Below, in pieces: positions 1 to 64,000 of a DNA stretch of 64,000 bases. Below the pieces are notes generated by a model. It was not told where the DNA came from and made no database searches. It saw nothing but the letters and a program-made list of their open reading frames with translations. The DNA is from Bryobacterales bacterium (GTDB lineage: Bacteria; Acidobacteriota; Terriglobia; Bryobacterales; Bryobacteraceae), in contig JBBROU010000007.1 in assembly GCA_038229055.1 (NCBI GenBank), positions 2,101 through 66,100 on the forward strand, in the 5' to 3' direction. The translations under genes were made by a program, and so were the position numbers. How positions within the stretch are numbered: position 1 is the first letter of the stretch; every line of letters begins with the position of its first letter.

Positions 1-1
1 G

Positions 2-277
2 TTGCTGAAGGATATGCAGGGGTTCCAGTTGATCATGAACTTCCTGGTGATGCCGATTTTCTTTCTATCGGGCGCGCTGTTTCCGTTGAAGAATCTGCCG
101 GCCGCGCTTTCGGTGTTGACGCATTTGGATCCGCTCTCATATGGCGTGGACGGGCTGCGAGGCACGCTGATTCATGGATCGTATTTCGGGTTGATGCTGG
201 ACGGCGGAGTTTTGTGTCTGGCGGCGGCGGTGTTCTTGAGTATTGGCACTTACTTCTTTTCACGGATTGAGATTTGA
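2..277 (+). CDS. ABC-2 type transporter permease, C-terminal fragment (gene begins upstream of window)
   Basis: ORF is open at the window edge. Hydrophobic TM-like segments (FQLIMNFLVMPIFFLSGALFP, VLCLAAAVFLSIGTYFF) resemble the last helices of ABC-2 permeases. Its stop overlaps the TTG start of the next gene (TTGA at 274-277). Confidence 0.55.
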   Translation: MLKDMQGFQLIMNFLVMPIFFLSGALFPLKNLPAALSVLTHLDPLSYGVDGLRGTLIHGSYFGLMLDGGVLCLAAAVFLSIGTYFFSRIEI

Positions 278-990
278 GTCGTAAGGGGAAGTCCGCGGAG
301 GGGAGATTGCAGCGCCCGCGCAGCCGGGTGGCGCACGACAAAGTGCTGGATGCGGCGGTGGAGTTGTTTGCGGAGCGGGGTCTTTACGGAACGAGCATCG
401 ACGCGATCGCGTCGGCATCGGGCGTCAGCAAGGCGACGATTTATAAGCACTGGGCGGACAAGGATGCGCTCTGCCTGGAAGCGATCGGGCGCGTGCATGG
501 GCTCGACCGCGAGCGCGCCATAATCGACTCGGGGGATCTGCAACAGGACATCGTCGACTTTCTGAATCACAAGCCTCCGGCGGAGCTTGCCGAGTTGCGC
601 GACCGGCTGATGCCGCACATGATCGCGTATGCGGCGCGCAATGTGGAATTCGGAATTGCGTGGAGGTCGCGACTGATGCAACCGGGGCGTGAGCACGCGA
701 TGGAACTGATGCGGCGCGGGATTGCGCGGGGGCAATTTCCGAAGGATCTGGATATGACCTTGGGCCTGGCGTTACTGATCGGGCCGATGATGTACCGGCA
801 CGTTTTCCGCGACATCGCGCCGCAGCCGGAGAATTTGGCGGAAGGCGTGGCGAAGGCGTTCTGGAGAGCGTTCGCGGTGGGGGATGCGGGTTCGGCGAAG
901 AAGAAGAGTGCGGGTGGCGGGAAGAAAGCGGGCAGGACTGGCGGAGCTCTCCGCGGAGCTGATCTAAGGGAACACGAAAAACGCCCTTAA
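274..990 (+). CDS. TetR/AcrR family transcriptional regulator
   Basis: N-terminal HTH signature VLDAAVELFAERGLYGTSIDAIASASGVSKATIYKHWADKDAL is classic TetR_N. About 238 aa. Coupled to the upstream ABC-2 permease gene. Confidence 0.85.
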   Translation: MSRKGKSAEGRLQRPRSRVAHDKVLDAAVELFAERGLYGTSIDAIASASGVSKATIYKHWADKDALCLEAIGRVHGLDRERAIIDSGDLQQDIVDFLNHKPPAELAELRDRLMPHMIAYAARNVEFGIAWRSRLMQPGREHAMELMRRGIARGQFPKDLDMTLGLALLIGPMMYRHVFRDIAPQPENLAEGVAKAFWRAFAVGDAGSAKKKSAGGGKKAGRTGGALRGADLREHEKRP

Positions 991-1425
991 TGCACCGGGG
1001 ATTTCTAACGGCCACTTGGATGTGCGTTTTCTCGGCGAATCCGGCACCCGGGTAGACGGGCAATCCTTCCGTGAAGATGTTTTGGGCAGATCCAGATCGG
1101 CAGCGCGACTGACTTCCACTAAGCTCCGATACGCGATGCGTACCCAATCCACGCCGCTTGAGGTTGTTAAGTCGAGGCACAAGCCCAACTCGATGACGGC
1201 GCCGATGACAAAGGGCTTTGCGATGCCGGACCCGTGGCGTCTTGACGCCTCTTGCGCGAAGTCGAATCCGCGCTGCGGGTTGGACTCCCAGAAATAAATT
1301 CCAGGACCAAGCCAATCGTAATCGTTATCGCTTAGCTTGAACGGCGCACCAGCTAGCAAGCGTTCTCCGACGTGAAGATCGCATCCGTGATAACCGAGAA
1401 TGAAACTGGAGGATAAGCTGTGCAA
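964..1425 (-). CDS. DUF3990-like / ADP-ribosyltransferase-fold (H-Y-E type) protein, possibly decayed at the 3' end
   Basis: Motifs GYHGC (His), WLGPGIYFWE (Tyr) and VIGAVIELG (Glu) occur in the order and spacing of the H-Y-E ART/DUF3990 fold. The start is TTG. The last ~40 aa are low-complexity (PKTSSRKDCPSTRVPDSPRKRTSKW) and overlap the convergent TetR 3' end by 27 nt. Confidence 0.4.
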   Translation of the reverse strand: MHSLSSSFILGYHGCDLHVGERLLAGAPFKLSDNDYDWLGPGIYFWESNPQRGFDFAQEASRRHGSGIAKPFVIGAVIELGLCLDLTTSSGVDWVRIAYRSLVEVSRAADLDLPKTSSRKDCPSTRVPDSPRKRTSKWPLEIPGALRAFFVFP

Positions 1426-1730
1426 TCGGTCTAGCTATAACGTTTGGTTAGCTTGCCGGATTTGGTATGGATGCCTTCAGCTACCCAGAACTTGACGGGC
1501 ACTCGCTTTGGATTTTGTTGCACGGGCGGTGAAAGCTTTGGCTGCCTTGCGAAATCGCTCGACGGCCTGAGGAGTGCTTAGATCGCCGGCGGCGGGAGAT
1601 TGAGAGGCTCTGCCGTTCACAAGGCTAGAATAGCATCTCAGTTGTGTCTCTGTTCGCTTCCATACGGCCCCACTATCTTTCACGTGTGCGGCGCAAGTTG
1701 GAGACGCTATACTCACGGCGGAGGATCACC

Positions 1731-2015
1731 ATGAGACCGACAATTCTAGCCTTGGTGCTAACTTCGCTGACTCTACCGATCACGTTTGGACAGACTTCGG
1801 CGGGCTCCGGTGGGGCCGCCCAAAATTCGGCCACATCGAGCACCAAACATCATAAGAAACATAAGAGTAAATCGGCTGGCAACGCAACGAGCGCGGATGC
1901 CGCGGCGGCTCATGTCACAAAGAAGAGTAAGACGGATCGCCCGTCCGGGGACACCACAGGGACGGATGCTAGCGAAGCCACGCACAGCACCAAGACTGCG
2001 CCGTTGAAGCCCTGA
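1731..2015 (+). CDS. small secreted low-complexity (Lys/Ser/Thr/Ala-rich) protein
   Basis: ATG at 1731 is preceded by GGAGG (1721-1725). Signal peptide MRPTILALVLTSLTLPITFGQ is followed by a disordered tail containing HHKKHKSKS. The upstream part of the ORF (1644-1730) lacks an RBS and looks non-coding. Confidence 0.4.
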   Translation: MRPTILALVLTSLTLPITFGQTSAGSGGAAQNSATSSTKHHKKHKSKSAGNATSADAAAAHVTKKSKTDRPSGDTTGTDASEATHSTKTAPLKP

Positions 2016-2046
2016 TCGTTGTCGGCACAGAAGCAAACGCGGAACG

Positions 2047-2247
2047 CTAGCTGGCTATTGGTTGTTCCAGGCTACTGCTCAAGTACTCCAAGATTTCGCG
2101 CTCGCGCTGCTGAATTTCGGGTAGTATCGGTTGGGCGAGCCGTAGATAATCCCCCGGCGGACGCACCATGCGCGTCTCCAGCAAAATTCTGCTTAGATTA
2201 CCTACACACTGCTGCGCAAGCAGCATCTGATCGTCTGTCTCGATCAC
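2047..2247 (-). CDS. hypothetical small protein (66 aa)
   Basis: ORF lies immediately downstream of pepA on the same strand. Predicted helical (…LPEIQQREREILEYL). No family recognised. Confidence 0.25.
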   Translation of the reverse strand: MIETDDQMLLAQQCVGNLSRILLETRMVRPPGDYLRLAQPILPEIQQREREILEYLSSSLEQPIAS

Positions 2248-2283
2248 GCTAGCTCCAGTTCTACGATACCGATGGGGGTGCCT

Positions 2284-3735
2284 TCAGTCGTGCCAGGTCA
2301 TGGCTAAATTCACGAAGCTGCGCAATGGGGTGCCGGTGGGGCCTTTGGCCATGTGCGGCTTGGCGTCGTCGAGCCAGGCGGTGCCGGCGATGTCGAGGTG
2401 CACCCAGGGGGTTCCGTCGGTGAACTCGCGCAGGAACATCGCGGCCGTGATGGCTCCGCCGTAACGGGCTCCGCTGATGTTAGGAATGTCGGCGAAGTCG
2501 CTCTTCAGCATGGCGCGGTATTCCTCGTCCATCGGCATCGCCCACATCTTTTCGCCTTCGGCTTTGGCGGCGCGGAGCCAGCGCTGCTGGAGGCTTTCAT
2601 CATTCGAGAAGACGCCCGCGTTGATGGTGCCGAGGGCGACGGCGACGGCCCCGGTTAGCGTTGCGGCGTCGACGAGATGAGTGCAGCCGAGTTGCTTGGC
2701 ATAGGTCATGGCGTCGGCGAGAATCAGGCGGCCCTCGGCGTCGGTATTGAGGACCTCGATGGTCTTGCCAGACATCGACTTGACGATGTCGCCGGGGCGC
2801 TGGGCGCGGCTGCCGGGCATGTTTTCCACGGTCGGGATGAGCGCCGTCACGGGGATGTGCGGCTTCAACTGCGCGATGGCTTGCATGGCTCCGAGCACGG
2901 CGGCGCCGCCGGCCATGTCGTACTTCATCTTGTCCATGTTGTCCGAAGGCTTGATGGAGATTCCGCCGGTGTCGAACGTAACGCCTTTGCCGATGAGGGC
3001 GAGGTGCGCCTTCGACTTTGATGCCTGCGCGGGTTTGTAATGGAGCACGATGAGAGCCGGCGGCGCGTCGCTGCCCATGGCAACGCCGAGCAGGGCGCCC
3101 ATGCCGAGCTCTTTCATGCGCGGCTCTTCGAGGATGTCGCACTCCAGGCCGTACTGCGCGGCCATTTTGCGCGCGGTATCGGCGAGCGCCAGGGGAGTCA
3201 GCTTGTTGGGCGGCTCATTGGCGACCTCGCGGGCATAATTTTGAGCGTCGCCGAGGATGCGGCCTTTTTCTAGCGCCGCGGCGAGCTCGCCGCTGTCGGG
3301 AACTGCCAGGGCGAAGCGTTCGACGGGCTTGAGGGTACGCTCGCTCTTGTTATGATCGGGCTCGAAATCGCCGAGGAGGGCGCCCTCGACGGCGGCGCTG
3401 ACGAACTCAGGGGCGGCGAACCGGTCGAGAACGAGGGTGATTTTGCGCGACGCCTTTTTGAGATGGCGGACGGCAATGGCGACGGACTTGCGCATCTCAG
3501 CGGTATCGAACTTTTCGGCCTTCCCCGCTCCGACGATGGCGACGCGGGTGGCGGCGAAATCGGGGACGTGGTGGAGGACGGTGATCTCACCGGATTTGCC
3601 GCAGATCTCGCCGCAATCGCGGAGAGCCTGATAGCGCTCGCCGCCGATGGGGCTGGGGAGGCCTTCGAATTCAAAGAAGACTAACGCGTCGGCCGCCGCC
3701 TGGGCAATAGGCCCGGTTTCCAGAACGATTTCCAT
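2284..3735 (-). CDS. pepA: leucyl aminopeptidase (M17 family)
   Basis: M17 signature NTDAEGRLILAD, plus VTFDTGGISIKP and MKYDMAGGAAV metal/active-site blocks. 483 aa. Confidence 0.95.
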   Translation of the reverse strand: MEIVLETGPIAQAAADALVFFEFEGLPSPIGGERYQALRDCGEICGKSGEITVLHHVPDFAATRVAIVGAGKAEKFDTAEMRKSVAIAVRHLKKASRKITLVLDRFAAPEFVSAAVEGALLGDFEPDHNKSERTLKPVERFALAVPDSGELAAALEKGRILGDAQNYAREVANEPPNKLTPLALADTARKMAAQYGLECDILEEPRMKELGMGALLGVAMGSDAPPALIVLHYKPAQASKSKAHLALIGKGVTFDTGGISIKPSDNMDKMKYDMAGGAAVLGAMQAIAQLKPHIPVTALIPTVENMPGSRAQRPGDIVKSMSGKTIEVLNTDAEGRLILADAMTYAKQLGCTHLVDAATLTGAVAVALGTINAGVFSNDESLQQRWLRAAKAEGEKMWAMPMDEEYRAMLKSDFADIPNISGARYGGAITAAMFLREFTDGTPWVHLDIAGTAWLDDAKPHMAKGPTGTPLRSFVNLAMTWHD

Positions 3736-3744
3736 GATATTTGA

Positions 3745-4221
3745 TTATCCTCGCGCCTTGCGATCGCGGATGGCGGCGCGGGCTTCCGCTTCAGCGGTTT
3801 TGGCGCGCTCAGTCTCGCGTTTGTCGTGCAGTTTCTTGCCGCGGCCGACGGCGAATTCCACCTTGAGCTTGCCCTTTTTGAGATAGACCTTGGTGGGGAC
3901 GAGCGCCAGGCCCTTTTCGCGGGTGATGCCGAGCAGCTTATCGATCTCGCGGCGGTGCAGCAATAGCTTGCGGCTGCGCACAGGCACGTGGTTTTCGCGG
4001 TTGCCATGCGAGTACTCGCTGATGTGGGCGTTGTTGAGCCAGGCCTCGTTCTTTTCGACCGAGGCATAGCTCTCGCGAAGCTGCATTTTCCCGGCCTTGA
4101 TGGCTTTGACCTCGGTGCCCGTGAGGACCATACCGGCTTCGAACTTTTCAAGGAGGAAGTAATTGTGCCCGGCGGCGCGATTTTCGCTTAAGATTTTGAA
4201 TTCGGGATACTTATCGGCCAA
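3745..4221 (-). CDS. smpB: SsrA-binding protein SmpB
   Basis: [31 protein letters not shown]…[11 protein letters not shown]…[24 protein letters not shown] is canonical SmpB. 158 aa. Confidence 0.95.
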
Positions 4222-4266
4222 CTTTTGCTCTCAACGCGCACCAGCAGTGCAGCGTCAGTAAATTAG

Positions 4267-6855
4267 ATGATAATCCAGTTCCCGGCGCGGCCGCACGCCC
4301 GTTCCGCCGATTTGAGCCGCCCGATCGCACTCCTTCTCATCCTGACTTTAATAGGTTTGACGGTGCCGCCGTTGCCGGCGCGCAATCGGAAGGGCGATAA
4401 GTTTCTGGCGCAGGGCAAGGCAGCCGAAGCGCGCGAGGACTGGGACAAGGCGCTGCAGTTCGACGAGCAGGCGCTGAGCGAAGATCCATCCGATGCGGGG
4501 TACCAACTGGATATGCGGCGGATGCGGTTTCAGACCGCGGCGTATCACGTGAAGAACGGACAGAAGATCCGTACCAAGGGACAGCTTGCGCAGGCGCTGG
4601 CGGAGTTCGAGCGGGCGTATGCGATAGACCCTTCGTCCGATATCGCCGAGCAGGAGGTTCACCGCACCAAGGTGATGATCGATCGCGAAAAGAGGAAACC
4701 GGCGGCGCGGCCCGAGGGGCAGACCGACCAGGAAGCGGCGGAGGAGAGGGGCATGACGCCCGCGCAGGTAGCGAAAAAGGATGCCGACGCGCGCTTCGAA
4801 TCGCTGCTGCCGCTGCCCGAGTTGCGTCCGTTGACGGCGGCGCCGATCAATCTCAAGATGAACAATCAGAAGCCTCGGGTGTTATTCGAGACCGTGGGCA
4901 AGCTGGCGGGCATCAACGTTCTGTTCGATCCGGAGTACGAAGCGCAGAACCAGACCAAGCCGCAATCGATCGACTTCAACGGCTCGACGCTGGAGCAATC
5001 TCTGGACTATCTGGCGGTGGTGACGAAATCGTACTGGAAGGCGCTGTCGAGCAATACGATTTTCGTGACGCTGGACAATCCGACGAAGCTGCGCGAATAC
5101 CAGGAGCAGGTAGTCAAGACGTTTTATCTGTCGAATGTTACGACGCCGCAGGAATTGCAGGAAATCATCACGACGCTGCGGACGGTGGTCGAGATCACGA
5201 AGATCTTCAACTACACGTCGCAGAACGCGCTGGTGGTGCGGGCGGAAGCGGACCGGATGGCGCTGGCCGAGAAGATTATCGCCGACCTGGATAAACCGCG
5301 TTCGGAGGTGGTGATCGACGTGATGGTGATGGAGGTGAACAGCGTGCACACGCGCAACCTGGCGGCGGCGTTTGCTCCGCAAGGGATTAACTCGAACATC
5401 CTTTTCACGCCTCGGCAGAGTATCCAGACGCTGGCGAGTTCGCTGGGCACGGGGACAACGTCTGGAACCGGGACAGGAACGAATATCGGGAATACCGGAA
5501 TTGGAAGTGGAACTGGAATCGGCACGGGTAACGGCACCGGCACGGGCACCGGCAATACCACAACATCGAGCGCACCGATCCCGCTGGTGAATCTGAGGCA
5601 CATCAGCACGAAGGATTATTCCATCAGCAACGTGCCGGGCGGGCTGCTGGAGGCATTGCTGAATGACCGGGGCACGCGAGTTCTGCAATCTCCATCGCTT
5701 CGCGCAGTGGACAACATGAAGGCCGTACTGAAGATCGGCGATAAGGTACCGACGGCATCGGGCAGCTTTCAGCCGGGAATCGGCGGGGTGGGAATTAATC
5801 CGCTGGTGAATACGCAGTTTACGTTCCTGGACACGGGCGTAAATCTGGAGATCACGCCAAAGGTTCACGACAACGGCGAAGTTTCACTGCACGTTGACAT
5901 CAACATTTCGCAGGTAAAGGACAGGATCGACCTGGGCGGTATCTCGCAACCGATTATCGGCTCGCGCACGGCGACGCTGGACGTTCGCCTGAAGGATGGC
6001 CAGGCCAACTTGTTGGGCGGGCTGATTCAGAATCAGGACACCAAGACCGTGTCGGGCATTCCGGGACTGGCGAACATTCCAATTCTGCGGCGGCTGTTCA
6101 CCAGTGAGCTAGCCGAGAAAGACATGACCGAATTGCTGATCGTGCTGATCCCGCACATAGTGCGCGGGCCCGACTTGAGCGATCTGAACATGAAGGGCAT
6201 CGCGGCGGGCAACCAGACCACGGTGAAGCTGAGTTACGCACCGCGCAAGGCGGCGGCGGCACCGGAGCCGGGAACGACGGCGGAATTGCCGGGCGCGACG
6301 ATGGTTCCGGGCGCTCCGATTTCCGGACCTCCGGCAACAGCGCCGGCCGTAACTCCACCGGCACCCGGCATAACTCCACCGATTGCTGGGCCGCCGGCTA
6401 CGGCGCCCCCACAGGACAAGACGCCAACTACGCCATCGGGCAATGTGCGTGTATCTTTCGCGCCTGCGCAGATCGACACGCAGGTGAATTTCGCATCCAC
6501 GGTGAATGTGCAGGTGGATAATGCAACGGATCTGCAATCGGTGGAAGCGCAGTTGAAGTACGATCCGAAGGTTCTGCGGATCAACAGCATCTCGGCGGGC
6601 GATGTTCTGCAGCGAACGGGGCCGCCACTGGCGCCGTCACTGAATATTCTGAACGATTCGGGCGACGCTTCGTTCAGCATGGCGCGCGCTTCGGATCAAG
6701 GCGGCGTGACCGGGGGCGGCGGGCTGATCACGATTGTATTTCAGGCCATCGGGAAAGGCACGTCAACGATCTCATTCCAGAGCTTGACGCTGAAGAGCTC
6801 AGGAGGGCAAGCGATTGCCACGAGCATGCCGGCGCTCGTCGTCAACGTCAAATAA
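4267..6855 (+). CDS. secretin (GspD/PilQ family) with N-terminal TPR region and C-terminal cohesin-like domain
   Basis: The secretin core runs from VLQSPSLRAVDNMKAVLKIGDKVP to GIPGLANIPILRRLF and ELLIVLIPHIV. TPR-like repeats follow the signal/anchor. A Gly-Thr low-complexity insert lies at roughly nt 5445-5565. A Pro-rich linker leads to a cohesin-like block: VNVQVDNATDLQSVEAQLKYDPKVLRINSISAGDVL. Confidence 0.85.
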   Translation: MIIQFPARPHARSADLSRPIALLLILTLIGLTVPPLPARNRKGDKFLAQGKAAEAREDWDKALQFDEQALSEDPSDAGYQLDMRRMRFQTAAYHVKNGQKIRTKGQLAQALAEFERAYAIDPSSDIAEQEVHRTKVMIDREKRKPAARPEGQTDQEAAEERGMTPAQVAKKDADARFESLLPLPELRPLTAAPINLKMNNQKPRVLFETVGKLAGINVLFDPEYEAQNQTKPQSIDFNGSTLEQSLDYLAVVTKSYWKALSSNTIFVTLDNPTKLREYQEQVVKTFYLSNVTTPQELQEIITTLRTVVEITKIFNYTSQNALVVRAEADRMALAEKIIADLDKPRSEVVIDVMVMEVNSVHTRNLAAAFAPQGINSNILFTPRQSIQTLASSLGTGTTSGTGTGTNIGNTGIGSGTGIGTGNGTGTGTGNTTTSSAPIPLVNLRHISTKDYSISNVPGGLLEALLNDRGTRVLQSPSLRAVDNMKAVLKIGDKVPTASGSFQPGIGGVGINPLVNTQFTFLDTGVNLEITPKVHDNGEVSLHVDINISQVKDRIDLGGISQPIIGSRTATLDVRLKDGQANLLGGLIQNQDTKTVSGIPGLANIPILRRLFTSELAEKDMTELLIVLIPHIVRGPDLSDLNMKGIAAGNQTTVKLSYAPRKAAAAPEPGTTAELPGATMVPGAPISGPPATAPAVTPPAPGITPPIAGPPATAPPQDKTPTTPSGNVRVSFAPAQIDTQVNFASTVNVQVDNATDLQSVEAQLKYDPKVLRINSISAGDVLQRTGPPLAPSLNILNDSGDASFSMARASDQGGVTGGGGLITIVFQAIGKGTSTISFQSLTLKSSGGQAIATSMPALVVNVK

Positions 6856-6858
6856 GGT

Positions 6859-7341
6859 ATGAGGCACCTGGATAAACGGCGGGATACACGACGAGGGCTC
6901 ACGCTGGTCGAGCTGATTGTGGCGTTCACGATCATGCTGCTGCTGAGCACGATGGCGATCCCGCTGGCGCGGTCGCGCGTGCGCCGGAACAAGGAGCACG
7001 ATCTGCGGATCGCGCTGCGCGAGGTCCGCACGGCGATCGACAAATATAAAGACATGGCCGACACGGGCAAGCTGGGCATCCAGAAGCAGGACGCGAATGG
7101 TTATCCCGAGAAGCTGGAATTGCTGGTGGAAGGCGTCAAGGGATCGGGGACGAATGCCGACACCAAATTGAAATTCCTGCGGCGCATTCCGAAGGATCCG
7201 TTCACCAATTCGACCGACTGGGGCAAGCGCAGCATGCAGGACGATCCGAAATCCGCGGGCTGGGGCGGGCAGAATGTGTTCGACGTTTATACCAAGACAT
7301 CCGAAAAGGCATCCGATGGAACAGCTTACTCGGACTGGTAG
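6859..7341 (+). CDS. type II secretion / type IV pilin-like pseudopilin (GspG-like)
   Basis: Prepilin-type N-terminal motif RRGLTLVELIVAFTIMLLLS. C-terminus …VFDVYTKTSEKASDGTAYSDW is paralogous to the next gene. Confidence 0.8.
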   Translation: MRHLDKRRDTRRGLTLVELIVAFTIMLLLSTMAIPLARSRVRRNKEHDLRIALREVRTAIDKYKDMADTGKLGIQKQDANGYPEKLELLVEGVKGSGTNADTKLKFLRRIPKDPFTNSTDWGKRSMQDDPKSAGWGGQNVFDVYTKTSEKASDGTAYSDW

Positions 7342-7351
7342 GCGCGGGGCG

Positions 7352-7753
7352 GTGTCGCGCCGCAGGTTCGTGAGCGGCGGGTTCACGCTGATCGAGCTGA
7401 TGATCGTGATGGCGATCATCGTGATCATTATTTCGATCTCGGTGCCGTATTATCAGAAGTCGATTCAGCGGGCCAAGGAGAGCGTACTGCGCAATAACCT
7501 CTTCACGATGCGCAACGTGATCGACGAATATAGCTACGACAAGCAGAAGGCGCCGCAGACGCTGGATGACCTGGTAAAAGAAGGGTATCTGCGGGAGATA
7601 CCGCGCGACCCGATCACGGGGAATAATACGTCGTGGAAGATCATCATGGAAGATCCGGGACAGAGTTTGAATCAGACTGAGCCGGGGATTTTCGATGTGC
7701 GGAGCGGGTCGGATAAGACGAGTCTGGACGGGACGGCGTTCGCGGAGTGGTGA
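7352..7753 (+). CDS. type II secretion pseudopilin (GspG-like), tandem paralog
   Basis: Motif GGFTLIELMIVMAIIVIIISI. C-terminus IFDVRSGSDKTSLDGTAFAEW. I chose the GTG at 7352, just after the upstream stop. ATG 7316 and the ORF-track start 7274 would overlap the previous gene. Confidence 0.75.
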   Translation: MSRRRFVSGGFTLIELMIVMAIIVIIISISVPYYQKSIQRAKESVLRNNLFTMRNVIDEYSYDKQKAPQTLDDLVKEGYLREIPRDPITGNNTSWKIIMEDPGQSLNQTEPGIFDVRSGSDKTSLDGTAFAEW

Positions 7754-7785
7754 GGAGGGGAGAAGAAGCGCGATAAAATGCGGGT

Positions 7786-9888
7786 ATGCGCCAGACCCTG
7801 TCTGTCCGATATGGATTCCTGCGTCTTTTTTCCGGTTTAGCTTCTTTCCTTTTTGCCCATTCCTTACTTCCGGCCCAATCCTGCGCGCCTACGGCTACCA
7901 ACCTTCTGGTTCATTCCGAAGGCCTCGCGGAACGCGTGGGCGACGTTCTGCTCACGTGTTCGGGAACGCCGGGCGCGACTTTCACCGGGAACCTCAACCT
8001 ATTTCTGAACACCAATGTGACCAACCGGCTGTCGGGGAACACGCCCGACGTCAGCCTCACGTTCGACTCCGGCACCGGCGCGGTGCTGTCGACCCAATTG
8101 AGCGGCGCGAACAACGTCACATTCAATGGCCTGTCGTTTACCATTCCCGCGTCAGGCGCGGCGCGGATTCACATCAGCAATATCCGAGCGAATGTGAATG
8201 CGCTGGGCGGGCAGCCGGTGATCGCGAATCTGGCGAGCACCAATCTGCTGTTTAGCGGGAATGCGATCACGCTGGCAACCCCACAGGCAAGCTTACTGTT
8301 GAGCGAAGCCAGCACGCTGATTCGTTGCTACGGCTCTCCGCTGCCGGCGGCATTCGATCTCGCCAGCCTGTTCAGCGCGGGAACGCGGTTCTCATCGACG
8401 CGCATCACGGAAGGGTTTGCGACGGCGTTTCAGGTGAAGGACGCGATGTCCGATACGGGGACGCGGATCGTGGTGAATTATGCGTCGCTGCCGCCGGGCG
8501 CGCGGCTATTCGTTCCGGATGAAGTAGCGGGATCGAGCGCGCTGCAGGCTACGGCGGGCGGCGACTTGGGGATGGCGCAGTCGGGAGGTTCGTATGCGCC
8601 GTCGACGTCGGGATCCCTGCTGCTGGCGCGCGTGAACGGGGCCGACGCGAATGGCACGGGAGGCGCTCCGGTTTACGCACCGGGGCCGGTGGGCGGCCCG
8701 GCGGCGAATTTCAATACGGCGACGGAGATCCCCGTGGCGAACGGAGCGGCGTCGGTTACGTACGAAGTTGTGGACGCGAATCCGTCGGTACAGGAGAGCG
8801 CGCAGTTTCCGACGTTCATTGGAATTCCGGCGGGTTCGCCGGCGGCTACGTCAAGCGAAACGGTTCTGATCGGGCCGGTTTCGACGGTCGGAATGGCGAC
8901 GGCGGGCGACCCGGTGCCGCGATTCGCGGCGGTGCCGCCGGCCTCGGATTGTTCATTCCTGACCGACTGCAACGCGACTTACTTTCCGCAGTTGACGGCG
9001 GATGTGACCCCGCTGCAGTTCGCGGCGGCCGCGGGCGGGGCGCCGCAGACACGGTATGTGCGGATGGGCAACGCGGGGGCGGGGGTGCTGGACTGGAAGG
9101 CGACGGTGACGTACCAATCGGGCGCGGATTGGATCACGGTCAATCCACCGGAAGGGCAGAACAGCGTCACGATCCGGGTGGACGCGCATCCCGAGAGGCT
9201 GGGCGCGGGGACGTACCAGGCAACCCTGCTGATCGATGGGGGACCGCTTGCCGGGAGCCGGACGGTGCCGATCACGCTGACCGTGGGACCGGCGGTTGTG
9301 GTTACGCCGGCGGTAACGGTGAGTTCAGTGGTGAATGCGGCGAGCTTCCAGGCGGGGCCGGTGGCGGCGGGATCGCTGGCGACGATTCAGGGCACCAATC
9401 TTGGGGGCAAATCGGTTACGGCCGCGTTCGACGGAATTGCGGCGGCGGTGCTCTATTCCGGGGGGCAGCAGATCAATTTGCTGGTGCCGTCTCAGATTGC
9501 GGGGAAGACAAGTTCGCAGTTGGTGGTTACGGCCGACGGGGTGAGCAGCGCGCCATTCACAGTGACACTAGCGCCAACGGCGCCGGGCATCTTCCAGCCG
9601 GGCATTTTGAATCAGGACAACTCGGTGAACGCCGCGGGAATGGGGGCGGCGGGCGGATCGATCATTCAGATCTACGCGACCGGGGTGAATTCATCGGCGG
9701 GCGCGGTAACGGTGACGGTCCACGACCAGGCGGGGCTAGTTCCTTTGTATGCGGGGCCGGCTCCGGGCATTCCGGGACTCGAGCAGGTGAACGTGCTGGT
9801 TCCCGGATATCTGCCGGCCGTGATGACGCACGTGAAGATCTGCGTGGGCACGGTGTGCAGCGCGCCGGCTCCGATTCAGTTGCGCTGA
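7786..9888 (+). CDS. large secreted protein with BACON-like domain and TIGR03437-type (Solibacter C-terminal) domain
   Basis: Signal peptide LFSGLASFLFAHSLLPAQS. BACON-like block GVLDWKATVTYQSGADWITVNPPEGQNSVTIRVD. The C-terminal block VVNAASFQAGPVAAGSLATIQGTNLG…QINLLVPSQIAGKTSSQLVV…APGIFQ…IQIYATG…PLYAGPAPGIPGLEQVNVLVP matches my recollection of TIGR03437. Confidence 0.7.
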   Translation: MRQTLSVRYGFLRLFSGLASFLFAHSLLPAQSCAPTATNLLVHSEGLAERVGDVLLTCSGTPGATFTGNLNLFLNTNVTNRLSGNTPDVSLTFDSGTGAVLSTQLSGANNVTFNGLSFTIPASGAARIHISNIRANVNALGGQPVIANLASTNLLFSGNAITLATPQASLLLSEASTLIRCYGSPLPAAFDLASLFSAGTRFSSTRITEGFATAFQVKDAMSDTGTRIVVNYASLPPGARLFVPDEVAGSSALQATAGGDLGMAQSGGSYAPSTSGSLLLARVNGADANGTGGAPVYAPGPVGGPAANFNTATEIPVANGAASVTYEVVDANPSVQESAQFPTFIGIPAGSPAATSSETVLIGPVSTVGMATAGDPVPRFAAVPPASDCSFLTDCNATYFPQLTADVTPLQFAAAAGGAPQTRYVRMGNAGAGVLDWKATVTYQSGADWITVNPPEGQNSVTIRVDAHPERLGAGTYQATLLIDGGPLAGSRTVPITLTVGPAVVVTPAVTVSSVVNAASFQAGPVAAGSLATIQGTNLGGKSVTAAFDGIAAAVLYSGGQQINLLVPSQIAGKTSSQLVVTADGVSSAPFTVTLAPTAPGIFQPGILNQDNSVNAAGMGAAGGSIIQIYATGVNSSAGAVTVTVHDQAGLVPLYAGPAPGIPGLEQVNVLVPGYLPAVMTHVKICVGTVCSAPAPIQLR

Positions 9889-9907
9889 GGCTTAAATCTC
9901 TGAGGCT

Positions 9908-10693
9908 CTAAGCGACGGCTAAGGCGGGCTTCCGGCGGAGGCTCGCGAGCACTGCCGTGCCGGCTATGATGAGTGCGAGCGAGATCCACTGTTCCAGGGA
10001 AAAGGGGCCGCCGAGAGGGTTGGATTCATCGTGGTAGCGGACGAACTCGACTGAAAAGCGCACGATTCCATAGAGCACCAGATAAAGGCCAATGATCTGG
10101 CCATCGGGGTGACGCCGGCGGCAGAGGGCGTAGAGGACGGCGCAGACAACTATCTCCGCAAACGATTCGTAAAGCTGGGTGGGATGGCGCGGCACGCCCA
10201 GTGGAACGCCGACGCTGTACGCGTCGCGATTGGTGAAGGTTACGGCCCAGGGGAGATGTGTCGGGATGCCGTAACAGCAGCCGGCCGAGAAGCACCCGAG
10301 ACGCCCGATCGCGTGACCCAGCGCAAGCCCGGGCGCGAAAACATCGGAGGTTCGCAGCACGGGAAGGCCGTGCCGCCGCATGTAGAAGTACGCGGCGATG
10401 AGGGCGGCGATGAAGCCCCCATAGAAGATGCCGGCCGATTGCAGCGTGGCGAGCGAAAAGATTTCGGCGGGATTGGCGCGGTAAACCGGATCGAGCGCGA
10501 TCATCAGGGCCTTGGCGCCCACAATGCCGGCAAGGGCGCACGTAACGCCGAGGTTCAACACGGATTCGTGATTCAGGCCGGCGAATTTGGCGAGACGCGT
10601 GGTCATCCAGAGCGCGACGAGAAAGGCAATGGCGACAAGGACTCCGTAAGTGGGCAGAGAAAATCCGCCGATGGTGAAAAGCTTGGGCAGCAT
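9908..10693 (-). CDS. lgt: prolipoprotein diacylglyceryl transferase
   Basis: Lgt signatures: YGVLVAIAF, GRLGCFSAGCCYG, HPTQLYES. 261 aa polytopic membrane protein. Confidence 0.95.
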   Translation of the reverse strand: MLPKLFTIGGFSLPTYGVLVAIAFLVALWMTTRLAKFAGLNHESVLNLGVTCALAGIVGAKALMIALDPVYRANPAEIFSLATLQSAGIFYGGFIAALIAAYFYMRRHGLPVLRTSDVFAPGLALGHAIGRLGCFSAGCCYGIPTHLPWAVTFTNRDAYSVGVPLGVPRHPTQLYESFAEIVVCAVLYALCRRRHPDGQIIGLYLVLYGIVRFSVEFVRYHDESNPLGGPFSLEQWISLALIIAGTAVLASLRRKPALAVA

Positions 10694-10806
10694 GGGTGAG
10701 AATAGGACTACTTTCAGTATGACTTACAAGGGCGTTGTGATGGATTTGTCACGGCGCTGAAATCTGGTTTTGACATTGCTCCTATAGAGTCTTTTTTGAG
10801 GCTTGA

Positions 10807-13800
10807 ATGAGCAATTCCATCGGAAATAAAATGATCGCGATCTCGCTTTTGATGTTGGCTGCACTGCGGGCGCAGTCGAATAAGATCGACCTGACGAACT
10901 GGGGCGCGATTACGGCGCCGGTGTTCGGGACAGCGGAGAAGGGCGTTTATTCGAGCGCGGAGCTGTTTGCAGGCCCCAACAAATTCGGATCCTACTACAG
11001 CGGGGTTTTGCCGAACGGGCGCATCGTGAAGCCGGCGGGGACAAGCATCCAGATCGGGATGAATCCTCTGGGCGCGGCACTGACTCCCGACGGGCATTAT
11101 CTGATTACGAGCAACGACGATGAACGCGAAGGGAAGATCACTTCGTACCAGAGCTCGATGAATATTGGCGGGTATTCGCTTTCGGTGATCGACACGAAGA
11201 CGATGACCGTGGTGTCGCAAACGGGGGCGGTTGGAAAGTTTTTCATCGGGCTGCAAGCGACGGGAAGCGGGCCGTATACCGTGTGGGCGTCGGGCGGGGC
11301 GGATCAGGACGTGAAGATATTTACGGTGTCGGCGACGGGGACGATTGCGGCTGCGACGCCGGCGCACATTGTAATTAGCCCGATTACGCCGGCGACCTCG
11401 GGATATGCGACCAACTATACGCCGGGCGCCGCGCTGAACACGGCCGATGCGAACGGAAACAAGCCTCCGCTTCCATCGGGATTCGGGAGCCGGACGGCGG
11501 CAACGAAGATCACCTTTCCCGCGGGATCGGCACTGAGCCCGGACGGCAAGTGGCTCTATGTGGCGTGCAACGGGGACAACAGCGTAGCGGTGATCGACAC
11601 GACGGCGATGACGGTGGTGAAACAAGTGCCGGTGGGATATTTTCCTTACGGCGTTTCGGTGAGTCCCTCGGGTGCCAAGGTGCTGGTCGCAAATTGGGGT
11701 ATTGAGGAATACAAGTTTTTCGCTCCGGGATACGATGCGGCGGGGAATCTCAATTCGGTCGGAGTCGCACCGAACAATCTTCCGGACGGGTTCTATGTTC
11801 CGCCTACCGACACGCAGGGCACGAATCCGAAGACATCGTCGGTAACGGTTCTGATCGCGCCGGCGGGAAATGGCGCGGCGCTTACGACTTCGCAAGCTGT
11901 GTACGAGGGGCTGCCGCTCGACGCGCTGAATCAGGTTGGCGATACACATCCTTCGGCGACGGCCATCGTGAAACACGGCTCGCTCGAAGTGCTGTATGTT
12001 GCCAAGACCAACGTGGATGCGCTGGGAATGGTGGTGGTGAATAACAACCGCAAGCTGCCCGATTTCGATCTGACGCCACTGACATTCGCGCAAAGCCAGC
12101 ATTCGCGGCTGGATGGCGCGTATCCGAATGCGATGGCGGTTTCGCCCGATAACAATCGCTTATATGTCACAGAGGCGGGGCTGAATTCAGTGGCGGTGAT
12201 CGACGTATCCAATGCGGCACAGCCGAAGCTGTTGGGAAGGCTCGGCACGGGATGGTATCCGACGGCGATTGTGGTGAGCCCGGATGGCGATACTTTGTAT
12301 GTGGCCAACGCCAAGGGCGTCGGGGAGGACATCAATCCGAATACAAATACAGGAACAGGCACAGCTCCGCCGACGGGGTTGGCTTCGGACTCACGCGTCG
12401 ATAGCAACTATATCTTCGGTTCGCTGCAGAAGATCAATTTGACGAGCACATCTTACGACGGCACGACGGTGATCGGACAGAATTTCGCCTTCAATCCTCC
12501 GGCGGACACTTCGGTGGTTCCGGTTGGCGGCGCGGCGTCCTCGAAGATTAAGCATGTCGTATTTATCCTGAAAGAGAACAAGACATTCGATTCGATGCTG
12601 GGCAATCTGGGAAGCCACTTCGGACCGTTCGCCAGCATGAGCTTCAACGACCAGACGGGCGCGGCTTACACAAATGGGCAGTACACGGGAGTTTCCGTGA
12701 ATTTGCAGACACTGGCGTCGAAGTTCGCGGCGGCGGTGAACTACTATTCCGATTCCGAAGAGAGCGACGCGGGCCACCAGTTTGCGGCGTCGGGCACGGC
12801 CTCGGATTATACGGAAAAGACGCTGTTGGTGAAGGGGGGACGCGGGCTGCTGGTGGCCAAGAACTTCGAACCGGAAGACTATCCGGCGGGTGGGTACATC
12901 TTCAACAATGCGGCGCGCAATCGCGTGAGCTTTAAAGATTACGGCGCGCTGATCCGCATTGTTGGAACCGACACGGGCGGAAGCGTACCGTCGACGATCG
13001 ACGACCCAACGAGCGGCCTGCTGGGTTATCCATTGCTACAGGCGGACAAGTTCAGCGTGACCAATCCGCTGCAAAACGGCGGCGATGTGGACAGCGAGAC
13101 GCAGGGGCTGGGGCAGACCTATGCGCTGAAGCTGCCGATTCTGGCGGTGCTGGGGCAGAACAATCCAAACGGCGAGCCGCACTTAGACGAATATTATCCG
13201 GGGTATAACTTCAACATTTCCGACCAGCGGCGGGCGGAAGAGTTCAATGCCGATTTTGACACGATGGTGGATTTGGGGACGCTTCCACAGTTCCTGTATG
13301 TCTATCTGCCGAACGATCACACGGGTGGAGTAACGGCGCCGAATGCAGCGACGGTGGGCAGTTCGCCGCTGCAACAGATTGCCGACGGGGACGTGGCGCT
13401 GGGAATGGTGGTGAACCACATCATGAACAGCCCGGTGTATTACGACGCGGCTTCCGACACGGGGACGGCTATTTTCGTGACATGGGACGACGCGCAATCG
13501 TCACTCGATCACATTCATCCGCACCGGACGCCGATGGTGGCAATCGGCCCATATGTGAAGCCGGGTTACATAGCGGCGAAGCATTATTCAACGGCGTCGA
13601 TTGTGAAGACTGAGGAGCTGCTGCTGGGGCTGCCGCCGAATAACCTGGGCGATTTATTCGCGACGGATCTGCGGGATATGTTCCAGCCGACTTACAACGG
13701 GATTACCGCGGCGGATGTACCGGTGACGCGCGCGAAGGTATTCGTATCGTATGAAGGCCGGCAGATCTGGAAGCTGGTAAAGAAGCTGGACACTTCGGCG

Positions 13801-13989
13801 CCGGATCGGGACAGCTCTCGGCTGGGAGCGCTGACGCGGCTTTCGGTGGAGGCGGACAATCTGCATCGGAGCGCGGTGAAGCAGCGGAAATTGGGCACGG
13901 CGGGCTATCGGAAGCGGCAGGCGGCGCTGTATGAACAGGCGCTGAAGGTAGCGAATTCGGATAAGCCGAAGGACGACGACGACCGGTAG
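10807..13989 (+). CDS. secreted fusion of YncE/YVTN beta-propeller and phosphoesterase (PLC/AcpA) family domains
   Basis: Signal peptide. Repeated motifs of the form SPDG..LYV…N..SVAVID (e.g. LSPDGKWLYVACNGDNSVAVIDTTAMTVV). The phosphoesterase N-terminal signature IKHVVFILKENKTFDSMLG and later …YVYLPNDHTGG, WDDAQSSLDH follow. Confidence 0.8.
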   Translation: MSNSIGNKMIAISLLMLAALRAQSNKIDLTNWGAITAPVFGTAEKGVYSSAELFAGPNKFGSYYSGVLPNGRIVKPAGTSIQIGMNPLGAALTPDGHYLITSNDDEREGKITSYQSSMNIGGYSLSVIDTKTMTVVSQTGAVGKFFIGLQATGSGPYTVWASGGADQDVKIFTVSATGTIAAATPAHIVISPITPATSGYATNYTPGAALNTADANGNKPPLPSGFGSRTAATKITFPAGSALSPDGKWLYVACNGDNSVAVIDTTAMTVVKQVPVGYFPYGVSVSPSGAKVLVANWGIEEYKFFAPGYDAAGNLNSVGVAPNNLPDGFYVPPTDTQGTNPKTSSVTVLIAPAGNGAALTTSQAVYEGLPLDALNQVGDTHPSATAIVKHGSLEVLYVAKTNVDALGMVVVNNNRKLPDFDLTPLTFAQSQHSRLDGAYPNAMAVSPDNNRLYVTEAGLNSVAVIDVSNAAQPKLLGRLGTGWYPTAIVVSPDGDTLYVANAKGVGEDINPNTNTGTGTAPPTGLASDSRVDSNYIFGSLQKINLTSTSYDGTTVIGQNFAFNPPADTSVVPVGGAASSKIKHVVFILKENKTFDSMLGNLGSHFGPFASMSFNDQTGAAYTNGQYTGVSVNLQTLASKFAAAVNYYSDSEESDAGHQFAASGTASDYTEKTLLVKGGRGLLVAKNFEPEDYPAGGYIFNNAARNRVSFKDYGALIRIVGTDTGGSVPSTIDDPTSGLLGYPLLQADKFSVTNPLQNGGDVDSETQGLGQTYALKLPILAVLGQNNPNGEPHLDEYYPGYNFNISDQRRAEEFNADFDTMVDLGTLPQFLYVYLPNDHTGGVTAPNAATVGSSPLQQIADGDVALGMVVNHIMNSPVYYDAASDTGTAIFVTWDDAQSSLDHIHPHRTPMVAIGPYVKPGYIAAKHYSTASIVKTEELLLGLPPNNLGDLFATDLRDMFQPTYNGITAADVPVTRAKVFVSYEGRQIWKLVKKLDTSAPDRDSSRLGALTRLSVEADNLHRSAVKQRKLGTAGYRKRQAALYEQALKVANSDKPKDDDDR

Positions 13990-13990
13990 G

Positions 13991-14521
13991 TCAGCGGGCA
14001 TTTCTGTTGTGAGCCGCCGATTTGGCGCCCAGATTCCGTTGCAGAATTTCGCGAACCTGGAGAAGATCGTCGGGCGCAAGGGCCCGCTTCGGGATCAGGT
14101 TGAAGATATTTGACTGGGGATAGAGCAGGAACAGGTGTTTCGATTCTGTGTATCTTGCAAACGCACTCCAGTTGAAATTGCTGCTGCCATTCGGACCGGC
14201 GAACACTATCCCCGAGTCGGAGATGACCGTCTCCGTTTGAGGAAGCTTTGCAAAATCGCGTTTGAACGCGAACCTGGCCAACAGTCGCAGACGTAATGCC
14301 AAACCTAGTCCGATAAGGATCGGAATGGCCGATTGCGCATATTGTGCCCCCGGAAGGAACATCTGCATCATTCCGCCGGCGATCAAGAATACGCCGAATC
14401 CTTGAATCAACCTGGACAATATCCCCTCGTGGCGAGTCTGGGCTTCAAGAAGGTCTTTCTCAGTGAGACTGTAAATAGCTCGAACCTCAGGGCCGGTTTG
14501 ACTTGGCATCGCAGAATTCAT
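13991..14521 (-). CDS. YcxB-like (bPH-type) membrane protein
   Basis: Two central TM helices (GFGVFLIAGGMMQMF, AIPILIGLGLALRL) are followed by …NWSAFARYTESKHLFLLYPQSNIFNLIPKRAL, typical of YcxB-like domains. Confidence 0.55.
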   Translation of the reverse strand: MNSAMPSQTGPEVRAIYSLTEKDLLEAQTRHEGILSRLIQGFGVFLIAGGMMQMFLPGAQYAQSAIPILIGLGLALRLRLLARFAFKRDFAKLPQTETVISDSGIVFAGPNGSSNFNWSAFARYTESKHLFLLYPQSNIFNLIPKRALAPDDLLQVREILQRNLGAKSAAHNRNAR

Positions 14522-14580
14522 AACGGTGTATTGTACGCCGGAGCGGTAAAGTGTGATTCAATCTGTCGAGGGCCGGCAAC

Positions 14581-16191
14581 ATGTCTCCAACAGGCAAGCT
14601 CCGCATTGCACGCGCGGCATGGATCGCATCCGTGATGATGGCGGCCGGCAGCGGCTCGGCGATCTATACAATGGCGCAGAGCAACCCCGTGGGGATCGTC
14701 ATCCTGGATCAATTAGGACCGGGTTACCGGGCCTACTGGGTTCTTGGAATCTCTTTACTGCTGTCGTTCGCGATCTCGATTTTCTTGCGGCATCGGATTC
14801 TCATAGCGCGGCAACATCGAAACGAACTAACAGCCGAACTGTTGCTGGAAAACCTGCGCGAGGACAAACCGGTAGCCTGTAAAGAGTTCTTCGTCTATCT
14901 GCGGTCATTCGAAACAACGGGCCACCTGAAGCCGCCCTTCTTTTTTACGATGGCGGTACTCGGACGGCTGCACACCAATGAGCTGGAGTCTTTTCTGGCG
15001 TTATCGCTCGAAAAGAAGGGGCCGCTGGTTGCTTTGGGGCTACCCGGAGAGAGTGTCGGGGCTGCACGCATCCACGTGGACGATACGACTTGGAAGGACG
15101 ATATTCAGCGGCTACTGACCCACGCGAGCGGCTTGCTGGTGGTGCCGTCGGCGCACGAGGGGACTAAGTGGGAGATTGAATTACTACAGAAAGACGACTT
15201 ACTCAAGAAAGCGGTTTTCATCATGCCGCCGAAGACTCGACAGTTCGACTGGCGAGTGAGGTGGGAGCAAGCAAGTCAGTCGTTGAGAGAATTCTCGATC
15301 ACCCTGCCTGAGTACAACGAACGGGGCCTGCTGTTCAGACTTGATGAACAAGGCCAGGTAGCCGACGCGCGCATGTTCTCGCTGATGTTTCGCCGCTCCA
15401 TTCGTAAGTCTATCGAAGCGTTGTTAAAGGGCGCGCGCGAGAATCGTTCCGGCTCAGATGCGATCCGGAAGGCAAACCGCCGCGCTCGCATGGTTTGGTT
15501 CTATGGCACATGGGTTAGCTCCTTCGGTTCACTGATCGCGACTCCGATCATGCTCTGGTTTGCCATCCACGCCTTTCTTTCCGGGCGTGTTCCGCGAGCC
15601 GTGGATACGTCACCTCCGTGGTCTACGTTTACCGATCGCTATGACAGTGCCGAAGAAGTGAACAGCGCTCAAGGGCTCCTCGGCAAGGAAATCTTTTTTA
15701 GAAGCCATCGTTGGTTGTCCGAGAGCGAGATCGATCAATTGGCCAAGCAGGGGCTGTTGCGTGTCGATGAAATGGACCGAGAGCTTTATCAATTCGGTTT
15801 TGGCGAGATGCTCTCGCTTGCGCCAAATGAACACGTATGCGCCGCTTTGGCGGAAGGCAGGGCCTCTGAATTGGACCGTATCAGAACGCTGGTGACGATG
15901 CCGAGTCATGACGTGAACCTTTGGATGAGTGCGCGGGAGAAAGCGGCCAGGGCCGCGGCTAGAGACTTGCCTTTGGTCGCAGGGATCGGAGAGCCTGGAG
16001 CCGATCTAAAGGAAGCTATCTCAGCGGTCCTCGGCAGGCAAGGCGGCATTGATTTGGAGGACCTGTTGACGGCCGGACGCAAGTTGACTGAAGAGGAGAC
16101 TTGCCGGCTTGGGATTGCGGGCGCAACTGCCGTCTACCGGCTGCGCGAGCCCTATCGGGCGCAATTATCCACGGTGTTGGCGAGCCGGTAA
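14581..16191 (+). CDS. polytopic membrane protein with central Rossmannoid (TIR/NDT-like?) module; function unknown
   Basis: ATG start. TM helices near aa 10-30, 50-70 and ~310-345. The soluble block at aa ~100-220 shows a beta/alpha periodicity: FFVYLRSFE … PLVALGLPGE … ARIHVDD … GLLVVPSAHEGTKWEIELL … AVFIMPP. No family recognised with certainty. Confidence 0.6.
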   Translation: MSPTGKLRIARAAWIASVMMAAGSGSAIYTMAQSNPVGIVILDQLGPGYRAYWVLGISLLLSFAISIFLRHRILIARQHRNELTAELLLENLREDKPVACKEFFVYLRSFETTGHLKPPFFFTMAVLGRLHTNELESFLALSLEKKGPLVALGLPGESVGAARIHVDDTTWKDDIQRLLTHASGLLVVPSAHEGTKWEIELLQKDDLLKKAVFIMPPKTRQFDWRVRWEQASQSLREFSITLPEYNERGLLFRLDEQGQVADARMFSLMFRRSIRKSIEALLKGARENRSGSDAIRKANRRARMVWFYGTWVSSFGSLIATPIMLWFAIHAFLSGRVPRAVDTSPPWSTFTDRYDSAEEVNSAQGLLGKEIFFRSHRWLSESEIDQLAKQGLLRVDEMDRELYQFGFGEMLSLAPNEHVCAALAEGRASELDRIRTLVTMPSHDVNLWMSAREKAARAAARDLPLVAGIGEPGADLKEAISAVLGRQGGIDLEDLLTAGRKLTEEETCRLGIAGATAVYRLREPYRAQLSTVLASR

Positions 16192-16192
16192 T

Positions 16193-17302
16193 TCAGCCGT
16201 CATACCCGAGGGCTTCGGCTTTCGCGAAATCGGCTTGGGCACCGGCGCGATCGTTTAACTTCTGCTTGGCCCGAGCCCGGTATTGATGGGCATACGAGTC
16301 CTCCGGATCGATTCGGATGGCTTGGTTGAAATCGGCTAACGCTTCGGGAAACATCTTGAGCTCGTGATGCGAGTGACCGCGCCAGAGATGCGCGGTGAGG
16401 ATATCGGGCTGCTTGTCAATAGCCGCGGTGAAATCGAGAATAGCCCCGCGGTGTTGGCCATGGCGATTGGCTATGAATCCGCGTGCGACGTATGCCTCGG
16501 CGAGGTCCTGGTTGATTCGCAGGGCGTGATCGTAGTCTTCCAGCGCGCGGCGCTCATCATCCATTTGGGCGTAACATTCCCCGCGTTGGAAATAGGCGAA
16601 TGCGTCTTCGGGTTCGATTTCAATGGCGCGATTGAAATCCTTCAAGGCGTCCTTCTTCCGGCCGGCGGAGAGCAACAGCAGGGCTCGCTCGATCCACGCC
16701 GGGAAGAAGTTCCGATTACTCTGAATTGCGGCGTCGAAACTCTGGAGAGCCGAATCGAGGTGCCCGAGGTTACCGTGTGCAACGCCAAGGTTGACCAGCG
16801 CGAAGAGATCGCCCGGATTCTTCGCAATGAAACGATTGAGCGGGACAATGGCAGCCGAGGGGCGGGTGTGGGCGGCGTGGTCGCGCATGGCTGAGGCCAG
16901 CTTTTCGTAGCCGTCGGGCTGAAACAGGTCAGTCCATTCGCGATCCGACAAAGTTTTCGGAATTACACACTCTTCGAGTCGGACCGGCACGAGAAGAATC
17001 GAACTTTTGGCTTTCTTTTTCGCCTCCGCCAGAGCCAGCTCGATCTCTTTGGTGACGTAGCCCGCCTTCGAATTGACGCGACGCGAGAGGCAGATGAGGA
17101 CGGCATCCGAACCTTTGATCGCCTCCTCAATGAAGTCTTCCCAACGCTGTCCGTGCGGAATGGCCTCAATGTCCAGCCAGGGCCAGAATCCATCCTCCCG
17201 CAATCGGTCATGCAACTCTTTGATTACCTTTTTGTCCTTCGACCGATGACAAAGAAAAACTTTCAATCCATCCGATTGGTAAGAATCGGCTTGGCGGGTC
17301 AT
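16193..17302 (-). CDS. TIR domain protein with C-terminal TPR repeats
   Basis: TIR block: KVFLCHRSKDKKVIKELHDRLREDGFWPWLD…GQRWEDFIEEAIKGSDAVLICLS…AGYVTKEIELA. The candidate catalytic Glu is at aa ~86. About 6 TPR units follow (…AYFQRGECYAQMDDERRALEDYDHALRINQDLAEAYVARG…). I chose the ATG at 17302 because it forms an ATGA overlap with the upstream stop. The 71 codons further upstream are Arg/Pro-rich and lie inside the upstream gene. Confidence 0.85.
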   Translation of the reverse strand: MTRQADSYQSDGLKVFLCHRSKDKKVIKELHDRLREDGFWPWLDIEAIPHGQRWEDFIEEAIKGSDAVLICLSRRVNSKAGYVTKEIELALAEAKKKAKSSILLVPVRLEECVIPKTLSDREWTDLFQPDGYEKLASAMRDHAAHTRPSAAIVPLNRFIAKNPGDLFALVNLGVAHGNLGHLDSALQSFDAAIQSNRNFFPAWIERALLLLSAGRKKDALKDFNRAIEIEPEDAFAYFQRGECYAQMDDERRALEDYDHALRINQDLAEAYVARGFIANRHGQHRGAILDFTAAIDKQPDILTAHLWRGHSHHELKMFPEALADFNQAIRIDPEDSYAHQYRARAKQKLNDRAGAQADFAKAEALGYDG

Positions 17303-18627
17303 GGGCGGATTAGAGCTTCGAGTTGAACGACGATCCGGAGGAGTTCGCCGCGGCGCGGTTCTTCGAACAGGGCGGCGGCGGTTCGGCAATCGGCGAGCGT
17401 GGTTTCCAGCTTCCAGGCGGATGGACCTTCGACGGCTATTTGGCTGGCAAGTTCCTGGGCTTTCTCGACGTCGCCGGCGTCGAATGCCGAACCGAGGAGG
17501 GTCGGGTTCAGCCATTCGTCGCTCGACTTACGGGTGCGGGCGCGCTCGCAGGCGATCAGGGTGACAGCGCCGGAGACACGAGCCTTGTCATCGTCGCCTT
17601 TCCGGTTGCGCGTGCGATAGAGCCGGGCCAGGTTGGAAGACGGGTAGTAATCATTGAGATCGAGCTTCATGCCGTTCTCATATTCGGCGATGGCGCGGTC
17701 GAGGTCGACGGGATTTTTGGAGGCGCTCCACCTTTTCTTATAGCGGCCGCCAAGAAGGCCGCGGCGTTCGGATGTGTCTCCGGCGCTCGCGATGAGCTCG
17801 CGGAGGGCCCCGATTGCGGTCTCGTGATCGCCCGATTTGGATAAGGCGAGGGCACGCTGCTCTTTGATGAGGGACGAGTTGCGGAGGTCATCGGGCAGAC
17901 TGTCGATGAACTGCAAGGTGGTGGTCCAATCGGTGCAGTCGCGGAGGGTGTAGAGAAGCTCGACGGCGACGGCTTTCTGAATGGGGCCGCCGGTGAAGTA
18001 GCGTTTCTGGAGATCGAGCGCGCGGATGCGGCATTCATCTCCGGTGGCAGCGCGAGCGGCGATGATTTCGGCTTGAAACTGAGAGAGCTCTTCGAGACTT
18101 TTCTTGAACGAAGCGCCGCGAAGAACCTCGAATTCAGGGTACTTGGGGAAGACCTGATAGAACGGAGAATCGCCCTCGCGCATGATGGGGATGGCGGCGA
18201 CCATGATGTTTATGATCTGCGCGGCAACTTCGTCGGAGATGGATTCGGTGGGCAGGGGATAGCGAATCTGGCGCATCTGGTCGACGTCGAAGAGCGGCTT
18301 GGACCAATCGGCGGCGGTCAGAATGCAGCCCCTTTGCTGAGCGGCGTGTCGAATGCCAACTTCGTAGTAGACATTGCCGTTGGGGATGGAAAGGTCGGCG
18401 AGCACCAGGTCCGAGATGGCGAGGCGCTCAATCATTTCAGTGATGATGAGCGCGCCGATATCTTCGTTGGCGCGCACGGGTTCGTAGCCGGCCTTAGCAA
18501 TGGCGGGACGGAGGGCGGCCTCCCAGAGACGATCGAAGTTGACCTTATCGGGCGCCGCACTGCCGGGCGGCGCGGAAGTCGCCTTCGTGCTGTACGGCAT
18601 GATCATGAAGCAGATTGGTTGTGGCAT
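17299..18627 (-). CDS. nucleoside 2-deoxyribosyltransferase-like (TIR-like Rossmannoid) domain fused to DUF4071 / ASK(MAP3K)-type TPR region
   Basis: N-terminus CFMIMPYS…FDRLWEAALRPAIAKAGYEPVRANED…ISDLVLADLSIPNGNVYYEVGIRHA fits the bacterial NDT-like pattern (MPF…D.viaDlt..N.NV.YE.G.aha). C-terminus …RRGLLGGRYKKRW…LDRAIAEYENGMKLDLNDYYPSSNLARLY matches my recollection of Pfam PF13281 (DUF4071 / TRAFs-binding). Confidence 0.7.
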   Translation of the reverse strand: MPQPICFMIMPYSTKATSAPPGSAAPDKVNFDRLWEAALRPAIAKAGYEPVRANEDIGALIITEMIERLAISDLVLADLSIPNGNVYYEVGIRHAAQQRGCILTAADWSKPLFDVDQMRQIRYPLPTESISDEVAAQIINIMVAAIPIMREGDSPFYQVFPKYPEFEVLRGASFKKSLEELSQFQAEIIAARAATGDECRIRALDLQKRYFTGGPIQKAVAVELLYTLRDCTDWTTTLQFIDSLPDDLRNSSLIKEQRALALSKSGDHETAIGALRELIASAGDTSERRGLLGGRYKKRWSASKNPVDLDRAIAEYENGMKLDLNDYYPSSNLARLYRTRNRKGDDDKARVSGAVTLIACERARTRKSSDEWLNPTLLGSAFDAGDVEKAQELASQIAVEGPSAWKLETTLADCRTAAALFEEPRRGELLRIVVQLEALIRP

Positions 18628-18710
18628 AGGGCGAGACTCGATGCAGGGTCAAGTTTATCGCGACGGATGATAGCGGCGGAAGGCAATGAGCGATCACATA
18701 TAATTCGGGG

Positions 18711-19925
18711 GTGACTTCTCAACCTTCGGAAACTCGCAGGGATCTGTTTCGCAATGTGGCGGGCAGTGCGGCGATGGCGCTGACGGCGGCTTCGTATTCG
18801 CGCGTGATGGGGGCGAATGATCGCGTCGCGCTCGGCGTGATCGGGTGCGGATCGCGCGGCAAATATGTCACTGGATACTTCCAGAAAAATGCGGCGGTGC
18901 AGGTGGCGGCACTTTGCGATGTCTATGCGCAGCGCATCGACGAAGCGCTGCAGAAGTTTCCCGGGGCGAAGAGCTTCGACGACCATCGCAAGCTGCTCGA
19001 GATGCGCGGGATCGACGCGGTGTATATCGCGACGCCGGATCACTGGCACGCGGGGTGCGCGATTGATGCGCTAAATGCGGGGAAAGATGTCTACGTCGAA
19101 AAGCCGCTAACGCTGCGGATTGACGAAGGGCCGCCGATTGTGAAGGCCGCGCGCGTGAACAATCGAATTTGCCAGGTCGGAATGCAGCGGCGGTCGAGTC
19201 CGGCGTATCTGCAAGCTAAGCGGGACTTCGTGCAAACGGGGCGGCTGGGCAAGGTGACTATGACGCGCACGTGGTGGCATGGAAACGGGGCGCACCTGCA
19301 GAAGGCTCCGCCCGCGCTGGCGCAGCAGCCGTCGAATTTAAACTGGGCACGGTTCCTGGGGCCGGTGAAGTGGCGCGATTGGGATCCGCAGCAGTTCTGG
19401 AATTTTCGCGCGTACCTGGATTTCGGCGGCGGCCAGGTGACGGATCTGTTCACGCACTGGGTGGACGTGGCGCACATGTTCCTGGGAAAGGAAGTGCCGA
19501 CGTCGGCGGTGGCCGCGGGGGGCGTGTACCACTATAAAGACGGTCGCACGGCACCGGACACGGTGAGCGTGCTGCTGGAATATCCGGACGAGTTCAATGT
19601 GACGTTCGACGCAACGCTGGCGCCGAGCGTGACCGGGACCGGGATGGAGATGTGCGGGACCGAAGGACGCATTCGCGTGACGGACAAGATCGAGTTTCTG
19701 CCGGTGGGCAAGGGCGCGCAGGCGGAGGTGATCAAGTTCGAGGGCGAGGACACGGTGGCGCACGTGAACAATTTCATCGATTGCGTGAAGTCGCGCAAGC
19801 TGCCGAACGCGGATGTGTTGATTGGGCACCGGTCAGCGCAGGCGTCGCATCTGGGGAACATCGCGTATGTGGAGAAGCGGCGGATCAAGTTCGATTCTGT
19901 GCGCGAAGAAATTCAGCCGTTGTAA
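18711..19925 (+). CDS. Gfo/Idh/MocA family oxidoreductase (Tat-exported)
   Basis: Tat motif TRRDLFRNVAGSAAMALTA. Rossmann motif RVALGVIGCGSRG. EKPLT motif (VYVEKPLTL). Confidence 0.9.
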   Translation: MTSQPSETRRDLFRNVAGSAAMALTAASYSRVMGANDRVALGVIGCGSRGKYVTGYFQKNAAVQVAALCDVYAQRIDEALQKFPGAKSFDDHRKLLEMRGIDAVYIATPDHWHAGCAIDALNAGKDVYVEKPLTLRIDEGPPIVKAARVNNRICQVGMQRRSSPAYLQAKRDFVQTGRLGKVTMTRTWWHGNGAHLQKAPPALAQQPSNLNWARFLGPVKWRDWDPQQFWNFRAYLDFGGGQVTDLFTHWVDVAHMFLGKEVPTSAVAAGGVYHYKDGRTAPDTVSVLLEYPDEFNVTFDATLAPSVTGTGMEMCGTEGRIRVTDKIEFLPVGKGAQAEVIKFEGEDTVAHVNNFIDCVKSRKLPNADVLIGHRSAQASHLGNIAYVEKRRIKFDSVREEIQPL

Positions 19926-20653
19926 TGAAATGGGCTGACGTGCTGACGCTGGTGTACCGGGCGCCGGCGATTTTATTCGCGACGATCTTCATGGGTTCAC
20001 TGTCCCTGATCACGTCGCTCTGGGACAAGACGGGAAACACGCAGCACCGCATCGCGCGGGGATGGTCGCGGATGCTGCTGAGGGTGGGGGGTGTGCGGCC
20101 GCAAGTTCTTCACATGGAGCGCATCGACCCGGCGCGCAGCTATGTGCTGGTAGCGAACCACGCCAGCTTGATGGACACGCCGCTAGTGCTGGCGAGCATC
20201 CCGCTGCAATTCCGCTTTTTCGCGAAACTTGGGCTGTTCAAGATTCCGTTTTTGGGGACGCATCTGCGGCGCGCGGGGCATCTGCCGGTGGAGCGGGAGA
20301 ATCCGCGGGCGTCGCTGAAGACGATGAGCGATGGGGCGAGCCTGATACGCGACCGGAAGGTATCGGTGCTGCTGTTTCCGGAAGGCGGGCGGTCGGAGAA
20401 AGATTTGCGGGAGTTCAAAGAAGGCGCGGCTTACATCGCGATTAAAGCGGGCGTGCCGATTGTGCCGCTGGGGATTGTGGGGACGCGCGAGGTGCTGCCG
20501 ATGCATTCGTACCGATTTCAGCCTGGGGTGGTGCGATTAGTGGTGGGCGAGCCGATGGAGACGGCGCACCTGACGATTCGCGATCGCGGGACGCTGACGG
20601 AGAGACTGCGCGCCAAAGTGTCGGAGCTGACGGAGACGCCCTACGCGGAATGA
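19925..20653 (+). CDS. plsC: 1-acyl-sn-glycerol-3-phosphate acyltransferase
   Basis: HX4D motif in VANHASLMDT, and FPEGGRS. The ATG at 19925 overlaps the upstream stop (TAATG). The ORF-track extension 19652-19924 lies inside the oxidoreductase gene. Confidence 0.9.
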   Translation: MKWADVLTLVYRAPAILFATIFMGSLSLITSLWDKTGNTQHRIARGWSRMLLRVGGVRPQVLHMERIDPARSYVLVANHASLMDTPLVLASIPLQFRFFAKLGLFKIPFLGTHLRRAGHLPVERENPRASLKTMSDGASLIRDRKVSVLLFPEGGRSEKDLREFKEGAAYIAIKAGVPIVPLGIVGTREVLPMHSYRFQPGVVRLVVGEPMETAHLTIRDRGTLTERLRAKVSELTETPYAE

Positions 20654-21573
20654 AATTCCTGGCCGATGCGATGGAGCGCGACGCGATCGGGATGTGCGCC
20701 GGAGGCATGGACGAAGCGCTCGATGGGTTCGTTGAAGGGCTCGCGGCTGAGCTGAAAAGTCTGGTGATGCACGGGCAGGAAGAATTCGGCGCCGGCATCG
20801 TTGCCCATTTTCCAGGCTTGCTCGGGGGTGCAGTGGTAGTGAATCCACGGATCGTAGGCGCCGATCGGCATCAAGGCAAGATCGATGCGGCGCGATGACT
20901 TTAGTGTTTGGAACGCGCTGGTATCGGCCGTGTCGCCGGCGAATAGTACGCGGTAGCGTCCGGCTTCGATGAGGTAGCCGTTGTAGCCGCGGTAGGTATC
21001 GGTGCGCATGCGCGCGCCCCAGTGATTCACTTCGAAGGCGCGGATATTGACCGGGCCCACTGGCACGCTCTGGTTCCAGCCGAGTTCGTGGACCGCACCG
21101 TAGCGAGGAGTCCGCAGCAAATCGCTGGTCTTCACGGCGGTGACAACGGTGGTCCGGCGGTCTTCGAGAGCGCGCAGGCTGGGCAGATCGAAATGATCCA
21201 TGTGGGCATGCGAGAGCAGAATCAGGTCGGGCCGCAGCACACGATTCAGGCACAGAGCGGGCTCGGTGAGGCGCTTGACGCCGAGCGTGAACGGGCCGAC
21301 GTTGAGGCCGGCGCGGTCGCTGAAAATAGGGTCGGTGAGGATGGTGGTGCCGTCAATTTTGAGAAGCACGGTGCTATGGCCGAGCCAAGCTGCGTGCAGG
21401 CCGGTGTCGGGCCACTTGCGGGGATCGGGATGGGCGGGTGCGGGAAGGATGTCGCGTTGCATGTCGCGAGACATCTGCTGCCAAAAAGCGGGCGCGGCGC
21501 GGTAGGCGAAGGCTCCGAGACCAGCGAGTCCGGCACCGGCGGTTGCGCCTCCGACAAGGGTTCGTCTTCTCAC
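20641..21573 (-). CDS. MBL-fold metallo-hydrolase (NAPE-PLD-like), probable Tat signal
   Basis: Metal motif LLSHAHMDHFD. A GTG at 21573 gives MRRRTLVGGATAGAGLAGLGAFAY (twin-Arg signal). The longer ORF to 21699 is Arg/Pro/His-rich and unlikely to be coding. Confidence 0.8.
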   Translation of the reverse strand: MRRRTLVGGATAGAGLAGLGAFAYRAAPAFWQQMSRDMQRDILPAPAHPDPRKWPDTGLHAAWLGHSTVLLKIDGTTILTDPIFSDRAGLNVGPFTLGVKRLTEPALCLNRVLRPDLILLSHAHMDHFDLPSLRALEDRRTTVVTAVKTSDLLRTPRYGAVHELGWNQSVPVGPVNIRAFEVNHWGARMRTDTYRGYNGYLIEAGRYRVLFAGDTADTSAFQTLKSSRRIDLALMPIGAYDPWIHYHCTPEQAWKMGNDAGAEFFLPVHHQTFQLSREPFNEPIERFVHASGAHPDRVALHRIGQEFHSA

Positions 21574-21620
21574 AGATATTAGACGCGGAAAGGGGGCGGC
21601 AGGGTGCAGGGCAAAAATAG

Positions 21621-22574
21621 TTACGCCACCGTGCGGAATCCGGCGATGCGGCGGGCGAAGGCCGCGATGCTGAGGGTGGGTTCGACGCCCATTCGGCAAA
21701 GCGAGAAGAGATTGGCGTGTTCGGAGTTCAGGCCGTATTCGGTGGTGACGGCGGTTTCGAATCCGGCGCGCCGCACGGCTTCGATAACGTCGGCGGAGTA
21801 GTCGTCGGCGGTGCCGTTGGGATAGCAGAAATTGGTGACGGGCTCATCAAGCGCATCTTCAAGGCGGTGCTTGGAGGCGGCGATTTCGGAATCGAGGCCG
21901 GAGACATCGACGCGCGACAGGATGGGGTGCGTGCAGGTGTGGGCGCCGACGTCGAGGCCATCGCGCGAGAGCGCGCGAAGCTCATCCCAGGTCAAAGGCA
22001 GTGCATCGTGCGGGGGTGCGGCGGTGAGTTCGATGTGAAGCAGGCGCGGCAGATCCCGAAGCGTTTGGAGGCGCTCGGAATTGGGCATCTGAATTAAGCG
22101 CTGATTCACGGCATCGCGCGATTGGAGGCGCGTGCGCGTCGTAGAGAGGTCGTAATGAGTTCCCGCGATTTCGACGGTGTTGAGCGGCGTCTCGGTGAAG
22201 AGGAAGTTGGTTTCATCGGGCCAGAGCCAGAGGTCGCGGTCGATGAAACCGGTGACGGCGAAGAGGGTGACGGGCAGGCCGAACTCGCTGAAGATGGGGA
22301 AGGCGCGGGCGAAGTCGCGATAGCCGTCATCGACGGTGACAGCGAGGGCATTGTCGGGGAGCGGCTTCCCTTCCCTGCGGGCGCGGGCGGCATGGGCCAG
22401 CGAGACGGGGTGGTAGTGGCGGGCGATGTGGGCGCACTGCTGGTGGAAATTGTCGAGCGCCACGGGGAAACGGTGATACATGAGTATGCGAAGGGCGCGG
22501 GCATGGCGATGGCGGACCCAGCGCACGCCGCCAAGGTGAAAGAAGGCGGCTTCAAGGGCGGATTTGGCGCTCAT
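21621..22574 (-). CDS. polysaccharide deacetylase (CE4) family protein
   Basis: ALAVTVDDGYRDF (the NodB TFDDG-type motif) and GAHTCTHP (the His-His motif). Confidence 0.85.
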   Translation of the reverse strand: MSAKSALEAAFFHLGGVRWVRHRHARALRILMYHRFPVALDNFHQQCAHIARHYHPVSLAHAARARREGKPLPDNALAVTVDDGYRDFARAFPIFSEFGLPVTLFAVTGFIDRDLWLWPDETNFLFTETPLNTVEIAGTHYDLSTTRTRLQSRDAVNQRLIQMPNSERLQTLRDLPRLLHIELTAAPPHDALPLTWDELRALSRDGLDVGAHTCTHPILSRVDVSGLDSEIAASKHRLEDALDEPVTNFCYPNGTADDYSADVIEAVRRAGFETAVTTEYGLNSEHANLFSLCRMGVEPTLSIAAFARRIAGFRTVA

Positions 22575-23593
22575 CGCGGAGTGGCCGAGCCGAAGGAGAA
22601 ATCTTCGCTGGCGACGCGGCCGCGGGAATCGACGATGGCGGTCGCGGTGAAGCTGCCATCGCCAGGATATCCGAAGCGGAGATCCGTGAGTTCGACACGC
22701 CAGAATCCATCGCCCTGACTGGAGGGCAGGATTCGCCAGAACGGGTAGAGGCTGAAGCGCAAGAACTGCTGGAAGGTGCTGGTGCGGCGGGCAATCGCGA
22801 GCGCGGGATGATCTTCGGGCTTATAGAAGATGCGGCCGGAGGCGGGGTCGAACGGCGCGAGAACGTTGAGGTCGAAGAGGGAGACGGAATCGCGCGTTTC
22901 GGCGAGGCCATGCCAGCGCAGGGGGTTCGAAGGATTCGGGAAGGCGGCCACGCGGACCGGCGCCGAACCATTGTAGATTCGGGAATCGAGAACGGCCGTG
23001 GCGCGGTCGTGAAGCACTTTGTGCGCGAAGTTGATGAACGCGACGAAGAGCAGCGCGGCGATGGCGAAACCGCGGCCCGGAAGCTTGGTTGAGCGCGCGC
23101 CGATCTCCGAGCTGACCAGGCGACCGAGCCATGGGGCGACGAGGCAGAGGAGGAGGACGGCCCAGATCCAGACGTCGACGAGGGCGGTGAGGTCGAGATG
23201 GAACCATTCGCCTGAGAAGGGCAGGAGCAGGCGGATGCCGTACACGTTCGTGAGATCGAGCAGGAGGTGCGAGACGACGCCAGCCAGCGCGACGAGCCAA
23301 GCCGTAAGCCAGACTTTGCCGCGGCCGGCTTTGGGCGCGCGCGGATTGAGGACACGCTCGATGATGCGAACGAGGGCGACGGCGAAGAGCGCGAGCACAG
23401 GCGCGGCGACAAGCGAATGGGTGATGTGCCGATGCCAATGGATATAGTTGAGCGACCCGCCGAGGGCTGCGGCGATGTCGACGTCGGGCGCGTTCGCGGC
23501 GAGGACGAGCAACAGCGTGGCTCTGGGAGTGATGCGATTGAAACCGGCGCGGCTGAGGAAGACGCCGGTGAGAGCGTGAGTGATGTTATCCAA
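22571..23593 (-). CDS. membrane-bound metal-dependent hydrolase (YdjM/DUF457 family) with C-terminal extension
   Basis: N-terminus MDNITHALTGVFLSRAG…HWHRHITHSL is typical of DUF457. Several TM helices. 4-nt overlap with the downstream deacetylase gene. Confidence 0.7.
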   Translation of the reverse strand: MDNITHALTGVFLSRAGFNRITPRATLLLVLAANAPDVDIAAALGGSLNYIHWHRHITHSLVAAPVLALFAVALVRIIERVLNPRAPKAGRGKVWLTAWLVALAGVVSHLLLDLTNVYGIRLLLPFSGEWFHLDLTALVDVWIWAVLLLCLVAPWLGRLVSSEIGARSTKLPGRGFAIAALLFVAFINFAHKVLHDRATAVLDSRIYNGSAPVRVAAFPNPSNPLRWHGLAETRDSVSLFDLNVLAPFDPASGRIFYKPEDHPALAIARRTSTFQQFLRFSLYPFWRILPSSQGDGFWRVELTDLRFGYPGDGSFTATAIVDSRGRVASEDFSFGSATPR

Positions 23594-23644
23594 GCTTTTC
23601 TAGTTTAGTGGGTACTTCCTGGTTTTGAGTAAGCGCGCCGGGAA

Positions 23645-24580
23645 TCAGGTAAGGGATTCGGGGGCGCCTCGGACGTATTGGCGAAAGAAATCGGCGTCGG
23701 TGATTTGGCGTCGCGATTCGACGATTTGGCGGAAGGGTCGGAACTTGGCTTCGGCGAGCCAGATTTCAACCTGGCGCGGGAGGGGTTGCAGGAGTTGTTC
23801 GAAGATTTCCGCGGCGCGGGGTTGGAAGACGGTGCGAACGGTGACGAGCTGGTTGAACTCGATATCGTCCCACCGGACGGGGTAGGGGAAGGTTTTGCGT
23901 GAAAAGTGCCCGACGTGCGCGCCGGTAACGCATTTGACGCCGACGCCGAGAATGCGGGCACGGGCGCAGAGGTCCTGCTCCAATTTGCCCCAGGTGCGGA
24001 AGAAGGGCGAGAAGCCGCCGATTTGTTCATAGGTTTCGCGCAGCATCATATAGCAGGCGCCGATTACCATGGGGACGTCTACGACGGCTTTGCAGGGGTA
24101 TTCGGTGAGGTGGCGGAACGAGAATCCTGGCGAGAGCCCAGCGTGGTAGTCCCGTTTGCCGCACCAGACGAACTCGGCTCCCCAACAGAGAGGCTTGGTC
24201 ATTTCCCAGTTCCACCAGGCGGCGCAGAGGAGGGCGCCGGACTCGACATGAGCCATCATCCGGTCGAGCCAATCGGGCGCGAAGCTCATGTGGGGGTCGA
24301 GGAAGACGAGCACGTCGCCGGTGGCGAGGTCGGCTCCGGTGCGACGGGAACGGGCGCAGCCAATGGGCTCGCTGTTGCGGAGGGTGGTGACTTCGGGGTG
24401 TTCGAAGCTCTGCGGGATCAGGCTGGCGTCGTCGACAACGATGATTTCCCTGGGGTAGCCGGCGGTGGTTTGGAGGAGGCCCTCGATGGTGGCGTTGAAG
24501 AGATATTGCGGTTCATCGCGGACGGCGACGATGAAGGAGAGGGGACGAAAGCTACCTTGCCGACAGGACAAAGACGCCAT
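23645..24580 (-). CDS. glycosyltransferase family 2
   Basis: GT-A signature LSFIVAVRDEPQYL…EIIVVDDASL and the DxH-type motif VLVFLDPHM. Confidence 0.8.
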   Translation of the reverse strand: MASLSCRQGSFRPLSFIVAVRDEPQYLFNATIEGLLQTTAGYPREIIVVDDASLIPQSFEHPEVTTLRNSEPIGCARSRRTGADLATGDVLVFLDPHMSFAPDWLDRMMAHVESGALLCAAWWNWEMTKPLCWGAEFVWCGKRDYHAGLSPGFSFRHLTEYPCKAVVDVPMVIGACYMMLRETYEQIGGFSPFFRTWGKLEQDLCARARILGVGVKCVTGAHVGHFSRKTFPYPVRWDDIEFNQLVTVRTVFQPRAAEIFEQLLQPLPRQVEIWLAEAKFRPFRQIVESRRQITDADFFRQYVRGAPESLT

Positions 24581-25478
24581 TCTTGTATGACAGCTTGCCG
24601 CCGTGCTCGATCCACCATGAAAGCCACCGCTGTCCGGCTTCTTTGAACGTGCAGATCACCGCGGCATCCCCCCGGGTGTAGAATTCGAAATCGATCAATT
24701 TGAGGTAAGTCGTCAGCATTTCGGCGAGTGAACCGGTGCGTTGAACGCCCCCGCGGTCGTAGTCGCCCGTTACCAGGAACTCCTTCACTCCGGGCGAGAG
24801 AAGGATGTGACCTTGCGACAGCTTCTCCATGGTCTCGAGCTCCTGTCTGAGCGTCTGGAATCGGAATTCGACAGGCTGTTGGAGGGAGGGCACATCCGGA
24901 ACCGCTTCGCAGACGGCGGGCTCGGGGAGATGCAGCAAGTCTAGAACTCTGACTGCATTCGAGACCGCTTTCGCATCAGCAGAAACGGCCAAATGGGACA
25001 GATCGCGAATGGGCTCTACACGGCCGATCGCGGAAATTACCTGGGCCGCGTTAACGTACTCGTCCTCGAGACCCTTGAGTTCGCCAGTTGCTTCTAAAAC
25101 GAGTTTCGGTATGCGGCCAAGCTCCGAATCGTCGCCCAGGAGATGCAAGCCGCGAATGATCCGCATGTCGACAACACGTTCGAGCGCGACCGGATCGAAA
25201 TTGAGGCTTACGGTTTCGGGGCCGGGCCGGGGTCTTTCGAGAAGTTGGTGCAAAGCGCTGGTGGATTCCGCTCCAGGGACGCGTGCGATCGCGTCGATTG
25301 CAGCGAGTCGCGACCGGAAGTCCCGTTTTGTATCCGATACAGTCTGGACCGCCAGCACCAATTCATTGTTCATCGGTTTCACCTTTTTCCGTTGAGCTGT
25401 AGCGGGCGCGCACGCGCATAACAACGTCAGCGCCGCCACTCCGAACCAATTTTGCCGCAGTTTCGTGATCTCGGACAT
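24552..25478 (-). CDS. putative lipoprotein, helical-repeat (HEAT-like); immunity-protein candidate
   Basis: Signal peptide with lipobox-like sequence VAALTLLCACAP. A helical region follows (…RLAAIDAIARVPGAESTSALHQLLE…). The start lies 3 nt after the stop of the upstream 742-aa gene. Confidence 0.5.
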   Translation of the reverse strand: MSEITKLRQNWFGVAALTLLCACAPATAQRKKVKPMNNELVLAVQTVSDTKRDFRSRLAAIDAIARVPGAESTSALHQLLERPRPGPETVSLNFDPVALERVVDMRIIRGLHLLGDDSELGRIPKLVLEATGELKGLEDEYVNAAQVISAIGRVEPIRDLSHLAVSADAKAVSNAVRVLDLLHLPEPAVCEAVPDVPSLQQPVEFRFQTLRQELETMEKLSQGHILLSPGVKEFLVTGDYDRGGVQRTGSLAEMLTTYLKLIDFEFYTRGDAAVICTFKEAGQRWLSWWIEHGGKLSYKNGVFVLSAR

Positions 25479-25481
25479 TTG

Positions 25482-27710
25482 TCATGGTCCAGCAAACGTG
25501 GCGTCGTGAGTTACGGTGAGTGTGCTTCCCGACAGGACCTCCAACACATGAGTGTTCCACGTCTGGCTCGAGAGTGTGATGGGATCGGGGTTCATGTTGC
25601 CGCTTACAACTCCAAAGACCGGTCCCGTGCCCTCCTTTTTGTAGACATTCACGGCCGCAGGAACGTCGAAATTCAGGTGCACACGCGTTTCAAAATCGAT
25701 GGAACTGTAATAGTGGGTGAAGGGTGCGACGACATGACCCTGACTGGGGGCATCATCGGATGTGGCTGTTTTCAGATCGGCAGAGATGGTGTAGGCATCG
25801 TCGTGATAACGCGGGTCGGTATGCAGCCTGTCGATGGTGAAGTCGGGAAAGTTGGAGATGTGCTGAATGTCGTAAAGCGTATGGGGCGCTGGGAAGACGG
25901 GGGTGGACCCCGGACCCTGCCATCGCTTGAAGTAGCCCTGCATCCATTGCACGAAGGTGTACATCTTTGTAGTGCCAGCCTCGCGCACGGTGAACTTCAT
26001 GTTGATGGACTTCTTGATTCCTCCATCAATATAACCGTTGTCGACGACCGTGAAACTGATCAGGTTGTTTTTGACTTCGAGGCTGGGCGAGGCGGCAGGA
26101 TCGGTAGTCCCGGCCGGTGGCGACGCGGGATCCGGAAAGGCGATGACCCGGTATTTCATGGCGATCGCTGAAGAGAAGGAGGCTAACGGAATTCTTGCCA
26201 AGTCCCGCCACCATTCCAAGGGCATAGCGAAGGTGGCCCCTCCACTGCCGTCCAATTTCAGGGAGGTTTTTCCATCGGTCCAAGAGCTGTAAACCTTTAG
26301 ATTCTGGCGGTCACGCGCGTTCTTGGTCGCGTCCCACGCTCCGGAGATTCCGGGGCCTCCGGCGGGCGTGGAGCCGTCGCGGGTCACCTGCAGATCAAAG
26401 AACTGATTCGGGGGGCCGTCTGTGATGGTGAAGGTAAGGATGGGAAATCCGGAAGGAGTATTGCCCGCCTTATCGACGACTACTGTGATGCTGCCGCTGT
26501 TGGGCACCACCTTCATCTTGCGCAGCTTCAGATTGACCGGATCGGTTTTATCGGTCGGGTTGACGGTGGCGTGGCCGTCGTTCCCATCGGCTAAACCTTC
26601 CTTGAAGGCGCTGACGTGATAGGTTACGCCCTCTTTCAGGTTGACGATTTTGTAGTTTCCGCTGCCATCGGTGGTGACTGCCGCGACACCGGCTTCGGCG
26701 ACCTTTACCGTGGCCCCGGGGATGGGATTGGTGGTGGCGGCGTCGGTCACGGTACCCGCGATGAAGAGTGGGCGCATTTTGAGCGTGGCCGGGACAACGT
26801 CGTTAGGACGGAATTTGGGATCCAGGCCGGCATCGGCGTGTACGAAGCCCTGGTCGATGGTGGATTTCAGATCGTGGTGACCGGACTCGACGAACTTGAA
26901 CTCGAACTCGCCATTACCGCCGCTTTTCACAGAGCCGGATGCCTGTCCATCCAAGGTGACGGTAGCGCCGGAGACGCCGTTTTTGGAGTCATCAGGGTTG
27001 GTGGAATCGACCGCGCGGCCGCGGATGATGCCCCGCGGTTTGACGGTGATTGGGACGTCGGTGACTTGGTTACTGATTACTTTGATCGGGCCGGCGTTGC
27101 CAGGAAGGTTTCCGTCGGCGCTTTCTACTCGAATTGTATAGTCGTCCGCGGGCGGCAGGTTGTCGAAGACGAGCTGACCGTCATCACCAGCTTTGGAGGT
27201 TTGCCCCTGGGAACCGCCTAGGGTGACGGCGGCTTGAGCGAGCGGCGGGGTATCGGTTCCGTACTCGTACGTGACGATCACGTGGATTTTGCCCGGGACA
27301 GGCGTCGTGCCACCGGGCGGAGACGTAGGAGCGGGGCCGCCACCCGGCGTCTCGGTGCTCGCGCCGCAGTGCGAGGCGGGTTCGCCGACATTGCCCTGGC
27401 CCGCATTGGCATCGGCATCCGCGGCGGCCCCGGTTAGGGCAGCGGGAGTGGTATCCGGAGTTGGAGTAGGTGTCGGAGTTGGGGTTGGCGTCGGCGATGG
27501 GGTAGGAGTAGGCGTAGGAGTTGGTGCTGGAGTCGGGGTTGGAGTTGGAGTAGGAGTAGGAGTAGGAGTTGGAGTAGGAGTAGGAGTAGGAGTAGGAGTA
27601 GGGGTTGGAGTAGGAGTAGGGGTTGGAGTAGGAGTAGGGGTTGGAGTAGGAGTAGGAGTAGGAGTCGGCGTGGGTGTTGGAGTCGGCGTGGGTGTGGGAG
27701 TTGGAGGCAT
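25482..27710 (-). CDS. signal-less 742-aa protein: N-terminal (Pro-Thr)n tract, three CarboxypepD_reg-like beta-sandwich domains, unassigned C-terminal ~300 aa
   Basis: Starts MPP(TP)n for ~85 aa. Repeated blocks of the type GATVTLDG…[17 protein letters not shown] and [10 protein letters not shown]…[23 protein letters not shown] are carboxypeptidase-regulatory-like. I could not assign the C-terminal region (…[17 protein letters not shown]…[13 protein letters not shown]…). Confidence 0.65.
27456..27707 (-). repeat. in-frame hexanucleotide tandem repeat (plus strand GGNGTN; encodes Pro-Thr)
   Basis: Directly visible. It is near-perfect (GGAGTAGGAGTAGGGGTT…) from ~27551 to ~27665 and degenerate at both flanks. 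It encodes about 40 PT dipeptides at the N-terminus of the 742-aa protein. Confidence 0.95.
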
Positions 27711-27713
27711 GGA

Positions 27714-28718
27714 TTACGACGCCTTCAGGCGCTGGGTGGCCGCTGCATAAAGACCCCTGATTTTAGAGGCTGGTTCGTTGTTGCGGGCGAGAATCTCGGC
27801 TGCCCAGGCATGGCGAGGTTCGGTGTCGAAATCTCTGCCGAAAACAATCATGAGATCGATGAACTTGCAAACATCGCGCTTGGAGGTGATTTTGTGCGCG
27901 GCGGCGCGCGCGATGCCATATTGGATCAGTTCCCGGAGCTGGGGTTCGCCCAACGCGGCGCACTGTTGCGGGAAAAACTTCGTGGCGTGGGTACACATCC
28001 AGTCCTCGAACTTCCGGACCTCCGCCTGTGAGAACGCGGCCATCTGCGCCGCGCGTATGCTGAGAAGGCCGCGGAGGGGCGGTGCGCCGGTGATCTCTTC
28101 GTTGGGGAACGCCAGATCCCCAGCGGGCTCGCGAGTTGGGGTATCCAGTGAAAGAGTTCGCTGCGCCAGTTTGCCTCGGTGGCGGCTGAAATCCAGCATG
28201 TTTCCGGGCGTTTTGCTTTCCGTCCAGAAACGCTCGATGGGGCCGAAGACGTGGCGCAGATCTTCCTCATTGCAGGTGGGCAGATAAACGCGCAGAATAC
28301 GTGGATCGTAGTAGCGGAAAACAAGACGCTGGCCGGCGGGATCGCGAACGATGAGGAAGGTGCGCAGGTGCCGCCGCAGCTTTTCGAGCGACGTATCGGA
28401 GCGGAGGAAGACACCCCAATTGTTGCCCCAAGCCTGCTGGATGAGCCGGCGGGTATCCGGATAATCGTAATCGAGCTGGACGAGGTAGGGAGCGGCGATT
28501 TCGAGCGCCGGGGGCAAGGTTCCGCTGTACAAGCAGGAATAGTTGAGGTGGCATTCGAGCAGCAACCGGAAAACCTGCCGGTCGCGCGCGGCATCGACGA
28601 TCATCCAGATGTCGCGCCGTTCGCCGCGCGGCCAGAGACACTGTTCTATTTGACGGAGCCACTGGCTGGTCATGAGTGATTTTGCGCGGCGACCGCCGCG
28701 TGTTTTTTCTTCTCTCAT
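27714..28718 (-). CDS. DUF4123 domain protein (T6SS effector adaptor/chaperone family) with C-terminal helical extension
   Basis: IWMIVDAARDRQVFRLL…LYSGTLPPALEIAAPYLVQL…GVFLRSDTSLEKLRRHLRTFLIVRDPAGQRLVFRYYDPRILRVYLP matches the DUF4123 core (…PyLv…fRfYDPRvl…). ATGA overlap with the upstream gene. Confidence 0.8.
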   Translation of the reverse strand: MREEKTRGGRRAKSLMTSQWLRQIEQCLWPRGERRDIWMIVDAARDRQVFRLLLECHLNYSCLYSGTLPPALEIAAPYLVQLDYDYPDTRRLIQQAWGNNWGVFLRSDTSLEKLRRHLRTFLIVRDPAGQRLVFRYYDPRILRVYLPTCNEEDLRHVFGPIERFWTESKTPGNMLDFSRHRGKLAQRTLSLDTPTREPAGDLAFPNEEITGAPPLRGLLSIRAAQMAAFSQAEVRKFEDWMCTHATKFFPQQCAALGEPQLRELIQYGIARAAAHKITSKRDVCKFIDLMIVFGRDFDTEPRHAWAAEILARNNEPASKIRGLYAAATQRLKAS

Positions 28719-29251
28719 TCGGGACAGAAAGGCTTGCCCTCCGCGGCGGCGGCCGTCAGGGTGGCTGCCTGCGCGTCGGCATCGGTGTCCGGGCCGAAGG
28801 TTGGGGTATCCTGGGCGGGCAGCGAAGAAGATGAGGACGGCGGTCGCGGCTGCCGCTCGGCTAAGGGAAAGGGAATTTCCCGGGCCGGGCTGGAGGCCGA
28901 AGAACTGGCCTTGCCGCCGGAGCCGAACACGAGGTACGCGGGCGTGGCGTGAACGTGGAACGATCCGGAGCCGAGTAACTGGGCGAGACGATCGATCACC
29001 TCGGAATCCGACAATTTGGTTACATCGGATGAGCCGGCTTCATCGGACAAGAAGCGGCGGATCGCGGTGAGCGCAGCGGCGTCCCCGGTGAATTGGGCGA
29101 GCCATTGCCGGGCACGGGCGTAGTCCTGCAAACGCCTGGTGAGTTCGCAATGGGGACACCCGTTCGCCCGATAGATTTCCGGTTGGTTGGGCCCGAAGCG
29201 GAGCATTCGTCTCTGGAAGTATACGGCAGTTGAGGAGCAGAAACGCGGCAC
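28715..29251 (-). CDS. hypothetical protein (first gene of the DUF4123 operon)
   Basis: CPHC pair near the N-terminus. Helical block AALTAIRRFLSDE…LSDSEVIDRLAQLLGSGSFHV. Ser/Pro-rich linker. Ends …AAAAEGKPFCPE. The start is uncertain; Met16 (MLRFGP) is also possible. Confidence 0.45.
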   Translation of the reverse strand: MPRFCSSTAVYFQRRMLRFGPNQPEIYRANGCPHCELTRRLQDYARARQWLAQFTGDAAALTAIRRFLSDEAGSSDVTKLSDSEVIDRLAQLLGSGSFHVHATPAYLVFGSGGKASSSASSPAREIPFPLAERQPRPPSSSSSLPAQDTPTFGPDTDADAQAATLTAAAAEGKPFCPE

Positions 29252-29333
29252 GAATACTCGGAGCCGGAATCGCTTTGTGTAATTCTAGTTCCGAAATGAG
29301 TTTGGCGATGCCGAGCCAGGCCGCGGCTGTTGT

Positions 29334-29343
29334 TATAATTATA
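29334..29343. promoter_or_regulatory. palindromic TATAATTATA element in the divergent intergenic region (-10-like for argC and/or the DUF4123 operon)
   Basis: AT-rich stretch gttgTTATAATTATAcagagtagtgaataaataacc lies immediately upstream of the argC ATG at 29365. It contains TATAAT on both strands. Confidence 0.3.
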
Positions 29344-29364
29344 CAGAGTAGTGAATAAATAACC

Positions 29365-30357
29365 ATGAACGCCCACGTCGGCATCCTCGGACATCGCGGT
29401 TATAGCGGTGCCGAACTCGCAGCGATTCTTTCCCGCCATACGCAGGTGGCGCCGGTTCTTCTGGATCATCGCGAAGATAACGTGGCGGTGCGCACCGGGC
29501 TGCGACGCGTTCCCTACTCGCCGGATGCCGTCCGAAAAGAGAAGTTCCGCGTCGTGTTCCTGGCCACGCCTCCGGAAGTTTCCATGGACCTGGCACCCGC
29601 ACTGCTTGACGCCGGCGCGATCGTGATCGACCTCAGCGGCGCTTTCCGGCTCGGCACGCCCGACGCCTACGCGCGCTGGTACAAGGCCCCGCACGGTCAG
29701 CCCGCTCTGCTGGCCGAAGCGGCGTATGGCCTGCCTGAATTCTGCCGCGCGATGATCCCCGGCGCGCGGCTCATCGCGAATCCGGGATGCTACCCGACGG
29801 CAGCGAACCTGGCCATCCGTCCTTTGGTCGAAGCCGGTGTTGTCGATGTCGCCGCGGGTATCGTCTGCGATGCGAAATCCGGCGTAAGCGGTGCGGGACG
29901 CAAGCCCAGCCTCACCACTAGCTTTTGCGAAGTCACGGAGAATTTCTCGGCCTACTCCATCCTGCAGCACCGGCATGTACCCGAGATTCTCAGCATCTCC
30001 GGCCTGGAAGAGCGCGATCTCAGCTTCACGGCGCAGCTTCTCCCGATCGACCGAGGCATTCTCGAAACCATTTATTTCCGGTCAAGTAAACTGAGATCCG
30101 CCGCCGACCTTGTCGACCTCTACCGCGCGCGCTTCGCCTCCGAGCCCTTCGTTCGCATTCACGATGAAGGCTCGGTCCCCGACCTGCGGGCCGTCCAGCG
30201 CACTAACTTTTGCGACATTGGCGTCCGCTTCGATGCGGAAACGGGCCGCGGGGTGGTGGTCAGCGCGATTGACAATCTGGTGAAGGGAGCCGCCGGGCAA
30301 GCCGTCCAAAACATGAACCTTGCGCTGGGGTTTCCCGAGACCGCAGGGTTGCTGTAA
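29365..30357 (+). CDS. argC: N-acetyl-gamma-glutamyl-phosphate reductase
   Basis: GHRGYSGAELAAIL at the N-terminus, catalytic Cys in ANPGCYPTAA, and DNLVKGAAGQAVQNMN at the C-terminus. Confidence 0.95.
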   Translation: MNAHVGILGHRGYSGAELAAILSRHTQVAPVLLDHREDNVAVRTGLRRVPYSPDAVRKEKFRVVFLATPPEVSMDLAPALLDAGAIVIDLSGAFRLGTPDAYARWYKAPHGQPALLAEAAYGLPEFCRAMIPGARLIANPGCYPTAANLAIRPLVEAGVVDVAAGIVCDAKSGVSGAGRKPSLTTSFCEVTENFSAYSILQHRHVPEILSISGLEERDLSFTAQLLPIDRGILETIYFRSSKLRSAADLVDLYRARFASEPFVRIHDEGSVPDLRAVQRTNFCDIGVRFDAETGRGVVVSAIDNLVKGAAGQAVQNMNLALGFPETAGLL

Positions 30358-30376
30358 TCGAAGTTCAGGTGGATCC

Positions 30377-31168
30377 ATGAAGATTCTGATTAAACTCGGC
30401 GGCACGTTGATCGATGAACCGGGCAGCCGCGCCAATTTAGCGGCTCAAATCGCGGCTGTGTGCAATGAGGGTCATCAGGCGGTCGTGGTACACGGTGGCG
30501 GCCGGCAGATGACTCGTTTTCTCGAAGAGCGGGGGATTTCGAGCCGCTTTGTGAACGGGCTGCGCGTGACGACACCGGAAATTCTGGACGCAGTGCTGAA
30601 AGTGCTCGCGGGCAGCGTGAATCAGGAGTTGGTGGCGTCACTGATCGGCGCCGGTGTGCTGGCCGTGGGCCTGAGCGGAATCGATGCCGGAATGGTTCGT
30701 GTGGAACAGATGGATCCCGAACTCGGCGCGGTTGGCCGCGTCACGTCCGCGCAACCGGCGCTGCTTGAACTGCTCACCAACTCCGGCTATCTTCCGGTGG
30801 TCGCCTGCGTCGCGGGGGATGGCGCGGGGCGGCTTTTCAACATCAATGCCGACGCAATGGCGGTGGCCTGCGCCGCGGCTTTCCGGGCGGACCGACTGCT
30901 TTTCCTGACCGACGTCGCGGGGGTCCTCGATGCGTCCGGAACCGTTTTGCCGCGCCTATCGCCCGAGGCCATCCGCGGCCTGATCGACACCGGAGTCGCG
31001 CGCGGCGGAATGCACGCCAAGCTGGACGCCGCCGTTCGTGCGCTGCAAGACGGGGTGGGCAGCATCCACATTATCTCCGGGTCGGAGGCTTCGGTTATTC
31101 AGCGGGCAATGCGCGGCGAACTCCTGGGAACCAGCATCAGCCATGCTCCGGCGGAGGTATCCGCATGA
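30377..31168 (+). CDS. argB: acetylglutamate kinase
   Basis: MKILIKLGGTLID…VVVHGGG.QM…GLRVT… . The ATG at 30377 was chosen because the upstream extension overlaps argC. Confidence 0.95.
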   Translation: MKILIKLGGTLIDEPGSRANLAAQIAAVCNEGHQAVVVHGGGRQMTRFLEERGISSRFVNGLRVTTPEILDAVLKVLAGSVNQELVASLIGAGVLAVGLSGIDAGMVRVEQMDPELGAVGRVTSAQPALLELLTNSGYLPVVACVAGDGAGRLFNINADAMAVACAAAFRADRLLFLTDVAGVLDASGTVLPRLSPEAIRGLIDTGVARGGMHAKLDAAVRALQDGVGSIHIISGSEASVIQRAMRGELLGTSISHAPAEVSA

Positions 31169-31779
31169 TCTCCAGCCTTATGGAAGATGCCGTCGAGAAC
31201 GCGCCCTCGGCCGCCATGAATGTTCACATCCGCAAAGCAGCCATGCACGATATCGGCCCGCTGCTTGCGCTGATCAATGGCCATGCCGCGAAGGGCATTA
31301 TGCTGCCCCGGACGGAATTCGAGATGTCCGAGAATATGCGCGATTTCTCCGTGGCTTATTCAGGGGACGAGCTGGTGGGGTGCGGGGCGCTGCATTTTTA
31401 CAGCCCGACGGCGGGTGAAATTCGCTCGCTCGCCGTAGCCGACGACGCCAAGACGCAAGGCATCGGGCGGCTGGTTGTGGAGGCTTTGATTCGCGAAGCG
31501 CGGGACTTCGCTCTTGCGGCGGTGTTCGCTTTCACGTATGTGCCGGGCTTTTTCGGGAAGGCCGGCTTTTCCGAAGTCGAGCGCGGCGAGCTACCTCTCA
31601 AGGCATGGAAAGACTGCCTGCGGTGCCCCAAGTTCCAGTGCTGCGATGAAATCGCAATGCTCCGCGTGCTGGACGCGGCGCGATATCATAAAACCCGCCC
31701 AGAAACCAACGCAAATATCCCGCTTATTGTCGAAGGCGATGGGCTGGTGTTACTGCCGACCGTAAAACCGGCTGACTAA
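31165..31779 (+). CDS. GNAT family N-acetyltransferase (short N-acetylglutamate synthase-like)
   Basis: GCGALHFYSPTAGEIRSLAVADDAKTQGIGRLVVEAL is a GNAT acetyl-CoA motif A. ATGA overlap with argB. The alternative start is Met18 at 31216. Confidence 0.75.
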   Translation: MISSLMEDAVENAPSAAMNVHIRKAAMHDIGPLLALINGHAAKGIMLPRTEFEMSENMRDFSVAYSGDELVGCGALHFYSPTAGEIRSLAVADDAKTQGIGRLVVEALIREARDFALAAVFAFTYVPGFFGKAGFSEVERGELPLKAWKDCLRCPKFQCCDEIAMLRVLDAARYHKTRPETNANIPLIVEGDGLVLLPTVKPAD

Positions 31780-31800
31780 AGTTCTCAAAATTATTTCATT

Positions 31801-31822
31801 TATCTCAACATTTTTTGAGATA
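31801..31822. promoter_or_regulatory. perfect 8-6-8 inverted repeat TATCTCAA-CATTTT-TTGAGATA (operator-like, or a weak hairpin)
   Basis: Seen directly. It sits in the most AT-rich intergenic stretch of the window (31780-31918). A third copy of the half-site, TCTCAAAA, lies at 31783-31790. Confidence 0.35.
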
Positions 31823-31918
31823 TTCTCCGGAATTACTCCTCTTTAGCTGTGTAATGGACTACAATTACGCTAACCGGCGGCGGCCAAAAGCCTCTGCCTG
31901 CGCGCTTTAGGAGAAGTA

Positions 31919-32890
31919 ATGAAACCTCAGACTGTGGACGTCAAGACCTCGACCGGACGGATTCTTTACGGCACTGTTTTCCGTCCGGGCGGAAAAAAGC
32001 TCCTCGGAAAGGGACACGTTATCAGCGACGAAGATATCCGCGTCCTTGAATCCGAAGGTATGGATCGTGTCTGGGTAACGGAACTGGAAGACGGCGAGGT
32101 GGGCGAGGACGATGCCGTATGCGCCGTTGCCAGCGAGATGGGCTGCGGCTGTTACGAAATCAAGTTAGGCGCGGGGGGGCGGGCCAATCTGATCGCGACC
32201 GAAGCCTGTTGCGTGCTGGTGGATGAGGATCTGCTTAAACAGGTAAACTGCACGTCGAGCGTGGTGATTGCGACTTCGCTGAATTTCAGTTTCGCGTTGC
32301 CCGGCCAGCGGATCGCGACCGTGAAGAGCGCTCCGTTCGCAGTGAAAAAATCCGATCTCGACGGGCTGGTGAATATGCTGAAGGACCGCGGTCCTATCCT
32401 GCAGGCCCGCCCCGTGCGTAAGCCCTCGGTCGGTATCCTATACACCGATCCTTTGAGCGGGGAGCGCGCGCGGCTTATGTTCGAAAGCATCATGCGCCAG
32501 CGCCTCGATCACTTCGGCAGCGTTGCGACCTTCGCGCTGTCCTGCGTTGAAGAAGAAACCGCCGTGGCGCGCTCGCTGCAGCATCTGCTCCGCTCCAAAC
32601 CGTCGGCGATCCTGGTTGCATCCACCACAGCTCCCGCGGGGCCGGATGACGTAATCGGCCGCGCGCTGGTGCAAACCGGCGGTCAGATGGAGCGCTTTCT
32701 CGCGCCGGTCGAACCCGGCAACCTGATGCTGCTGTCCTACAAGGACGACATCCCGATCATTTCGGCGCCTGGGTGCTTCCGTTCGGTGAAAGCCAACGTA
32801 GTCGATCTGGTGCTCCCTCCGCTGCTGGCCCGCTATCGCGTGTCTACTTGGGAAATCGGGTGTCTGGGGCACGGCGGCCTGCTGATTTAG
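31919..32890 (+). CDS. molybdopterin-binding (MoCF/MogA-like) domain protein, tentative
   Basis: GGAGAAG RBS upstream of the ATG. The architecture resembles ~330-aa 'molybdopterin-binding protein' families (…ILVASTTAPAGPDDVIGRALV…). Assignment is from memory only. Confidence 0.4.
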   Translation: MKPQTVDVKTSTGRILYGTVFRPGGKKLLGKGHVISDEDIRVLESEGMDRVWVTELEDGEVGEDDAVCAVASEMGCGCYEIKLGAGGRANLIATEACCVLVDEDLLKQVNCTSSVVIATSLNFSFALPGQRIATVKSAPFAVKKSDLDGLVNMLKDRGPILQARPVRKPSVGILYTDPLSGERARLMFESIMRQRLDHFGSVATFALSCVEEETAVARSLQHLLRSKPSAILVASTTAPAGPDDVIGRALVQTGGQMERFLAPVEPGNLMLLSYKDDIPIISAPGCFRSVKANVVDLVLPPLLARYRVSTWEIGCLGHGGLLI

Positions 32891-32923
32891 GCGGCACCGA
32901 AACCTCTCGCCTGATAAAGTAAA

Positions 32924-34345
32924 TTGCGAGGGATTTCGATGCTTCGCCGCCTTTTGCTGCTTTTATTGCTCCTCAATTTTTCGCTGGCTTTCGCGCAAAA
33001 TCCGGCGGGCCAGTGGCTCGGCACCGTGGACGCGGGAGGCATGAAGCTGCGCCTCGTGCTGCATATCGAATCCGCTCCCGCCGGGGGCTTTAAAGCGAAG
33101 CTCGACAGTCTGGACCAAGGCGCGCTCGGAATTCCGGTCGAATCAGTGAAACAGGCCGGCCGCACGGTCAACTTCGAGCTCACCGGCATCGGCGCATCCT
33201 ACTCCGCCGAGCTCAATAGCGAGGGCTCGCAAATGACCGGCACTTGGAAACAGAGCGGCGCGGCGCTTCCCGTCACCTTCAAGCGCAGCGACCAGATTCC
33301 TGAAATTCTGCGGCCTCAGGAGCCTCGCAAGCCCTATCCGTACAAAGAGGAGAACGTTTCCTACTCCAATGCGGCGGCGCATATCCAACTTGCCGGCACG
33401 CTCACTACGCCGCCCGGCACCGGGCCATTCCCGGCGGTTCTGTTGATTACCGGATCGGGACCGCAGAATCGCGACGAGGAACTGCTTGGGCACCGCCCGT
33501 TCCTGATCATCTCAGACCATCTGACGCGCCACGGAATTGCGGTGCTGCGGGTTGACGATCGCGGGGTCGGACAGTCTACCGGTTCCTTCGGCCAGGCCAC
33601 CACGGCAGATTTCGCGACGGACGCGCAGGCGGGGCTCGCGTGGCTGAAGACGCGGCATGAGATCGACCCGGCGCGCGTCGGGTTGGTTGGCCACAGTGAA
33701 GGCGCGATGATCGCTCCCTTGGTCGCGTCGCAACAGAGCGATGTGGCCTTCATCGTGATGCTCGCCGGAACCGGAGTAACGGGTGAGCAGGTTTTAGCTG
33801 AACAGCAGATGCTGATCTCCAAAGCCATGAATGTGCCCGGCTCGGTAGTGGCGCAGAACCGCGCGTTGAACCAGAAGTTTTTCGCGATTCTCCGCGGCGA
33901 AAGCAATCCGGACGAAGCAGGGAAGAAGCTCATGGCCGCGCTGGCCGAGGCGCTCGCTGAAATGCCCGAAGATCAGCGGAAGCTCATGCAGCCGGGCCTC
34001 GAAGCGCAGGTCAAGAGCGCCAATTCTGCGTGGTTCCGCTACTTTCTCGCTTATGATCCCGGTCCCGCGCTGCGCAAAGCGCATTGCCCCGTGCTGGCGA
34101 TGAACGGCGAGTTGGACGCGCAGGTTTCGGCGCAGCAGAACCTTCCCGCGATCGCGAAAGCGCTTGAAGACGGGGGCAATCGCGATTACGAAATCGTCAA
34201 ACTGCCCAAACTGAATCACCTCTTCCAGACAGCGACGACGGGCTCGCCGGGCGAGTACGCGACCATCTCGGAGACCTTTTCACCGGTTGCGCTCGACGTA
34301 ATTTCCGATTGGATCACGCGCCACACGCAACCCGCCGCGAAGTAG
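32924..34345 (+). CDS. secreted alpha/beta hydrolase (S9/dienelactone-hydrolase-like)
   Basis: Signal peptide [16 protein letters not shown]. Nucleophile elbow VGLVGHSEGAM. C-terminal …LPKLNHLFQ contains the His. Confidence 0.8.
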   Translation: MRGISMLRRLLLLLLLLNFSLAFAQNPAGQWLGTVDAGGMKLRLVLHIESAPAGGFKAKLDSLDQGALGIPVESVKQAGRTVNFELTGIGASYSAELNSEGSQMTGTWKQSGAALPVTFKRSDQIPEILRPQEPRKPYPYKEENVSYSNAAAHIQLAGTLTTPPGTGPFPAVLLITGSGPQNRDEELLGHRPFLIISDHLTRHGIAVLRVDDRGVGQSTGSFGQATTADFATDAQAGLAWLKTRHEIDPARVGLVGHSEGAMIAPLVASQQSDVAFIVMLAGTGVTGEQVLAEQQMLISKAMNVPGSVVAQNRALNQKFFAILRGESNPDEAGKKLMAALAEALAEMPEDQRKLMQPGLEAQVKSANSAWFRYFLAYDPGPALRKAHCPVLAMNGELDAQVSAQQNLPAIAKALEDGGNRDYEIVKLPKLNHLFQTATTGSPGEYATISETFSPVALDVISDWITRHTQPAAK

Positions 34346-34366
34346 TGGCATGGGACAATACTTAGC

Positions 34367-35326
34367 ATGCGTGCCCTAGTCCTGCAGTCCGAAAATGAAC
34401 TTCCGCATTTAGAAGAAGTCCCTAACCCTAAGCCGAACCGCGGCGAGGTGCTGGTCAAAGTATCGGCCGCCGGAATAAACTTCGCGGACACGATGATGCG
34501 GCGCGGCGTTTATCTTCAGAAGCCGAAATTTCCGTTCATTCCCGGATTCGAATTTAGCGGGGTGGTTGAGCAAGGCGCCGAAGGCGCAGCCTGGAAGGCG
34601 GGCGACCGCGTGATGGGCATGTGCTCCGCGGGCTACGCCGAATACATCAAAGTGCCCGTTGCGCAGCTCATGCCGGCGCCGGCCCAGTTTTCCGACGAAG
34701 AAGCCGCGGCATTCCCCATTACTTATTTGACGGCGATGGGAATGCTCCGCCTGAATGGCCACGCGCAAAGCGGCGAGACGGTTTTAATCCACGCCGTCGC
34801 GGGAGGCGTCGGAACGGCTGCCACACAGATCGCCAAAGCGCTGGGGCTGCGCGTGATCGGCACCGCCAGCAGCGAAGAAAAGCTGGCGCTCGCGCGGAAA
34901 CAGGGAGCGGATGTTTGCATCAATTATAAAACCACGAACTTTACCGTGCCGGTGATGGAAGCGACCGGCAATCGCGGGGTCGACATCGTACTGGAATCCG
35001 TCGGCGGCGATTCTCTGGCGCGCGACATTGAAGTGATCGCACCGTTCGGGCGAATCATCGTCTTCGGTTCCGCCGGGGGGCCGTCGCCCGATCCTTCCAC
35101 CGGTGCGTTGTTCAAAAACTCCGCCGGAATTTCGGCCTTTTGGCTCACGACACTGATGCGGGAAACGAAGCTGCTCGCGGCCGTTTTGCACGAGCTGATG
35201 ACGCTGGTGGCTAAGGCGGACCTGCGTCCCGTGGTCGGCCGAGTCTATCCGCTCGCCGACGGCGCCACGGCGATGCGGGATCTGGAATCGCGAAGCACCA
35301 TGGGTAAGCTGCTTTTGAAGATGTAA
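34367..35326 (+). CDS. NADPH:quinone oxidoreductase / zinc-type alcohol dehydrogenase superfamily (MDR)
   Basis: GEVLVKVSAAGINFAD and NAD(P) motif VLIHAVAGGVGTAATQIAK. Confidence 0.9.
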   Translation: MRALVLQSENELPHLEEVPNPKPNRGEVLVKVSAAGINFADTMMRRGVYLQKPKFPFIPGFEFSGVVEQGAEGAAWKAGDRVMGMCSAGYAEYIKVPVAQLMPAPAQFSDEEAAAFPITYLTAMGMLRLNGHAQSGETVLIHAVAGGVGTAATQIAKALGLRVIGTASSEEKLALARKQGADVCINYKTTNFTVPVMEATGNRGVDIVLESVGGDSLARDIEVIAPFGRIIVFGSAGGPSPDPSTGALFKNSAGISAFWLTTLMRETKLLAAVLHELMTLVAKADLRPVVGRVYPLADGATAMRDLESRSTMGKLLLKM

Positions 35327-36795
35327 TGCCGGTGGCCATCATTGGAGCCACCGGATACATCGGCGGCCGTTTGGCTCGAAGCTTGATCCAAAGCGGCCAT
35401 CGCGTCCGATGCCTCGCGCGGTCCCCCGAAAAGCTTCAAACGCGCGAGTGGGCCGCCAGTCCGTTGCTCGAGATACGGCAATCCAATCTCGCGGATTCCG
35501 TTTCGCTCGCCCGCGATCTCGAAGGTTGCGACGCGGCGTATTACCTGGTGCATTCCATGAACTCCGCGGGCCCTGAGTACGCTGAGCACGACCGCCAGTT
35601 TGCCGAGGGATTTGCCTTTGCCGCTCGCCACGCACGCGTGGATCGCATTATTTATCTGGGCGGGCTGGGGGAAACCGGGCCGGATTTGAGCGAGCACCTG
35701 TCATCGCGCCGTGAGGTGGAGGCGGCGCTGGCAGCAACCGGCGTGCCGGTTACCGTCCTGCGCGCGGCAATGATCGTCGGGTCGGGATCGGCCTCCTTTG
35801 AAATCCTCCGCTACCTGGTGGAGCGGCTGCCCATCATGATTACTCCGAAGTGGGTGAGCACGCCGTGCCAGCCCATCGCCGTGGAGAATGTGATCGGTTA
35901 TCTGGAGGGCGTTCTATACAGAACCGAGACGGTGGGAGAAGTGTTCGACATCGGCGGACCCGAGGTGCTGTGTTATCGGGACATCATGCGGATCATGGCG
36001 GAAGAACTCGGCGTGAGACCTCGCTGGGTGATTCCGGTTCCGGTATTGACGCCGCGTCTGAGTTCTTATTGGATTCATCTGGTGACGCCGCTAAGTCACG
36101 ATATCGCGAAGCCCTTGGCGGAAGGGCTCAAGAATCCGGTGGTGTGCCGCGAGGACAAGATCACGCATCTGGTTCCGCAGGAACTTTTGACCGTGCGGCA
36201 AGCCATTCGAGCCGCGCTGAGCCAGATGGCGGAATATCGGGTCGAGACGAATTGGTCGATGGCCGGACCAATTCCTGGAGATCCGGATTGGGCGGGCGGC
36301 AAAGTCTTTCGCGATACGCGCCGGGTTGCCATGCAAGCGCCGGACTGGGCCGTTTTTCGCGCCGTATGCCGAATCGGCGGTTCACACGGTTGGTACTCGT
36401 CGGATTGGCTTTGGGTGATTCGCGGCTGGATGGATCTGATGGTCGGCGGGCCGGGGTTGCGGCGCGGCAGGCGGCACCCGGAAGAGATCGGGTTTGGGGA
36501 AGCGCTCGATTTCTGGCGTGTCGTCGATGTGAAACAGGATCGCCGGCTGGCTTTACGCGCCGAAATGAAACTGCCGGGCGAGGCGATGCTCGAATTCCAA
36601 ATCGAGCCAGGGCAAGCCGGTCAATGCACTCTGCAGCAACAAGCGTTATTTCGCCCGCGTGGACTCTTTGGTCTGGTGTACTGGTATGCGGTTGCGCCGC
36701 TGCACCACGTTGTCTTCGGCAGAATGTTGCGCGGAATCCGGCAGGAAGCCGGGCGCATTGCACTTGTGTCGCGGGAGCGGAAGACTACTCTTTAG
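35326..36795 (+). CDS. NAD(P)H-binding SDR-family protein fused to DUF2867
   Basis: VAIIGATGYIGGRLARSL Rossmann motif. C-terminal …GFGEALDFWRVVDVKQDRRLALRAEMKLPGEAMLEFQIE is typical of DUF2867. Confidence 0.8.
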   Translation: MPVAIIGATGYIGGRLARSLIQSGHRVRCLARSPEKLQTREWAASPLLEIRQSNLADSVSLARDLEGCDAAYYLVHSMNSAGPEYAEHDRQFAEGFAFAARHARVDRIIYLGGLGETGPDLSEHLSSRREVEAALAATGVPVTVLRAAMIVGSGSASFEILRYLVERLPIMITPKWVSTPCQPIAVENVIGYLEGVLYRTETVGEVFDIGGPEVLCYRDIMRIMAEELGVRPRWVIPVPVLTPRLSSYWIHLVTPLSHDIAKPLAEGLKNPVVCREDKITHLVPQELLTVRQAIRAALSQMAEYRVETNWSMAGPIPGDPDWAGGKVFRDTRRVAMQAPDWAVFRAVCRIGGSHGWYSSDWLWVIRGWMDLMVGGPGLRRGRRHPEEIGFGEALDFWRVVDVKQDRRLALRAEMKLPGEAMLEFQIEPGQAGQCTLQQQALFRPRGLFGLVYWYAVAPLHHVVFGRMLRGIRQEAGRIALVSRERKTTL

Positions 36796-37325
36796 CCGAC
36801 CAGCGCGCCCGCCAGTAACTTGATCGACGCGCGGCAAAACGCAGGCAGGTCTTCGGGCTTGCGCGATGTCACCAGATTGCGATCGACCACCACTTCGGAA
36901 TCTTCCCACCGGGCGCCGGCATTCACCACGTCGTCCTTGATCGCGAAAAACGAAGTCGCGCGGCGGCCTTTCAAAATTCCCGCCGAGCAGAGCACCCATG
37001 GACCGTGACAGATGGCCGCGACCAGCTTGCCCTGTGCGTCCAAATCACGAACGAACTGGATGGCTTTGGGATGCCGGCGAATGTGATCCGGCGCAAACCC
37101 ACCCGGGACCACCACGCCATCAAACTCCCTGGCCGACACATCGTCGTAGGCGCGATCGCACTTCACCGGGTAGCCCAGCTTACTGCCGTAAGTCTGACCC
37201 GCAACGGCGCCGACGGTCACCATCTGAGCGCCGGCTTCCCGCAGGCGGTAGTACGGATACCAGACCTCCATCTCCTGATAAAGGTTGTCGACGAGCACCG
37301 CTATTTTTTTGCCGGTAAGTTCCAT
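36792..37325 (-). CDS. DJ-1/PfpI family protein
   Basis: Nucleophile elbow AAICHGPWVL. VVPGGFAPD. 177 aa. Confidence 0.9.
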   Translation of the reverse strand: MELTGKKIAVLVDNLYQEMEVWYPYYRLREAGAQMVTVGAVAGQTYGSKLGYPVKCDRAYDDVSAREFDGVVVPGGFAPDHIRRHPKAIQFVRDLDAQGKLVAAICHGPWVLCSAGILKGRRATSFFAIKDDVVNAGARWEDSEVVVDRNLVTSRKPEDLPAFCRASIKLLAGALVG

Positions 37326-37363
37326 CTGTAGATATTTTAGAACAGGCTGTTCGAGGTCATGGA

Positions 37364-39688
37364 TTAGAACGAAAGCGAGAAACGGCCGGACACCGAGCGC
37401 GGCGGACCGAGCGCGGTGCCCGACAGCAGGCCCGCGAAATTGATCAGGTTGAAGCGGTCGGTTAGATTTCCGCCATCCACCTGGAAGCGCGCGCTGCGCC
37501 GGTCGGTCCTCCAGAGATCCGCACCCGCCGACGCGTTCACGCCAAACGACGGGCGCACTCGCCCACGATTGAAGTTCACGCGCGACAGCACGCGCTCGGT
37601 ATAGCGCTGCCGCAGGATTTCAAGCGGATCGCTCGCATCGACGGGCAAGCCGCTGCCGTAAAAGCTTCCGACGGCCAAATCGAAGCGTTTCAGCAACTGC
37701 ACGTGAACCTGCGCGTTAACGGTGTTGCGCTGATCCTGCGTGATTGCGAAGGCGGAGTGCGCCAGAATCAGGGCGGCGCTTCCGGGATCCAGAAAAAGGC
37801 CTCCGGTGACCGGCAGATAACCCGTGCCTGTCTGGTTGCTGTAGCTCAGAAATCCGCTGAACCGTCCCCAGGTGGGGATTTCGATCTTGGCCTCGAAGCC
37901 GTGAATTTGAGCGCGAGAGAAGGTGATCGGGAAGCTGACGCCGGTGTTCAGAAGAACGTCGTCATCGGCGAAGTTGCGAACGGAACGTTTGAAAACCGTG
38001 CCGTCCAATCGCAAATGCGCGAACACGCTTTTGGAAAATCCCGCCTGGTAGAAATTGCCGCGCGAGGGGCGAATGGCAACGCTGGTTCCCGACTGGCTCA
38101 AGCGGCGAGTGACGTCGGCGCTGGCGAGCAGCAGATTCTCAATAGCCGGGGTTTGAAAGGCTCGATCGTATGAAGCCCGCACCACCAAACCCGCGGACGG
38201 AAATGAGTACGCGACGCCCAGGCGCGGGCTCCACGCGGTCTCGTTCACCAGAAAACGGTAGCTGTCGAAACGAATGCCGGCGCTCAAACTGAGATTCTTC
38301 CAGTGCACCTGATCCTGAACGAATCCCGACGCCTGGTAAGCCGGCTTCCTGGCCGCAAATTGAAATTCAGGAAGCACACCCGCATCGAAGAAATCGGGAT
38401 TCGTAATTTTGTAATTGAACGCCTCGCGCACCGCGGTCCAGACGAAATCGCCGCCTGCTTTGATCGCGTGCGGGCCGCGCTGGCTAACCAGAGAACCGCC
38501 GGTGTAGGCTTCGCGAAATCCGCGATCCTGGTCCGCGATCACCGGGGTCGCCAGCGTATTCGAAACCAGCGCGGCGGAAAGGTCGCGCGCCATTGCATGA
38601 ACGCTGGCCATCAGCCGCGGCGAGAATACATGCTGATACGCGATCTGCCCCGATGTTTCGTCGCTCTCGCGATCCTGCCGCTGACCGGCCGCCTGCTGCT
38701 CCGGATTGTTGGGAACGTTGAATCGCGACCGGCGCGTATGCACCGCCATACGCAGCCGGTCGGCTTGTCCGATATCTCGATCGAGCTTGCCACCGACTCC
38801 TTCGCTAAAACCTCGATTCAGGAAATTATCCTCAGAGGGAGGATCCAGAAATCGGTCGGTGCGCGACACTTCCGTATTCATTCCGAACGTGGTCCGGCCA
38901 AGCAGATACTGCGCCGTGAGCGCGCCCTCGCGTGTACCGAAGCTGCCGTCTTCGAGCGAAAGCCCGCCGTGAAATCCGGGCCGCTGATCCTGAACCGACG
39001 AGACTTCCACCACGCCGCCCAGCTTGCGCCCATACTCAGCCGGATAGTTACCGGTCATCACGGTCAGCGATTGCACCTCGTCGGCTTCGAGGCCCGGAGC
39101 ATATCCCGGCGACCGGTTATCCTGCACAGGCACGCCATCGACAACGAACTGCGTCTGGTACTCCGAGCCGCGCGGATGCAGCACGCCGTTGGCTTCCAGA
39201 ATCCATCCAGGCTGCGATTGAACTAAGTCGAGGACAGCACGCGCGGGACGCGAACCGGTGCGCTCGCGGATGGCTTCCGCCCCAATATACTGCGCGGGTC
39301 CGGTGCGCCGCGGATCGAGCAGTGTGCTGTTATCGGTGACCACCACCGTAGTCTCGATGGCTGCCACGCCCAGGGTTACACTGACGTCGACCGGGAGTTC
39401 GGATTGAATCTGTACGGCCCGCCGCGCCGGCGCAAATCCCGACTTCTGAATATCCAGGCGGTAAGGTCCGAACGGCAGGTTCTTAGCGACATACAGCCCC
39501 TCACGATTGGTGCGGAAGCCGCGGTGGACCTGCGTCGATTCGCCCGTTAAGACGACATCGGCCTCCACTCCCAAGCCTTCGGCGTCGTGAATAGTAAGCC
39601 GCAGATCTCCGGTCTGCCGCTGCGCACAAAGTGGCAGGGCACAAAGAATCAACAGCGTCCACGCGCGTCGTAAGATCCACGAAACCAT
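37364..39688 (-). CDS. TonB-dependent receptor with N-terminal CarboxypepD_reg domain
   Basis: Signal peptide. RLTIHDAEGLGVEADVVL…REGLYVAKNLPFGPYRL (CarboxypepD_reg). Plug and barrel regions. The C-terminus ends …SVSGRFSLSF, a terminal aromatic residue. Confidence 0.85.
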   Translation of the reverse strand: MVSWILRRAWTLLILCALPLCAQRQTGDLRLTIHDAEGLGVEADVVLTGESTQVHRGFRTNREGLYVAKNLPFGPYRLDIQKSGFAPARRAVQIQSELPVDVSVTLGVAAIETTVVVTDNSTLLDPRRTGPAQYIGAEAIRERTGSRPARAVLDLVQSQPGWILEANGVLHPRGSEYQTQFVVDGVPVQDNRSPGYAPGLEADEVQSLTVMTGNYPAEYGRKLGGVVEVSSVQDQRPGFHGGLSLEDGSFGTREGALTAQYLLGRTTFGMNTEVSRTDRFLDPPSEDNFLNRGFSEGVGGKLDRDIGQADRLRMAVHTRRSRFNVPNNPEQQAAGQRQDRESDETSGQIAYQHVFSPRLMASVHAMARDLSAALVSNTLATPVIADQDRGFREAYTGGSLVSQRGPHAIKAGGDFVWTAVREAFNYKITNPDFFDAGVLPEFQFAARKPAYQASGFVQDQVHWKNLSLSAGIRFDSYRFLVNETAWSPRLGVAYSFPSAGLVVRASYDRAFQTPAIENLLLASADVTRRLSQSGTSVAIRPSRGNFYQAGFSKSVFAHLRLDGTVFKRSVRNFADDDVLLNTGVSFPITFSRAQIHGFEAKIEIPTWGRFSGFLSYSNQTGTGYLPVTGGLFLDPGSAALILAHSAFAITQDQRNTVNAQVHVQLLKRFDLAVGSFYGSGLPVDASDPLEILRQRYTERVLSRVNFNRGRVRPSFGVNASAGADLWRTDRRSARFQVDGGNLTDRFNLINFAGLLSGTALGPPRSVSGRFSLSF

Positions 39689-39702
39689 CGCTAATAATCA
39701 TT

Positions 39703-41673
39703 TTAGCGAAGCTGCCACTGCTCATCGAAGAATCCGGCTTCGACTATCTTGCCTGGCGCGTTCTCGTCGGCGGGTGTCGAGATACCCACCACCGCATAAT
39801 CCGGGAGCTTGGCAACCTGGCGAGCATTGCTCTGGTAATCGAACTCGCGGAAGGTGACGCCGCTATTCAGCACAACGTATTTTTTTGGATTCAGGGGATT
39901 CGGATAGATCATCAGCAACGCATGTGTTGACGCGGGGAAGGTGCGCTTACCGACGGTCACCGCATCGCGCGTCCACCCGATGGGCAGCAATTTCACGATG
40001 CGCGCCAGCACTTGATTGCTCTGCGGATCTCCCCACAAAACCAGATTCGAGTTGGCGATATCGGCAGCAGTGACCGCCGTGTCGTCGCGTACCTGCGCCT
40101 CGCCGCGGAACTGCCGCCGCCATTCGCGAATCGCATGGGCTTGCTCGCCGGCGGCCCATTGCGCGATATCGGGCTGCATCGGAGTGCCGGTCGGCCGCAC
40201 CATGATGAAGCTGTCGAGAAACGCATCGTCAATCGGCCCTTGCAGGCCGTGTCGTTTGCGAACGGTGCCGTCGTCGCCTTCGATCACCGTCCACTTACCC
40301 AGCGATTTGCGGAAATGCGCGCTCCAGGAACGGTCGGTCAGCGGTCCGGGCAGCAGGAAATTCTGACCGTCGAGCGAGACAGTCACGCGCTGCAGTTCGT
40401 CGAACGGCGCGCCTCCGGATCCCATATCGAAACTGATCTGCGTCACGTTGCTGGTGCGGGCCTTGAGGGAGTGGTCATCGGGAATTGCGGCGTCCACGCG
40501 AGCCCGCTCCCAGTGCTTTTCGAGGCCGTCGAGAGTAATCCACTTCATGCGGTTATACGCCAGGGTCCACGTGGTGAAGTGAACCTTGCGCGGATATGGA
40601 TCCATGCCGCGATCCGCGGCCGCGTCGACAATGCGATTGATTTCAACCTTCGCCTCGGGCGTATATTTGTGGCCGGTCTTCAGGCCCGTGACGCGGGTCA
40701 GATGCATTCCCTCCTGCGCCAGATAACGCTCCATGATGTCGGCTGCCTGTTTCTGCGGATCGAGATCGCCGTTGTACGCGACGGTTGGGCATTGATATAG
40801 ATTCAGCGCGTAATCCGTGGCGTCGGTGAGATGCCAGAGCTTCTCTTCATACCAGGTGGGATGGATCTCCTGCTTGTGACAGGCGGGGACGAATTCGCGC
40901 GTCTCCGCAAACCCCGCTCCCGGAGCGGCGGCCGCCCACAGCCCCGCGTAGTGCGTTGCGAATTGCCAAGCCGCGGCGCCGCCCATGCTAAAGCCGCGCA
41001 CCACGATGCGGCGTTCGTCGATGGAATACTGACGCTTCACGGCGTCGATGGCTTCGAAGAGATCCACCTCGCCCGCGAACTTGTTGGCATTGCAATAGCG
41101 CCCATAAAGCCGCAGCACGATGGTGTCTTTCGGCGTAAACTCGCCCGCGTTCTTTTGACTATCCCAGATGAAATTCACTTCGCTCAAAGTTTCATTGCGG
41201 CCGTGGAACCAGGCATCGAGCCGGAAGCGATGCGCCGACGCAAGGAACCACGTGGGCGGCACGACGAGCCCGTACGGCTGCGCGCTGCCGTCGATTTTGG
41301 AGATGTAGCCGCGCACCACGAGCCCCGTCGCGGCGGCCCAGGGAGCCGTACCGCGCGCCAGCGCATCGGCGCGCTCCTGGCCGGTCTTCAGCAGTTCTTT
41401 GGCGCGTTCCACTTCTTCCGGCTTGAAAAATTCATTGCCTTCCAGAGCGAATCGCACGGCCTTGTGATAGATCAGCACGTCGGGAAGCAGCGGATTTCCT
41501 TTTAGCGCGTCGATGCTGGAACCGAGACGCGAAAGGCCGCTGGCAAGGGTGGCGCGATCCGCCGCGGTGACGGCAATTCCCGGCGGCGGCACTGGTGCAA
41601 CGGCCGCGCGCAGCATCAGCGGCAACGTGAAAATGAGCGTAAGAGCAATTCGCATGAGGGAGGTTTTCATCAT
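39703..41673 (-). CDS. secreted alpha/beta hydrolase (esterase/peptidase-like) with large C-terminal domain
   Basis: Signal peptide MRIALTLIFTLPLMLRA. Nucleophile elbow VVRGFSMGGAAAW. Confidence 0.65.
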   Translation of the reverse strand: MMKTSLMRIALTLIFTLPLMLRAAVAPVPPPGIAVTAADRATLASGLSRLGSSIDALKGNPLLPDVLIYHKAVRFALEGNEFFKPEEVERAKELLKTGQERADALARGTAPWAAATGLVVRGYISKIDGSAQPYGLVVPPTWFLASAHRFRLDAWFHGRNETLSEVNFIWDSQKNAGEFTPKDTIVLRLYGRYCNANKFAGEVDLFEAIDAVKRQYSIDERRIVVRGFSMGGAAAWQFATHYAGLWAAAAPGAGFAETREFVPACHKQEIHPTWYEEKLWHLTDATDYALNLYQCPTVAYNGDLDPQKQAADIMERYLAQEGMHLTRVTGLKTGHKYTPEAKVEINRIVDAAADRGMDPYPRKVHFTTWTLAYNRMKWITLDGLEKHWERARVDAAIPDDHSLKARTSNVTQISFDMGSGGAPFDELQRVTVSLDGQNFLLPGPLTDRSWSAHFRKSLGKWTVIEGDDGTVRKRHGLQGPIDDAFLDSFIMVRPTGTPMQPDIAQWAAGEQAHAIREWRRQFRGEAQVRDDTAVTAADIANSNLVLWGDPQSNQVLARIVKLLPIGWTRDAVTVGKRTFPASTHALLMIYPNPLNPKKYVVLNSGVTFREFDYQSNARQVAKLPDYAVVGISTPADENAPGKIVEAGFFDEQWQLR

Positions 41674-42170
41674 ATAGCAGGCGGTTTGCGCGCGATCAGT
41701 TCGATGAAGTCGCGGTTCAACGCGCGATGCGGAATTTCCCAGCGCGCTACCGACGCATCCATTAATTCCACGTTCGCGGCGAAGCGGCCGCTAATGCGCG
41801 CAGCGATCGCCAGTGTGCCGCCGGCGCGCGTGCCGCGCAGCATCGGCGCAACTAAATCGGCTTGCCAGTAAAGCCAGCAGACAATCAGGTCGTAAGCTTC
41901 GGCTTCAATGACAAGCTCGCCCTTCTCTAAATCCGCGAGCACTGTTTTGATGCGCTCATGCGGCGCGATCAGCGACAAGGCGACCGCCGAGGAATCCACG
42001 GCAATTACGTCCCATCCATGCTCCGCCAGCAAGGTGCTGTGCCTACCCGCGCCGCACGCAAGATCGAGCGCACGGCCTGCTGGAAGCACATCGACCAGTT
42101 TCCCCAGCGCCTCAGCCGGCGCGCGCCCGGTGTGTTCCCCGTTACGAAACCGATCATCCCAATTCGTCAT
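41670..42170 (-). CDS. class I SAM-dependent methyltransferase
   Basis: Motif I ALDLACGAGRHSTLLAEHGWDVIAVDSS. 4-nt overlap with the downstream gene. Confidence 0.8.
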   Translation of the reverse strand: MTNWDDRFRNGEHTGRAPAEALGKLVDVLPAGRALDLACGAGRHSTLLAEHGWDVIAVDSSAVALSLIAPHERIKTVLADLEKGELVIEAEAYDLIVCWLYWQADLVAPMLRGTRAGGTLAIAARISGRFAANVELMDASVARWEIPHRALNRDFIELIARKPPAI

Positions 42171-42194
42171 CGATAAAGCCCGTCAGTAGTATGG

Positions 42195-43457
42195 ATGATA
42201 GTGAGATTTCTTCTTGTTGTTGCCTTCGCCACAATCGGTTTGAGTGCGACGCGGCCCGTCGTCATCCGGGACGTCTCCGTGGTCGATCCCTCTAGCGGCA
42301 TTATCGAAACACATCGGGACATAGTGGTTCGAGGCGACCGCTTCGCCAGCATCCGCGGCGCGGCGAAACCAACGCGCGCGCCGGTCCGCTACGCCATTCC
42401 CGGGCTGTGGGACATGCATGTGCATCTCTGGTTTCCGGACAATCAATTTCCGAAGTATCTCGCCGCCGGCGTTACAGGGCTGCGCGACATGGGCAGCGAT
42501 TTCTCGCGCGTGAAAAGCTGGCGCGCGCAGATCAAGGCCGGCACGCTCACTGGCCCGCGCATCGTCACCTGCGGTCCGCCTCTTTCCGGTCCGGTCTCCG
42601 AGCCCGATCCCAAGCTTCCCACCATCGTGGTCCGCGACGCGAACGACGCGCGCAAAGCTTTCGACACTCTCGACGACAAGCTCGGCGTTGACTTCATCAA
42701 GGTTCTTTCCAACGTGCCGGCGAACGCGTTCTACGCCGTATCGGAATATTCGCGCCACTGGGGACATCGAATTGTCGGCCATCTTCCCGACGAAGTGCCC
42801 GCCCGCCTCGCGGCCGACGCACGCATGGGCAGCATGGAACATCTTTTCGGCCTGGCGCTGGCCTGCTCCAGTCGCGAAGCTGAATTACGTGAAGAGCGTC
42901 GCGTTGCGTTGGAGAAGAAAGATAAGGACGCGCTCGCAAAGATCGACGACGAAATCCGCGATTCATATGATGCGAAAAAAGCCGCGCAGCTTTTCGAGAA
43001 GTTCAAGATCTACGACGTGATGCAGACGCCCACGCTGACGATGCTCAAGCGCATGACCGGGAAAGACGATGCCGCGTACATGCGGATGGAGCATCTGGTT
43101 CGCGACCTGAATCGCGCGGGTGTCCCGATTCTCGCGGGCACGGACACCGGCGACCCGGGCACCGTTCCCGGAGCGGAACTACACAAAGAACTCGAACTGC
43201 TCGCCGCTGCCGGATTGACTCCCCTCGAAGCATTGCGCGCGGCCACCACAACGCCTGCACGCCTGATGCGCAAGGACGATACTCTCGGCGTGATTAAGCC
43301 CGGCGCTTACGCCGATGTGGTCTTGCTCGACGCCAATCCGCTGACCGACATCCGCAACATCCTTAAAATTTCGGCTGTGATGGTGAATGGCAAGTACATC
43401 AATGCGAAACCGGTCAAGCCTGTTCCTACCAGGAAAAAGAGGAGGCGCAGAAGATGA
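42195..43457 (+). CDS. amidohydrolase family protein (secreted), polybasic C-terminal tail
   Basis: IPGLWDMHVHL (HxH metal motif), LAGTDTGDPG, ADVVLLDANPL. Ends …TRKKRRRRR. ATGA overlap with the next gene. Confidence 0.85.
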   Translation: MIVRFLLVVAFATIGLSATRPVVIRDVSVVDPSSGIIETHRDIVVRGDRFASIRGAAKPTRAPVRYAIPGLWDMHVHLWFPDNQFPKYLAAGVTGLRDMGSDFSRVKSWRAQIKAGTLTGPRIVTCGPPLSGPVSEPDPKLPTIVVRDANDARKAFDTLDDKLGVDFIKVLSNVPANAFYAVSEYSRHWGHRIVGHLPDEVPARLAADARMGSMEHLFGLALACSSREAELREERRVALEKKDKDALAKIDDEIRDSYDAKKAAQLFEKFKIYDVMQTPTLTMLKRMTGKDDAAYMRMEHLVRDLNRAGVPILAGTDTGDPGTVPGAELHKELELLAAAGLTPLEALRAATTTPARLMRKDDTLGVIKPGAYADVVLLDANPLTDIRNILKISAVMVNGKYINAKPVKPVPTRKKRRRRR

Positions 43458-44359
43458 CCATCGAGCCCGAGCTGACCATAAACGGTCGCACGGTTAAACT
43501 CACCAATCTCGACAAGATTTTCTGGACGACACCGAAAATCACCAAGCGGGAACTGCTGCAATACTACGCCGATATCGCTCCCGTGCTGCTGCCGCATCTG
43601 GCGGAGCGCGCCATGGTGATGAAGCGGTACCCAAATGGCGCAACCGACGAATTCTTTTTCATGAAACGCGCGCCGAGCCCCCGGCCCGACTGGATCCGCA
43701 CTTGCGCTATCAAGCATGCGTCCGGAAGCCTCATCGATTTCCCGATCGTCGACGACATCGCGGCGCTGCTCTGGGTGGTCAATCTGGGGTGCATCGATTT
43801 AAATCAGTGGTACGCGAAGTGCGACGACGTGGATCGCCCGGATTATTTGCACTTCGATCTGGATCCAGTGCCGGGCGCGCATTTCAAACAGGTGCTCGAG
43901 ACCGCCTGCGCCGTGCGTGAATCGCTCGATGCGCTCAAGATTCCGAGTTACCCGAAGACTACCGGGTCGCGCGGCATCCACATCTATATTCCGATCGTGC
44001 GCGGTCCCTTGCAAAAACAAGTGTGGACGTTCGCCAAAGAGTTCGCGAAGAACATGGAAGCGCAACATCCGAAGCTAATCACCGCCGAATATCGCGTTGC
44101 GAAAAGGCCCGCCGGGCGCGTGCTCGTCGATTACAACCAGAACGCGTGGGGACGCACGCTGGCGAGCGTTTACTCCGTGCGCCCGAAGCCGAACGCCACC
44201 GTATCGGCGCCGGTTACGTGGGATGAAGTGGTTACCGGTTTCAGGATGAAGAGCTTCACGCTGCGCACCATGCCCGCGCGTATTGCCGAAGTTGGCGATC
44301 TGTACAAACCGCTGCTAGCCAAAACCAAACGTCTGCAACTGGAGAAGTTTTTCAAATGA
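43454..44359 (+). CDS. ligD: NHEJ DNA polymerase/primase (LigD polymerase domain, stand-alone)
   Basis: LTNLDKIFW…TKRELLQYY…YLHFDLDP…KTTGSRGIHIYIP…VLVDYNQN are the AEP/LigD-Pol signature blocks. Confidence 0.9.
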   Translation: MTIEPELTINGRTVKLTNLDKIFWTTPKITKRELLQYYADIAPVLLPHLAERAMVMKRYPNGATDEFFFMKRAPSPRPDWIRTCAIKHASGSLIDFPIVDDIAALLWVVNLGCIDLNQWYAKCDDVDRPDYLHFDLDPVPGAHFKQVLETACAVRESLDALKIPSYPKTTGSRGIHIYIPIVRGPLQKQVWTFAKEFAKNMEAQHPKLITAEYRVAKRPAGRVLVDYNQNAWGRTLASVYSVRPKPNATVSAPVTWDEVVTGFRMKSFTLRTMPARIAEVGDLYKPLLAKTKRLQLEKFFK

Positions 44360-45360
44360 GCCTGCCGTTGAAATTGCCGTTTCTGCCGATGGAGGCGGAG
44401 GTCAAGAAGGCCATTCCCGAAGGCCCACAGTGGCAGTATGAGCCCAAATGGGATGGTTTCCGATGCATTGTTTTCCGTGACGGCGACGACGTCGAGCTGC
44501 AATCAAAGGCCGGTCGGCCGCTGGCGCGTTACTTCCCCGAAATGGTCGACGCGATTCGCCACCTCACGCCGCGGCAATTCGTGCTCGATGGCGAAATCGT
44601 CATCCCAATTCAAGGCAAACTCTCCTTCGACGATTTACTACAGCGCATCCATCCGGCGGCCAGCCGTATTCAGAAACTCTCGAAGGAAACTCCGGCGACG
44701 CTGATCGTTTTCGATCTTCTGGTCGACGAGCATGGCAAGCTTCTTGCGGACCAGCCACTCTCCGCTCGCCGTCCGAAATTGGATAACTTCGCCGCGCAGT
44801 TCCTCGAAGGGCACAAATCGTTCAAGCTCTCGCCCGCTACCGAAGATGTGGCGACGGCGCACGATTGGCTGGCCAACATCGCAGGTTCGCTCGATGGCGT
44901 GATAGCCAAGCGCCGCGACATGCCGTACCAATCCGGCGAGCGCACGGGGATGGTGAAGGTGAAGAATTTGCGCACGGCCGATTGCGTCGTCGGCGGTTTT
45001 CGTTACGGCGAAAAAGCTAAGACCGTCGGCTCGCTATTGCTGGGGCTTTACGATGATGAGGGCTTGTTGAACCATGTCGGCTTCACTTCCGGCATCGCTA
45101 CTGCCGGCGAGAAAGAGCTGACCGCAAAATTGGAACGCCTCATCGAACCTCCCGGATTCACGGGCAAAGCTCCGGGCGGTCCGAGCCGCTGGAGCACGGA
45201 ACGTTCGGCCGAGTGGCAACCGCTCCGCCCGGAGCTCGTGGTCGAAGTTCGTTATGACCATTTCACCGGCGGCCGTTTTCGGCACGGCACGCGGCTGGAG
45301 CGCTGGCGTCCCGAAAAAGCTCCGAAGCAGTGCCGAATGGATCAGGTGGAGCGTTCGTAA
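44356..45360 (+). CDS. ligD: ATP-dependent DNA ligase (LigD ligase domain, stand-alone)
   Basis: Motif I YEPKWDGFRC (KxDG), LDGEIV, LIVFDLL, DGVIAKR, MVKVK. ATGA overlap with the polymerase gene. Confidence 0.9.
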   Translation: MSLPLKLPFLPMEAEVKKAIPEGPQWQYEPKWDGFRCIVFRDGDDVELQSKAGRPLARYFPEMVDAIRHLTPRQFVLDGEIVIPIQGKLSFDDLLQRIHPAASRIQKLSKETPATLIVFDLLVDEHGKLLADQPLSARRPKLDNFAAQFLEGHKSFKLSPATEDVATAHDWLANIAGSLDGVIAKRRDMPYQSGERTGMVKVKNLRTADCVVGGFRYGEKAKTVGSLLLGLYDDEGLLNHVGFTSGIATAGEKELTAKLERLIEPPGFTGKAPGGPSRWSTERSAEWQPLRPELVVEVRYDHFTGGRFRHGTRLERWRPEKAPKQCRMDQVERS

Positions 45361-45361
45361 A

Positions 45362-46438
45362 TTACGGCTCCGGCTGGCGCAAGATCACGGTGGTTGTCGG
45401 ATAAGGCATCTCAATGCCCTCTTCGCGAAAACGCTTCAAGATGCGTTTGCGAACTTCTCCCTGAATGCGAAATTGCTCCGAGAATTCCGAGATGTGTACC
45501 ACCAGCGTGAACTGCAGCGCGGAATCGCCGAAGCCGGGAATTAAGCGGCAGGTGGGCTCCGGGACGCTAAGGAGCCCGGGAATGTCCGGCGCGGATTTCA
45601 GGATTTCGTCGAGCACGGCCTGCTCCACCGTATCGGGGTCGGCATCGGAACTCACGCCGATCAGGATCGGCAGGGCCATGCGTTTCTCGGGCAGGCTGAA
45701 GTTCGTCACAATCGCCTGCGCCAGTTTGGAATTCGGCACGATGATGAAGTTGTTCTGCAGCGCACGCATGGTGGTGCAGCGCCAACTGATGTCATTCACG
45801 TAGCCTTCTTCCCCTGTGTTCAGCTTGATGTAATCCCCGAGGCGCACCTGCCCGGCGATGGAAACGTAGAATCCGCCGAACAGATTGGAAAGCGTGTCCT
45901 GGAGCGCCAGCGCCACCGCCAACCCGCCGACTCCCAAAGCGGTAAGCATCGGCGTGATGTTGATGCGCAGATGCTGCAGCAGCACCAATGTTCCGACGAT
46001 CACGACGAACATCTGCGTCAGATTCTTCGTCAGACTCGTTGCGGGAAGTTCGCTGCCGCCGACACGCGCGCCATAAAACTTGACCAGATTGCCGGCGAGC
46101 TTCGAAAACATGAGCGTGAGCGAGACGATCCACAGGATGTAGAGGCTCTGCTCGATTTTCAGTTCGAAACGCGGCGGAAGCTCGGATGTTCGCAATCCTA
46201 AGATCAGCCCGATAATCAGGGCCCACAGGATCATGGGCCGGCCCATACTCTCGGTGATAATGATGTCGAAATGATTGGTGCCGCGAACTGACCATTTCCG
46301 GACGAACGCGAACAACAACTTCCGCGCAATGAAGCCGGCCGCCAGTACCAGGATTACGACGCCGAGCGGGATGACCAGCTTCAGCCAGCCATGCTCGAAG
46401 TAGTTGCGGAATGATTCCATGCCCCGCGGCATTGTCAA
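45362..46438 (-). CDS. mechanosensitive ion channel (MscS family)
   Basis: ALQDTLSNLFGGFYVSIAGQVRLGDYIKL…GYVNDISWRCTTMR is the MscS pore-helix/beta-domain signature. Confidence 0.9.
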   Translation of the reverse strand: MTMPRGMESFRNYFEHGWLKLVIPLGVVILVLAAGFIARKLLFAFVRKWSVRGTNHFDIIITESMGRPMILWALIIGLILGLRTSELPPRFELKIEQSLYILWIVSLTLMFSKLAGNLVKFYGARVGGSELPATSLTKNLTQMFVVIVGTLVLLQHLRINITPMLTALGVGGLAVALALQDTLSNLFGGFYVSIAGQVRLGDYIKLNTGEEGYVNDISWRCTTMRALQNNFIIVPNSKLAQAIVTNFSLPEKRMALPILIGVSSDADPDTVEQAVLDEILKSAPDIPGLLSVPEPTCRLIPGFGDSALQFTLVVHISEFSEQFRIQGEVRKRILKRFREEGIEMPYPTTTVILRQPEP

Positions 46439-47331
46439 GCGAAACCGTGCTGCTTCTTGTGATGCGGCCCGTCGAAATCGCGGCTGCTCTTGAACAGCTC
46501 ATGCCGGCCATCGGTAGCTTCCTCGTGAGTGCGCGCGAGCAAGGCGTGTTGCTCTTCGGCACTCATCGGTCCGCGGCGCGCCGACGCGAGATTCTGGTGC
46601 AATTGTTGCATTGAGGTAATGCCCATTACCTGGGATGCGACCGGCTGGCTGAGCGCGAACCGGTAGCACTCGTCCGCGTTTAACCCGGCCTTCCGCAGAA
46701 GCGTGGCCGAAGGAAAGCCGCCGCCCAGACCCTTCATCCCGATCACGCCCGTGTTCGTTTGCCGGCACACGGGGATGACATCGTGAAGGAAACTTCGATA
46801 CTGGGCGTCCATTACGTTGATCGGCATCTGGCACGCGTCCCAAACCTGCGGTTTGGCGAGCATCTTGAGATGAATTCGTGGATCGCGGTGGCCTGTGAAA
46901 CCGAGATATCGCACCTTGCCGGCCTTCTGCGCTTCGAGCGCCGCTTTAATTCCACCTCGGTCAAAGATCCAATCGGGATCGTTGTCGTATACCAGTTCGT
47001 GAAATTGCCACAGATCCAGATAGTCTGTTTGTAACCGCCGCAAACTATCTTCCAGACATTTTACCGAGCCGATGTAATCGCGCTCGCAGTTCTTAGACAT
47101 CAAAAAGACACGCGACCTTCGGTTGTCCATCGCCAGCGCCTTACCCATGCGCTCTTCGGACAAGCCATCGTGATAATCCCAGGAGTTGTCGAAAAAGTTG
47201 ACACCTTCGTCCATCGCGGCATGCATCAGCAGAATGGATTCCAATTCGTCTGGAATCGCACCGATGTGCCATCCGCCCAAACATACGCTTGATACGCTCT
47301 CGCCTGTTCGGCCCAGAACTCGGGTTTCCAT
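46435..47331 (-). CDS. aldo/keto reductase
   Basis: METRVLGRTGESVSSVCLGGWHIG…FFDNSWDYHDG…YLDLWQFHE. The ATG at 47331 was chosen; the ORF-track start at 47394 adds 21 atypical residues. Confidence 0.9.
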   Translation of the reverse strand: METRVLGRTGESVSSVCLGGWHIGAIPDELESILLMHAAMDEGVNFFDNSWDYHDGLSEERMGKALAMDNRRSRVFLMSKNCERDYIGSVKCLEDSLRRLQTDYLDLWQFHELVYDNDPDWIFDRGGIKAALEAQKAGKVRYLGFTGHRDPRIHLKMLAKPQVWDACQMPINVMDAQYRSFLHDVIPVCRQTNTGVIGMKGLGGGFPSATLLRKAGLNADECYRFALSQPVASQVMGITSMQQLHQNLASARRGPMSAEEQHALLARTHEEATDGRHELFKSSRDFDGPHHKKQHGFA

Positions 47332-47358
47332 GGTTACTCTAATAATAGAGGACGACGG

Positions 47359-50300
47359 GTGGCCGACGAACAACCAAAATCGTTTGTGTTTCACGATCCT
47401 ACGGGGAAGCGCTGGCTGCGTTTCCGCCGCGGTGCGCAGACCTTCGGTGTTTTGGCGCTGGTGCTGACGTCCCTTTTCGTACTGAGCATCCTGTTCGTGA
47501 TTCCGCAGTTGCCGGGTTTGGGCCTGCCGCCGGTCACGCCCGGTGGCAACGTTGCCGAAGTAGCGAACATCATTCGCGGGGAAAAGGCCGAGCGCAACGT
47601 GCCGTTCAAGATGCGGCGCGACGCGACCAAAATTAAGTATGTCCGTTCCAACTCACCGGTGATCCATCCCAAAACAGCCGCCCGGGCCGCGGACGGCCAC
47701 CCCCTCGTGTTCGGCTTTTACGTCAATTGGGATCGCGCCAGCATCGTGTCCTTGCGCCTGAATCTGGCGCATCTAACTCATCTTGTTCCCGAGTGGCTGA
47801 TCCTGCAAAACGGCAAAGGCGATCTGGACGATCAGAGCGACCCGACGGTCATCGCGATTGCCCGTCAGGCGAACTTGCCCATTCTGGCCGAGTTGAATAA
47901 CTTCCGCGAGTCATGGCGCCCGGAGGATGTTCGCCAATCGATTCGCGACGCTGAGCATCGCACGGACCTGGTCAACAACATCTACAACAATCTGGAGGAG
48001 CATAAGTTCGCCGGCGTAAATATCGACTTTGAAGGATTGGGAACGCGCGATAAGCAGGTCCTGATCATTTTCATGACGGAGTTGTACGCCAAGCTGCATC
48101 CGGCGGGACTTATGGTTACTCAGAGCGTTCCTATCGATGACGAAGCCTACGATCTGAAGGCGCTCTCCGCGGTGAACGACTACCTGGTGCCGATGGTCTA
48201 TGACGAGCATTACCAATCGGGAACACCCGGCCCGGTAGCTAGCGAACAGTGGTTTGAAGATGAGCTAGACAAGCTCGCCAAAATCGTCCCGGCCGAAAAG
48301 ACGGTGATCGGGTTCGGTAACTACGGTTATGACTGGATCATTGGAGCATCCGGCGGCGCGGAGGTCTCGTTCAGCGACGTGATGGCCGCCGTGGTCGCGA
48401 ATCACTCGCACATCGATTGGGACGCCGACACCGCCAACCCGGTACTGCGCTTCGGATCGGGATCGACGCAGCATGAGATCTGGTTCCTTGACGCGGTGAC
48501 CGCGCTCAATGAAATTCAGTCCGTTTCAGACAACGGTTATCGCGGCGTTGCGGTTTGGCGTCTGGGCGCGGAAGACCCCAACCTGTGGAGCGTTCTGAAG
48601 CCGGAGAAGTGGCCCGAGCAGGGTTACGATCCGACGCAGCTTTCACATTTAACCGCGGAGAAAGCGGTAAACCAGTATGGCGGAGGAGAAATCATCCACA
48701 TTGCGGAGACTCCGCATGACGGCTCGCGAAAGGTCATCGCGCCCAAGCATCCGGACGACGATTACACCGAGGAATACGCGCAGTACCCGACTTATTACGT
48801 GTTGGACACGAGCGGAAAGTCCGATGACAAAGTGATCTGTCTGACTTTCGACGATGGCCCGGATTCTAATTACACGCGCCAGATTCTGAACATTCTTGAG
48901 ACCAAGAAGGTGCCCGCTACTTTCTTCGTTGTGGGCGTAAACGCCGAGCAGAATATAGACCTGATCAAGCGCGAATTCGCCGATGGCGATGAAATCGGTA
49001 ACCACACGTATTCACATCCGAATATCGCGGCGGTTTCGGCGCGCCGCACCGAACTCGAACTTACTTCCACGCAGCGCATCGTCGAAAACGCCGTCGGGCG
49101 ATCGATGACTTTCTTTCGCCCTCCCTACAACGCCGACAGCGAGCCGCAAACTCCGGAGGAGATCCTGCCGATTAAGCGCGCGCAGGACCTGGGTTACATC
49201 ACCATCGGTGAGAGTATCGACCCGCGCGACTGGCAGCCCGGAATTACCGGCGAAAGCATTCTGAAGGAGGTGCAGAGCGAAAATGCGAACGGCCACATTA
49301 TCCTTCTGCACGATGGGGGCGGCGACCGCAGCCCGACCGTCGCCGCGCTCCCGGAGATTATCGACTACTTCCATAAGCGGGGATATCGTTTCGAGAACGT
49401 CGGAGCGCTGATCGGTAAGACGCGCGCCCAGACCATGCCTGTCCCTTCGGCCGAAGAGATGCGGTGGGCGCGGTTCGAGGGAGAGGCGTTCGATCTGAAA
49501 AGCAATTTCAAGCGCGTTCTCGGAATACTCTTCCTTACGGCGATTTATCTGACGCTGCTTCGCTCCGTGGTCTATGGCATACTCGCCATCATCCAAAAAA
49601 ACCGCACGGGCAAGCAGAAATTCGATACTTCGTATCGGCCTTCCGTCTCGGTGATCATCGCCGCGTATAACGAAGAGACCGTCATTGTGCGCACGGTGCA
49701 GTCGATCCTGAAAAACGGTTACCACCCGCTCGAAGTCATCGTGGTCGACGATGGTTCGAAGGACAACACCTACCGGGTGTTGTGCGACAACTTCGCCGAT
49801 AACCCGACGGTGCGCGTGCTGACGCAGCCGAACGGCGGCAAATCCGCCGCGCTCAACAATGCGATCGCGCACTCGCAATACAGCATCCTGATTGCCGTGG
49901 ATGCCGACACTCTCTTCCAGAGCGGCACGATTGAGAAACTCGCGCGCCACTTTGCCGATCCGGAGGTCGGGGCCGTTTCCGGCAATGCCCGCGTCGGAAA
50001 TAGAAAGAAATGGATTACGCGTTTTCAATCGATCGAATACATATACGGATTCAACCTGGACCGGCGCGCTCTGGATCTGCTGAACGCAATCACGGTCGTC
50101 CCCGGCGCGGTTGGCGCGTGGCGCAAGGATCTGGTGGAGGAACTCGGTGGCTTCGGTCATGACACGCTGGCCGAGGACGCGGATCTCACGTTAGACGTGC
50201 GCCGCGAGGGCTATAAAGTACGTTACGAGCAAGATGCCATCGCTTATACCGAAGCTCCCGAGACGACGAGCGGGCTTGCCAAACAGCGTTTCCGTTGGTC

Positions 50301-50709
50301 TTTCGGAACTTTGCAGGCCGCGTGGAAGCACCGCGACGCGCTGTTTGTGCCACGTTATGGAACCCTCGCCTTTGTGGCGCTCCCGAGCATCTGGCTCTTT
50401 CAAGTATTGCTTGCCACGTTGTCGCCCTTCGCCGAAATCTGTATGATTCTCGCTCTTTTCGCCGGGAACTGGAAAATTGTCCTGCTGTACTACATGGCCT
50501 TCTTCGTCCTCGAATTGCTGACGGGAGTGCTCGCGTATTCGCTGGAAGGAGTCGCGCCGTGGGATCTCACCTTGCTATTTTTTCAGCGTATTTATTACCG
50601 GCAGCTTATGCATTACGTCTTGGCCAAATCGCTGCTATTCGCGCTTCGCGGGCGATTGGTAGGTTGGGGAAAAGTGGAGCGCCGCGCGACGGTTGGGCAC
50701 GTCGGGTAG
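47359..50709 (+). CDS. membrane-anchored tri-domain polysaccharide synthase: GH18-like + CE4 deacetylase + GT2 processive synthase
   Basis: GTG start. TM anchor. GH18-like FAGVNIDFEGL (nt ~48010-48040). CE4 motifs LTFDDGPDSNYT and HTYSHP (nt ~48840-49020). GT2 motifs VSVIIAAYNEE, IAVDADTL and QRFRWSFG, followed by C-terminal TM helices (nt ~49640-50700). Confidence 0.8.
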   Translation: MADEQPKSFVFHDPTGKRWLRFRRGAQTFGVLALVLTSLFVLSILFVIPQLPGLGLPPVTPGGNVAEVANIIRGEKAERNVPFKMRRDATKIKYVRSNSPVIHPKTAARAADGHPLVFGFYVNWDRASIVSLRLNLAHLTHLVPEWLILQNGKGDLDDQSDPTVIAIARQANLPILAELNNFRESWRPEDVRQSIRDAEHRTDLVNNIYNNLEEHKFAGVNIDFEGLGTRDKQVLIIFMTELYAKLHPAGLMVTQSVPIDDEAYDLKALSAVNDYLVPMVYDEHYQSGTPGPVASEQWFEDELDKLAKIVPAEKTVIGFGNYGYDWIIGASGGAEVSFSDVMAAVVANHSHIDWDADTANPVLRFGSGSTQHEIWFLDAVTALNEIQSVSDNGYRGVAVWRLGAEDPNLWSVLKPEKWPEQGYDPTQLSHLTAEKAVNQYGGGEIIHIAETPHDGSRKVIAPKHPDDDYTEEYAQYPTYYVLDTSGKSDDKVICLTFDDGPDSNYTRQILNILETKKVPATFFVVGVNAEQNIDLIKREFADGDEIGNHTYSHPNIAAVSARRTELELTSTQRIVENAVGRSMTFFRPPYNADSEPQTPEEILPIKRAQDLGYITIGESIDPRDWQPGITGESILKEVQSENANGHIILLHDGGGDRSPTVAALPEIIDYFHKRGYRFENVGALIGKTRAQTMPVPSAEEMRWARFEGEAFDLKSNFKRVLGILFLTAIYLTLLRSVVYGILAIIQKNRTGKQKFDTSYRPSVSVIIAAYNEETVIVRTVQSILKNGYHPLEVIVVDDGSKDNTYRVLCDNFADNPTVRVLTQPNGGKSAALNNAIAHSQYSILIAVDADTLFQSGTIEKLARHFADPEVGAVSGNARVGNRKKWITRFQSIEYIYGFNLDRRALDLLNAITVVPGAVGAWRKDLVEELGGFGHDTLAEDADLTLDVRREGYKVRYEQDAIAYTEAPETTSGLAKQRFRWSFGTLQAAWKHRDALFVPRYGTLAFVALPSIWLFQVLLATLSPFAEICMILALFAGNWKIVLLYYMAFFVLELLTGVLAYSLEGVAPWDLTLLFFQRIYYRQLMHYVLAKSLLFALRGRLVGWGKVERRATVGHVG

Positions 50710-50712
50710 ACT

Positions 50713-51231
50713 TTGTTTATGATCCGACCTGAGAGCGTTCTGGACTCGTGGAAATCCATTCGAAATGATACGGTTCAAGCGGTGCTGGATTTTCCGGCGG
50801 AATCGCTGGATGAAAAGCCGCTGGCCGATGTCATGAGCTTCCGCGAGATCGCCACTCACGTTCTGAATGCGGGGCACGGTCTGACCGGGCTGCTGCTAGA
50901 CGGCTTCGATGATTTCTCTTCGCCGGAATTCCGTCCGATGCTGAAGAACTACGCCGCCGATCTTGCGCCCGATGCTTCACCTGCCACGATCGCCGACGCT
51001 CTCTCGGCAGCCATGCATCAGCGCTTTCAGGCGCTGTCGCCCAAGGATGCGCAATTCTTCTCCGGTGAAATTACGCGTATGGACGGCACGCGCATCACGC
51101 GCCTTGAAATGCTGCAGTTTATTAAGGAACACGAGCTCACGCATCGGGCGCAACTGTTCCTGTTCTTGCGCTTGAAGAATATTGTGCCGCCTACTACGAG
51201 GAGGCGAGCCGCAGCCCAGAAGAAAGGGTAA
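50713..51231 (+). CDS. DinB family protein
   Basis: SFREIATHVLNAGH… and …EHELTHRAQLFLFLRL form a DinB-type His triad pattern. Confidence 0.8.
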   Translation: MFMIRPESVLDSWKSIRNDTVQAVLDFPAESLDEKPLADVMSFREIATHVLNAGHGLTGLLLDGFDDFSSPEFRPMLKNYAADLAPDASPATIADALSAAMHQRFQALSPKDAQFFSGEITRMDGTRITRLEMLQFIKEHELTHRAQLFLFLRLKNIVPPTTRRRAAAQKKG

Positions 51232-51317
51232 TCCCGAATCAGGTCGGATGCACAATTGCAGTGGCACCAAAGGATAGAGTTTCGTATAAAGGTAATTTCG
51301 GGGAGGAGATATCGAGC

Positions 51318-51545
51318 ATGGTGACTTGCCCAGTTTGTGATGGTTCAATCGATGTGGATGAAGAAGAAGTCGATGAGGGCGACAGCCTGAGTTGTGACGA
51401 ATGCGGCGCGGATTTGAAGGTCCTCGGGAAAGATCCTCTGGAGCTGGAGTCCGCGGACGAGATCGAAGATGAAGACGAAGACGAAGACGCGCTAGACGAC
51501 GAAGAAGAAGAAGAGGAAGAGGAAGAAGAAGACGAATGGAAGTAG
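51318..51545 (+). CDS. LysW-like zinc-ribbon protein with extended polyacidic tail
   Basis: GGGAGGAG RBS at 51301-51308. MVTCPVCDGSIDVDEEEVDEGDSLSCDECGADLKVLGKDPLELE parallels Thermus LysW (CPxC…CxxCGAxLEV…PLxLE). It is then followed by ~30 Asp/Glu residues and ends EDEWK. Confidence 0.6.
   Translation: MVTCPVCDGSIDVDEEEVDEGDSLSCDECGADLKVLGKDPLELESADEIEDEDEDEDALDDEEEEEEEEEEDEWK
51501..51533 (+). repeat. GAA/GAG trinucleotide tract (encodes polyGlu)
   Basis: gaagaagaagaagaggaagaggaagaagaagac is seen directly and is in frame with the LysW-like ORF. Confidence 0.9.
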
Positions 51546-51609
51546 CGGGCGGTGAGACGGCTGGAACTCGGCATCTGCCGCGCGCGTCAGGTATAGTGAG
51601 GAAACTCCC

Positions 51610-51963
51610 ATGACGCGGCGCGCTGTTGTTCTGTTGCTGTTCTCAAGCTTCACCATCGGGCTCGCCGTCGCGCAGACCCGTAAAGGCGATGACGCGAACG
51701 TGCGCGCTGTACAGGGTACGGTGTCCGACGCCTCAGGCAATGCCGTTTCCGGCGCTGTCGTGCAGTTGAAAAACACGAAAACGCTGCAAATTCGGTCATT
51801 TATCACCAAAGAGCAAGGCGATTATTATTTTCACGGCCTTAGCCCCGACGTGGATTATGAACTGAAGGCGGAAGCCCAGGGCGGCAATAGCGGCACGAAG
51901 ACACTCAGTTCCTTCGACAGCCGCAAACAAGCGGTCATCAATCTGAAACTCGATAAGAAATAA
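51610..51963 (+). CDS. secreted single CarboxypepD_reg-like domain protein
   Basis: Signal peptide VVLLLFSSFTIGLAVAQ. VQGTVSDASGNAVSGAVVQLKN…GDYYFHGLSPDVDYELKA. Confidence 0.65.
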   Translation: MTRRAVVLLLFSSFTIGLAVAQTRKGDDANVRAVQGTVSDASGNAVSGAVVQLKNTKTLQIRSFITKEQGDYYFHGLSPDVDYELKAEAQGGNSGTKTLSSFDSRKQAVINLKLDKK

Positions 51964-52010
51964 TACGAAGTTGCGCGCAGCTCTGCGAGGCTTGTTGTAA
52001 GCTCACGTGT

Positions 52011-52910
52011 ATGATTATGTCGAACTCGCTATCGAGGCGAGGCTTTTTCAGCTCGGCTGCCGCCGGGCTTGCGATCGCTCCATTGTTACAGGCCGCGACT
52101 CACCCGTTTACTCATCCTCTCGGAGTTCAGCTTTACACGGTTCGGTCGTTGTTGCCCGAGCATGACGAGCCTACGATCAAAGCCATCGCGGAGATCGGCT
52201 ACAAAGAAGTTGAGGTGATACACGGGGATCTGGCGCGCCTGGCGCCGCTGCTGAAGCAGTACAACCTCAAGCCGGTGTCCTGCCATTTTGAAACCGCCAT
52301 GATCACGGGAAACTGGCCCAATAACAAGGCGCCGGCGAACGCCACCTGGGAAGCGGCCATCGACGACGCTAAGAAATTCGGCGTGGAGTACATGGTGATG
52401 CCGTATCTTCCGCCCGCCGAGCGCGGCGATCTGAACTCATTCAAAGCCCTTACCGAGAAGATGAACAAAGCTGCGCGGCAAACCCACGCTGCCGGGTTGC
52501 AGTTCTGCTACCACAACCACGCGTTTGAATTTAAAGGCGAGCCGGGGCAACGGCCGATCGACGTGATGCTAAAGAACCTGGATGCGAAGACCGTGGCCTT
52601 CGAAATGGACGTCTTTTGGGTCAGCGTCGCGGGAAACGATCCGGTGGCGTTGATGAAGCAGTTGAAAGGGCGGGTTCCGCTGCTGCATTTGAAGGACAAG
52701 AAGAAGGACACGGCGATCGGCTATGTGGAATCAGTCTCCCACGACACATTCAAGGAAGTCGGTCACGGATCGCTCGATTTCCCCGCGATTCTGCATGCGG
52801 CGCCGGTCGATGGAGTGAAGCACTACTTTGTCGAACAGGACTACACGCCGGGCGATCCGGTGGCGAGCCTGAAGCAGAGCTACGAGTTCCTGCGCGGCCT
52901 TCGCGTTTGA
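52011..52910 (+). CDS. sugar phosphate isomerase/epimerase (xylose isomerase-like TIM barrel), Tat signal
   Basis: SRRGFFSSAAAGLAIAPLLQA. …FCYHNHAFEF…, FEMDVFW, HLKD. Confidence 0.85.
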   Translation: MIMSNSLSRRGFFSSAAAGLAIAPLLQAATHPFTHPLGVQLYTVRSLLPEHDEPTIKAIAEIGYKEVEVIHGDLARLAPLLKQYNLKPVSCHFETAMITGNWPNNKAPANATWEAAIDDAKKFGVEYMVMPYLPPAERGDLNSFKALTEKMNKAARQTHAAGLQFCYHNHAFEFKGEPGQRPIDVMLKNLDAKTVAFEMDVFWVSVAGNDPVALMKQLKGRVPLLHLKDKKKDTAIGYVESVSHDTFKEVGHGSLDFPAILHAAPVDGVKHYFVEQDYTPGDPVASLKQSYEFLRGLRV

Positions 52911-52911
52911 A

Positions 52912-53415
52912 TTAGTGCGCGGCTGGCGCGGTGTTGGGCGCCATCACCGGGGCCTTAGCGCCCTCCGGAATGGGCGCGAGCATTTCCTCCTTGCGCCACA
53001 CCAGGGTCGAATTGTTGTAGCTCGCCAGTTCAAATCCGTGCCCGTGCGTAATCGCATCGGTTGGGCACGCTTCCACGCAATACCCGCAGAAGATGCACCG
53101 GTTGTAATCGATGTTGTAGACCTTCGCGTAACGCTCGCCGCCGCTGATGCGCAGTGTCTCGGTGTTTTCCGCCGCTTCGATGTAGATGCAATTGGCAGGG
53201 CAGGCCGCAGCGCATAGAAAACAGGCCACGCATTTCTCCAACCCGTTCTCGTCGCGCTGCAGGACGTGCGCGCCACGGAAACGCTCTTCAAACTTCGGTG
53301 GCTCATCCGGATAATTTTCCGTGACGGTGGGGGACATCATCTCTTTGAAAGTGACACCCATGCCCTTGGCGATAGCCCCAGCCGCGCCCAAAATCTCTTC
53401 TATCTTATTAGCCAT
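52912..53415 (-). CDS. nuoI: NADH-quinone oxidoreductase subunit I (2x[4Fe-4S])
   Basis: …TENYPDEPP…RFRG…, CVACFLCAAACPANCI and CIFCGYCVEACPTDAI. Confidence 0.9.
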   Translation of the reverse strand: MANKIEEILGAAGAIAKGMGVTFKEMMSPTVTENYPDEPPKFEERFRGAHVLQRDENGLEKCVACFLCAAACPANCIYIEAAENTETLRISGGERYAKVYNIDYNRCIFCGYCVEACPTDAITHGHGFELASYNNSTLVWRKEEMLAPIPEGAKAPVMAPNTAPAAH

Positions 53416-53455
53416 TCTGTTCTAGCTTCGCACGGAAGCGTCAGTTTTTGGAGCT

Positions 53456-53929
53456 TCAGCCAGGGCGCATCTCCGGAACCGGCTCACCCGGGCTAAACAG
53501 CGAGATCCCGAATTTTCGGGCAAGGCTTTCCAGTTCCGCGCGATGAAAACCATCCCCGGCCCACTCAATTTTCCCGTCGGCACCGACAAGGAACAAGGAG
53601 GGCACCGCCGTGATGCCGTAGGCATTGCTCGCAGGATAACCATCGCTTGCCTGATCGAGCAGGGTCGGGATGGTGATTCCAAACTCCTGGTTGAATTCCA
53701 GAGTGGGGCTGCGCTTATCCTGCGAGATGGCGAACACTCGCGGCGACCCTTCCGATTCCGCCTGATGCAGCCGTTCCAGAAACGGCAAGGTGAACTGGCA
53801 GGTGGGGCATAAGATCTTGAAAAACACCAGCAGCACCGGGCCGCCCCGCGGAAGTTCCTCCGGCGAATGCGGTTTCTGGTCGAGGTCCGTCAGTACGAAT
53901 GAAGCAGCTACATCGCCGCGTTCCAGCAT
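53456..53929 (-). CDS. thioredoxin-fold protein (TlpA/peroxiredoxin-like)
   Basis: LLVFFKILCPTCQFTLPFL contains a CxxC motif in thioredoxin-fold context. 157 aa. Confidence 0.75.
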   Translation of the reverse strand: MLERGDVAASFVLTDLDQKPHSPEELPRGGPVLLVFFKILCPTCQFTLPFLERLHQAESEGSPRVFAISQDKRSPTLEFNQEFGITIPTLLDQASDGYPASNAYGITAVPSLFLVGADGKIEWAGDGFHRAELESLARKFGISLFSPGEPVPEMRPG

Positions 53930-54062
53930 ATTTCCAGTTTACCGATGCTGCCATAATATTGGCATGGACAAAACGGTCCGCACCTATTCCAGCTTGAAGG
54001 AGATGAAGGCGGACGAATATCGATACTGGCAAAGCCGGCCTGTGCACGAAAGAAGTTAGATT

Positions 54063-55695
54063 TCACTTTCCGCGCGCCGCCGCAAGATATTCATTCACGC
54101 GTTCCTCGAGTACATCCAGCGGAATCGATCCTCCGCTCAAAACCAGGTCGTAAAATTCGCGAATCCGAAACTTCGGCCCCAGCACCCGTTCCGCTTTCGT
54201 TCGCAGTTCTCTAAACTTCAGTTCGCCAATCTTATAGCCCAGCGCCTGCATTCCCGTATCGACCACCAGCCGGCATGCGCGCCACATTTCGTAACTCAAT
54301 TGCCCGAAGCGCGAATACGCATCTTTATAAAGCCCGAGCTCCTGCCCGAGGCTCTCGGCGTACAATCCCCAGCCTTCGCTGAACGCGATAATATACGCGT
54401 TCTTCCGCATCCGCGGCAGACTATCCAACTCATGGGCAAGGGAAAATTGCAGATGATGTCCCGGCACCGCTTCATGCAGCGTCAACGCTTCCATTTCATA
54501 CTTTGGGCGCGAATCGAGCTTGTAAGTATTCACGAGGAACATGCCCGGACGGCTGCCGTCCGCGGCCCCCTGCTGGTAGCGGGCCGTGGTTTCGGAAGGC
54601 GCCACGTGGGCCGGAACCGGCTCGACGCCATAGGTCAATCGCGGCAACTTCCCAAACAAGCGCGGCAGCTCAGGATCGATTCGCTTGCAGATATCGCGAT
54701 ACGCAGTAACCAGATCTTCTGTCTTCGTGAAATAGAACCGCGGGTCGGTTCGCAGGAAATGAACGTAGTCGGCGAAATCGTCTTTGAATCCGGTTTGCCG
54801 CATGGTTGCGAGCATCGCCGCGCGAATGCGCGCGACCTCGCGTGTGCCGATGTCGTGAATCTCTTGGGCCGTAAGATTTGTAGTGGTCATCACGCGCGCG
54901 CGGAATTGATACCAGGCCTTGCCATCCGGCAACGCGGAAGCCGCAATGTTTTCGCGGCAGTTCGGAATATAGTCGCGCACCAGGTATTCGCGAAAGCGGC
55001 GCAGCGACGGCACGACATGCGCGTCGACCTCCGAGGCGGCGGCGCGACGCAGCCTCTGCTGTTCGGCGGCGGGGATGCCCGCGGGAAATTCCTTGAACGG
55101 CTGCAAGAATGGGCTGTCCGCGGGCGCATGCCCGACGATGCTGTCGATCTGAGACGGCACATCACGCATCACAATGCGCGGCTGTGTGACATGCCGTTCC
55201 ACGCCCGTCCGCAACAGCGCGATGTTCTGCTCGATCAGCGCGGGGAGTGCGCGCAGCCGCGCGAGAATGTTCTCGTAATCCCGAACTGTATCGAGCGGAT
55301 TTTCGCCCAGAACAAAGATGGATTGCCGGTGCACTCCTTCGAACAGAGGATCCACGCGCAAGAGTTCATCCGGATATCGATCGGCTTCGATCTCCTGCAA
55401 GGTTTTACGGTTAAAAAGGGTGTAATTCAGCCGGTCGGCCGGCGAGAGCGCATCTACGTGAATCGATTCGAGCACACGCAGATTCTGGCGCGGATCCTCG
55501 CCTGCGCTCAATCGCGTCCGCGCTCCAATCGGTCCAGCGATCGTTCCCGCCCGGCGAGCCCTGGCTCGTGGCAAACTCCGGGAACTCTTTCAACTGCCAA
55601 GCGTAGTCGCCGGCGAAAAGATTCTGCGGCCGCGCGCCATCATCCGCCGCAAGCAGAGCTCCGGCATAGAGCACCAACGCCCAAGCAACTCTCAT
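54063..55695 (-). pseudogene. DUF885 family protein interrupted by a frameshift near 55480-55520
   Basis: The N-terminal part (signal peptide MRVAWALVLYAGALLA, then …YAWQLKEFPEFATSQG…NDRWTDWSADAIERR) is in the frame of ORF 55411-55872. The rest (…LSPADRLNYTLF… to …HEAVPGHHLQ…) is in the frame of ORF 54063-55574. The two frames overlap over 55411-55574. Confidence 0.7.
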
Positions 55696-55706
55696 CCAAC
55701 CGGAAA

Positions 55707-56207
55707 TCACTCGCCGATTACCGGCTCGAATACTTCTTGGGGCCGCGGCCTCAGCGCTTTGTTGCGCATGAGCAATCGCGCGCAGGTATTCCATCGCAAT
55801 ATAGAATCGTCGTTTTCGGCGGGCCTCAGTTGCTCGGCCCTTTCGTAAAGTTTCATCGCCTGCCCAAAACATTCGAACGCGCTGTAATCGGAGCCGTGAG
55901 TGGCCTGCCGCAGTTGTTGATGCCCGCTGCGCTCATGCACGATGCCGGCATAGTATGCGCGGTCGTATTCACTTGCCAGCCGGGTGACCACGCCTTTGGC
56001 CCGCGATTCCGGCACACCCGCGCCAAACTGGTCCGTAAGCGCCAGCAGCAGGCCGCGCAACGCATCCTGATTCTCCGGATCGATACCAAGAATATCCTCG
56101 CAGATGCTCTCCGCCTGCCACGGTTCGTTCAGCAGACGATACCGTTCCACCTTCTCAAGTGCCTCCGGAATCGCATGTTTCGATATCGGCTTGAGCTGGA
56201 ACTGCAT
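55707..56207 (-). CDS. hypothetical helical protein downstream of sdhB
   Basis: 166-aa ORF, 9 nt after sdhB on the same strand, with balanced amino-acid composition. No family recognised. Confidence 0.5.
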   Translation of the reverse strand: MQFQLKPISKHAIPEALEKVERYRLLNEPWQAESICEDILGIDPENQDALRGLLLALTDQFGAGVPESRAKGVVTRLASEYDRAYYAGIVHERSGHQQLRQATHGSDYSAFECFGQAMKLYERAEQLRPAENDDSILRWNTCARLLMRNKALRPRPQEVFEPVIGE

Positions 56208-56216
56208 GGTCCCTCC

Positions 56217-56960
56217 TTATCCTTTATGCCTGCGGAACAGCTTCGCCAGTGGATCGAAAAATTGATCGACCACCCGCTCCTTCAAGGGAATAATCGCATT
56301 ATCGGTGATCGCGATGCTCTCCGGGCACACCTTCGCGCAGCACTTGGTGATGTTGCACAATCCGATGCCGTGCGTCTTGCGCAAATCGCCCACGCGGTCT
56401 TCCACATCGAGCGGATTCATTTCGAGCGCCGCCGCGTAAACCAGAAAGCGCGGGCCGATGAACTCACTGTGCATGTGGTGGTCGCGCAGCACATGGCAGA
56501 CATCCTGGCACAGAAAACATTCGATGCATTTGCGAAACTCCTGGACGCGGTCTACATCGTCCTGGCGCATACGCCAAGTGCCGTCGGGCGCATCGGCCGG
56601 CCGCGGACGAAACTTGCGGATGGTTTTCTTGACTTCGAAATTCCAAGAAACATCCGTTACCAGGTCGCGGATCAGCGGGAAGGCCTTCATCGGTTCCACC
56701 TTGACGGGCTTGTCAATCGGAATTTGATTTAAGCGCGTCATGCACATCAGGCGCGGCATTCCGTTGATCTCCGCTGAGCACGACCCGCACTTTCCCGCCT
56801 TGCAATTCCAGCGCACGGCCATGTCGCCCGCCTGTTCGGCCTGGATATGATGAATGGCGTCGAGCACCACCATTCCTTCAGTGACTCCGGTGGTGTAGTC
56901 GCGAAACTCGCCCGCATCGCGTGTTCCGCGCCAGATCCGAAACGTAGCCGTCGCGCTCAT
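56217..56960 (-). CDS. sdhB: succinate dehydrogenase/fumarate reductase iron-sulfur subunit
   Basis: [2Fe-2S] motif CKAGKCGSCS…C. CIECFLCQDVC and CNITKCCAKVCP cluster motifs. Confidence 0.95.
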   Translation of the reverse strand: MSATATFRIWRGTRDAGEFRDYTTGVTEGMVVLDAIHHIQAEQAGDMAVRWNCKAGKCGSCSAEINGMPRLMCMTRLNQIPIDKPVKVEPMKAFPLIRDLVTDVSWNFEVKKTIRKFRPRPADAPDGTWRMRQDDVDRVQEFRKCIECFLCQDVCHVLRDHHMHSEFIGPRFLVYAAALEMNPLDVEDRVGDLRKTHGIGLCNITKCCAKVCPESIAITDNAIIPLKERVVDQFFDPLAKLFRRHKG

Positions 56961-58768
56961 TTCATCTCCTCGATCACTTGCCGCATGTCCGGCGCCAGAG
57001 CGGGCAGCGGTTCGCGCCGCACTTCCATCGATCCATCCGCCTGCTTCCGAAGAACAATGTTGAACTTCGCCGCCTCAGCATCTTTCTCCGGATAGTCGTC
57101 ACGGAAATGCGCGCCGCGGCTCTCTTTGCGCTCAATGGCAGCGCGCGTGATGGCCTCGGACACAGTCAGCAGATTCTGTAGATCGAGCGCGGTGTGCCAT
57201 CCAGGATTGTATTCGCGGTTGCCCGGCACGCTCACTTTCGCGGCCAGTGCCCGCAAGTCCTCAAGACGATCGAGCGCGCGCTCCATCTCGTGTTGACGGC
57301 GCACAATGCCCACCAGATCCTGCATCATCTCCTGCAACTGGAATTGCACTTCGTAAGCTGCCGGCCCGCCGGTCCGCTCAAAAGGCGCGAGAGCCCACTG
57401 GGCGATCCGATCAAGCTGCCGCGGATCGATACTGCCGGTTCCGGCGTCTTTGGCGAACTGCGCGGCATGTTCGCCCGCACGCTTCCCAAAGACCAGCAAA
57501 TCCGAAAGTGAATTGCCGCCCAACCGATTCGCGCCATGCAGCCCCGCGGCACATTCGCCCGCCGCAAAGAGACCCGGCACATCCGACATCTGGGTATCGC
57601 CATTCACGCGCACGCCGCCCATGGCGTAATGCGTGGTCGGCCCGATCTCCATCGGCACTTGTGTAATGTCGATATCGGCAAGCTGTTTGAATTGGTGATA
57701 CATGCTCGGCAGCTTGCGTTTGATATATTCGGCCCCGTTCGGAATGCGCGATTTGATCCACGCGATATCCAGAAACACGCCGCCGTGCGGACTACCGCGG
57801 CCTTCGCGCACCTCGCGCATGATGCAGCGCGCAACGTGGTCGCGTGTGAGCAGTTCCGGCGGACGCCGCGCGTTCTTATCGCCTTGCGTATAACGCCAGC
57901 CCTCTTCCTCGTTATCGGCGGTCTGGGCGCGGTAGTTTTCCGGAATTTCGTCGAACATGAAGCGGCGGCCTTCGCTGTTGCGCAGCACGCCGCCTTCGCC
58001 GCGCACCCCCTCGGTCACCAGAATGCCACGCACGCTGGGCGGCCACACCATACCAGTAGGATGGAATTGGACGAACTCCATATCCATCAGGGCCGCTCCC
58101 GCGCGGTAGGCCAGCGATTGACCGTCGCCGGTATACTCCCAACTGTTACTGGTAATTTTGTAGGCGCGCCCGATGCCGCCGGTTGCGAGCACGATCGCCT
58201 TGGCGCGAAAAAGTTTGAACCGGCCGCGCTCGCGATCGTACCCGAACGCGCCCGCTACACGGCCGTCGCCGGTGAGCAGATCGAGCACCGTGCACTCCAT
58301 GTGCACGTCGACTCCCGTATGAATGCCGTGGTCTTGAAGCGTGCGGATCATCTCGAGGCCGGTGCGATCGCCGACGTGTGCGAGGCGCGGATATTTGTGG
58401 CCGCCGAAGTTGCGCTGCAGGATTTTGCCGTCTCGCGTGCGATCGAATAGCGCGCCCCAGGCTTCGAGTTCGCGAACGCGATCCGGCGCTTCCTTGGCGT
58501 GCAGTTCCGCCATGCGCGGATTGTTCAAGTACTGGCCTCCACGCATCGTATCGGCGAAATGGACGCGCCAGTTGTCGCGATCGTCCACGTTGCCTAGCGC
58601 TGCCGCGACGCCGCCTTCCGCCATCACGGTGTGCGCTTTGCCGAGCAGCGATTTGCAAACCAGGCCGACGCGAACGCCCGCCGCGGACGCCTCAATGGCT
58701 GCCCGCAAGCCGGCGCCGCCAGCGCCGATCACCAGAACATCGTGTTCAACCGTTTCGAATTCCGCCAC
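56957..58768 (-). CDS. sdhA: succinate dehydrogenase/fumarate reductase flavoprotein subunit
   Basis: HDVLVIGAGGAGLRAAIEA (FAD motif), HTVMAEGG, QFHPTG, GLFAAGECA…GLHGANRLGGNSL. The GTG at 58768 overlaps the sdhC stop (TAGTG). The longer ORF to 58894 lies inside sdhC. Confidence 0.95.
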   Translation of the reverse strand: MAEFETVEHDVLVIGAGGAGLRAAIEASAAGVRVGLVCKSLLGKAHTVMAEGGVAAALGNVDDRDNWRVHFADTMRGGQYLNNPRMAELHAKEAPDRVRELEAWGALFDRTRDGKILQRNFGGHKYPRLAHVGDRTGLEMIRTLQDHGIHTGVDVHMECTVLDLLTGDGRVAGAFGYDRERGRFKLFRAKAIVLATGGIGRAYKITSNSWEYTGDGQSLAYRAGAALMDMEFVQFHPTGMVWPPSVRGILVTEGVRGEGGVLRNSEGRRFMFDEIPENYRAQTADNEEEGWRYTQGDKNARRPPELLTRDHVARCIMREVREGRGSPHGGVFLDIAWIKSRIPNGAEYIKRKLPSMYHQFKQLADIDITQVPMEIGPTTHYAMGGVRVNGDTQMSDVPGLFAAGECAAGLHGANRLGGNSLSDLLVFGKRAGEHAAQFAKDAGTGSIDPRQLDRIAQWALAPFERTGGPAAYEVQFQLQEMMQDLVGIVRRQHEMERALDRLEDLRALAAKVSVPGNREYNPGWHTALDLQNLLTVSEAITRAAIERKESRGAHFRDDYPEKDAEAAKFNIVLRKQADGSMEVRREPLPALAPDMRQVIEEMK

Positions 58769-59553
58769 TAGAAGATTCTCCAATCTGTCCAGATGCCCAT
58801 CGAACACATCCTCACATACAGATCGGAGAAGGCGACCGAAAACAAGCTCAGCCACGCGAAGCGCATGTGGCGGCAGTTGAGGCTGCTGACGCAATCATAG
58901 GCGTGCTTGCGCGCGGGCGATCCGGACAGACGGTCGCTGAAGCCTCCAATCAGATGCCTTAGCGAATGACAGCCCAGCGTGTAACATCCCAACAAAATTA
59001 CGTTAGCCAGAAGCACAAGAGTTCCTACTCCTATGCCGAAACCATTGTTGAACCACGTGGCCTTCCAAACGTCGTGCGCCAGTAAGACCAGAAAAATCAG
59101 GGCAAGGTACAAGAAATAGCGATGAATATTTTGAATAATCAGCGGAAACGAACGCTCGCCCAAATAGCGTTTCCGGGGTTCGCCGACGGTGCATGACGGC
59201 GGGTCGGCCCAGAAGGCTTTGTAATACGCTCCGCGGTAGTAATAACAGGTAAACCGGAACCCGCCCGGCGCCCACAAAATCAGCAGCGCGCCGGTAAACG
59301 GCAGCCAGGCTGGAATCCAAGCCGGCTTCGCGCCGAACCACGCGTGCTGCGCGTCACCCAAGATTTCGGGCGAATAAAACGGGGAAATATACGGACCGAA
59401 GCGGTAATGCTCGCCCTGAAACGCGGCCCACGTGGCATAAACGATGAAGGTCCCCAGGCCTAGGAATACGACAGCAGGCTGAATCCACCAGAGGTCCGGG
59501 CGCGACGTAGACCCGAACCGCCCCTGCACGAGCGGCACATCAATCTGCGGCAT
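58768..59553 (-). CDS. sdhC: succinate dehydrogenase cytochrome b subunit (single large b-type anchor)
   Basis: ~5 TM helices with conserved His residues. Located immediately upstream of sdhA-sdhB. Confidence 0.8.
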   Translation of the reverse strand: MPQIDVPLVQGRFGSTSRPDLWWIQPAVVFLGLGTFIVYATWAAFQGEHYRFGPYISPFYSPEILGDAQHAWFGAKPAWIPAWLPFTGALLILWAPGGFRFTCYYYRGAYYKAFWADPPSCTVGEPRKRYLGERSFPLIIQNIHRYFLYLALIFLVLLAHDVWKATWFNNGFGIGVGTLVLLANVILLGCYTLGCHSLRHLIGGFSDRLSGSPARKHAYDCVSSLNCRHMRFAWLSLFSVAFSDLYVRMCSMGIWTDWRIF

Positions 59554-59604
59554 AGACGCAACGTTATATAAGCGCGCGGCCCTGCGTCAAGTTATGGAGC
59601 GATT

Positions 59605-60051
59605 TCAGGCCGGGTAACGACCGGAAATATATTGGTTCAGTTGGTCGATGGTGTGCGCCTGCGTTGAGATTACCGCCTTCACCAGGTCGCCAATCGAAAC
59701 CAGGCCGACGATCCTGCCGCCGTCCATCACGGGGACGTGCCGGATGTGTTGGGCCGTCATGATCTGCATGCAGTCCTCAATCGATCGGTCCGGCGTCACC
59801 GTGATGACGGGGCTCGTCATGATTTCGCCAACCGTCGTCTCCTTCGACGACTTACCTTTCAGCATCACCTTGCGCGCATAGTCGCGCTCGGAAACGATGC
59901 CGACGAGTTCTTCGCGATCGACGACCAAAAGCGCACCGATACTCTTGGCCGCCATGGTGGCGATCGCGTCGTATACCGAAGTATCAGAGGATACGGACCA
60001 GATTTTTCGATCCTTGTGTTCGAGGATTGAAACGAGCGATTCCGTCATCAT
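59605..60051 (-). CDS. CBS domain pair protein
   Basis: Two CBS repeats (…VYDAIATMAAKSIGALLVVD…, …IMTAQHIRHVPVMDGGRIVGLVSIGDL). Confidence 0.85.
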   Translation of the reverse strand: MMTESLVSILEHKDRKIWSVSSDTSVYDAIATMAAKSIGALLVVDREELVGIVSERDYARKVMLKGKSSKETTVGEIMTSPVITVTPDRSIEDCMQIMTAQHIRHVPVMDGGRIVGLVSIGDLVKAVISTQAHTIDQLNQYISGRYPA

Positions 60052-60103
60052 AAACAGTTCCTTTCCGACAGATCGGTCGAGATCATATCAAAACGGGCGA
60101 GGT

Positions 60104-61000
60104 TTAACCCACTACATCGCGCAAGGCGGCGCGAATTTCCGGGAAGGTGAATTTGAAACCCGCCGCCTCCGCCGCTTTCGGCAACACACGCTGGCTGCTC
60201 AGCATTACTTCCGCCATCTCGCCGAACATCAATTTCAGGCCTAGCTTCGGCACCGGAAGTATCGCCGGCCGGTGCAGCGCGCCGGACATCGCTTCGGTGA
60301 ACTTCGCGTTGGTCACCGGTTCCGGCGACGCTCCGTTGAACACGCCCGCAACTTCGTTCTGCAGTGCGAAGCGCATCAGCGCGACCAGATCGCTGGCGTG
60401 AATCCAAGGCATCCACTGTTTCCCGGATCCGAGTTTTCCCCCGACACCGGCGCGAAACGGCGGCAGCATCTGCTTCAGCGCGCCGCCATCTTTCCCCAGC
60501 ACCACTGAGATGCGGATCTTTACAACGCGCATGCCCAGCGCCGCTGCGCCGTCGGCTTCCTTCTCCCATTGCTGGCAGACCTCGGCCAGAAAACCGCGCC
60601 CCGGCCCCGCCTGCTCCGTCAAAATTTCTTCGCCGCGATCGCCATAATATCCCACAGCCGATGCGCACACCAGAATCGAAGGGCGATGCCGCACCTTGCC
60701 TAATGCGCTGACCAGATGCCGGGTCCCCAGTACGCGCGTGTCCCGAATTTTTTTCTTCACTTCCGGATTCCAGCGCTGGCTTACAGGCTCGCCGGCCAGA
60801 TGGATTACCGCGTCGAAGTCGTTCAAGCTCTCTTCCGCGGGCTCGCCGCCAACCGTGTCCCAGTAGAAAGAGCCCACAGCCGCGCGCGTTTCCTGCCCCG
60901 GGTTCCGGCTCCATACCGAAACATAGTGGTCGTCTTTCAACAACGAATCCACCAACTTTCGCCCGATAAATCCGCTTCCGCCTGAGATGATGCACTTCAT
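60104..61000 (-). CDS. TIGR01777 (YfcH-like) epimerase-family protein with DUF1731
   Basis: MKCIISGGSGFIGRKL…, VIHLAGEPV. C-terminal …SQRVLPKAAEAAGFKFTFPEI. Confidence 0.85.
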   Translation of the reverse strand: MKCIISGGSGFIGRKLVDSLLKDDHYVSVWSRNPGQETRAAVGSFYWDTVGGEPAEESLNDFDAVIHLAGEPVSQRWNPEVKKKIRDTRVLGTRHLVSALGKVRHRPSILVCASAVGYYGDRGEEILTEQAGPGRGFLAEVCQQWEKEADGAAALGMRVVKIRISVVLGKDGGALKQMLPPFRAGVGGKLGSGKQWMPWIHASDLVALMRFALQNEVAGVFNGASPEPVTNAKFTEAMSGALHRPAILPVPKLGLKLMFGEMAEVMLSSQRVLPKAAEAAGFKFTFPEIRAALRDVVG

Positions 61001-62427
61001 ATTCGATAATCGTCTTTCCCGGTTCGCTCCATGGCAGCGATCTCTTCAATATATGCGGCAACGTCGGTTTTGCGCTGCATGCCCGCAAGGGACATATAGC
61101 GCAAGCTCCCGAAAATCGGACGCGTTCCCCATGGCCGGTCGTGCAGTCCGAAGCACCAGAGGATGTTCGTGTAGGTATTCGGATCGCGGCCATCGAGGGC
61201 GTAGCGGTCATGCAGATAGATCATGGTCGCCAGGGCTTCTTCGTAACTGGCCGTCCACTCGATAATCTTCTTGCCCCAATACATGCGGTAATAGCCGTGG
61301 ATCTTGCCGCGCAGCAGCAGTTCTTTCTGGGTGGCGTTCCAGAGTGCGTCATAGGTCTCGGCACGCTCGAGTTGCTCGCGCGCATAGACCGGATCGCGCG
61401 CATCGCCCGCATGCTGCCGCATGGTCGCCTTCGCCCAATCGGGAAGCACGTCCAGCGCTTCCGGATCTGCAACCCATCGCGTAAAATTGAAGGCCAGCTC
61501 GCGCCGCACAATCAATTCTTCCAGGAATGCGCCGGCATTCAAGTCGTGCTCGGCCGCGTAATCCTTGGCACGCAACGCGATCTCGAGAGACGAGATCTGC
61601 CCGAAGTGCAGATACGGGCTTAGGTTCGAAGTGACGTGATTGCTGGGTTCGTTGCGACCGTCATCGTAGTTCTTTAAGCCGTGTTCCAGAAAATGCGCGA
61701 GCAGTTTCTCCGCTGCAAGTCTGCCACCTTCGTAGGCGATCGATGGCCGGACGGAATGGTCGATGTCGCAGCTAGCCACCAGTTCGGGAACATTCTCTGG
61801 GGTGACCTCGGTGTGAAACTCCGGAGGCTTTCCGCGCCAGCGCACCGTGGCGGCGGTTCGCTCCAGCGGGATCAAATACGCGGGCAGCATCTTGCGAATT
61901 TTCGGACGGATGGTATATGCCGCGTACTCTCGCTTCTCATACCGGCTCATCGGAACGATGCAACTGGAGTCCACGGCGAAGTAAGCCACGCCGATTTTGC
62001 CCGGCACTCGCGCGTTGTGCGCGGCGGCTATGAACGCCGGATAATCGTCCGTGACCACTATCGCGGCGTGCCCGGCCAATCGATAGAGCACGTCATTCGC
62101 GTCAGATTTTCGCCGGCGCAAGTAGAACGCATACCCAATGCCGCGCGCCGCCAGACGCTTCCGCGTCTCCGGCACGCCCTGCAGAATGAAAGTATGCAGC
62201 CGGTCATTGGCGTACGGGTAAGTGCAAGTCAGACCCTCATAGAAAAGCACCGGCAGTGCACGCTCATTGGCAAGTTGAATCGCATATTCGAGCGCATGAT
62301 TGGAATCCACGCGCCGGTTCATCTGCGACCAATAAAGAACGTAGGAAGCCCCTTCGCGCTCGGGCGCGTCGTTCAACTTGCGAACGCGGTCTTTCAAACT
62401 GTCGCTTCCACGTGACTCGCCGGCCAA
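60997..62427 (-). CDS. deoxyribodipyrimidine photolyase, class II
   Basis: YVLYWSQMNRRVDSNHALEYAI…, NLSPYLHFGQIS, GKIHGYYRMYWGKKIIEW, NILWCFGLHDRPW are typical class II CPD photolyase blocks. Confidence 0.9.
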   Translation of the reverse strand: MAGESRGSDSLKDRVRKLNDAPEREGASYVLYWSQMNRRVDSNHALEYAIQLANERALPVLFYEGLTCTYPYANDRLHTFILQGVPETRKRLAARGIGYAFYLRRRKSDANDVLYRLAGHAAIVVTDDYPAFIAAAHNARVPGKIGVAYFAVDSSCIVPMSRYEKREYAAYTIRPKIRKMLPAYLIPLERTAATVRWRGKPPEFHTEVTPENVPELVASCDIDHSVRPSIAYEGGRLAAEKLLAHFLEHGLKNYDDGRNEPSNHVTSNLSPYLHFGQISSLEIALRAKDYAAEHDLNAGAFLEELIVRRELAFNFTRWVADPEALDVLPDWAKATMRQHAGDARDPVYAREQLERAETYDALWNATQKELLLRGKIHGYYRMYWGKKIIEWTASYEEALATMIYLHDRYALDGRDPNTYTNILWCFGLHDRPWGTRPIFGSLRYMSLAGMQRKTDVAAYIEEIAAMERTGKDDYRI

Positions 62428-63203
62428 ACTACACGCAGAAACGTGCTGGCCCGTTGAGGGAGGACCTGCACTTCCGACGCGGGATCAATCTTCCACACCT
62501 GCCCTTGCAGATACTCCTGGTCCTCAATCGCGCCGCAACCTGACAGCACAATTAACAACTCCCCGGCTACCCGGAATTCGCCGCTAAACGTCAGACGCTC
62601 GGTACGGAAATAAGGCGACTCCACCAGCAACTCCCGCCCCGGCTCCAGCGGCACTGGCGTAATCGCACCGGGATGCTCCCGACGGAGTAATGCCACGTCA
62701 AGCGATTTCTCGATGTGCAGTTCACGCCCACGCCCGTAATCGAACAGCCGGTACGTCACGTCGGAATTCTGCTGGATCTCACAGAGGCTGATGCCCGCAC
62801 CGATCGCGTGGATTACGCCGGCAGGGATATAAAAAGTGTCCCCCGCGCGGACCGGAATCCAGAGCAGCAGATCCATAATGGCGCCACTGAGCGCCGCATC
62901 GCGCAACTCGTCTTCACTGACGGGGCGCACCAGACCGAGCGCAATCCGCGCGCCCGCTTCCGCCGTGAGAATGTGCCACATCTCGGTCTTGCCGGCGGAA
63001 CCCTCGTGCTCCCGCGCATAATCATCTTCGGGATGCACCTGCACCGAAAGGTCTCCCGTGGTGAAGAGGAACTTTACCAGCACTTGGGGCGTGGGAAACC
63101 ACACCTCGCCGGTCAACTCCGGCGTATCCCGAAACCATGGTTCCAGATGGCTTGCGCCCCAAACTCTTTCGTGGAAGACCGGATTGATCGGTTCCGGTTT
63201 CAC
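62394..63203 (-). CDS. manA: class I mannose-6-phosphate isomerase (short type)
   Basis: ERVWG…, LSVQVHPED, GKTEMWHIL, GDTFYIPAGVIHAIG. The GTG at 63203 overlaps the upstream stop (GTGA). The longer ORF to 63440 lies inside the aminotransferase gene. Confidence 0.8.
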   Translation of the reverse strand: MKPEPINPVFHERVWGASHLEPWFRDTPELTGEVWFPTPQVLVKFLFTTGDLSVQVHPEDDYAREHEGSAGKTEMWHILTAEAGARIALGLVRPVSEDELRDAALSGAIMDLLLWIPVRAGDTFYIPAGVIHAIGAGISLCEIQQNSDVTYRLFDYGRGRELHIEKSLDVALLRREHPGAITPVPLEPGRELLVESPYFRTERLTFSGEFRVAGELLIVLSGCGAIEDQEYLQGQVWKIDPASEVQVLPQRASTFLRVVWPASHVEATV

Positions 63204-64000
63204 TGCAGGCCCGTGATGAATTTGTCCATGCGATCGAGCCCGCGTTCCAACTCGCGCATGGAGGTCGCGTAGGAAATCCGAACGTGCTTGTCGGTTCCGA
63301 ACGCCTCGCCCGGAACCACCGCCACGTGCGCCTGTTTCAGCAGCTTCTCTGAAAATTCCAGCGGAGTCGCTACACCGCCCCGGCCCAAAACCTTGCCGAG
63401 GTTCGGGTACGCATAGAACGCGCCTTGGGGAATGGAGCACTCGACACCTGGGATTTTCCGCAGGCGCGCGATAACGAAATCGCGGCGCTTCCGGTACTCG
63501 GCGAGCATGGTCTTCACCGAATCCTGCGGCCCTCGCAACGCCTCAACCGCGGCTTTTTGCGCGATCGACGTCGGGTTCGATGTTGAATGGCTCTGCAGCT
63601 TGGTCATGGCCTGCGCGACGGGTGGCGGCAGCAATCCATAACCGATGCGCCATCCCGTCATGGAGTATGTTTTCGAAACGGTACCCGCGACCAGAACCGT
63701 TTCCTTATAACCCGGAATGGACGCGATGGAAAACGGCTCACCTTCATACAAGAAGTGGCTGTAGCATTCGTCCGTCATCAAGTACACGCCGCGATCCGCC
63801 GCAAGTTTCAGAATCTTCTCGAACTCGCCGCGCGCGACGACCGCACCGCTCGGGTTCGATGGCGAATTGATCATGATCAGGCGTGTCCGGTCGGTCAGAT
63901 GCTTTTCAATCATCGCCGCCGTGAGCGCAAATCCCGCCCCCTCGTCAGTCTCGACGAAGACGCACTTGCCGCCCGCGAAATTCACCACATCCTTGTAAGT
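63200..64000 (-). CDS. class I/II pyridoxal-phosphate aminotransferase (aspartate aminotransferase-like), 5' end beyond window
   Basis: …INSPSNPSGAV…, PLP lysine block GTVSKTYSMTGWRIGY. The reading frame stays open to the window edge. Confidence 0.9.
   Translation of the reverse strand, partial: TYKDVVNFAGGKCVFVETDEGAGFALTAAMIEKHLTDRTRLIMINSPSNPSGAVVARGEFEKILKLAADRGVYLMTDECYSHFLYEGEPFSIASIPGYKETVLVAGTVSKTYSMTGWRIGYGLLPPPVAQAMTKLQSHSTSNPTSIAQKAAVEALRGPQDSVKTMLAEYRKRRDFVIARLRKIPGVECSIPQGAFYAYPNLGKVLGRGGVATPLEFSEKLLKQAHVAVVPGEAFGTDKHVRISYATSMRELERGLDRMDKFITGLQ

Follow-up and report, generated by a model that had tools for sequence, protein, structure and literature searches.

A gene for a polytopic membrane protein converges on a TIR-encoding operon in a 64,000-nt stretch of a Bryobacterales genome (contig JBBROU010000007.1, the window), raising the question of whether its product is a third TIR-like module, an effector of the neighbouring pair or an independent membrane protein. 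To date, ~8% of prokaryotic genomes are known to carry TIR signalling systems (Thoeris), for which ~30 effector types are predicted, and every new effector or regulator domain has exposed another way in which NAD-derived messengers are read, some of these shared with plants and animals. The analysis reported here indicates that the target protein is probably an undescribed partner of Thoeris-type anti-phage systems, with a membrane effector as its likeliest role, rather than a third TIR domain.

The target gene and its accessory islet

The target gene occupies 14581..16191 on the plus strand and encodes a 536-aa protein with three transmembrane (TM) helices. The reading frame is present as originally predicted, and its start is backed by 13 full-length homologs that open with the same Met. 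A conserved 32-nt leader (AAGTGTGATTCAATCTGTCGAGGGCCGGCAAC; 14549..14580, plus strand) abuts the ATG and contains a GAGG Shine–Dalgarno-like site; 30 of its 32 bases are identical in the contig of the closest homolog (L097), although the two proteins share only 65% identity. An Rfam search returned no match for the leader as an RNA element, and promoter and terminator scans stayed at background level. At the 3′ end, the TAA of the target (16189–16191) is separated by a single base from TCA (16193–16195), the reverse complement of the TGA of the TIR-TPR gene, confirming at base level the 1-nt spacing of the two stop codons noted in the original prediction.

The convergent gene (16193..17302, minus strand) encodes TIR_2 and TPR domains (TIR_2, 3.9e-26; TPR_1, 3.7e-31; PADLOC TIR-family hits), and its likely start, the ATG at 17302, gives a 4-nt overlap with the stop of the gene upstream. 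The latter (17299..18627, minus strand) combines DUF4071 (MAP3K_TRAF_bd) with TPR-S (PF13281, 6.2e-11; PF20308, 5.7e-19) and, in a domain-level comparison, is like ThsI, the effector class of type VIII Thoeris (Yirmiya et al. 2025). On the other side of the target lies a divergent gene for a 176-aa YcxB-like membrane protein (13991..14521, minus strand; PF14317, 1.5e-12), rejected as a conserved partner for its lack of similarity to the analogous gene upstream of P0004.

These four genes constitute a species-specific accessory islet (13990..18692), delimited by comparison with a same-genus genome and by GC3. The same-genus genome (G401) matches the window at 13702–13988 and 18693–19000 only, with no match in between, and the two flanks lie on different contigs in that genome. 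GC3 is 0.60–0.67 in three of the four islet genes, compared with 0.73–0.80 in the flanks, and the target and the TIR-TPR gene are alike in this respect (0.66 and 0.67). The islet was gained or lost as one block, and the target came into the genome with a type VIII-like Thoeris pair. A single DUF4071 gene and a single member of the target's family are encoded in this 5.0-Mb genome, 1.1 kb apart.

Linkage of the family to TIR and DUF4071 genes

The family contexts were reduced to 37 non-redundant ones (clusters at 60%, with the window added); in 7 of them a TIR or DUF4071/TPR-S gene lies within a few kb, as it does in 5 of the 22 whose flanks span at least 5 kb. At a background density of 52 TIR_2 genes per 264 Mb, ~0.06 TIR genes would be expected in 298 kb of flank (Poisson P(≥5) = 5e-9), placing TIR adjacency ~100-fold over background. 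Linkage of homologs to TIR or DUF4071 genes, which had been put forward as a check on the original prediction, is therefore far above chance. Besides the window, with its adjacent, convergent TIR-TPR and DUF4071 genes, the linked contexts comprise a co-directional DUF4071/TPR-S gene immediately upstream (L001), a TIR-FGE-sulfatase gene with a second TIR (L093/L094), a ThsB_TIR and SLATT_1 pair corresponding to type VII Thoeris directly downstream on the same strand (L128), a TPR-S gene followed by TIR_2 and accompanied by another TIR (L122), and TIR_2 (L149), TIR-WD40 (L160) and TIR-RicinB (L127) genes. One TIR-linked context besides that of the window holds a second DUF4071→TIR pair. Inherited synteny was rejected as the source of the DUF4071 link, given that identity between the two DUF4071 proteins is 33%, that their arrangement differs and that the closest homolog lacks such a neighbour.

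On the family tree, the TIR-linked members require 8 label changes for 8 rows and are scattered, so that the link is recurrent rather than a single hitch-hiking event. The other neighbours are mostly housekeeping genes, arguing against general defence-island clustering. All nine family-bearing genomes tested encode TIR_2 (mean of 7.3 per genome), compared with 17 of 61 genomes in a sample of the phylum (mean of 0.8). Genome size and lifestyle are possible confounders of this co-occurrence, as the TIR-rich genomes are large soil genomes. LOG/NDT loci were considered as a neutral control for TIR density and rejected, one LOG gene itself adjoining a TIR gene.

The linkage is facultative, and most family members stand alone. 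About 80% of contexts contain no TIR gene within the available flank, and none was found in six of the eight surveyed full-length-family contexts besides the window or beside the Streptomyces and Solirubrobacterales copies; the closest homolog is likewise stand-alone, with no TIR gene abutting. This distribution lends some plausibility to a rather unlikely alternative, namely that the target is a TIR-independent membrane enzyme or envelope sensor, present in the islet because accessory genes pile up at variable sites, in which the helical domain outside would sense and the cytoplasmic domain act. Consistent with it are the monocistronic arrangement of most members, beside genes for Rho, H+-PPase, GatB, esterases and transporters, the convergent orientation in the window, the solo state of the closest homolog and the position of the islet at a synteny breakpoint, together with a conserved outside loop and a Cys-pair domain that suggest an envelope-facing function. 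Evidence against such independence comes from a TIR adjacency that is enriched to this extent, tree-wide and across many TIR architectures, from several TIR genes in each of the nine family-bearing genomes tested, and from the 1.1-kb distance between the genome's sole DUF4071 gene and its sole family member.

The statistical linkage indicates that the family is probably tied functionally to TIR (NAD-derived) immune signalling. The original proposal of a membrane effector for the neighbouring pair draws support from the TIR/DUF4071 linkage and from the behaviour of the islet as a block, and is weakened by the facultative nature of that linkage and the stand-alone state of most homologs.

Protein architecture and the Rossmann-like domain

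The predicted topology places the N-terminus inside, followed by a TM1–loop–TM2 hairpin, a Rossmann-like domain in the cytoplasm, TM3 and a helical domain outside. The N-terminal helical hairpin (14617..14796, plus strand, as for all features of the protein) is delineated by AlphaFold2 helices 3–32, 36–45 and 50–93, hydropathy, positive-inside charge and invariant columns. TM1 (aa ~13–32) is weakly and TM2 (aa 49–72) strongly hydrophobic, and in the outside loop between them (aa 33–48) V40, L42, D43, Q44, G46, P47 and G48 are invariant in the full-length family. The cytoplasmic Rossmann-like α/β domain (aa 100–288; 14878..15444) was modelled with a pLDDT of 89.1 and a pTM of 0.87, with AlphaFold2 β-strands at 104–107 (FFVY), 149–152 (LVAL), 162–164 (ARI), 184–187 (LLVV) and 211–215 (AVFIM) and an additional hairpin at 250–265. 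TM3 (aa 311–335; 15511..15585) has a hydropathy peak of 1.74, lies inside AlphaFold2 helix 291–333 and is flanked by seven K/R residues before and two after. The all-helical C-terminal domain (aa 345–536; 15613..16188; pLDDT ~90) is predicted from charge bias to be extracytoplasmic, is restricted to a ~540-aa subfamily and gave no structural match in a Foldseek search with the whole-protein model; within it, C508 is invariant and C420 conserved in at least 90% of sequences, and the two probably form a disulfide. The original layout of two N-terminal TM helices, a soluble block and a ~190-aa helical C-terminus is retained, and all five of its β segments coincide with AlphaFold2 strands, whereas the block is extended from ~120 to ~190 aa and the several TM helices expected after it are reduced to a single strong one, TM3.

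Judged from sequence searches, the soluble domain is the founder of a large, so far unnamed superfamily, with 3024 representative clusters at 50% identity (E ≤ 1e-3). Its core architecture consists of one or two N-terminal TM helices plus the domain, and at least one such helix is present in 97 of 109 diverse family members. A word-index homolog search (domain fragment, then diverse profile) recovered few proteins, all ‘hypothetical’, and tblastn gave no hit for carriage of the family on plasmids or phages. Conservation in the domain extends to R108, F110, T113, E136, G153, G156, E157, G160, R163, W171, P189, G194, T195, E198, K210 and P216, of which two, R108 and E198, never vary and five more (E136, E157, R163, T195 and K210) hardly do (110 sequences, ~30% identity). 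The S..G.KWEIE element singled out in the original prediction is real and conserved, with P189, G194, T195 and E198 invariant or nearly so across the superfamily; assignment of the domain to TIR, MTH538 or NDT finds no support. In Rossmann-like folds, the loops after the strands and the start of the next helix form the nucleotide-binding site. The conserved charged residues and T195 occupy these positions relative to the predicted β-strands, and R108, E136, E157, R163, T195, E198 and K210 are candidate active- or binding-site residues.

Invariant R108 and E198, together with near-invariant residues across 110 sequences, are typical of active sites and bring into consideration a second alternative, improbable on balance, in which the target would be a membrane-anchored hydrolase or NAD-metabolite enzyme cleaving the TIR product, e.g. 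cADPR. It would then either impose a threshold on the activation of Thoeris or carry NAD depletion to completion, as a bacterial functional analogue of animal Raw. A transmembrane cADPR hydrolase with bacterial homologs, Raw has a divergent TIR fold in which two Glu residues are catalytic, and it works with the TIR enzyme dSarm and with Ask1, the N-terminal region of which is a DUF4071 homolog (PMC13455253). All three kinds of gene in this module are represented in the window, an effector is already present both there and at L128, so that a third gene could be a regulator, and the TIR link serves a hydrolase as well as an effector. However, the spacing of F354, C359, E396 and E422 in Raw is, by eye, unlike that of the target's domain, which has neither significant TIR similarity (Foldseek, hhalign) nor a hydrolase family match, and the near-universal membrane anchor has no obvious purpose in a scavenging enzyme.

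Comparison with known families and folds likewise bears on the fold of the domain. The target returned nothing at E ≤ 1 against Pfam, NCBIfam and PADLOC and only chance hits against PDB by sequence (phmmer and profile search). Foldseek gave a best E of 0.89 for the whole-protein model and no match at E ≤ 1e-3 for the pLDDT-89 domain model against PDB and BFVD; its weak matches (E 0.03–0.2) include RCK and Csm6-CARF. Ranked above TIR were CoaB, CARF, RCK and methyltransferase folds, with TIR structures at ranks 30–31 (L6 TIR, 3ozi, E = 0.18, TM 0.36/0.41; EcThsB, 8wcf, E = 0.18, TM 0.34/0.40). Pfam TIR, ThsB_TIR, DUF4062 and NDT gave no hit in the target even at E ≤ 1. By hhalign, the domain scored a non-significant 4.3% against a 26-sequence TIR_2 profile (P ~0.01, 25 columns), 0.8% against the neighbour's TIR and 0.4% against both NDT and a 27-sequence LOG profile, a comparison with little power at such distance, as the TIR, NDT and LOG profiles miss one another in controls.

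Membership of the TIR family (Pfam TIR_2, TIR or ThsB_TIR; STIR clan) found no support, with no significant profile match and TM-scores to TIR below 0.5. TIR domains have their catalytic Glu in the helix after the third core strand; in the target, invariant E198 lies in helix 193–204, after strand 184–187, and the hhalign alignment that pairs it with the Glu of the neighbour's TIR is non-significant. An NDT/CMP-hydrolase-like identity (PF05014 and relatives) was also unsupported (hhalign 0.4%; Foldseek E ~6, to 4mcj; no Pfam hit), the BFVD NDT match reaching E = 0.12, as was a SLOG/LOG identity (hhalign 0.4%; no LOG among the top 50 PDB hits; phage LOG, E = 0.37). The PSxxxGTxWE element resembles the LOG motif PGGxGTxxE, but is one residue longer and lacks the Gly-rich first loop. 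A SLATT identity was likewise unsupported, the target giving no Pfam SLATT_1-6 or DUF4231 hits at E ≤ 1, with the L128 neighbour as positive control (SLATT_1, 3.5e-15; DUF4231, 1.3e-23), and the soluble domain bore no resemblance to the signal-binding domains SLOG, Macro, SAVED, CARF and STING.

The Rossmann-like β-α sandwich of the model accords with the flavodoxin/TIR-like fold originally expected, whereas a TIR/MTH538/NDT-like module is unsupported, generic Rossmann folds scoring at least as well as TIR (for TIR, Foldseek E = 0.18, hhalign 4%), and the picture of three adjacent TIR-fold proteins is not borne out, as no TIR score for the target is significant. A third, highly divergent TIR/NDT-fold domain cleaving NAD or nucleotides is thus very improbable: it could appeal to the β-α fold, to TIR having the best, non-significant hhalign score among TIR, LOG and NDT (4.3%, spanning the helix–strand–‘PS’ stretch), to a single-sequence hhalign that sets PS...GT.WEIE opposite the neighbour's S...G..KEIE Glu motif and to solved TIRs (L6 and EcThsB, E = 0.18) among the Foldseek matches, but all of these scores fall short of significance, TIR is outranked by dozens of unrelated Rossmann folds, and Pfam searches and TM-scores speak against it.

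A candidate membrane effector and its relation to known systems

We tentatively favour, at somewhat less than an even chance, the reading of the target as a signal-responsive membrane effector accompanying the type VIII-like Thoeris pair. Upon infection, the TIR protein would produce an ADP-ribose-derived messenger to be bound by the Rossmann-like domain of the target, the TM helices of which would then oligomerise and damage the membrane, as is thought for the TM-Macro, SLATT and DUF2270 effectors of Thoeris. We infer each of these elements, namely ligand binding, ligand identity, membrane damage and coupling to the window's TIR. What the analysis shows directly is how the protein is built, that its domain belongs to a superfamily without known relatives, that TIR genes are statistically linked to this family, and in what pattern the islet is present or absent.

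An effector role is favoured by the TIR/DUF4071 linkage, the islet pattern, the TM helices of 97 of 109 members and the Thoeris precedent, effectors of these systems often being TM proteins with a signal-binding domain. Counting against it, the target converges on the TIR operon rather than being co-transcribed with it, the Thoeris pairs of the window and L128 come with a recognised effector of their own, the soluble domain is unlike the known signal-binding domains, an Arg and a Glu that never vary across so diverse a family would suit catalysis no less than ligand binding, and the model leaves the outside C-terminal domain without a function. The Thoeris precedent extends to two-effector operons (SLATT ThsH plus ThsI), reported to answer the same cADPR signal (bioRxiv 10.64898/2025.12.03.692087). 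What is new here is a large family outside Pfam, NCBIfam, PADLOC, PDB and BFVD that combines a TM anchor with a Rossmann-like core. It represents a testable candidate, either for a new kind of membrane effector or for an enzyme that clears the signal, and may act in trans; the four-gene islet of the window offers a compact unit for experiments.

Membrane effectors described in Thoeris include TM-Macro (type II), ThsF (type V; DUF2270, 3 TM), ThsG (type VI; DUF6650 with or without TM) and ThsH (type VII; SLATT) (Yirmiya et al., bioRxiv 10.64898/2025.12.03.692087). The classes ‘3TM’ and ‘4TM SLOG’ are untested Thoeris effectors in the same study, which tabulates TIR sequences alone (bioRxiv 10.64898/2025.12.03.692087). 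Like these effectors, the target family joins TM helices to a cytoplasmic α/β domain (α/β or helical in theirs), adjoins TIR genes, is patchy and accessory, and can occur as a putative second effector beside one of ThsI or SLATT type. Unlike them, the target matches none of Macro, SLOG, SLATT, DUF2270 and DUF6650 in sequence or fold, its family is linked to TIR facultatively (~20% of contexts) rather than as a rule, and its subfamily adds a third TM helix and a helical domain outside.

Type VIII Thoeris combines a ThsB TIR with ThsI, which carries a CMP-hydrolase-like domain and TPR, and rare operons carry a membrane effector alongside ThsI (bioRxiv 10.64898/2025.12.03.692087). The neighbouring pair in the window matches this system at the domain level (TIR plus DUF4071/TPR-S), whereas its TIR is a TIR_2-TPR fusion rather than a short ThsB, and the target is convergent, outside the operon and not a described component. 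RCK/KTN-gated channels and CARF/SAVED-TM effectors (Cam1, Cap14/15) also place a cytoplasmic nucleotide-binding α/β domain, by analogy in the target, on membrane helices; the target differs from RCK and CARF in its non-significant Foldseek E-values (0.03–0.2) and lack of a channel signature, and from CARF/SAVED effectors in having no CRISPR, CBASS or Pycsar neighbours.

Judged by the published description of Raw/OLRN-1, that protein and the target resemble each other in being membrane proteins, in their divergent Rossmannoid domain and in Glu residues that are essential in Raw and invariant in the target; a TIR enzyme and a DUF4071 module of the Ask1 type are the partners with which Raw acts and next to which the target lies. 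In Raw, two TIR domains are accompanied by two dimerisation domains, whereas the target has no significant TIR similarity. By this analogy, the islet might be a prokaryotic counterpart of the animal dSarm–Ask1–Raw cADPR module, with a TIR maker, a DUF4071/TPR-S responder and a TM hydrolase or sensor, a speculative reading to which we assign a low probability. Were it true, the superfamily, with its >3000 clusters, would comprise widespread membrane-bound proteins that read or erase TIR-derived nucleotides, acting largely in trans, which would explain the mostly solo copies in TIR-rich genomes.

The target gene and its islet

The 536-aa ORF proposed at 14581–16191 (+) is real, and its first Met is shared by 13 full-length homologs, which fixes the start. 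A 32-nt leader (14549–14580) abuts the ATG and matches the leader of the closest homolog (P0002, contig L097) at 30 of 32 bases, although the two proteins are only 65% identical; it has no match in Rfam and may serve as a conserved element in regulation or translation initiation. At the 3′ end, the 1-nt gap between convergent stops described in the original prediction was borne out, as a single base separates the TAA stop (16189–16191) from the TCA (16193–16195) that forms the reverse-complement stop of the opposing gene. According to its Pfam domains, this convergent neighbour encodes a TIR_2 and TPR protein, and the next gene beyond it, overlapping its likely start by 4 nt, encodes a MAP3K_TRAF_bd (DUF4071) and TPR-S protein. 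Upstream of the target lies a divergent YcxB-like gene.

All four genes (13990–18692) are missing from a same-genus genome (G401) that retains both flanking genes at 90–94% protein identity, and DNA homology to that genome ends at window positions ~13989 and ~18693. The flanks lie there on different contigs (G401:C61 and G401:C252), each mid-contig and amid housekeeping genes, so the islet marks a synteny breakpoint; TonB-receptor, BON and TPR genes were recorded in these surroundings. GC3 values are 0.60 for the YcxB-like gene, 0.66 for the target, 0.67 for TIR-TPR and 0.745 for DUF4071, compared with 0.73–0.80 in the flanks. Together with the absence from G401, this indicates species-specific cargo at the breakpoint. 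Neither an integrase nor a tRNA or repeat was evident at the islet edges (13990 and 18692). The window's own 5.0-Mb genome has a single DUF4071 gene and a single family member, separated by 1.1 kb.

An unnamed membrane-anchored domain family

At E≤1e-3, an exhaustive phmmer search retrieved 3024 representative clusters (50% identity), of which 784 also pass E≤1e-10, and most matches are confined to target residues ~55–285. Every named member is annotated as 'hypothetical protein', and comparing the target itself with Pfam, NCBIfam and PADLOC gave no match at a cutoff as loose as E≤1. Typical members (270–310 aa) combine one or two N-terminal TM helices with the domain. Among 109 diverse members, 97 carry one or more strong TM helices at the N-terminus. 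Rare fusions add N-terminal ankyrin repeats, a C-terminal TM2 domain (PF05154, in a member from G268) or a CAAX protease; the ankyrin and TM2 cases are drawn from P0082, P0098, P0159 and L018:9179–10651. Proteins of the ~540-aa architecture, which includes TM3 and the predicted outside domain, form a small subfamily with 13 homologs in 5.8 billion proteins; only four further relatives, all in Gammaproteobacteria MAGs, were recovered among 185,579 species genomes. Within the phylum, 4 of the 401 genomes searched carry the domain, none from other genera of the window's family.

AlphaFold2 was run with a 14-sequence family alignment (pLDDT 79) and, for residues 95–290, with a 110-sequence domain alignment (pLDDT 89.1, pTM 0.87). 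The predicted anatomy comprises a weakly hydrophobic TM1 (helix 3–32), a short helix (36–45), a strong TM2 (49–72) inside helix 50–93, a beta-alpha domain with strands at 104–107, 149–152, 162–164, 184–187 and 211–215 plus a hairpin (250–265), TM3 (311–335) within a long helix and an all-helical C-terminal domain (345–536, pLDDT ~90). The five strands coincide with the five beta segments originally picked out by eye. Lys/Arg counts (three before TM1, five after TM2, seven before TM3 and two after TM3) predict a cytoplasmic alpha/beta domain, with loop 33–48 and the C-terminal domain outside. The near-invariance of this loop within the full-length family and the retention of a Cys pair (C420, C508) in the C-terminal domain agree with that topology.

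Across 110 sequences, R108, F110, G153, W171, P189 and E198 are invariant and Y106, L107, T113, E136, G156, E157, G160, R163, G194, T195, M215 and P216 near-invariant, as is K210 in an 18-sequence alignment. In the model, these residues occupy loops just past the predicted strands or the first part of the helix that comes next, the positions at which Rossmann-like folds bind ligands.

Facultative linkage to TIR genes

After clustering at 60% identity, a TIR or DUF4071/TPR-S-type neighbour was present in 7/37 contexts, and in 5/22 of those offering 5 kb or more of flank. At the background density for the phylum (52 TIR_2 genes per 264 Mb), the 298 kb of flank should hold 0.06 TIR genes (Poisson P(≥5) = 5e-9). 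Housekeeping genes make up most of the other neighbours and PADLOC matches are few, so the signal is TIR-specific and does not reflect general island clustering. In a maximum-likelihood tree, the TIR-linked label takes eight changes for eight rows and occurs in both deep clades. All nine family-bearing genomes tested contain TIR_2 genes (1–16 each, mean 7.3), compared with 17 of 61 in the phylum sample (mean 0.8), a comparison that genome size and lifestyle may confound. At a control locus (L066, G017:C2:2204343–2206002), a LOG-family gene lies ~1 kb from a TIR_2 gene and could form a SLOG/TIR pair; the LOG loci used here are therefore not a neutral control.

A DUF4071/TPR-S gene lies 244 nt upstream of member P0014 on the same strand, and its product is only 33% identical to the window's DUF4071 protein. 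The surrounding island (L001:195–11012) encodes DUF4062 (408 aa), two small unknown genes, patatin, the DUF4071/TPR-S and family genes, two phage integrases and DUF3987, and looks like an integrative defence island. Gammaproteobacterial relatives sit between two TIR genes, one of them a TIR-FGE-sulfatase gene, with a DUF3427 helicase adjoining. Around the family member (L093:5099–14611, L094:5139–6734) we recorded a TIR_2-FGE-sulfatase fusion, a 350-aa TIR_2/ThsB-like protein, rhodanese and DUF3427 plus Helicase_C; the L093 genome (G417) holds 14 TIR_2 genes.

A neighbour-blind scan of metagenome contigs added 57 loci, in which every ORF was then scanned and the matches were confirmed with Pfam. 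In a sediment contig (L128:742–2807, GC 40%), a 329-aa 2TM member, a 143-aa ThsB_TIR and a 145-aa SLATT_1/DUF4231 gene follow one another in one direction, which makes the member the third gene beside a type VII Thoeris pair. On L122, a pair of the window's type (a TPR-S protein, then TIR_2) lies ~3 kb from the member, with another TIR_2 gene as well. This TIR-rich island (L122:3–11136) has the 703-aa TPR-S/DUF4071-like gene and TIR_2 on one strand, then a co-directional run of uncharacterised genes (a 436-aa ORF overlapping the member's start, the member, and 129-aa and 561-aa ORFs) and the other TIR_2. Elsewhere, TIR_2 is convergent to the member (L149), TIR-WD40 lies near it (L160) and TIR-RicinB is divergent, 15 nt away (L127). 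L108 has a caspase gene and a weak TIR match (ORF 1053–2078, E=1e-6, in-house HMM only) side by side, reminiscent of type IV Thoeris; Peptidase_C14 (caspase-like) genes adjoin two ~530-aa members (L104:3379–4416, L108:2128–3105).

Among the full-length-family contexts surveyed, no TIR or DUF4071 gene was found for P0005, P0013/P0012, P0011/P0009, P0007, P0004 and P0002, and the copies from Streptomyces, from Solirubrobacterales and from other sources stand alone. The mutually related P0013 and P0012 (L004:3142–6933, L007:1919–6932) have a conserved HSP70 – HSP70/DUF3731 – DUF2760 cluster upstream of them. The original proposal of a membrane effector for the neighbouring pair is strengthened by the enrichment, evidence that it did not have, but the link is facultative; a TIR-independent membrane protein, for which the solo copies speak and against which the enrichment stands, is a credible though unlikely alternative.

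Fold assignment and comparison with known systems

Neither phmmer nor profile searches found PDB sequence relatives of the domain, and Foldseek searches of the high-confidence domain model against PDB and BFVD returned nothing at E≤1e-3. The Rossmann-like domain of CoaB ranked first (E=0.017, TM 0.44), ahead of Csm6-CARF, RCK, methyltransferase and flavodoxin-like folds; the TIR structures L6 and EcThsB appeared only at ranks 30–31 (E=0.18, TM 0.34–0.41), and structure searches gave E~6 and 0.12 for NDT and 0.37 for LOG. Profiles built from genomes and compared by hhalign scored 4.3% for TIR and 0.4% each for LOG and NDT, the sole aligned TIR stretch being a helix-strand-'PS' segment. In single-sequence comparison, the target's PS...GT.WEIE faces the neighbouring TIR's Glu motif at 0.8% probability. 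Control pairs of TIR, NDT and LOG also score nothing mutually, which makes the profile test weak at such distance. Collectively, the Rossmann-like part of the original fold guess stands, whereas a TIR, NDT or SLOG assignment is unsupported.

A putative signal-processing hydrolase that clears the signal is rather improbable, but would have a precedent in Raw. Raw, a transmembrane protein of animals whose TIR fold is divergent and which has bacterial homologs, hydrolyses cADPR and partners dSarm (a TIR) and Ask1 (a DUF4071 homolog) (PMC13455253). That the domain is a true divergent TIR/NDT enzyme is very improbable, given the search scores.

We favour, at somewhat below even probability, the reading that the target, a member of a new domain family, acts beside a type VIII-like Thoeris pair as a putative signal-responsive membrane effector. 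Type VIII Thoeris combines a TIR with ThsI, made up of a CMP-hydrolase-like domain and the TPR predicted by Aravind's group, and signals through canonical cADPR, as does type VII with its SLATT effector ThsH; ThsH and ThsI co-occur in rare operons, many Thoeris effectors are TM proteins, and a '3TM' effector class, untested in that preprint, shares its TIR cluster with types VII and VIII (bioRxiv 10.64898/2025.12.03.692087). The target fits the general membrane-effector pattern, but no effector domain described so far matches it, and its neighbouring pair fits type VIII at the domain level, differing in that its TIR is a TIR_2-TPR fusion.

Follow-up and report, generated by a model that had tools for sequence, protein, structure and literature searches.

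A candidate type VIII-like Thoeris gene pair with a TIR-TPR protein in a Bryobacterales bacterium

The association of TIR proteins with DRHyd-TPR-S proteins in bacteria was first brought forward on computational grounds. As cited in later work, Burroughs & Aravind 2020 (J Bacteriol 202:e00365-20) predicted an architecture consisting of a TIR and a DRHyd-TPR-S protein, with TIR, patatin, SLOG/YspA/LSDAT and SLATT as partners of the DRHyd-TPR-S protein. One of the systems studied experimentally is BcTir/BcTpr from Bacillus cereus, in which a TIR gene accompanies a gene for a MilB-like glycosidase fused to TPRs, both being required for defence (Liu et al., bioRxiv 10.1101/2023.05.26.542521). In that study, it has been reported that the N-terminal domain of BcTpr resembles MilB, and that the replacements N82A and E86A in this protein abolish both the depletion of NAD+ and defence. 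The same authors re-tabulated the DRHyd-TPR-S cores, and described 29 of 78 as solo, 28 of the 78 as accompanied by a TIR, and four as accompanied by a patatin.

More recently, a system formed by a TIR protein and ThsI (annotated as "CMP hydrolase and TPR") has been named type VIII Thoeris in a preprint of December 2025 (Yirmiya et al., bioRxiv 10.64898/2025.12.03.692087). This system protects against T2 and T6, its TIRs alone make canonical cADPR on infection, and exogenous cADPR is toxic to cells that hold it. Type VIII Thoeris is abundant in Pseudomonadota, and the criterion by which it was discovered was enrichment beside defence genes.

The gene pair described here lies in a stretch of 64,000 nucleotides from a Bryobacterales bacterium, referred to below as the window. 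The upstream gene (17,299-18,627, minus strand) encodes a ThsI-like core protein of 442 aa, recognized by its ORF, its Pfam matches, and its full-length homology to a ThsI proxy encoded by plasmid pA7J1. The downstream gene (16,193-17,302, minus strand) encodes a protein of 369 aa starting with MTRQADSY, in which a TIR_2 domain is fused to 5-6 canonical TPRs; the ORF and Pfam results are in agreement with an identical public gene call. Another in-frame ORF of the TIR-TPR gene is longer, starting from 17,515, and its extension is Arg/Pro-rich and runs into the upstream gene; the public gene calls hold the 369-aa form. Both genes share the sequence ATGA (17,299-17,302, minus strand), which joins the TGA of the upstream gene to the ATG of the downstream one, and the ORFs and the sequence bear out the original prediction that these two minus-strand genes form one operon. 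This overlap is a sign of an operon, yet not a rare one, because inspection of ORF coordinates revealed that 4-nt overlaps between co-directional genes are frequent in the window. A scan of the locus for promoters and terminators yielded signals at or below shuffle expectation, and the composition profile presents only a mild GC dip. The long ORFs, the strong profile matches, and the more than 1,700 homologs indicate that the gene pair is not due to chance.

With moderate confidence, the two genes can be read as a two-gene anti-phage signalling module of the Thoeris type VIII-like kind. As in type VIII Thoeris, a TIR gene and a gene for a predicted NDT-like/TPR effector are found in one operon, and the pair shares with pA7J1 both the Pfam architecture of the core and the gene order, core then TIR. 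The Pseudomonas plasmid pA7J1 was used as a proxy: its TIR, which matches PF08937, has 76% identity with the Pseudomonas TIR validated for type VIII, the validated TIRs being those of cluster 2734565194. The core of the window aligns with the pA7J1 ThsI proxy over essentially its full length (E=9e-21), although with an identity of only about 24%. The TIR partner differs as well: the TIRs of validated systems are ThsB-type proteins of ~130 aa, whereas the window encodes a TIR_2-TPR fusion of 369 aa in which no similarity to them could be detected. Besides, the host belongs to the Acidobacteriota (Bryobacterales-like), and the locus lacks a defence-island context. Two null results also count against the type VIII-like reading: BLASTP finds nothing between the TIR of the window and a validated type VIII TIR, and the core protein has no match in PADLOC v2 (2023) or NCBIfam (2026).

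The pairing had been put forward as possibly novel, and this does not hold because it was predicted in 2020, tested as BcTir/BcTpr in 2023, and given the name type VIII Thoeris two years later. The gene pair is best seen as an unusual variant of an already known kind of system, and not as a new class. Type I Thoeris (ThsA, SIR2-SLOG, with ThsB) also places a TIR producer beside a ligand-activated effector that degrades NAD+ or nucleotides, but its receptor is a SLOG domain, while the predicted receptor of the window is a TPR region and the predicted effector a glycosidase of the NDT superfamily. The SIR2-SLOG or Macro/TM effectors of types I and II are absent here, and Pfam detected no SIR2, SLOG, Macro or TM effector domain in either protein.

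The N-terminal part of the core protein (aa 1 to ~175; 18,103-18,627, minus strand) is a putative Rossmannoid domain of the NDT/DNPH1/MilB type, indicated by profile comparison with the PDB and predicted to be an N-glycosidase effector. The original call of an NDT-like domain at this end is supported more weakly than the other domain calls: the profile matched DNPH1/Rcl with marginal values (E=0.0016-0.02), Pfam Nuc_deoxyrib_tr (PF05014) matched only 4 of 28 core family members, with a best E of 0.018, and the AF2 model of this domain has a pLDDT below 50. The alignment fed into AF2 was too shallow (31 sequences, 72-82% identity), and, because the confidence of the model is low, support for the fold relies on profiles. 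A putative active-site loop, N83-G84-N85-V86-Y87-Y88-E89 (motif IPNGNVYYE; 18,361-18,381, minus strand), was delimited by conservation and by alignment with DNPH1, in which E89 lines up with the Glu of the GYELG motif (N-domain profile, E=0.0016). Among 47 diverse members of the core family, N83, N85, and E89 are conserved in at least 90%, and Y88 is invariant. N85 and E89 are the equivalents of BcTpr N82 and E86, a correspondence that is drawn from the published description of BcTpr.

The remainder of the core protein is a TPR region. Pfam detects TPR-S (PF20308, E=5.7e-19) at aa 237-336 (17,620-17,919, minus strand), a segment that contains GLLGGRYKKRW and is the predicted receptor for an NAD+-derived signal, and MAP3K_TRAF_bd (PF13281, formerly DUF4071; E=6.2e-11) at aa 88-415. 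The family PF20308 is said to derive from the 2020 work of Burroughs and Aravind. In the same 47 family members, E287, G290, and N332 of the TPR-S segment are invariant, and K297 and Y316 nearly so; W372 is located in the TPR half, C-terminal to this segment. The recognition of the helical region as DUF4071, as in ASK/MAP3K5, has been confirmed by PF13281 and by comparison of the core family profile with human ASK1 structures (8qgy, E=4.1e-17; 5ulm, E=2.5e-16), and TIR_2, TPR-S, and PF13281 are all significant in the two proteins. The TPR half was modelled by AF2 at pLDDT 85-95, and Foldseek superimposes it on ASK1 5ulm with an rmsd of 4.2 A over 270 columns. A single-sequence PDB search with the core returned only PqsB, a match that was discarded as spurious.

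The likeness to ASK1/MAP3K5 (8qgy, 5ulm, PF13281) lies in the TPR/TRAF-binding regulatory region, which is homologous to the TPR half of the core. The kinase and PH domains of ASK1 are absent from the core, which ends after the TPRs according to Pfam. A weak profile match reaches the N-terminal domain of ASK1 around the "ADxxVxxxS...YxxGxR" loop, and in this weak alignment ASK1 has a His (FYHLG) where the core family has the catalytic Glu (YYEVG). The core would be a bacterial enzyme plus sensor, in contrast to ASK1, which is a kinase scaffold.

The TIR_2 domain of the partner (aa 15-134; 16,901-17,260, minus strand; Pfam TIR_2 E=2.5e-26) holds the Glu expected at the catalytic position, E86 (codon 17,045-17,047). 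This residue, part of GYVTKEIE, falls in the same alignment column as the conserved Glu in all the TIRs examined. It is followed by a canonical TPR array (aa ~168-366; 16,205-16,801, minus strand), matched by TPR_1 (1e-31), TPR_2 (3.6e-29), TPR_17, and TPR_8 with 4-5 scoring repeats per family, which is a candidate module for sensing infection or binding a partner. The prediction of a TIR with about six TPRs and a Glu in the catalytic position was accurate. TPR-S was sought in this protein with Pfam and is not present. Pfam assigns the TIR to TIR_2 and TIR only, with no match to ThsB_TIR, and the PADLOC matches to ThsB are weak (E=0.004-0.015). Its closest relatives among the core-adjacent TIRs are those of two loci of the same core clade, L015 (E=4e-13) and L082 (E=9e-7).

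The BcTir/BcTpr system has given rise to a different mechanistic proposal, since BcTpr, and not BcTir, has been described as the NADase and the maker of a cADPR isomer, BcTir lowering the level of the isomer and forming a complex with BcTpr (Liu et al., bioRxiv 10.1101/2023.05.26.542521). If this applied here, the core would make a cADPR isomer and deplete NAD+ through its N-terminal glycosidase, and the TIR would be non-catalytic or regulatory, restraining or tuning the core within a complex. The two systems share a core with an N-terminal glycosidase and C-terminal TPRs; N85 and E89 are conserved in the window core, and such a mechanism would explain the many cores of the same clade that lack a TIR neighbour. 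However, BcTir is a TIR-only protein that naturally lacks the catalytic Glu (K37 in its place), whereas the TIR of the window carries a TPR array and keeps E86, which argues for an active TIR. The model of Liu et al., an unreviewed preprint, is also at odds with the one put forward by Yirmiya et al. (bioRxiv 10.64898/2025.12.03.692087), in which cADPR is made by type VIII TIRs alone and triggers toxicity when supplied exogenously. A mechanism of the BcTpr type is accordingly considered distinctly unlikely for this locus.

In the type VIII-like reading, the genes would be co-transcribed and, in view of the observed ATGA overlap, probably translationally coupled. The TIR-TPR protein would act as both input and producer, its TPR array sensing an infection cue or controlling assembly, and the TIR, with Glu86 in place, may, if it acts like the TIRs of Thoeris, convert NAD+ to a cyclic-ADPR-type messenger. 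Canonical cADPR is the product of the validated type VIII TIRs, whose clade is not that of the window TIR. The ThsI-like core would be receiver and effector: as the literature suggests, its TPR-S/ASK-type domain may bind the messenger, and binding would free the N-terminal NDT/DNPH1/MilB-like N-glycosidase, in which Asn85 and Glu89 are conserved, to hydrolyse NAD+ or nucleotides and starve the phage. A producer plus receiver logic like that of Thoeris, as proposed in the original prediction, is borne out by the TIR-adjacent homologs and by the TIR-dependent signalling described by Yirmiya et al. and Liu et al. The assignment of the NDT-like domain as the sensor, on the contrary, is likely to be the reverse of the actual roles, since published work points to TPR-S as the likely receptor and to the NDT/MilB-like domain as the catalytic effector. 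Likewise, the upstream protein does lack SIR2 and Macro domains as stated, but the claim that it carries no effector is not sustained, its N-terminal domain being itself the predicted effector in the light of the BcTpr mutants and the conservation of N85 and E89.

The genomic context of the homologs presents a mixed picture. Core homologs (1,777 in a word-index search; 7,698 representatives at 50% clustering) adjoin TIR genes in five other lineages, namely Pseudomonas, Acinetobacter, Vibrio, Lacticaseibacillus, and Rhizobium plasmids. The clade of the window core also includes cores beside genes for a TIR-only protein (L015) or a TIR-FGE-sulfatase (L082, L050), with a further TIR neighbour in L054. 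Nevertheless, among the ORFs within 1.3 kb of the core at 42 loci of this clade there are 16 patatins and only 3 TIRs, and several cores of the clade are solo amid housekeeping genes, which counts against the type VIII-like reading. The specific pair is not conserved: a search covering 5.8 billion proteins, 19 genome loci, 47 metagenome loci, and four TIR-TPR contexts revealed no second TIR-TPR plus core pair, the exact combination being found only on the contig of the window, while the cores of its relatives are mostly beside a patatin or alone. No core gene adjoins P0272, which is the nearest homolog of the TIR-TPR protein (55% identity), or any of three further fusions of this kind.

These data bear on the possibility that two autonomous modules have simply been juxtaposed, the TIR-TPR protein being a self-contained sensor-NADase (the TPRs sensing and the TIR depleting NAD+) and the core acting alone or with a distal partner, so that the overlap would reflect compact packing, of which the frequent 4-nt overlaps in the window offer many examples. 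The TIR-TPR homologs examined elsewhere are solo (L031, L032, L087) or adjoined by a ThsB_TIR gene (L085, L086), never by a core, and close homologs of the core either stand alone among housekeeping genes or lie beside a patatin. In addition, the best matches of the window TIR in PADLOC, NCBIfam, and the PDB are bSEFIR, pAgo-associated, SAVED-fused, retron, and Cat1 TIRs (Cat1, E=1.3e-4), several of which are NAD+-degrading effectors and not signal producers. The GC3 of the TIR-TPR gene is 0.67, compared with 0.75 for the core gene and a mean of 0.738 +/- 0.039 over the window, a hint that this gene came in separately and later, along with its neighbours that encode the 536-aa and YcxB-like proteins. 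Against this, the core family occurs recurrently beside TIR genes across bacteria, both components are needed in the systems tested, other TIRs or TIR-sensor fusions adjoin the core in the same clade, and the stop/start overlap places both genes in one transcription unit. Mere juxtaposition is hence regarded as unlikely.

A role outside immunity has also been considered, in which the ASK-like TPR scaffold and the nucleotide-processing domain would react to nucleotide or redox signals arising within the cell, in stress or physiological signalling. The core protein is unusually conserved (72-82% identity across more than 100 clusters), it shares homology with the regulatory region of a stress kinase found in eukaryotes, and effects on ROS homeostasis have been described (Liu et al., bioRxiv 10.1101/2023.05.26.542521). 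In the window and in several relatives its neighbours are housekeeping genes, and no defence island can be recognised; PADLOC matched only 1 of the 48 other proteins screened in the window (mad2). However, members of the family protect against phages in experiments (Liu et al.; Yirmiya et al.), and the position of the core varies between close relatives, with integrases, patatin, DUF4062, or toxin-antitoxin genes near some of them. Its partners (patatin, TIR, FGE-sulfatase, SLATT/DUF4231) are typical conflict-system domains, and 60 plasmids hold core homologs, some adjoining toxin-antitoxin genes. A non-immune function is therefore deemed highly improbable.

The range of partners found around core homologs is the same as that of the systems of Burroughs & Aravind 2020 in the re-tabulation by Liu et al., with which the core architecture is also shared. 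In the Acidobacteriota clade, the ThsI-like gene behaves as a hub, its neighbour varying among patatin, TIR-only, TIR-FGE-sulfatase, TIR-TPR, and none. A convergent gene next to the pair (14,581-16,191, plus strand) encodes an orphan membrane protein of 536 aa, which its context in two other loci (L033, L034) makes a possible, loosely linked third gene: there, the gene for its homolog P0404 immediately follows a TPR-S core gene, while three other homologs have no core gene so placed. This protein has only 14 homologs and no match in any library searched (Pfam, PADLOC, NCBIfam). An early guess that it is TIR/NDT-like, from the motifs FVYLRSF and LLVVPS..G.KWEIE, was rejected, as its AF2 model (pLDDT 79) has no significant Foldseek match (best E 0.9; the putative NDT 4mcj at E ~6). 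A profile search with its C-terminal domain yielded only T4 lysozyme (E=0.12). A more far-reaching proposal, considered rather doubtful, is that the core of Bryobacterales-type Acidobacteriota is a conserved signalling hub with swappable input or output modules (TIR-TPR, TIR-TM-FGE-sulfatase, TIR-only, patatin, and possibly the 536-aa protein). The TIR-TPR version would then be an undescribed Thoeris subtype, combining a TIR_2-clade enzyme with its own TPR pathogen sensor and perhaps a messenger other than canonical cADPR, and the gene at 14,581-16,191 would code for a novel membrane effector or for a third member of the system.

If functional, the gene pair would extend the TIR-to-TPR-S (ThsI) axis to the Acidobacteriota and to a TIR clade and a TIR_2-TPR architecture outside validated type VIII Thoeris. 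The TIR of the window carries an obvious candidate sensor domain, which bears on what the TIR senses and on which cADPR isomer is involved. The swapping of partners around the core bears in turn on the dispute over whether ThsI/BcTpr needs a ligand made by the TIR (Yirmiya et al.) or makes its own (Liu et al.). Finally, the core protein adds another data point for a bacterial origin of the regulatory region of ASK1.

The two minus-strand genes are real, and their domains had been correctly read in the original prediction. The upstream (core) gene, at 17299-18627 (minus strand), encodes 442 aa, and the downstream (TIR-TPR) gene, at 16193-17302 (minus strand), encodes 369 aa starting with MTRQADSY. 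The overlap proposed for them was confirmed by ORF and sequence inspection, as the ATGA at 17299-17302 holds both the stop codon of the former and the start codon of the latter. An alternative in-frame start for the TIR-TPR gene is found at 17515; the part that it would add is rich in Arg and Pro and falls within the upstream gene, and the 369-aa form is the version present in public gene calls. The TIR domain and roughly six TPRs ascribed to this protein were recovered by Pfam as TIR_2 (aa 15-134, E=2.5e-26) followed by 5-6 canonical TPRs (aa ~168-366; TPR_1, 1e-31; TPR_2, 3.6e-29). In the core protein, Pfam detects TPR-S (PF20308, 5.7e-19, aa 237-336) and MAP3K_TRAF_bd (PF13281, formerly DUF4071; 6.2e-11, aa 88-415), which proves the assignment to DUF4071 and the link to ASK right. 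A profile built from 47 family members also matches the human ASK1 structures 8qgy and 5ulm (E about 1e-16 to 1e-17), and the TPR half of the predicted model (pLDDT 85-95) superposes on 5ulm_A at 4.2 Å over 270 columns.

The NDT-like identity of the N-terminal domain of the core is supported less strongly than the other domain calls. The profile of this domain matches the DNPH1/Rcl N-glycosidases (E=0.0016), with the family motif ADxSxxNxNVYYExG aligned with AEVTQPSLGVGYELG of DNPH1; Pfam matches Nuc_deoxyrib_tr in just 4 of 28 family members (E 0.018 or worse), and the AlphaFold model of the domain is unreliable (pLDDT <50). Across 47 diverse members of the family, N83, N85, and E89 are conserved at 90% or more, while R52, Y88, G91, R93, E287, G290, N332, and W372 are invariant.

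This class of system was reportedly predicted by Burroughs and Aravind in 2020. Tests followed in 2023 and 2025, and the class now bears the name type VIII Thoeris, so that the novelty suggested for the pairing does not hold. Type VIII Thoeris consists of a TIR gene and the effector ThsI, annotated as 'CMP hydrolase and TPR', and two of these systems, one from Yersinia enterocolitica and one from a metagenomic scaffold of Pseudomonas, confer protection on E. coli; their TIRs make canonical cADPR only upon infection, and the growth of cells carrying type VIII is arrested by added cADPR (Yirmiya et al., bioRxiv, Dec 2025). In the BcTir/BcTpr pair from Bacillus cereus, BcTpr combines a MilB-like glycosidase at its N terminus with a TPR region at its C terminus, and both NAD+ depletion and defence are lost in the mutants N82A and E86A of this protein (Liu et al., bioRxiv 2023).

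The Pseudomonas plasmid pA7J1 carries a gene for a TRAFs-binding domain and, 7 bp further on, a small TIR gene. The product of the latter shares 76% identity with the validated type VIII TIR from Pseudomonas, which makes its neighbour a good proxy for ThsI. The window core aligns with this proxy almost from end to end (24% identity, E=9e-21); both proteins exhibit an identical Pfam architecture and the common motifs CFxIM, DLVxADxSxxNxNxxYExGIRHA, GLxGxxYKxxW, and DYYxxxN. According to this full-length alignment and to the conservation of N85 and E89, the counterparts of BcTpr N82 and E86, the core is clearly a distant member of the ThsI/BcTpr family with an intact predicted active site.

The NDT-like domain had been proposed to act as a sensor, in a protein with no effector. 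The published evidence indicates the opposite, since the glycosidase domain of BcTpr is catalytic and required, and the TPR is the presumed ligand receptor in type VIII Thoeris. For the core, the assignment adopted here, based on the literature and on residue conservation, is that of a putative glycosidase effector with a TPR ligand receptor. With respect to the partner, Glu86 of the TIR-TPR protein occupies the position of the Glu conserved in Cat1 and in all the Thoeris and core-adjacent TIRs compared, in agreement with the claim that a Glu lies where NAD+-cleaving TIRs have theirs. Unlike the validated type VIII TIRs, to which sequence comparison detects no similarity, this TIR is of the TIR_2 clade and has a TPR array fused to it, and the Pfam scan yields no ThsB_TIR match in the protein.

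The most likely interpretation, somewhat favored over the sum of the others, is that the pair constitutes a module akin to type VIII Thoeris. In it, the TIR-TPR protein would sense infection via its TPRs, or be controlled by them, and would make a cADPR-type messenger; this would be bound by the TPR-S domain of the ThsI-like core, whose N-glycosidase domain would then degrade NAD+ or nucleotides. A model such as that of Liu et al., in which the core, under regulation by the TIR, consumes the signal as well as making it, is weakened by the intact Glu86 and seems unlikely.

A word-index search returned 1,777 homologs of the core, the best 120 of which (72-82% identity) are from Bryobacterales, Solibacteraceae, and Terriglobia MAGs, and the family comprises 7,698 representatives at 50% clustering. 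In 42 genome and metagenome loci of this core clade with a candidate ORF within 1.3 kb of the core, patatin accounts for 16 of these ORFs and TIR_2 for only 3, the remainder being assorted housekeeping genes. Arrangements range from a core beside patatin (L001-L003) or on its own amid flagellar or ribosome-associated genes (L004-L006) to a TIR-only partner (L015; TIR_2, 3e-26) and, at L054, a TIR gene that runs convergently to the core. At L082, a TIR_2-TM-FGE-sulfatase fusion (628-1959; TIR 1e-22, FGE-sulfatase 5e-40) adjoins a patatin and a core 79% identical to that of the window, a further case of a TIR fused to a sensor beside a core of this clade, and L050 gives the same tblastn pattern. 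In the 78 operons of Burroughs and Aravind as re-tabulated by Liu et al. (bioRxiv 2023), the core is alone in 29 and with a TIR in 28, further partners being YspA, patatin, LSDAT, and others.

The TIR-TPR protein has a single close homolog (P0272, 55% identity), and in the contexts examined no core gene lies beside this one or beside three less closely related TIR-TPR fusions, so that within the data searched the exact pairing occurs only here. That two autonomous modules lie side by side by chance is consistent with the way in which TIR-TPR proteins, and many cores, stand alone, and with the best database matches of the window TIR, and is granted a small but appreciable probability. Outside the clade, among 60 plasmid records with core homologs, TIR genes adjoin the core in Pseudomonas, Acinetobacter, Vibrio, and Lacticaseibacillus, while in Rhizobium the neighbours are DUF4231 (SLATT) plus TIR or patatin. 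At the family level the link between core and TIR is solid, although the window pair itself is a singleton.

Several other features were observed in these loci. A gene of ~180-240 aa with a common 'AGRRVD...RFPL' motif and no Pfam match lies beside the core-accompanying patatin (L082, 1988-2710, minus strand; L013, 7587-8144, plus strand; L029, 7613-8146, plus strand) and could be a further component of patatin-type clusters. L054 resembles a further conflict-type cluster with a core: convergent with the core gene are the gene for a TIR-containing protein (6772-7872, minus strand) and, upstream of it, a gene (6180-6836, minus strand) in whose product pentapeptide-like repeats and an alpha/beta domain were read by eye. 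An extra C-terminal region of ~170-250 aa is present in some family members, among them P0173 (694 aa) and some 13 further representatives of ~590-630 aa; in P0173 it is an LSDAT_prok SLOG domain (1.3e-66), and in the other nine long members scanned it has no Pfam match. Phage capsid-like genes (at ~8.9-10.1 kb of the locus) lie ~3.7 kb from the solo core of L005 and L006, which is 82% identical to the window core; Phage_capsid_4 is found in both, and Phage_cement_2 matches weakly in L006. The closest plasmid homolog (46% identity; Rhizobium leguminosarum plasmid p_2, in a cluster at 3998-5334 and 5621-9250) is probably frameshifted, since it is split into two annotated ORFs; after it come DUF4231, DUF3380, patatin, and a second DUF4071 gene.

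In the window, the pair is surrounded by genes for an acyltransferase, a Gfo/Idh/MocA oxidoreductase, a YcxB-like protein, a large phosphoesterase, and Lgt. PADLOC matches the TIR-TPR protein and, in the 48 other window proteins, a single mad2 model (MADS system, E=4.8e-12), so the locus is not a recognisable defence island. A function as a non-immune stress module is regarded as the least probable of the readings. A 742-aa ORF at 25482-27710 (minus strand) opens with ~40 Pro-Thr dipeptides (PTPTPT...).

The gene for a 536-aa orphan membrane protein (14581-16191, plus strand) faces the TIR-TPR gene in convergent orientation, with 1 bp between the two stop codons. The protein has only 14 homologs in 5.8 billion proteins, and neither Pfam, PADLOC, and NCBIfam scans nor fold comparison yielded a (significant) match; its family conserves invariant motifs that include VYLRxFETTG, PPFFF, NELESFLAL, and PSxHxGTxWEI. 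In L033 and L034, the gene for one homolog (P0404, 51% identity) comes immediately after a TPR-S core gene, near patatin, DUF4062, DUF3987, and integrases, and three others are located elsewhere. Together with the YcxB-like gene (GC3 0.60) and the TIR-TPR gene (0.67), the orphan gene (0.66) forms a block of three consecutive genes (13994-17302) of lower GC3 than the core gene (0.75) and 32 other window genes (mean 0.738 ± 0.039), a mild hint that this block may have arrived after the core gene and come to abut it. The system class is already known; its unusual aspects here are the TIR_2-TPR partner, the Acidobacteriota host, a pairing that occurs as a singleton, and the swapping of partners within the clade.

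Follow-up and report, generated by a model that had tools for sequence, protein, structure and literature searches.

By its sequence, the locus described here, from the genome of an uncultured soil member of the Acidobacteriota, is probably an auxiliary ('orphan') effector-loading module of a type VI secretion system (T6SS), and not a new export route. In the window, that is, the whole 64-kb stretch of DNA analysed, the module unites an adaptor with a novel putative toxin and the antidote to it, and the spike gene is replaced by a small tail-carrying protein. To judge from its residues, this protein (gene 1) combines a stand-alone version of the C-terminal tail with which VgrG docks to its adaptor and a novel domain of ~90 aa. 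The genes and their parts are as follows.

28715..29206 (-), gene 1, free-standing carrier of a VgrG-type tail; 163 aa from ATG 29206, ORF extendable to GTG 29251
28931..29206 (-), gene-1 N-domain, aa 1-92, with C17-x2-C20, R50, SDxEV, G81 and FHVH
28802-28930 (-), gene-1 S/P-rich linker, ahead of the tail
28718..28801 (-), gene-1 C-terminal tail, aa 136-163 (PTFGPDTDADAQAATLTAAAAEGKPFCPE)
27714..28718 (-), gene 2, DUF4123 (Tap/Tec-type) adaptor, 334 aa
28119..28673 (-), adaptor N-lobe, aa 16-200, predicted tail-binding lobe
27717..28043 (-), adaptor C-lobe, aa 226-334, predicted cargo-binding lobe
25482..27710 (-), gene 3, putative effector (cargo), 742 aa, without a signal peptide
27457..27706 (-), (PT)n repeat, cargo aa ~2-85, mucin-like; period 6, 41.7 copies (TRF)
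27366..27440 (-), conserved 25-aa cargo motif (DADANAGxGNVGDPxxxC), aa 91-115
26421..27263 (-), three CarboxypepD_reg (prealbumin/transthyretin-like) beta-sandwiches, aa ~150-430; Pfam PF13620, E=1.2e-22, three stretches
25485..26420 (-), C-terminal putative toxin domain, cargo aa 431-742 (312 aa)
24552..25478 (-), gene 4, probable cognate immunity lipoprotein, 308 aa
23645..24580 (-), gene 5, GT27-like (polypeptide GalNAc-transferase-like) glycosyltransferase, 311 aa; possible fifth component

Operon layout and the tail-carrying protein

The five genes all lie on the minus strand and are closely coupled, with no terminator-like site in between. An ORF check confirmed the positions that a first-pass annotation had given for four of them, and the junctions it described were likewise seen: an ATGA overlap of genes 1 and 2 at 28715-28718, and 3-nt spacers between genes 2 and 3 (TAA-TCC-ATG, 27708-27716) and between genes 3 and 4 (TGA-CAA-ATG, 25476-25484). 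Gene 5 (GT2, 23645-24580) was absent from that list and belongs with the four; its first 29 nt are shared with the end of gene 4. Downstream of the operon, Pfam identifies polysaccharide deacetylase and YdjM genes.

Gene 1 had been described as a 178-aa protein with a CPHC pair and the C-terminal end ...AAAAEGKPFCPE. The pair and the end are both present, but the protein is probably 163 aa long rather than 178 aa from GTG 29251, because its close homologues all measure 157-163 aa and begin at the equivalent of ATG 29206. The statement that it is neither VgrG nor PAAR is literally correct: Phage_GPD (gp27-like) and Phage_base_V or Gp5_trimer_C (gp5-like) domains are absent at E<=1 (Pfam), as are PAAR and DUF4280 domains (Pfam, NCBIfam). 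Nevertheless, its last ~30 residues, to which all resemblance to VgrG is confined, constitute a VgrG-terminal motif. It is shared with the C-terminus of VgrG in a related locus, L025 (…PTFSAGNDASAQAATLTAAAADGKPFCPE), and the VgrGs of L058 and L059 have related tails; in blastp, gene 1 shows 66% and 43% identity to the tails of the L025 and L059 VgrGs, respectively. Thus, what the module lacks is the body of a spike, not its docking tail.

The remainder of gene 1 is an undescribed domain of ~90 aa, presumed to be the machine-docking part, for which neither Pfam nor a PDB search gave a match. A profile search collects 324 clusters of this family. In five proteins (P0031, P0075, P0114, P0163 and P0186) the domain precedes a putative toxin in one polypeptide, and such fusions occur without an adaptor, as orphan pairs with a downstream gene. 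These direct fusions suggest that the N-domain acts as a self-sufficient delivery tag. Gene 1 might instead be the non-functional residue of a truncated vgrG in a decaying vgrG island, given that its tail motif is identical to those of VgrGs and that the vgrG of L058 is split in two ORFs. Yet the N-domain is unrelated to VgrG and is kept with invariant residues throughout its 324 clusters, and the ORFs of the module are all intact and translationally coupled, with a GC3 (0.65-0.78) similar to that of the neighbouring genes; we regard the chance of such a remnant as close to negligible.

AF2 models gene 1 as mainly helical, with an N-domain block of pLDDT 81-95 and, behind a low-confidence linker, a tail helix at aa 143-156 of pLDDT 81-90. 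The confidence of this helix and the near invariance of C17, H84 and C161 indicate that the tail may pack onto the N-domain, possibly via a metal site. A tail packed in this way, instead of free, might speak against the loading-module reading.

Adaptor and T6SS context of related loci

Gene 2 withstands an HMM check as the DUF4123 protein it was proposed to be: PF13503 matches with E=3e-31 and 108.5 bits against a cutoff of 25.8, over profile positions 2-118 of 119 (Pfam). A match to the NCBIfam Tla1 chaperone (E=8.5e-12) falls under that model's cutoff. In characterized adaptors, it is to the N-lobe of DUF4123 that the C-terminal helix-turn-helix of VgrG attaches, even as an isolated tail, and to the C-lobe that the effector attaches; TecT/co-TecT is an example in which the two lobes are split (PMC11582642). 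A genome-contig search with the adaptor found 55 DUF4123-related loci, nearly all from Acidobacteriota MAGs. N-lobe identity is 47-71% in all 55, and by likeness to Tap6 and Tap14 this lobe is predicted to bind the tail. The C-lobe is variable or absent in 31 of the 46 parsed loci, and in four (L003, L041, L054 and L067) it forms a separate ORF of ~100 aa directly upstream of the cargo.

The earlier observation that no VgrG or other T6SS gene lies nearby holds within the 64-kb window. Pfam identified no T6SS genes among its 20 large ORFs, and tblastn, limited to the TssA, TssE, TssF, TssG, TssK, TssM, ClpV and VgrG sequences of a related acidobacterial cluster, gave none. Hence a vgrG does not directly precede the DUF4123 gene here; gene 1 bears the docking motif instead. 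Elsewhere, too, gene-1 homologues recur directly upstream of DUF4123, a point the first-pass annotation had raised for checking: the pair is found in at least 40 of the 55 species-level genomes, which is far beyond chance, and in most loci gene 1 takes the operon position of VgrG. A gene-1 homologue is also located within another T6SS main cluster (L069).

That the adaptor and cargo might be served by an export route other than T6SS, or by none, was suggested by a window without T6SS genes, and most of the related loci likewise have no VgrG within 10 kb. However, VgrG is immediately upstream of the orthologous adaptor in L025, L058, L059 and L062, and the same-subfamily DUF4123 genes behind VgrG in acidobacterial T6SS loci have 49-52% identity over the N-lobe. 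In L025 the surroundings are confirmed as a full T6SS main cluster (TssA, TssE, TssF, TssG, ClpV, VgrG, DUF4123, TssK, TssK, TssM). Together with the VgrG tail motif on gene 1 and the fusion of the toxin to a PAAR-like domain in VgrG islands (see below), these adaptors speak against re-use of DUF4123 by another route, which we consider very unlikely.

A different role for gene 1 deserves more weight, although it too is unlikely: as a mimic of the VgrG tail on the spike-binding lobe of the adaptor, it could be a decoy or holding factor that stabilizes or sequesters the adaptor-effector complex until a tailed VgrG displaces it. The identity of the two tail motifs would fit such a role, as would the confidently modelled tail helix, perhaps packed in cis, and the fact that, among some relatives, a single lineage has modules of the VgrG-tail type as well as of the gene-1 type. 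A delivery tag better accounts for N-domains fused straight to toxins without an adaptor, and in most loci gene 1 stands in for VgrG at the same position of the operon. In the favoured loading-module scheme, the conserved N-lobe of the adaptor would bind the C-terminal helix of gene 1, the tail motif of which is identical with VgrG ends, and the N-domain of ~90 aa would attach the complex to a VgrG or PAAR spike component whose gene lies elsewhere. If so, a generic spike could carry the cargo without a tail of its own.

Cargo, immunity and glycosyltransferase

Gene 3 is built as first described, with 742 aa, no signal peptide, a Pro-Thr start, three CarboxypepD_reg units and an unassigned C-terminus. 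It had also been called atypical; the PT-repeat N-terminus is there, but it is not peculiar to gene 3. PT- or PS-rich N-termini of 20-170 aa are found in the cargos of L011, L013-L016, L018, L020, L021 and L043 and form a common hallmark of cargos of the same adaptor subtype. The motif that follows the repeat recurs in 10 other cargos immediately downstream of the same C-lobe type, of which that of L043 is on the opposite strand, and in a second cargo each of L013 and L021; it is always behind the C-lobe type of gene 2. This region is a candidate adaptor-recognition peptide. The strict co-occurrence of motif and C-lobe type, together with the published Tap model, leads us to infer that the variable C-lobe would grip the motif between its flexible PT- and P-rich linkers. 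Behind the motif, the cargos of L011, L022 and L023 carry one CarboxypepD_reg domain. Prealbumin/transthyretin-like beta-sandwiches are known in T6SS spike and effector contacts.

Searches of Pfam and NCBIfam with cargo residues ~431-742 gave no match, and the toxin domain, modelled by AF2 at a pLDDT of 94.8, has no PDB fold match, PDB sequence match or BFVD match. There are 42 homologues of 37-71% identity; invariant residues include a W-W-x-D-x-x-R block, N, Q, several D and one 10-residue block. Three of the homologues (P0028, P0041 and P0045) are fusions to DUF4280, a domain described as PAAR-like in PMC5014421, and the Apibacter homologue sits within a VgrG island (L065). The suggestion of a possible new effector family is borne out in that the C-terminal domain represents a previously unannotated family of putative toxins. 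Members of this family are not restricted to the gene-3 locus, and in Bacteroidota some are PAAR-like-fused and adjoin VgrG.

Gene 4, earlier termed lipoprotein-like, does have a plausible lipobox (LCAC), and its only domain hint is a weak HEAT_2 match (Pfam, E=0.12). Homologues lie immediately downstream of the toxin domain in the Apibacter locus L065 (32% identity, E=9.5e-40; canonical lipobox LASC) and in L067 (41% identity, E=5e-42), which argues that gene 4 is the cognate lipoprotein immunity gene. The toxin domain and its gene-4 partner are kept together across phyla, and behind other toxin types the protein in this position is unrelated to gene 4. Conversely, cargo and immunity gene are swapped for unrelated pairs where gene 1, adaptor and GT2 stay 57-72% identical, as expected of polymorphic toxins. 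The proposed order of adaptor, effector and immunity is upheld. Given a lipoprotein as immunity protein and a T6SS-linked domain family, the C-terminal domain of this effector without signal peptide would act in the target periplasm, and the lipoprotein would protect the producer and its kin.

Pfam finds only Glycos_transf_2 and Glyco_transf_7C in the 311 aa of gene 5. Almost all of its PDB matches are ppGalNAc-Ts (best E=2.6e-12), with which the DxH motif, the Gal/GalNAc-T motif and GHxFRK (with the third Mn-binding His) align; the pairs with GalNAc-T2 (6e7i_A) are LDPH/LDSH, WGKLEQDL/WGGENLEI and VGHFSRK/VGHVFRK. Orthologues with 60-72% identity stand behind the immunity gene in L010, L011, L015, L016, L018 and L035, and another adjoins the module in L043, making seven related loci in total. 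Relatives of gene 5 are beside 9 of 9 PT-rich cargos and 0 of 2 non-PT cargos. Speculatively, the enzyme might O-glycosylate the Thr-rich repeats in the cytoplasm ahead of export.

Such an enzyme raises the question of whether the product of the operon might be a cell-surface or S-layer-type protein glycosylated by the adjacent transferase, and not a toxin. In keeping with this are the PT repeat with its three CarboxypepD_reg domains, a weak NCBIfam match to an anammox S-layer glycoprotein far under the cutoff, and the company of the GT27-like gene with the deacetylase and YdjM genes downstream. A surface protein is nonetheless barely plausible in view of the missing signal peptide, the exchange of C-terminal domain and next gene for unrelated ones between orthologous loci, the toxin domain on PAAR-like proteins beside VgrG, and the DUF4123 context.

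Comparison with known systems

The T6SS loading module proposed here most closely recalls the VgrG-Tap(DUF4123)-effector-immunity modules of P. aeruginosa, vgrG6-tap6-ptx2-pti2 and vgrG14-tap14-rhsP2 (Colautti et al. 2024, PMC11582642). As there, a bilobed DUF4123 adaptor is encoded immediately upstream of the effector, followed by the immunity gene; the partner of the adaptor ends in a short helical tail behind a disordered linker, and the C-lobe co-varies with effector type. Here, however, VgrG is replaced as the tail carrier by a protein of 163 aa whose N-domain is novel, no spike gene is nearby, and the effector is outside the five families of PMC11582642 (Rhs, Tle, alpha/beta-hydrolase, MIX and MATE). 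That survey covers nine proteobacterial genera only, whereas the present loci are from Acidobacteriota.

A tail on another carrier has a precedent in PAAR4/co-TecT/TecT/TseT/TsiT of P. aeruginosa, where the adaptor N-lobe binds the C-terminal extension of a non-VgrG protein (PMC11582642). The separate N- and C-lobe ORFs of that system are paralleled in L003, L041, L054 and L067. By contrast, the carrier here is not PAAR (no PAAR or DUF4280 match), and both lobes are fused in the window's own adaptor.

The DUF4280-toxin fusions of Bacteroidota T6SS islands, such as P0045 of Apibacter raozihei, contain the same toxin domain (38-40% identity over ~340-370 aa), with the same lipoprotein immunity family downstream of P0045. 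They differ in delivery, which would be by direct fusion to the spike tip and not by an adaptor, and they have no PT repeat, beta-sandwich array or glycosyltransferase. Gene 5, for its part, resembles the eukaryotic polypeptide GalNAc-transferases (CAZy GT27) across the whole catalytic domain, motifs included, and a Thr/Pro-rich, acceptor-like repeat is encoded two genes upstream. Unlike those enzymes, it has no C-terminal ricin-type lectin domain or type II membrane anchor (Pfam; 311 aa) and no signal peptide, so its product is presumably cytoplasmic.

MIX, FIX, RIX and prePAAR are N-terminal T6SS delivery markers. The gene-1 N-domain is like them in being short, N-terminal and present on unrelated toxins as well as stand-alone. 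It differs from them in having no Pfam match, and in that its commonest form is joined not to a toxin but to a VgrG-type tail.

Gene layout of the locus

The first-pass annotation had described an operon of four co-oriented minus-strand genes, in which a DUF4123 adaptor is followed by a cargo and a lipoprotein. ORF listing recovers all four, but the operon also holds a fifth gene that had been missed:

28715-29251, minus strand: gene 1, carrier of the docking tail
27714-28718, minus strand: gene 2, DUF4123 adaptor
25482-27710, minus strand: gene 3, cargo
24552-25478, minus strand: gene 4, lipoprotein
23645-24580, minus strand: fifth gene, GT2 glycosyltransferase, its start 29 nt ahead of the gene-4 stop

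The junctions were as claimed (an ATGA overlap between genes 1 and 2, TAA-TCC-ATG between genes 2 and 3, and TGA-CAA-ATG between genes 3 and 4), and no terminator-like site was found on the minus strand from gene 1 to position 21000. The gene-1 ORF exists, but because all close homologs begin at the equivalent of ATG 29206, the product is probably 163 aa long rather than the proposed 178 aa. Gene 2 is a DUF4123 protein, as had been proposed (Pfam, E=3e-31, 108.5 bits against a cutoff of 25.8), and gene 3 contains three CarboxypepD_reg stretches (Pfam, E=1.2e-22), with its Pro-Thr (PT) repeat encoded by a 6-nt tandem array of 41.7 copies (27457-27706). Searches of Pfam and NCBIfam gave no significant domain match for gene 1, gene 4 or the last ~310 residues of gene 3; weak gene-1 matches to Pertussis-S4 and thermosome fell far under the cutoff and were dismissed. 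The adaptor and cargo ORFs share a frame, with TAA and one codon between them, as for a read-through fusion. Adaptor-cargo spacing in other loci varies, however, from an 8-nt overlap to spacers of 2, 4, 6, 8 or 9 nt, so the shared frame in the window is a coincidence and a read-through fusion was rejected. After the GT2 gene lie a YdjM-family membrane hydrolase and a polysaccharide deacetylase (21621-23593, minus strand); both share the strand of GT2, and their mutual 4-nt overlap makes co-transcription with the module a possibility.

As the first-pass annotation had noted, no T6SS core gene is recognisable in the 64-kb window, either by Pfam on 20 large ORFs or by tblastn with TssA/E/F/G/K/M, ClpV and VgrG of a related acidobacterial cluster. 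The large ORFs include a secretin, a TonB-dependent receptor, a GH18/deacetylase/GT2 fusion and housekeeping enzymes. The 862-aa secretin (4267-6855, plus strand) combines Secretin and Secretin_N with an N-terminal TPR and a C-terminal cohesin domain (E=1.4e-10), an unusual combination; the 1116-aa fusion (47359-50709, plus strand) joins GH18 and polysaccharide deacetylase domains to a GT2 domain resembling chitin/PNAG synthases. A 442-aa protein with TPR-S and MAP3K_TRAF_bd-like domains (17299-18627, minus strand) is a possible conflict or defence-type sensor.

Related loci and the link to type VI secretion

An adaptor alignment, scanned against a single genome for each GTDB species, yielded 55 loci, nearly all from Acidobacteriota MAGs (Bryobacterales, Terriglobia, Ca. 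Sulfotelmatobacter, Acidobacteriaceae). When the window proteins were mapped onto these loci, the adaptor N-lobe (aa 16-200) was present in every one at 47-71% identity and the C-lobe (aa 226-334) in about a third; in the remainder the C-lobe is absent, divergent or a separate ~100-aa ORF just ahead of the cargo gene (loci L003, L041, L054 and L067). Close gene-1 homologs are few, and every one examined lies directly upstream of a DUF4123 gene. More broadly, at least 40 of the 55 loci have a gene-1-type tail ORF directly upstream of the adaptor, ending in P(T/S)F…AQAAxLxxAAxxGxPFC(PE or EEC…).

In four loci (L025, L058, L059 and L062) VgrG itself is encoded by the ORF ahead of the orthologous adaptor. 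Pfam finds Phage_base_V and Gp5_trimer_C in L025, L058 and L062, plus Phage_GPD where the ORF includes the N-terminal part, and the L059 ORF is 53% identical to the L025 VgrG (blastp). L025 is a complete main cluster (TssA, TssE, TssF, TssG, ClpV, VgrG, DUF4123, TssK, TssK, TssM). Its VgrG C-terminus, …PTFSAGNDASAQAATLTAAAADGKPFCPE, matches the gene-1 tail, …PTFGPDTDADAQAATLTAAAAEGKPFCPE, nearly residue for residue; by blastp, gene 1 is 66% identical to the VgrG tail of L025 and 43% identical to that of L059. A more distant gene-1 homolog resides inside another T6SS main cluster, L069. The first-pass annotation had also entertained an alternative export route for DUF4123. This finds no support, for orthologous adaptors sit behind VgrG, including in the full T6SS cluster L025. 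The two TssK (VasE) paralogs of L025 (453 and 450 aa; 11496-15681) have one opposite-strand gene between them.

Gene 1, the adaptor and GT2 remain 57-72% identical between loci while the cargo and the next gene are swapped for unrelated proteins; because these two are replaced beside constant neighbours, they behave, judged by sequence comparison, as polymorphic toxin/immunity cassettes. In several loci the cassette of C-lobe, cargo and immunity gene is opposite in strand to the pair of gene 1 and N-lobe (L003/L035, 10360-14863; L043, 10010-13906; also L037, L038, L012, L028 and L039), and the inversion break is the inter-lobe junction of the adaptor. GT2 lies within the inverted segment in L035 and outside it in L043, and therefore at least two independent rearrangements share one common breakpoint. 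An invertible DNA switch or shufflon, considered for the opposite-strand cassettes of L003/L035, L043, L037 and L038, was rejected, with no flanking inverted repeats in L003, L037 or L043. The two C-lobe copies of L012 share only 71% identity. We read the opposite-strand cassettes as fixed rearrangements that would have given rise to split adaptors of the TecT/co-TecT type. Elsewhere, in L060 (10004-14252), the DUF4123 N-lobe begins a 714-aa protein whose remainder has no Pfam match and which is followed by a gene for a Ser/Thr kinase containing TPR repeats. The contig of a 99% identical strain (L068; Logan SRR19962015) stops 87 nt past the adaptor gene, where the PT repeat begins, apparently a short-read assembly break at the repeat.

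Cargo, putative immunity protein and glycosyltransferase

Cargos directly following full-length adaptors of this subtype begin with Pro/Thr(/Ser)-rich repeats of 20-170 aa (L011, L013, L014, L016, L018, L020 and L021, and L043 on the inverted strand), with acidic/Ser-rich runs in their place in L022 and L023. All PT-rich cargos of this adaptor subtype, as well as those of L022 and L023, share the motif (L)xAAxxDADANAGxGNVGDPxxxC (aa 91-115 in the window), usually followed by a CarboxypepD_reg domain and then a variable C-terminal domain. The motif is seen only in proteins adjoining this type of C-lobe, plus one extra downstream cargo each in L013 and L021, which makes it the leading candidate for a peptide that the adaptor C-lobe recognises. 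Cargo homologs with a divergent, stand-alone C-lobe of the L067 type carry a different N-terminal domain (MSRRAKRPLNxxAVxAADxEIY…), which fits lobe-specific recognition.

The last 312 residues of the cargo, the putative toxin domain, have 42 homologs at 37-71% identity. Three of these have an N-terminal DUF4280, two of them verified by hmmscan; PMC5014421 describes DUF4280 as a PAAR-like T6SS domain. In Apibacter raozihei, a member of the toxin family is found in an island VgrG - DUF2931 x2 - Tle1-like - …, and the gene that follows it encodes a lipoprotein (LASC lipobox) 32% identical to gene 4 (E=9.5e-40). The gene behind the acidobacterial toxin homolog in L067 is 41% identical to gene 4 (E=5e-42). 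Since gene-4 homologs adjoin toxin homologs in both settings, the toxin and gene 4 would constitute a cognate pair that travels together across phyla. The adaptor-effector-immunity order proposed in the first-pass annotation is thus supported by VgrG-adjacent orthologous adaptors, the DUF4280-linked toxin and the co-travelling gene 4. As the putative immunity protein is a lipoprotein, we infer that the toxin acts in the periplasm.

The modelled toxin domain (aa 431-742) is almost wholly beta (AF2, pLDDT 94.8, pTM 0.89), and its invariant residues concentrate in PLEWWRDxxR, TVREAxTTxMYTFVQW and one further 10-residue block. No usable match to an activity came from Pfam, NCBIfam, a PDB sequence profile or Foldseek against BFVD; Foldseek against the PDB returned Ig-like domains only (best E=9e-4, TM 0.17), which is uninformative. 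These domain and fold searches leave the C-terminal region as first described, with no family assigned. Acidobacteriota and Bacteroidota have in common a putative toxin/immunity family with no structural relative in PDB/BFVD.

PDB sequence matches of the fifth gene are almost exclusively polypeptide GalNAc-transferases (best E=2.6e-12 over aa 15-234), and the alignment retains the DxH motif, the Gal/GalNAc-T motif and the GHxFRK histidine. Orthologs at 60-72% identity stand behind the immunity gene in six other loci with otherwise different flanks and adjacent in L043; the L035 ortholog travelled along with the inverted cargo cassette. Eight further loci have paralogs at 27-32% identity no more than 10 kb away, one also being ppGalNAc-T-like (E=4.7e-24). 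A GT27-like gene lies within 10 kb of 9/9 motif-bearing cargos with PT-rich N-termini and of 0/2 with acidic/Ser-rich N-termini (Fisher's exact p ~0.02, the loci being phylogenetically non-independent). The enzyme has, as read from its sequence, no signal peptide or membrane segment, which would place its encounter with a T6SS substrate in the cytoplasm. The co-occurrence suggests a connection, open to testing, of Pro-Thr repeats with an enzyme resembling polypeptide GalNAc-transferases. We consider it rather unlikely that, prior to T6SS export, the enzyme O-glycosylates the (PT)n repeats of these effectors while they are still cytoplasmic; in that case the S/T/P-rich linkers of gene 1 and VgrG tails may be further substrates. 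If true, this would be mucin-type glycosylation of a T6SS substrate, which could, for example, stiffen or protect the long tether from the adaptor-binding motif to the rest of the complex. Downstream of the gene-1/adaptor/PT-cargo set in L013 (4349-11037) are a GT2 gene, a 767-aa double glycosyltransferase (the ppGalNAc-T-like protein with E=4.7e-24) and a LanM-type lanthipeptide synthetase (DUF4135 + LANC_like, 983 aa); a glycosylated-peptide cluster beside the T6SS module is a possibility.

Gene 1 and comparison with described adaptors

The gene-1 N-domain (aa 1-92) belongs to no Pfam family, and gene 1 gave no PDB fold match. A gene-1 profile from a 61-sequence alignment retrieved at least 12 proteins, and a profile of the N-domain only, run against 1.84 billion representative proteins (E<=1e-3), retrieved 324 clusters; the gene-1-family clusters looked up were all metagenome proteins. 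Most N-domain proteins are 150-180 aa long and end in the tail motif, as PFCPE or the longer PFCEECxxAAxx. In a minority, the N-domain opens a larger protein, and what lies at the C-terminal end varies: HExxH metallopeptidase-like regions (homologs P0075, P0163, P0186), CarboxypepD_reg plus a region of no assigned family (P0114), PG_binding_1 (P0076, P0139) or, via a Pro-rich linker, a homolog of the window cargo's toxin (P0031, P0015). Two of these fusions were placed in their genomic context; each forms an orphan pair with a downstream gene of ~330 aa, among housekeeping genes.

Known T6SS delivery markers are short N-terminal domains common to unrelated toxins. Because the N-domain resembles them in this respect, we give an even chance to its docking on the secretion machine, with gene 1 as an in-trans substitute for a tailed VgrG. 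The main alternative is that gene 1 is a decoy or holding factor. Almost no variation is seen at C17, H84 and Cys161 (the last in the tail), and AF2 is highly confident of the tail helix, so that the tail may fold back onto the N-domain, perhaps around a metal; these features fit neither docking nor a decoy cleanly.

Other arrangements of tail and N-domain were observed. The proteins upstream of the adaptor in L015 (2816-3649) and L054 (2593-3660) match DUF6861 weakly, over the Pfam cutoff in L015 only, and end in the same VgrG-type tail; they look like a third kind of docking-motif carrier. P0049 (264 aa) has two tandem N-domains and then one tail, and P0188 (319 aa) an additional ~170-aa N-terminal region ahead of N-domain and tail. 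A tail-less subgroup of ~200-240 aa (P0053, P0058, P0059, P0070, P0079 and about 10 others) ends in a conserved ~50-aa segment, …LPDGSxxxGxLDxxGxARxxxIxPGQCEVRFPELDxxEWxP.

To our knowledge, almost all that is understood of T6SS effector loading comes from Proteobacteria, in which the DUF4123 adaptor docks onto the tail of a VgrG dedicated to it. The present locus, together with its more than 40 acidobacterial relatives, suggests more modular loading, with the docking tail set apart from the spike on a small protein whose N-domain is also present on putative toxins as a candidate delivery tag; the locus also provides a candidate linear peptide for C-lobe recognition. If the N-domain binds a generic spike, new adaptor-effector cartridges could come without vgrG duplication, and the domain would offer a new way of recognising, by sequence, the T6SS effectors of soil bacteria that have not been cultured.

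In the described mechanism, the conserved N-lobe of DUF4123 (Tap) binds a short helix-turn-helix that a disordered linker tethers to the VgrG C-terminus, and the isolated tail suffices for Tap binding; the helical, variable C-lobe binds the effector (Colautti et al. 2024, PMC11582642). The lobes may also be separate proteins, TecT and co-TecT, of which TecT binds the C-terminal extension of a PAAR protein (PMC11582642). Like Tap systems (PMC11582642), the present family combines a conserved N-lobe with a variable, sometimes split C-lobe, and the gene-1 tail similarly sits on an S/P-rich, low-confidence linker (AF2 helix aa 143-156; linker pLDDT 54-64). Unlike those systems, the tail carrier in the window is neither VgrG nor PAAR, but a ~90-aa domain. 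On these comparisons the locus probably represents an already known class, the T6SS auxiliary effector modules, but departs from the described form in a VgrG tail detached onto a new domain family, a new putative toxin/immunity family also found in Bacteroidota, a cargo N-terminus of conserved design (PT repeat, then linear motif) and a recurring GT27-like glycosyltransferase.
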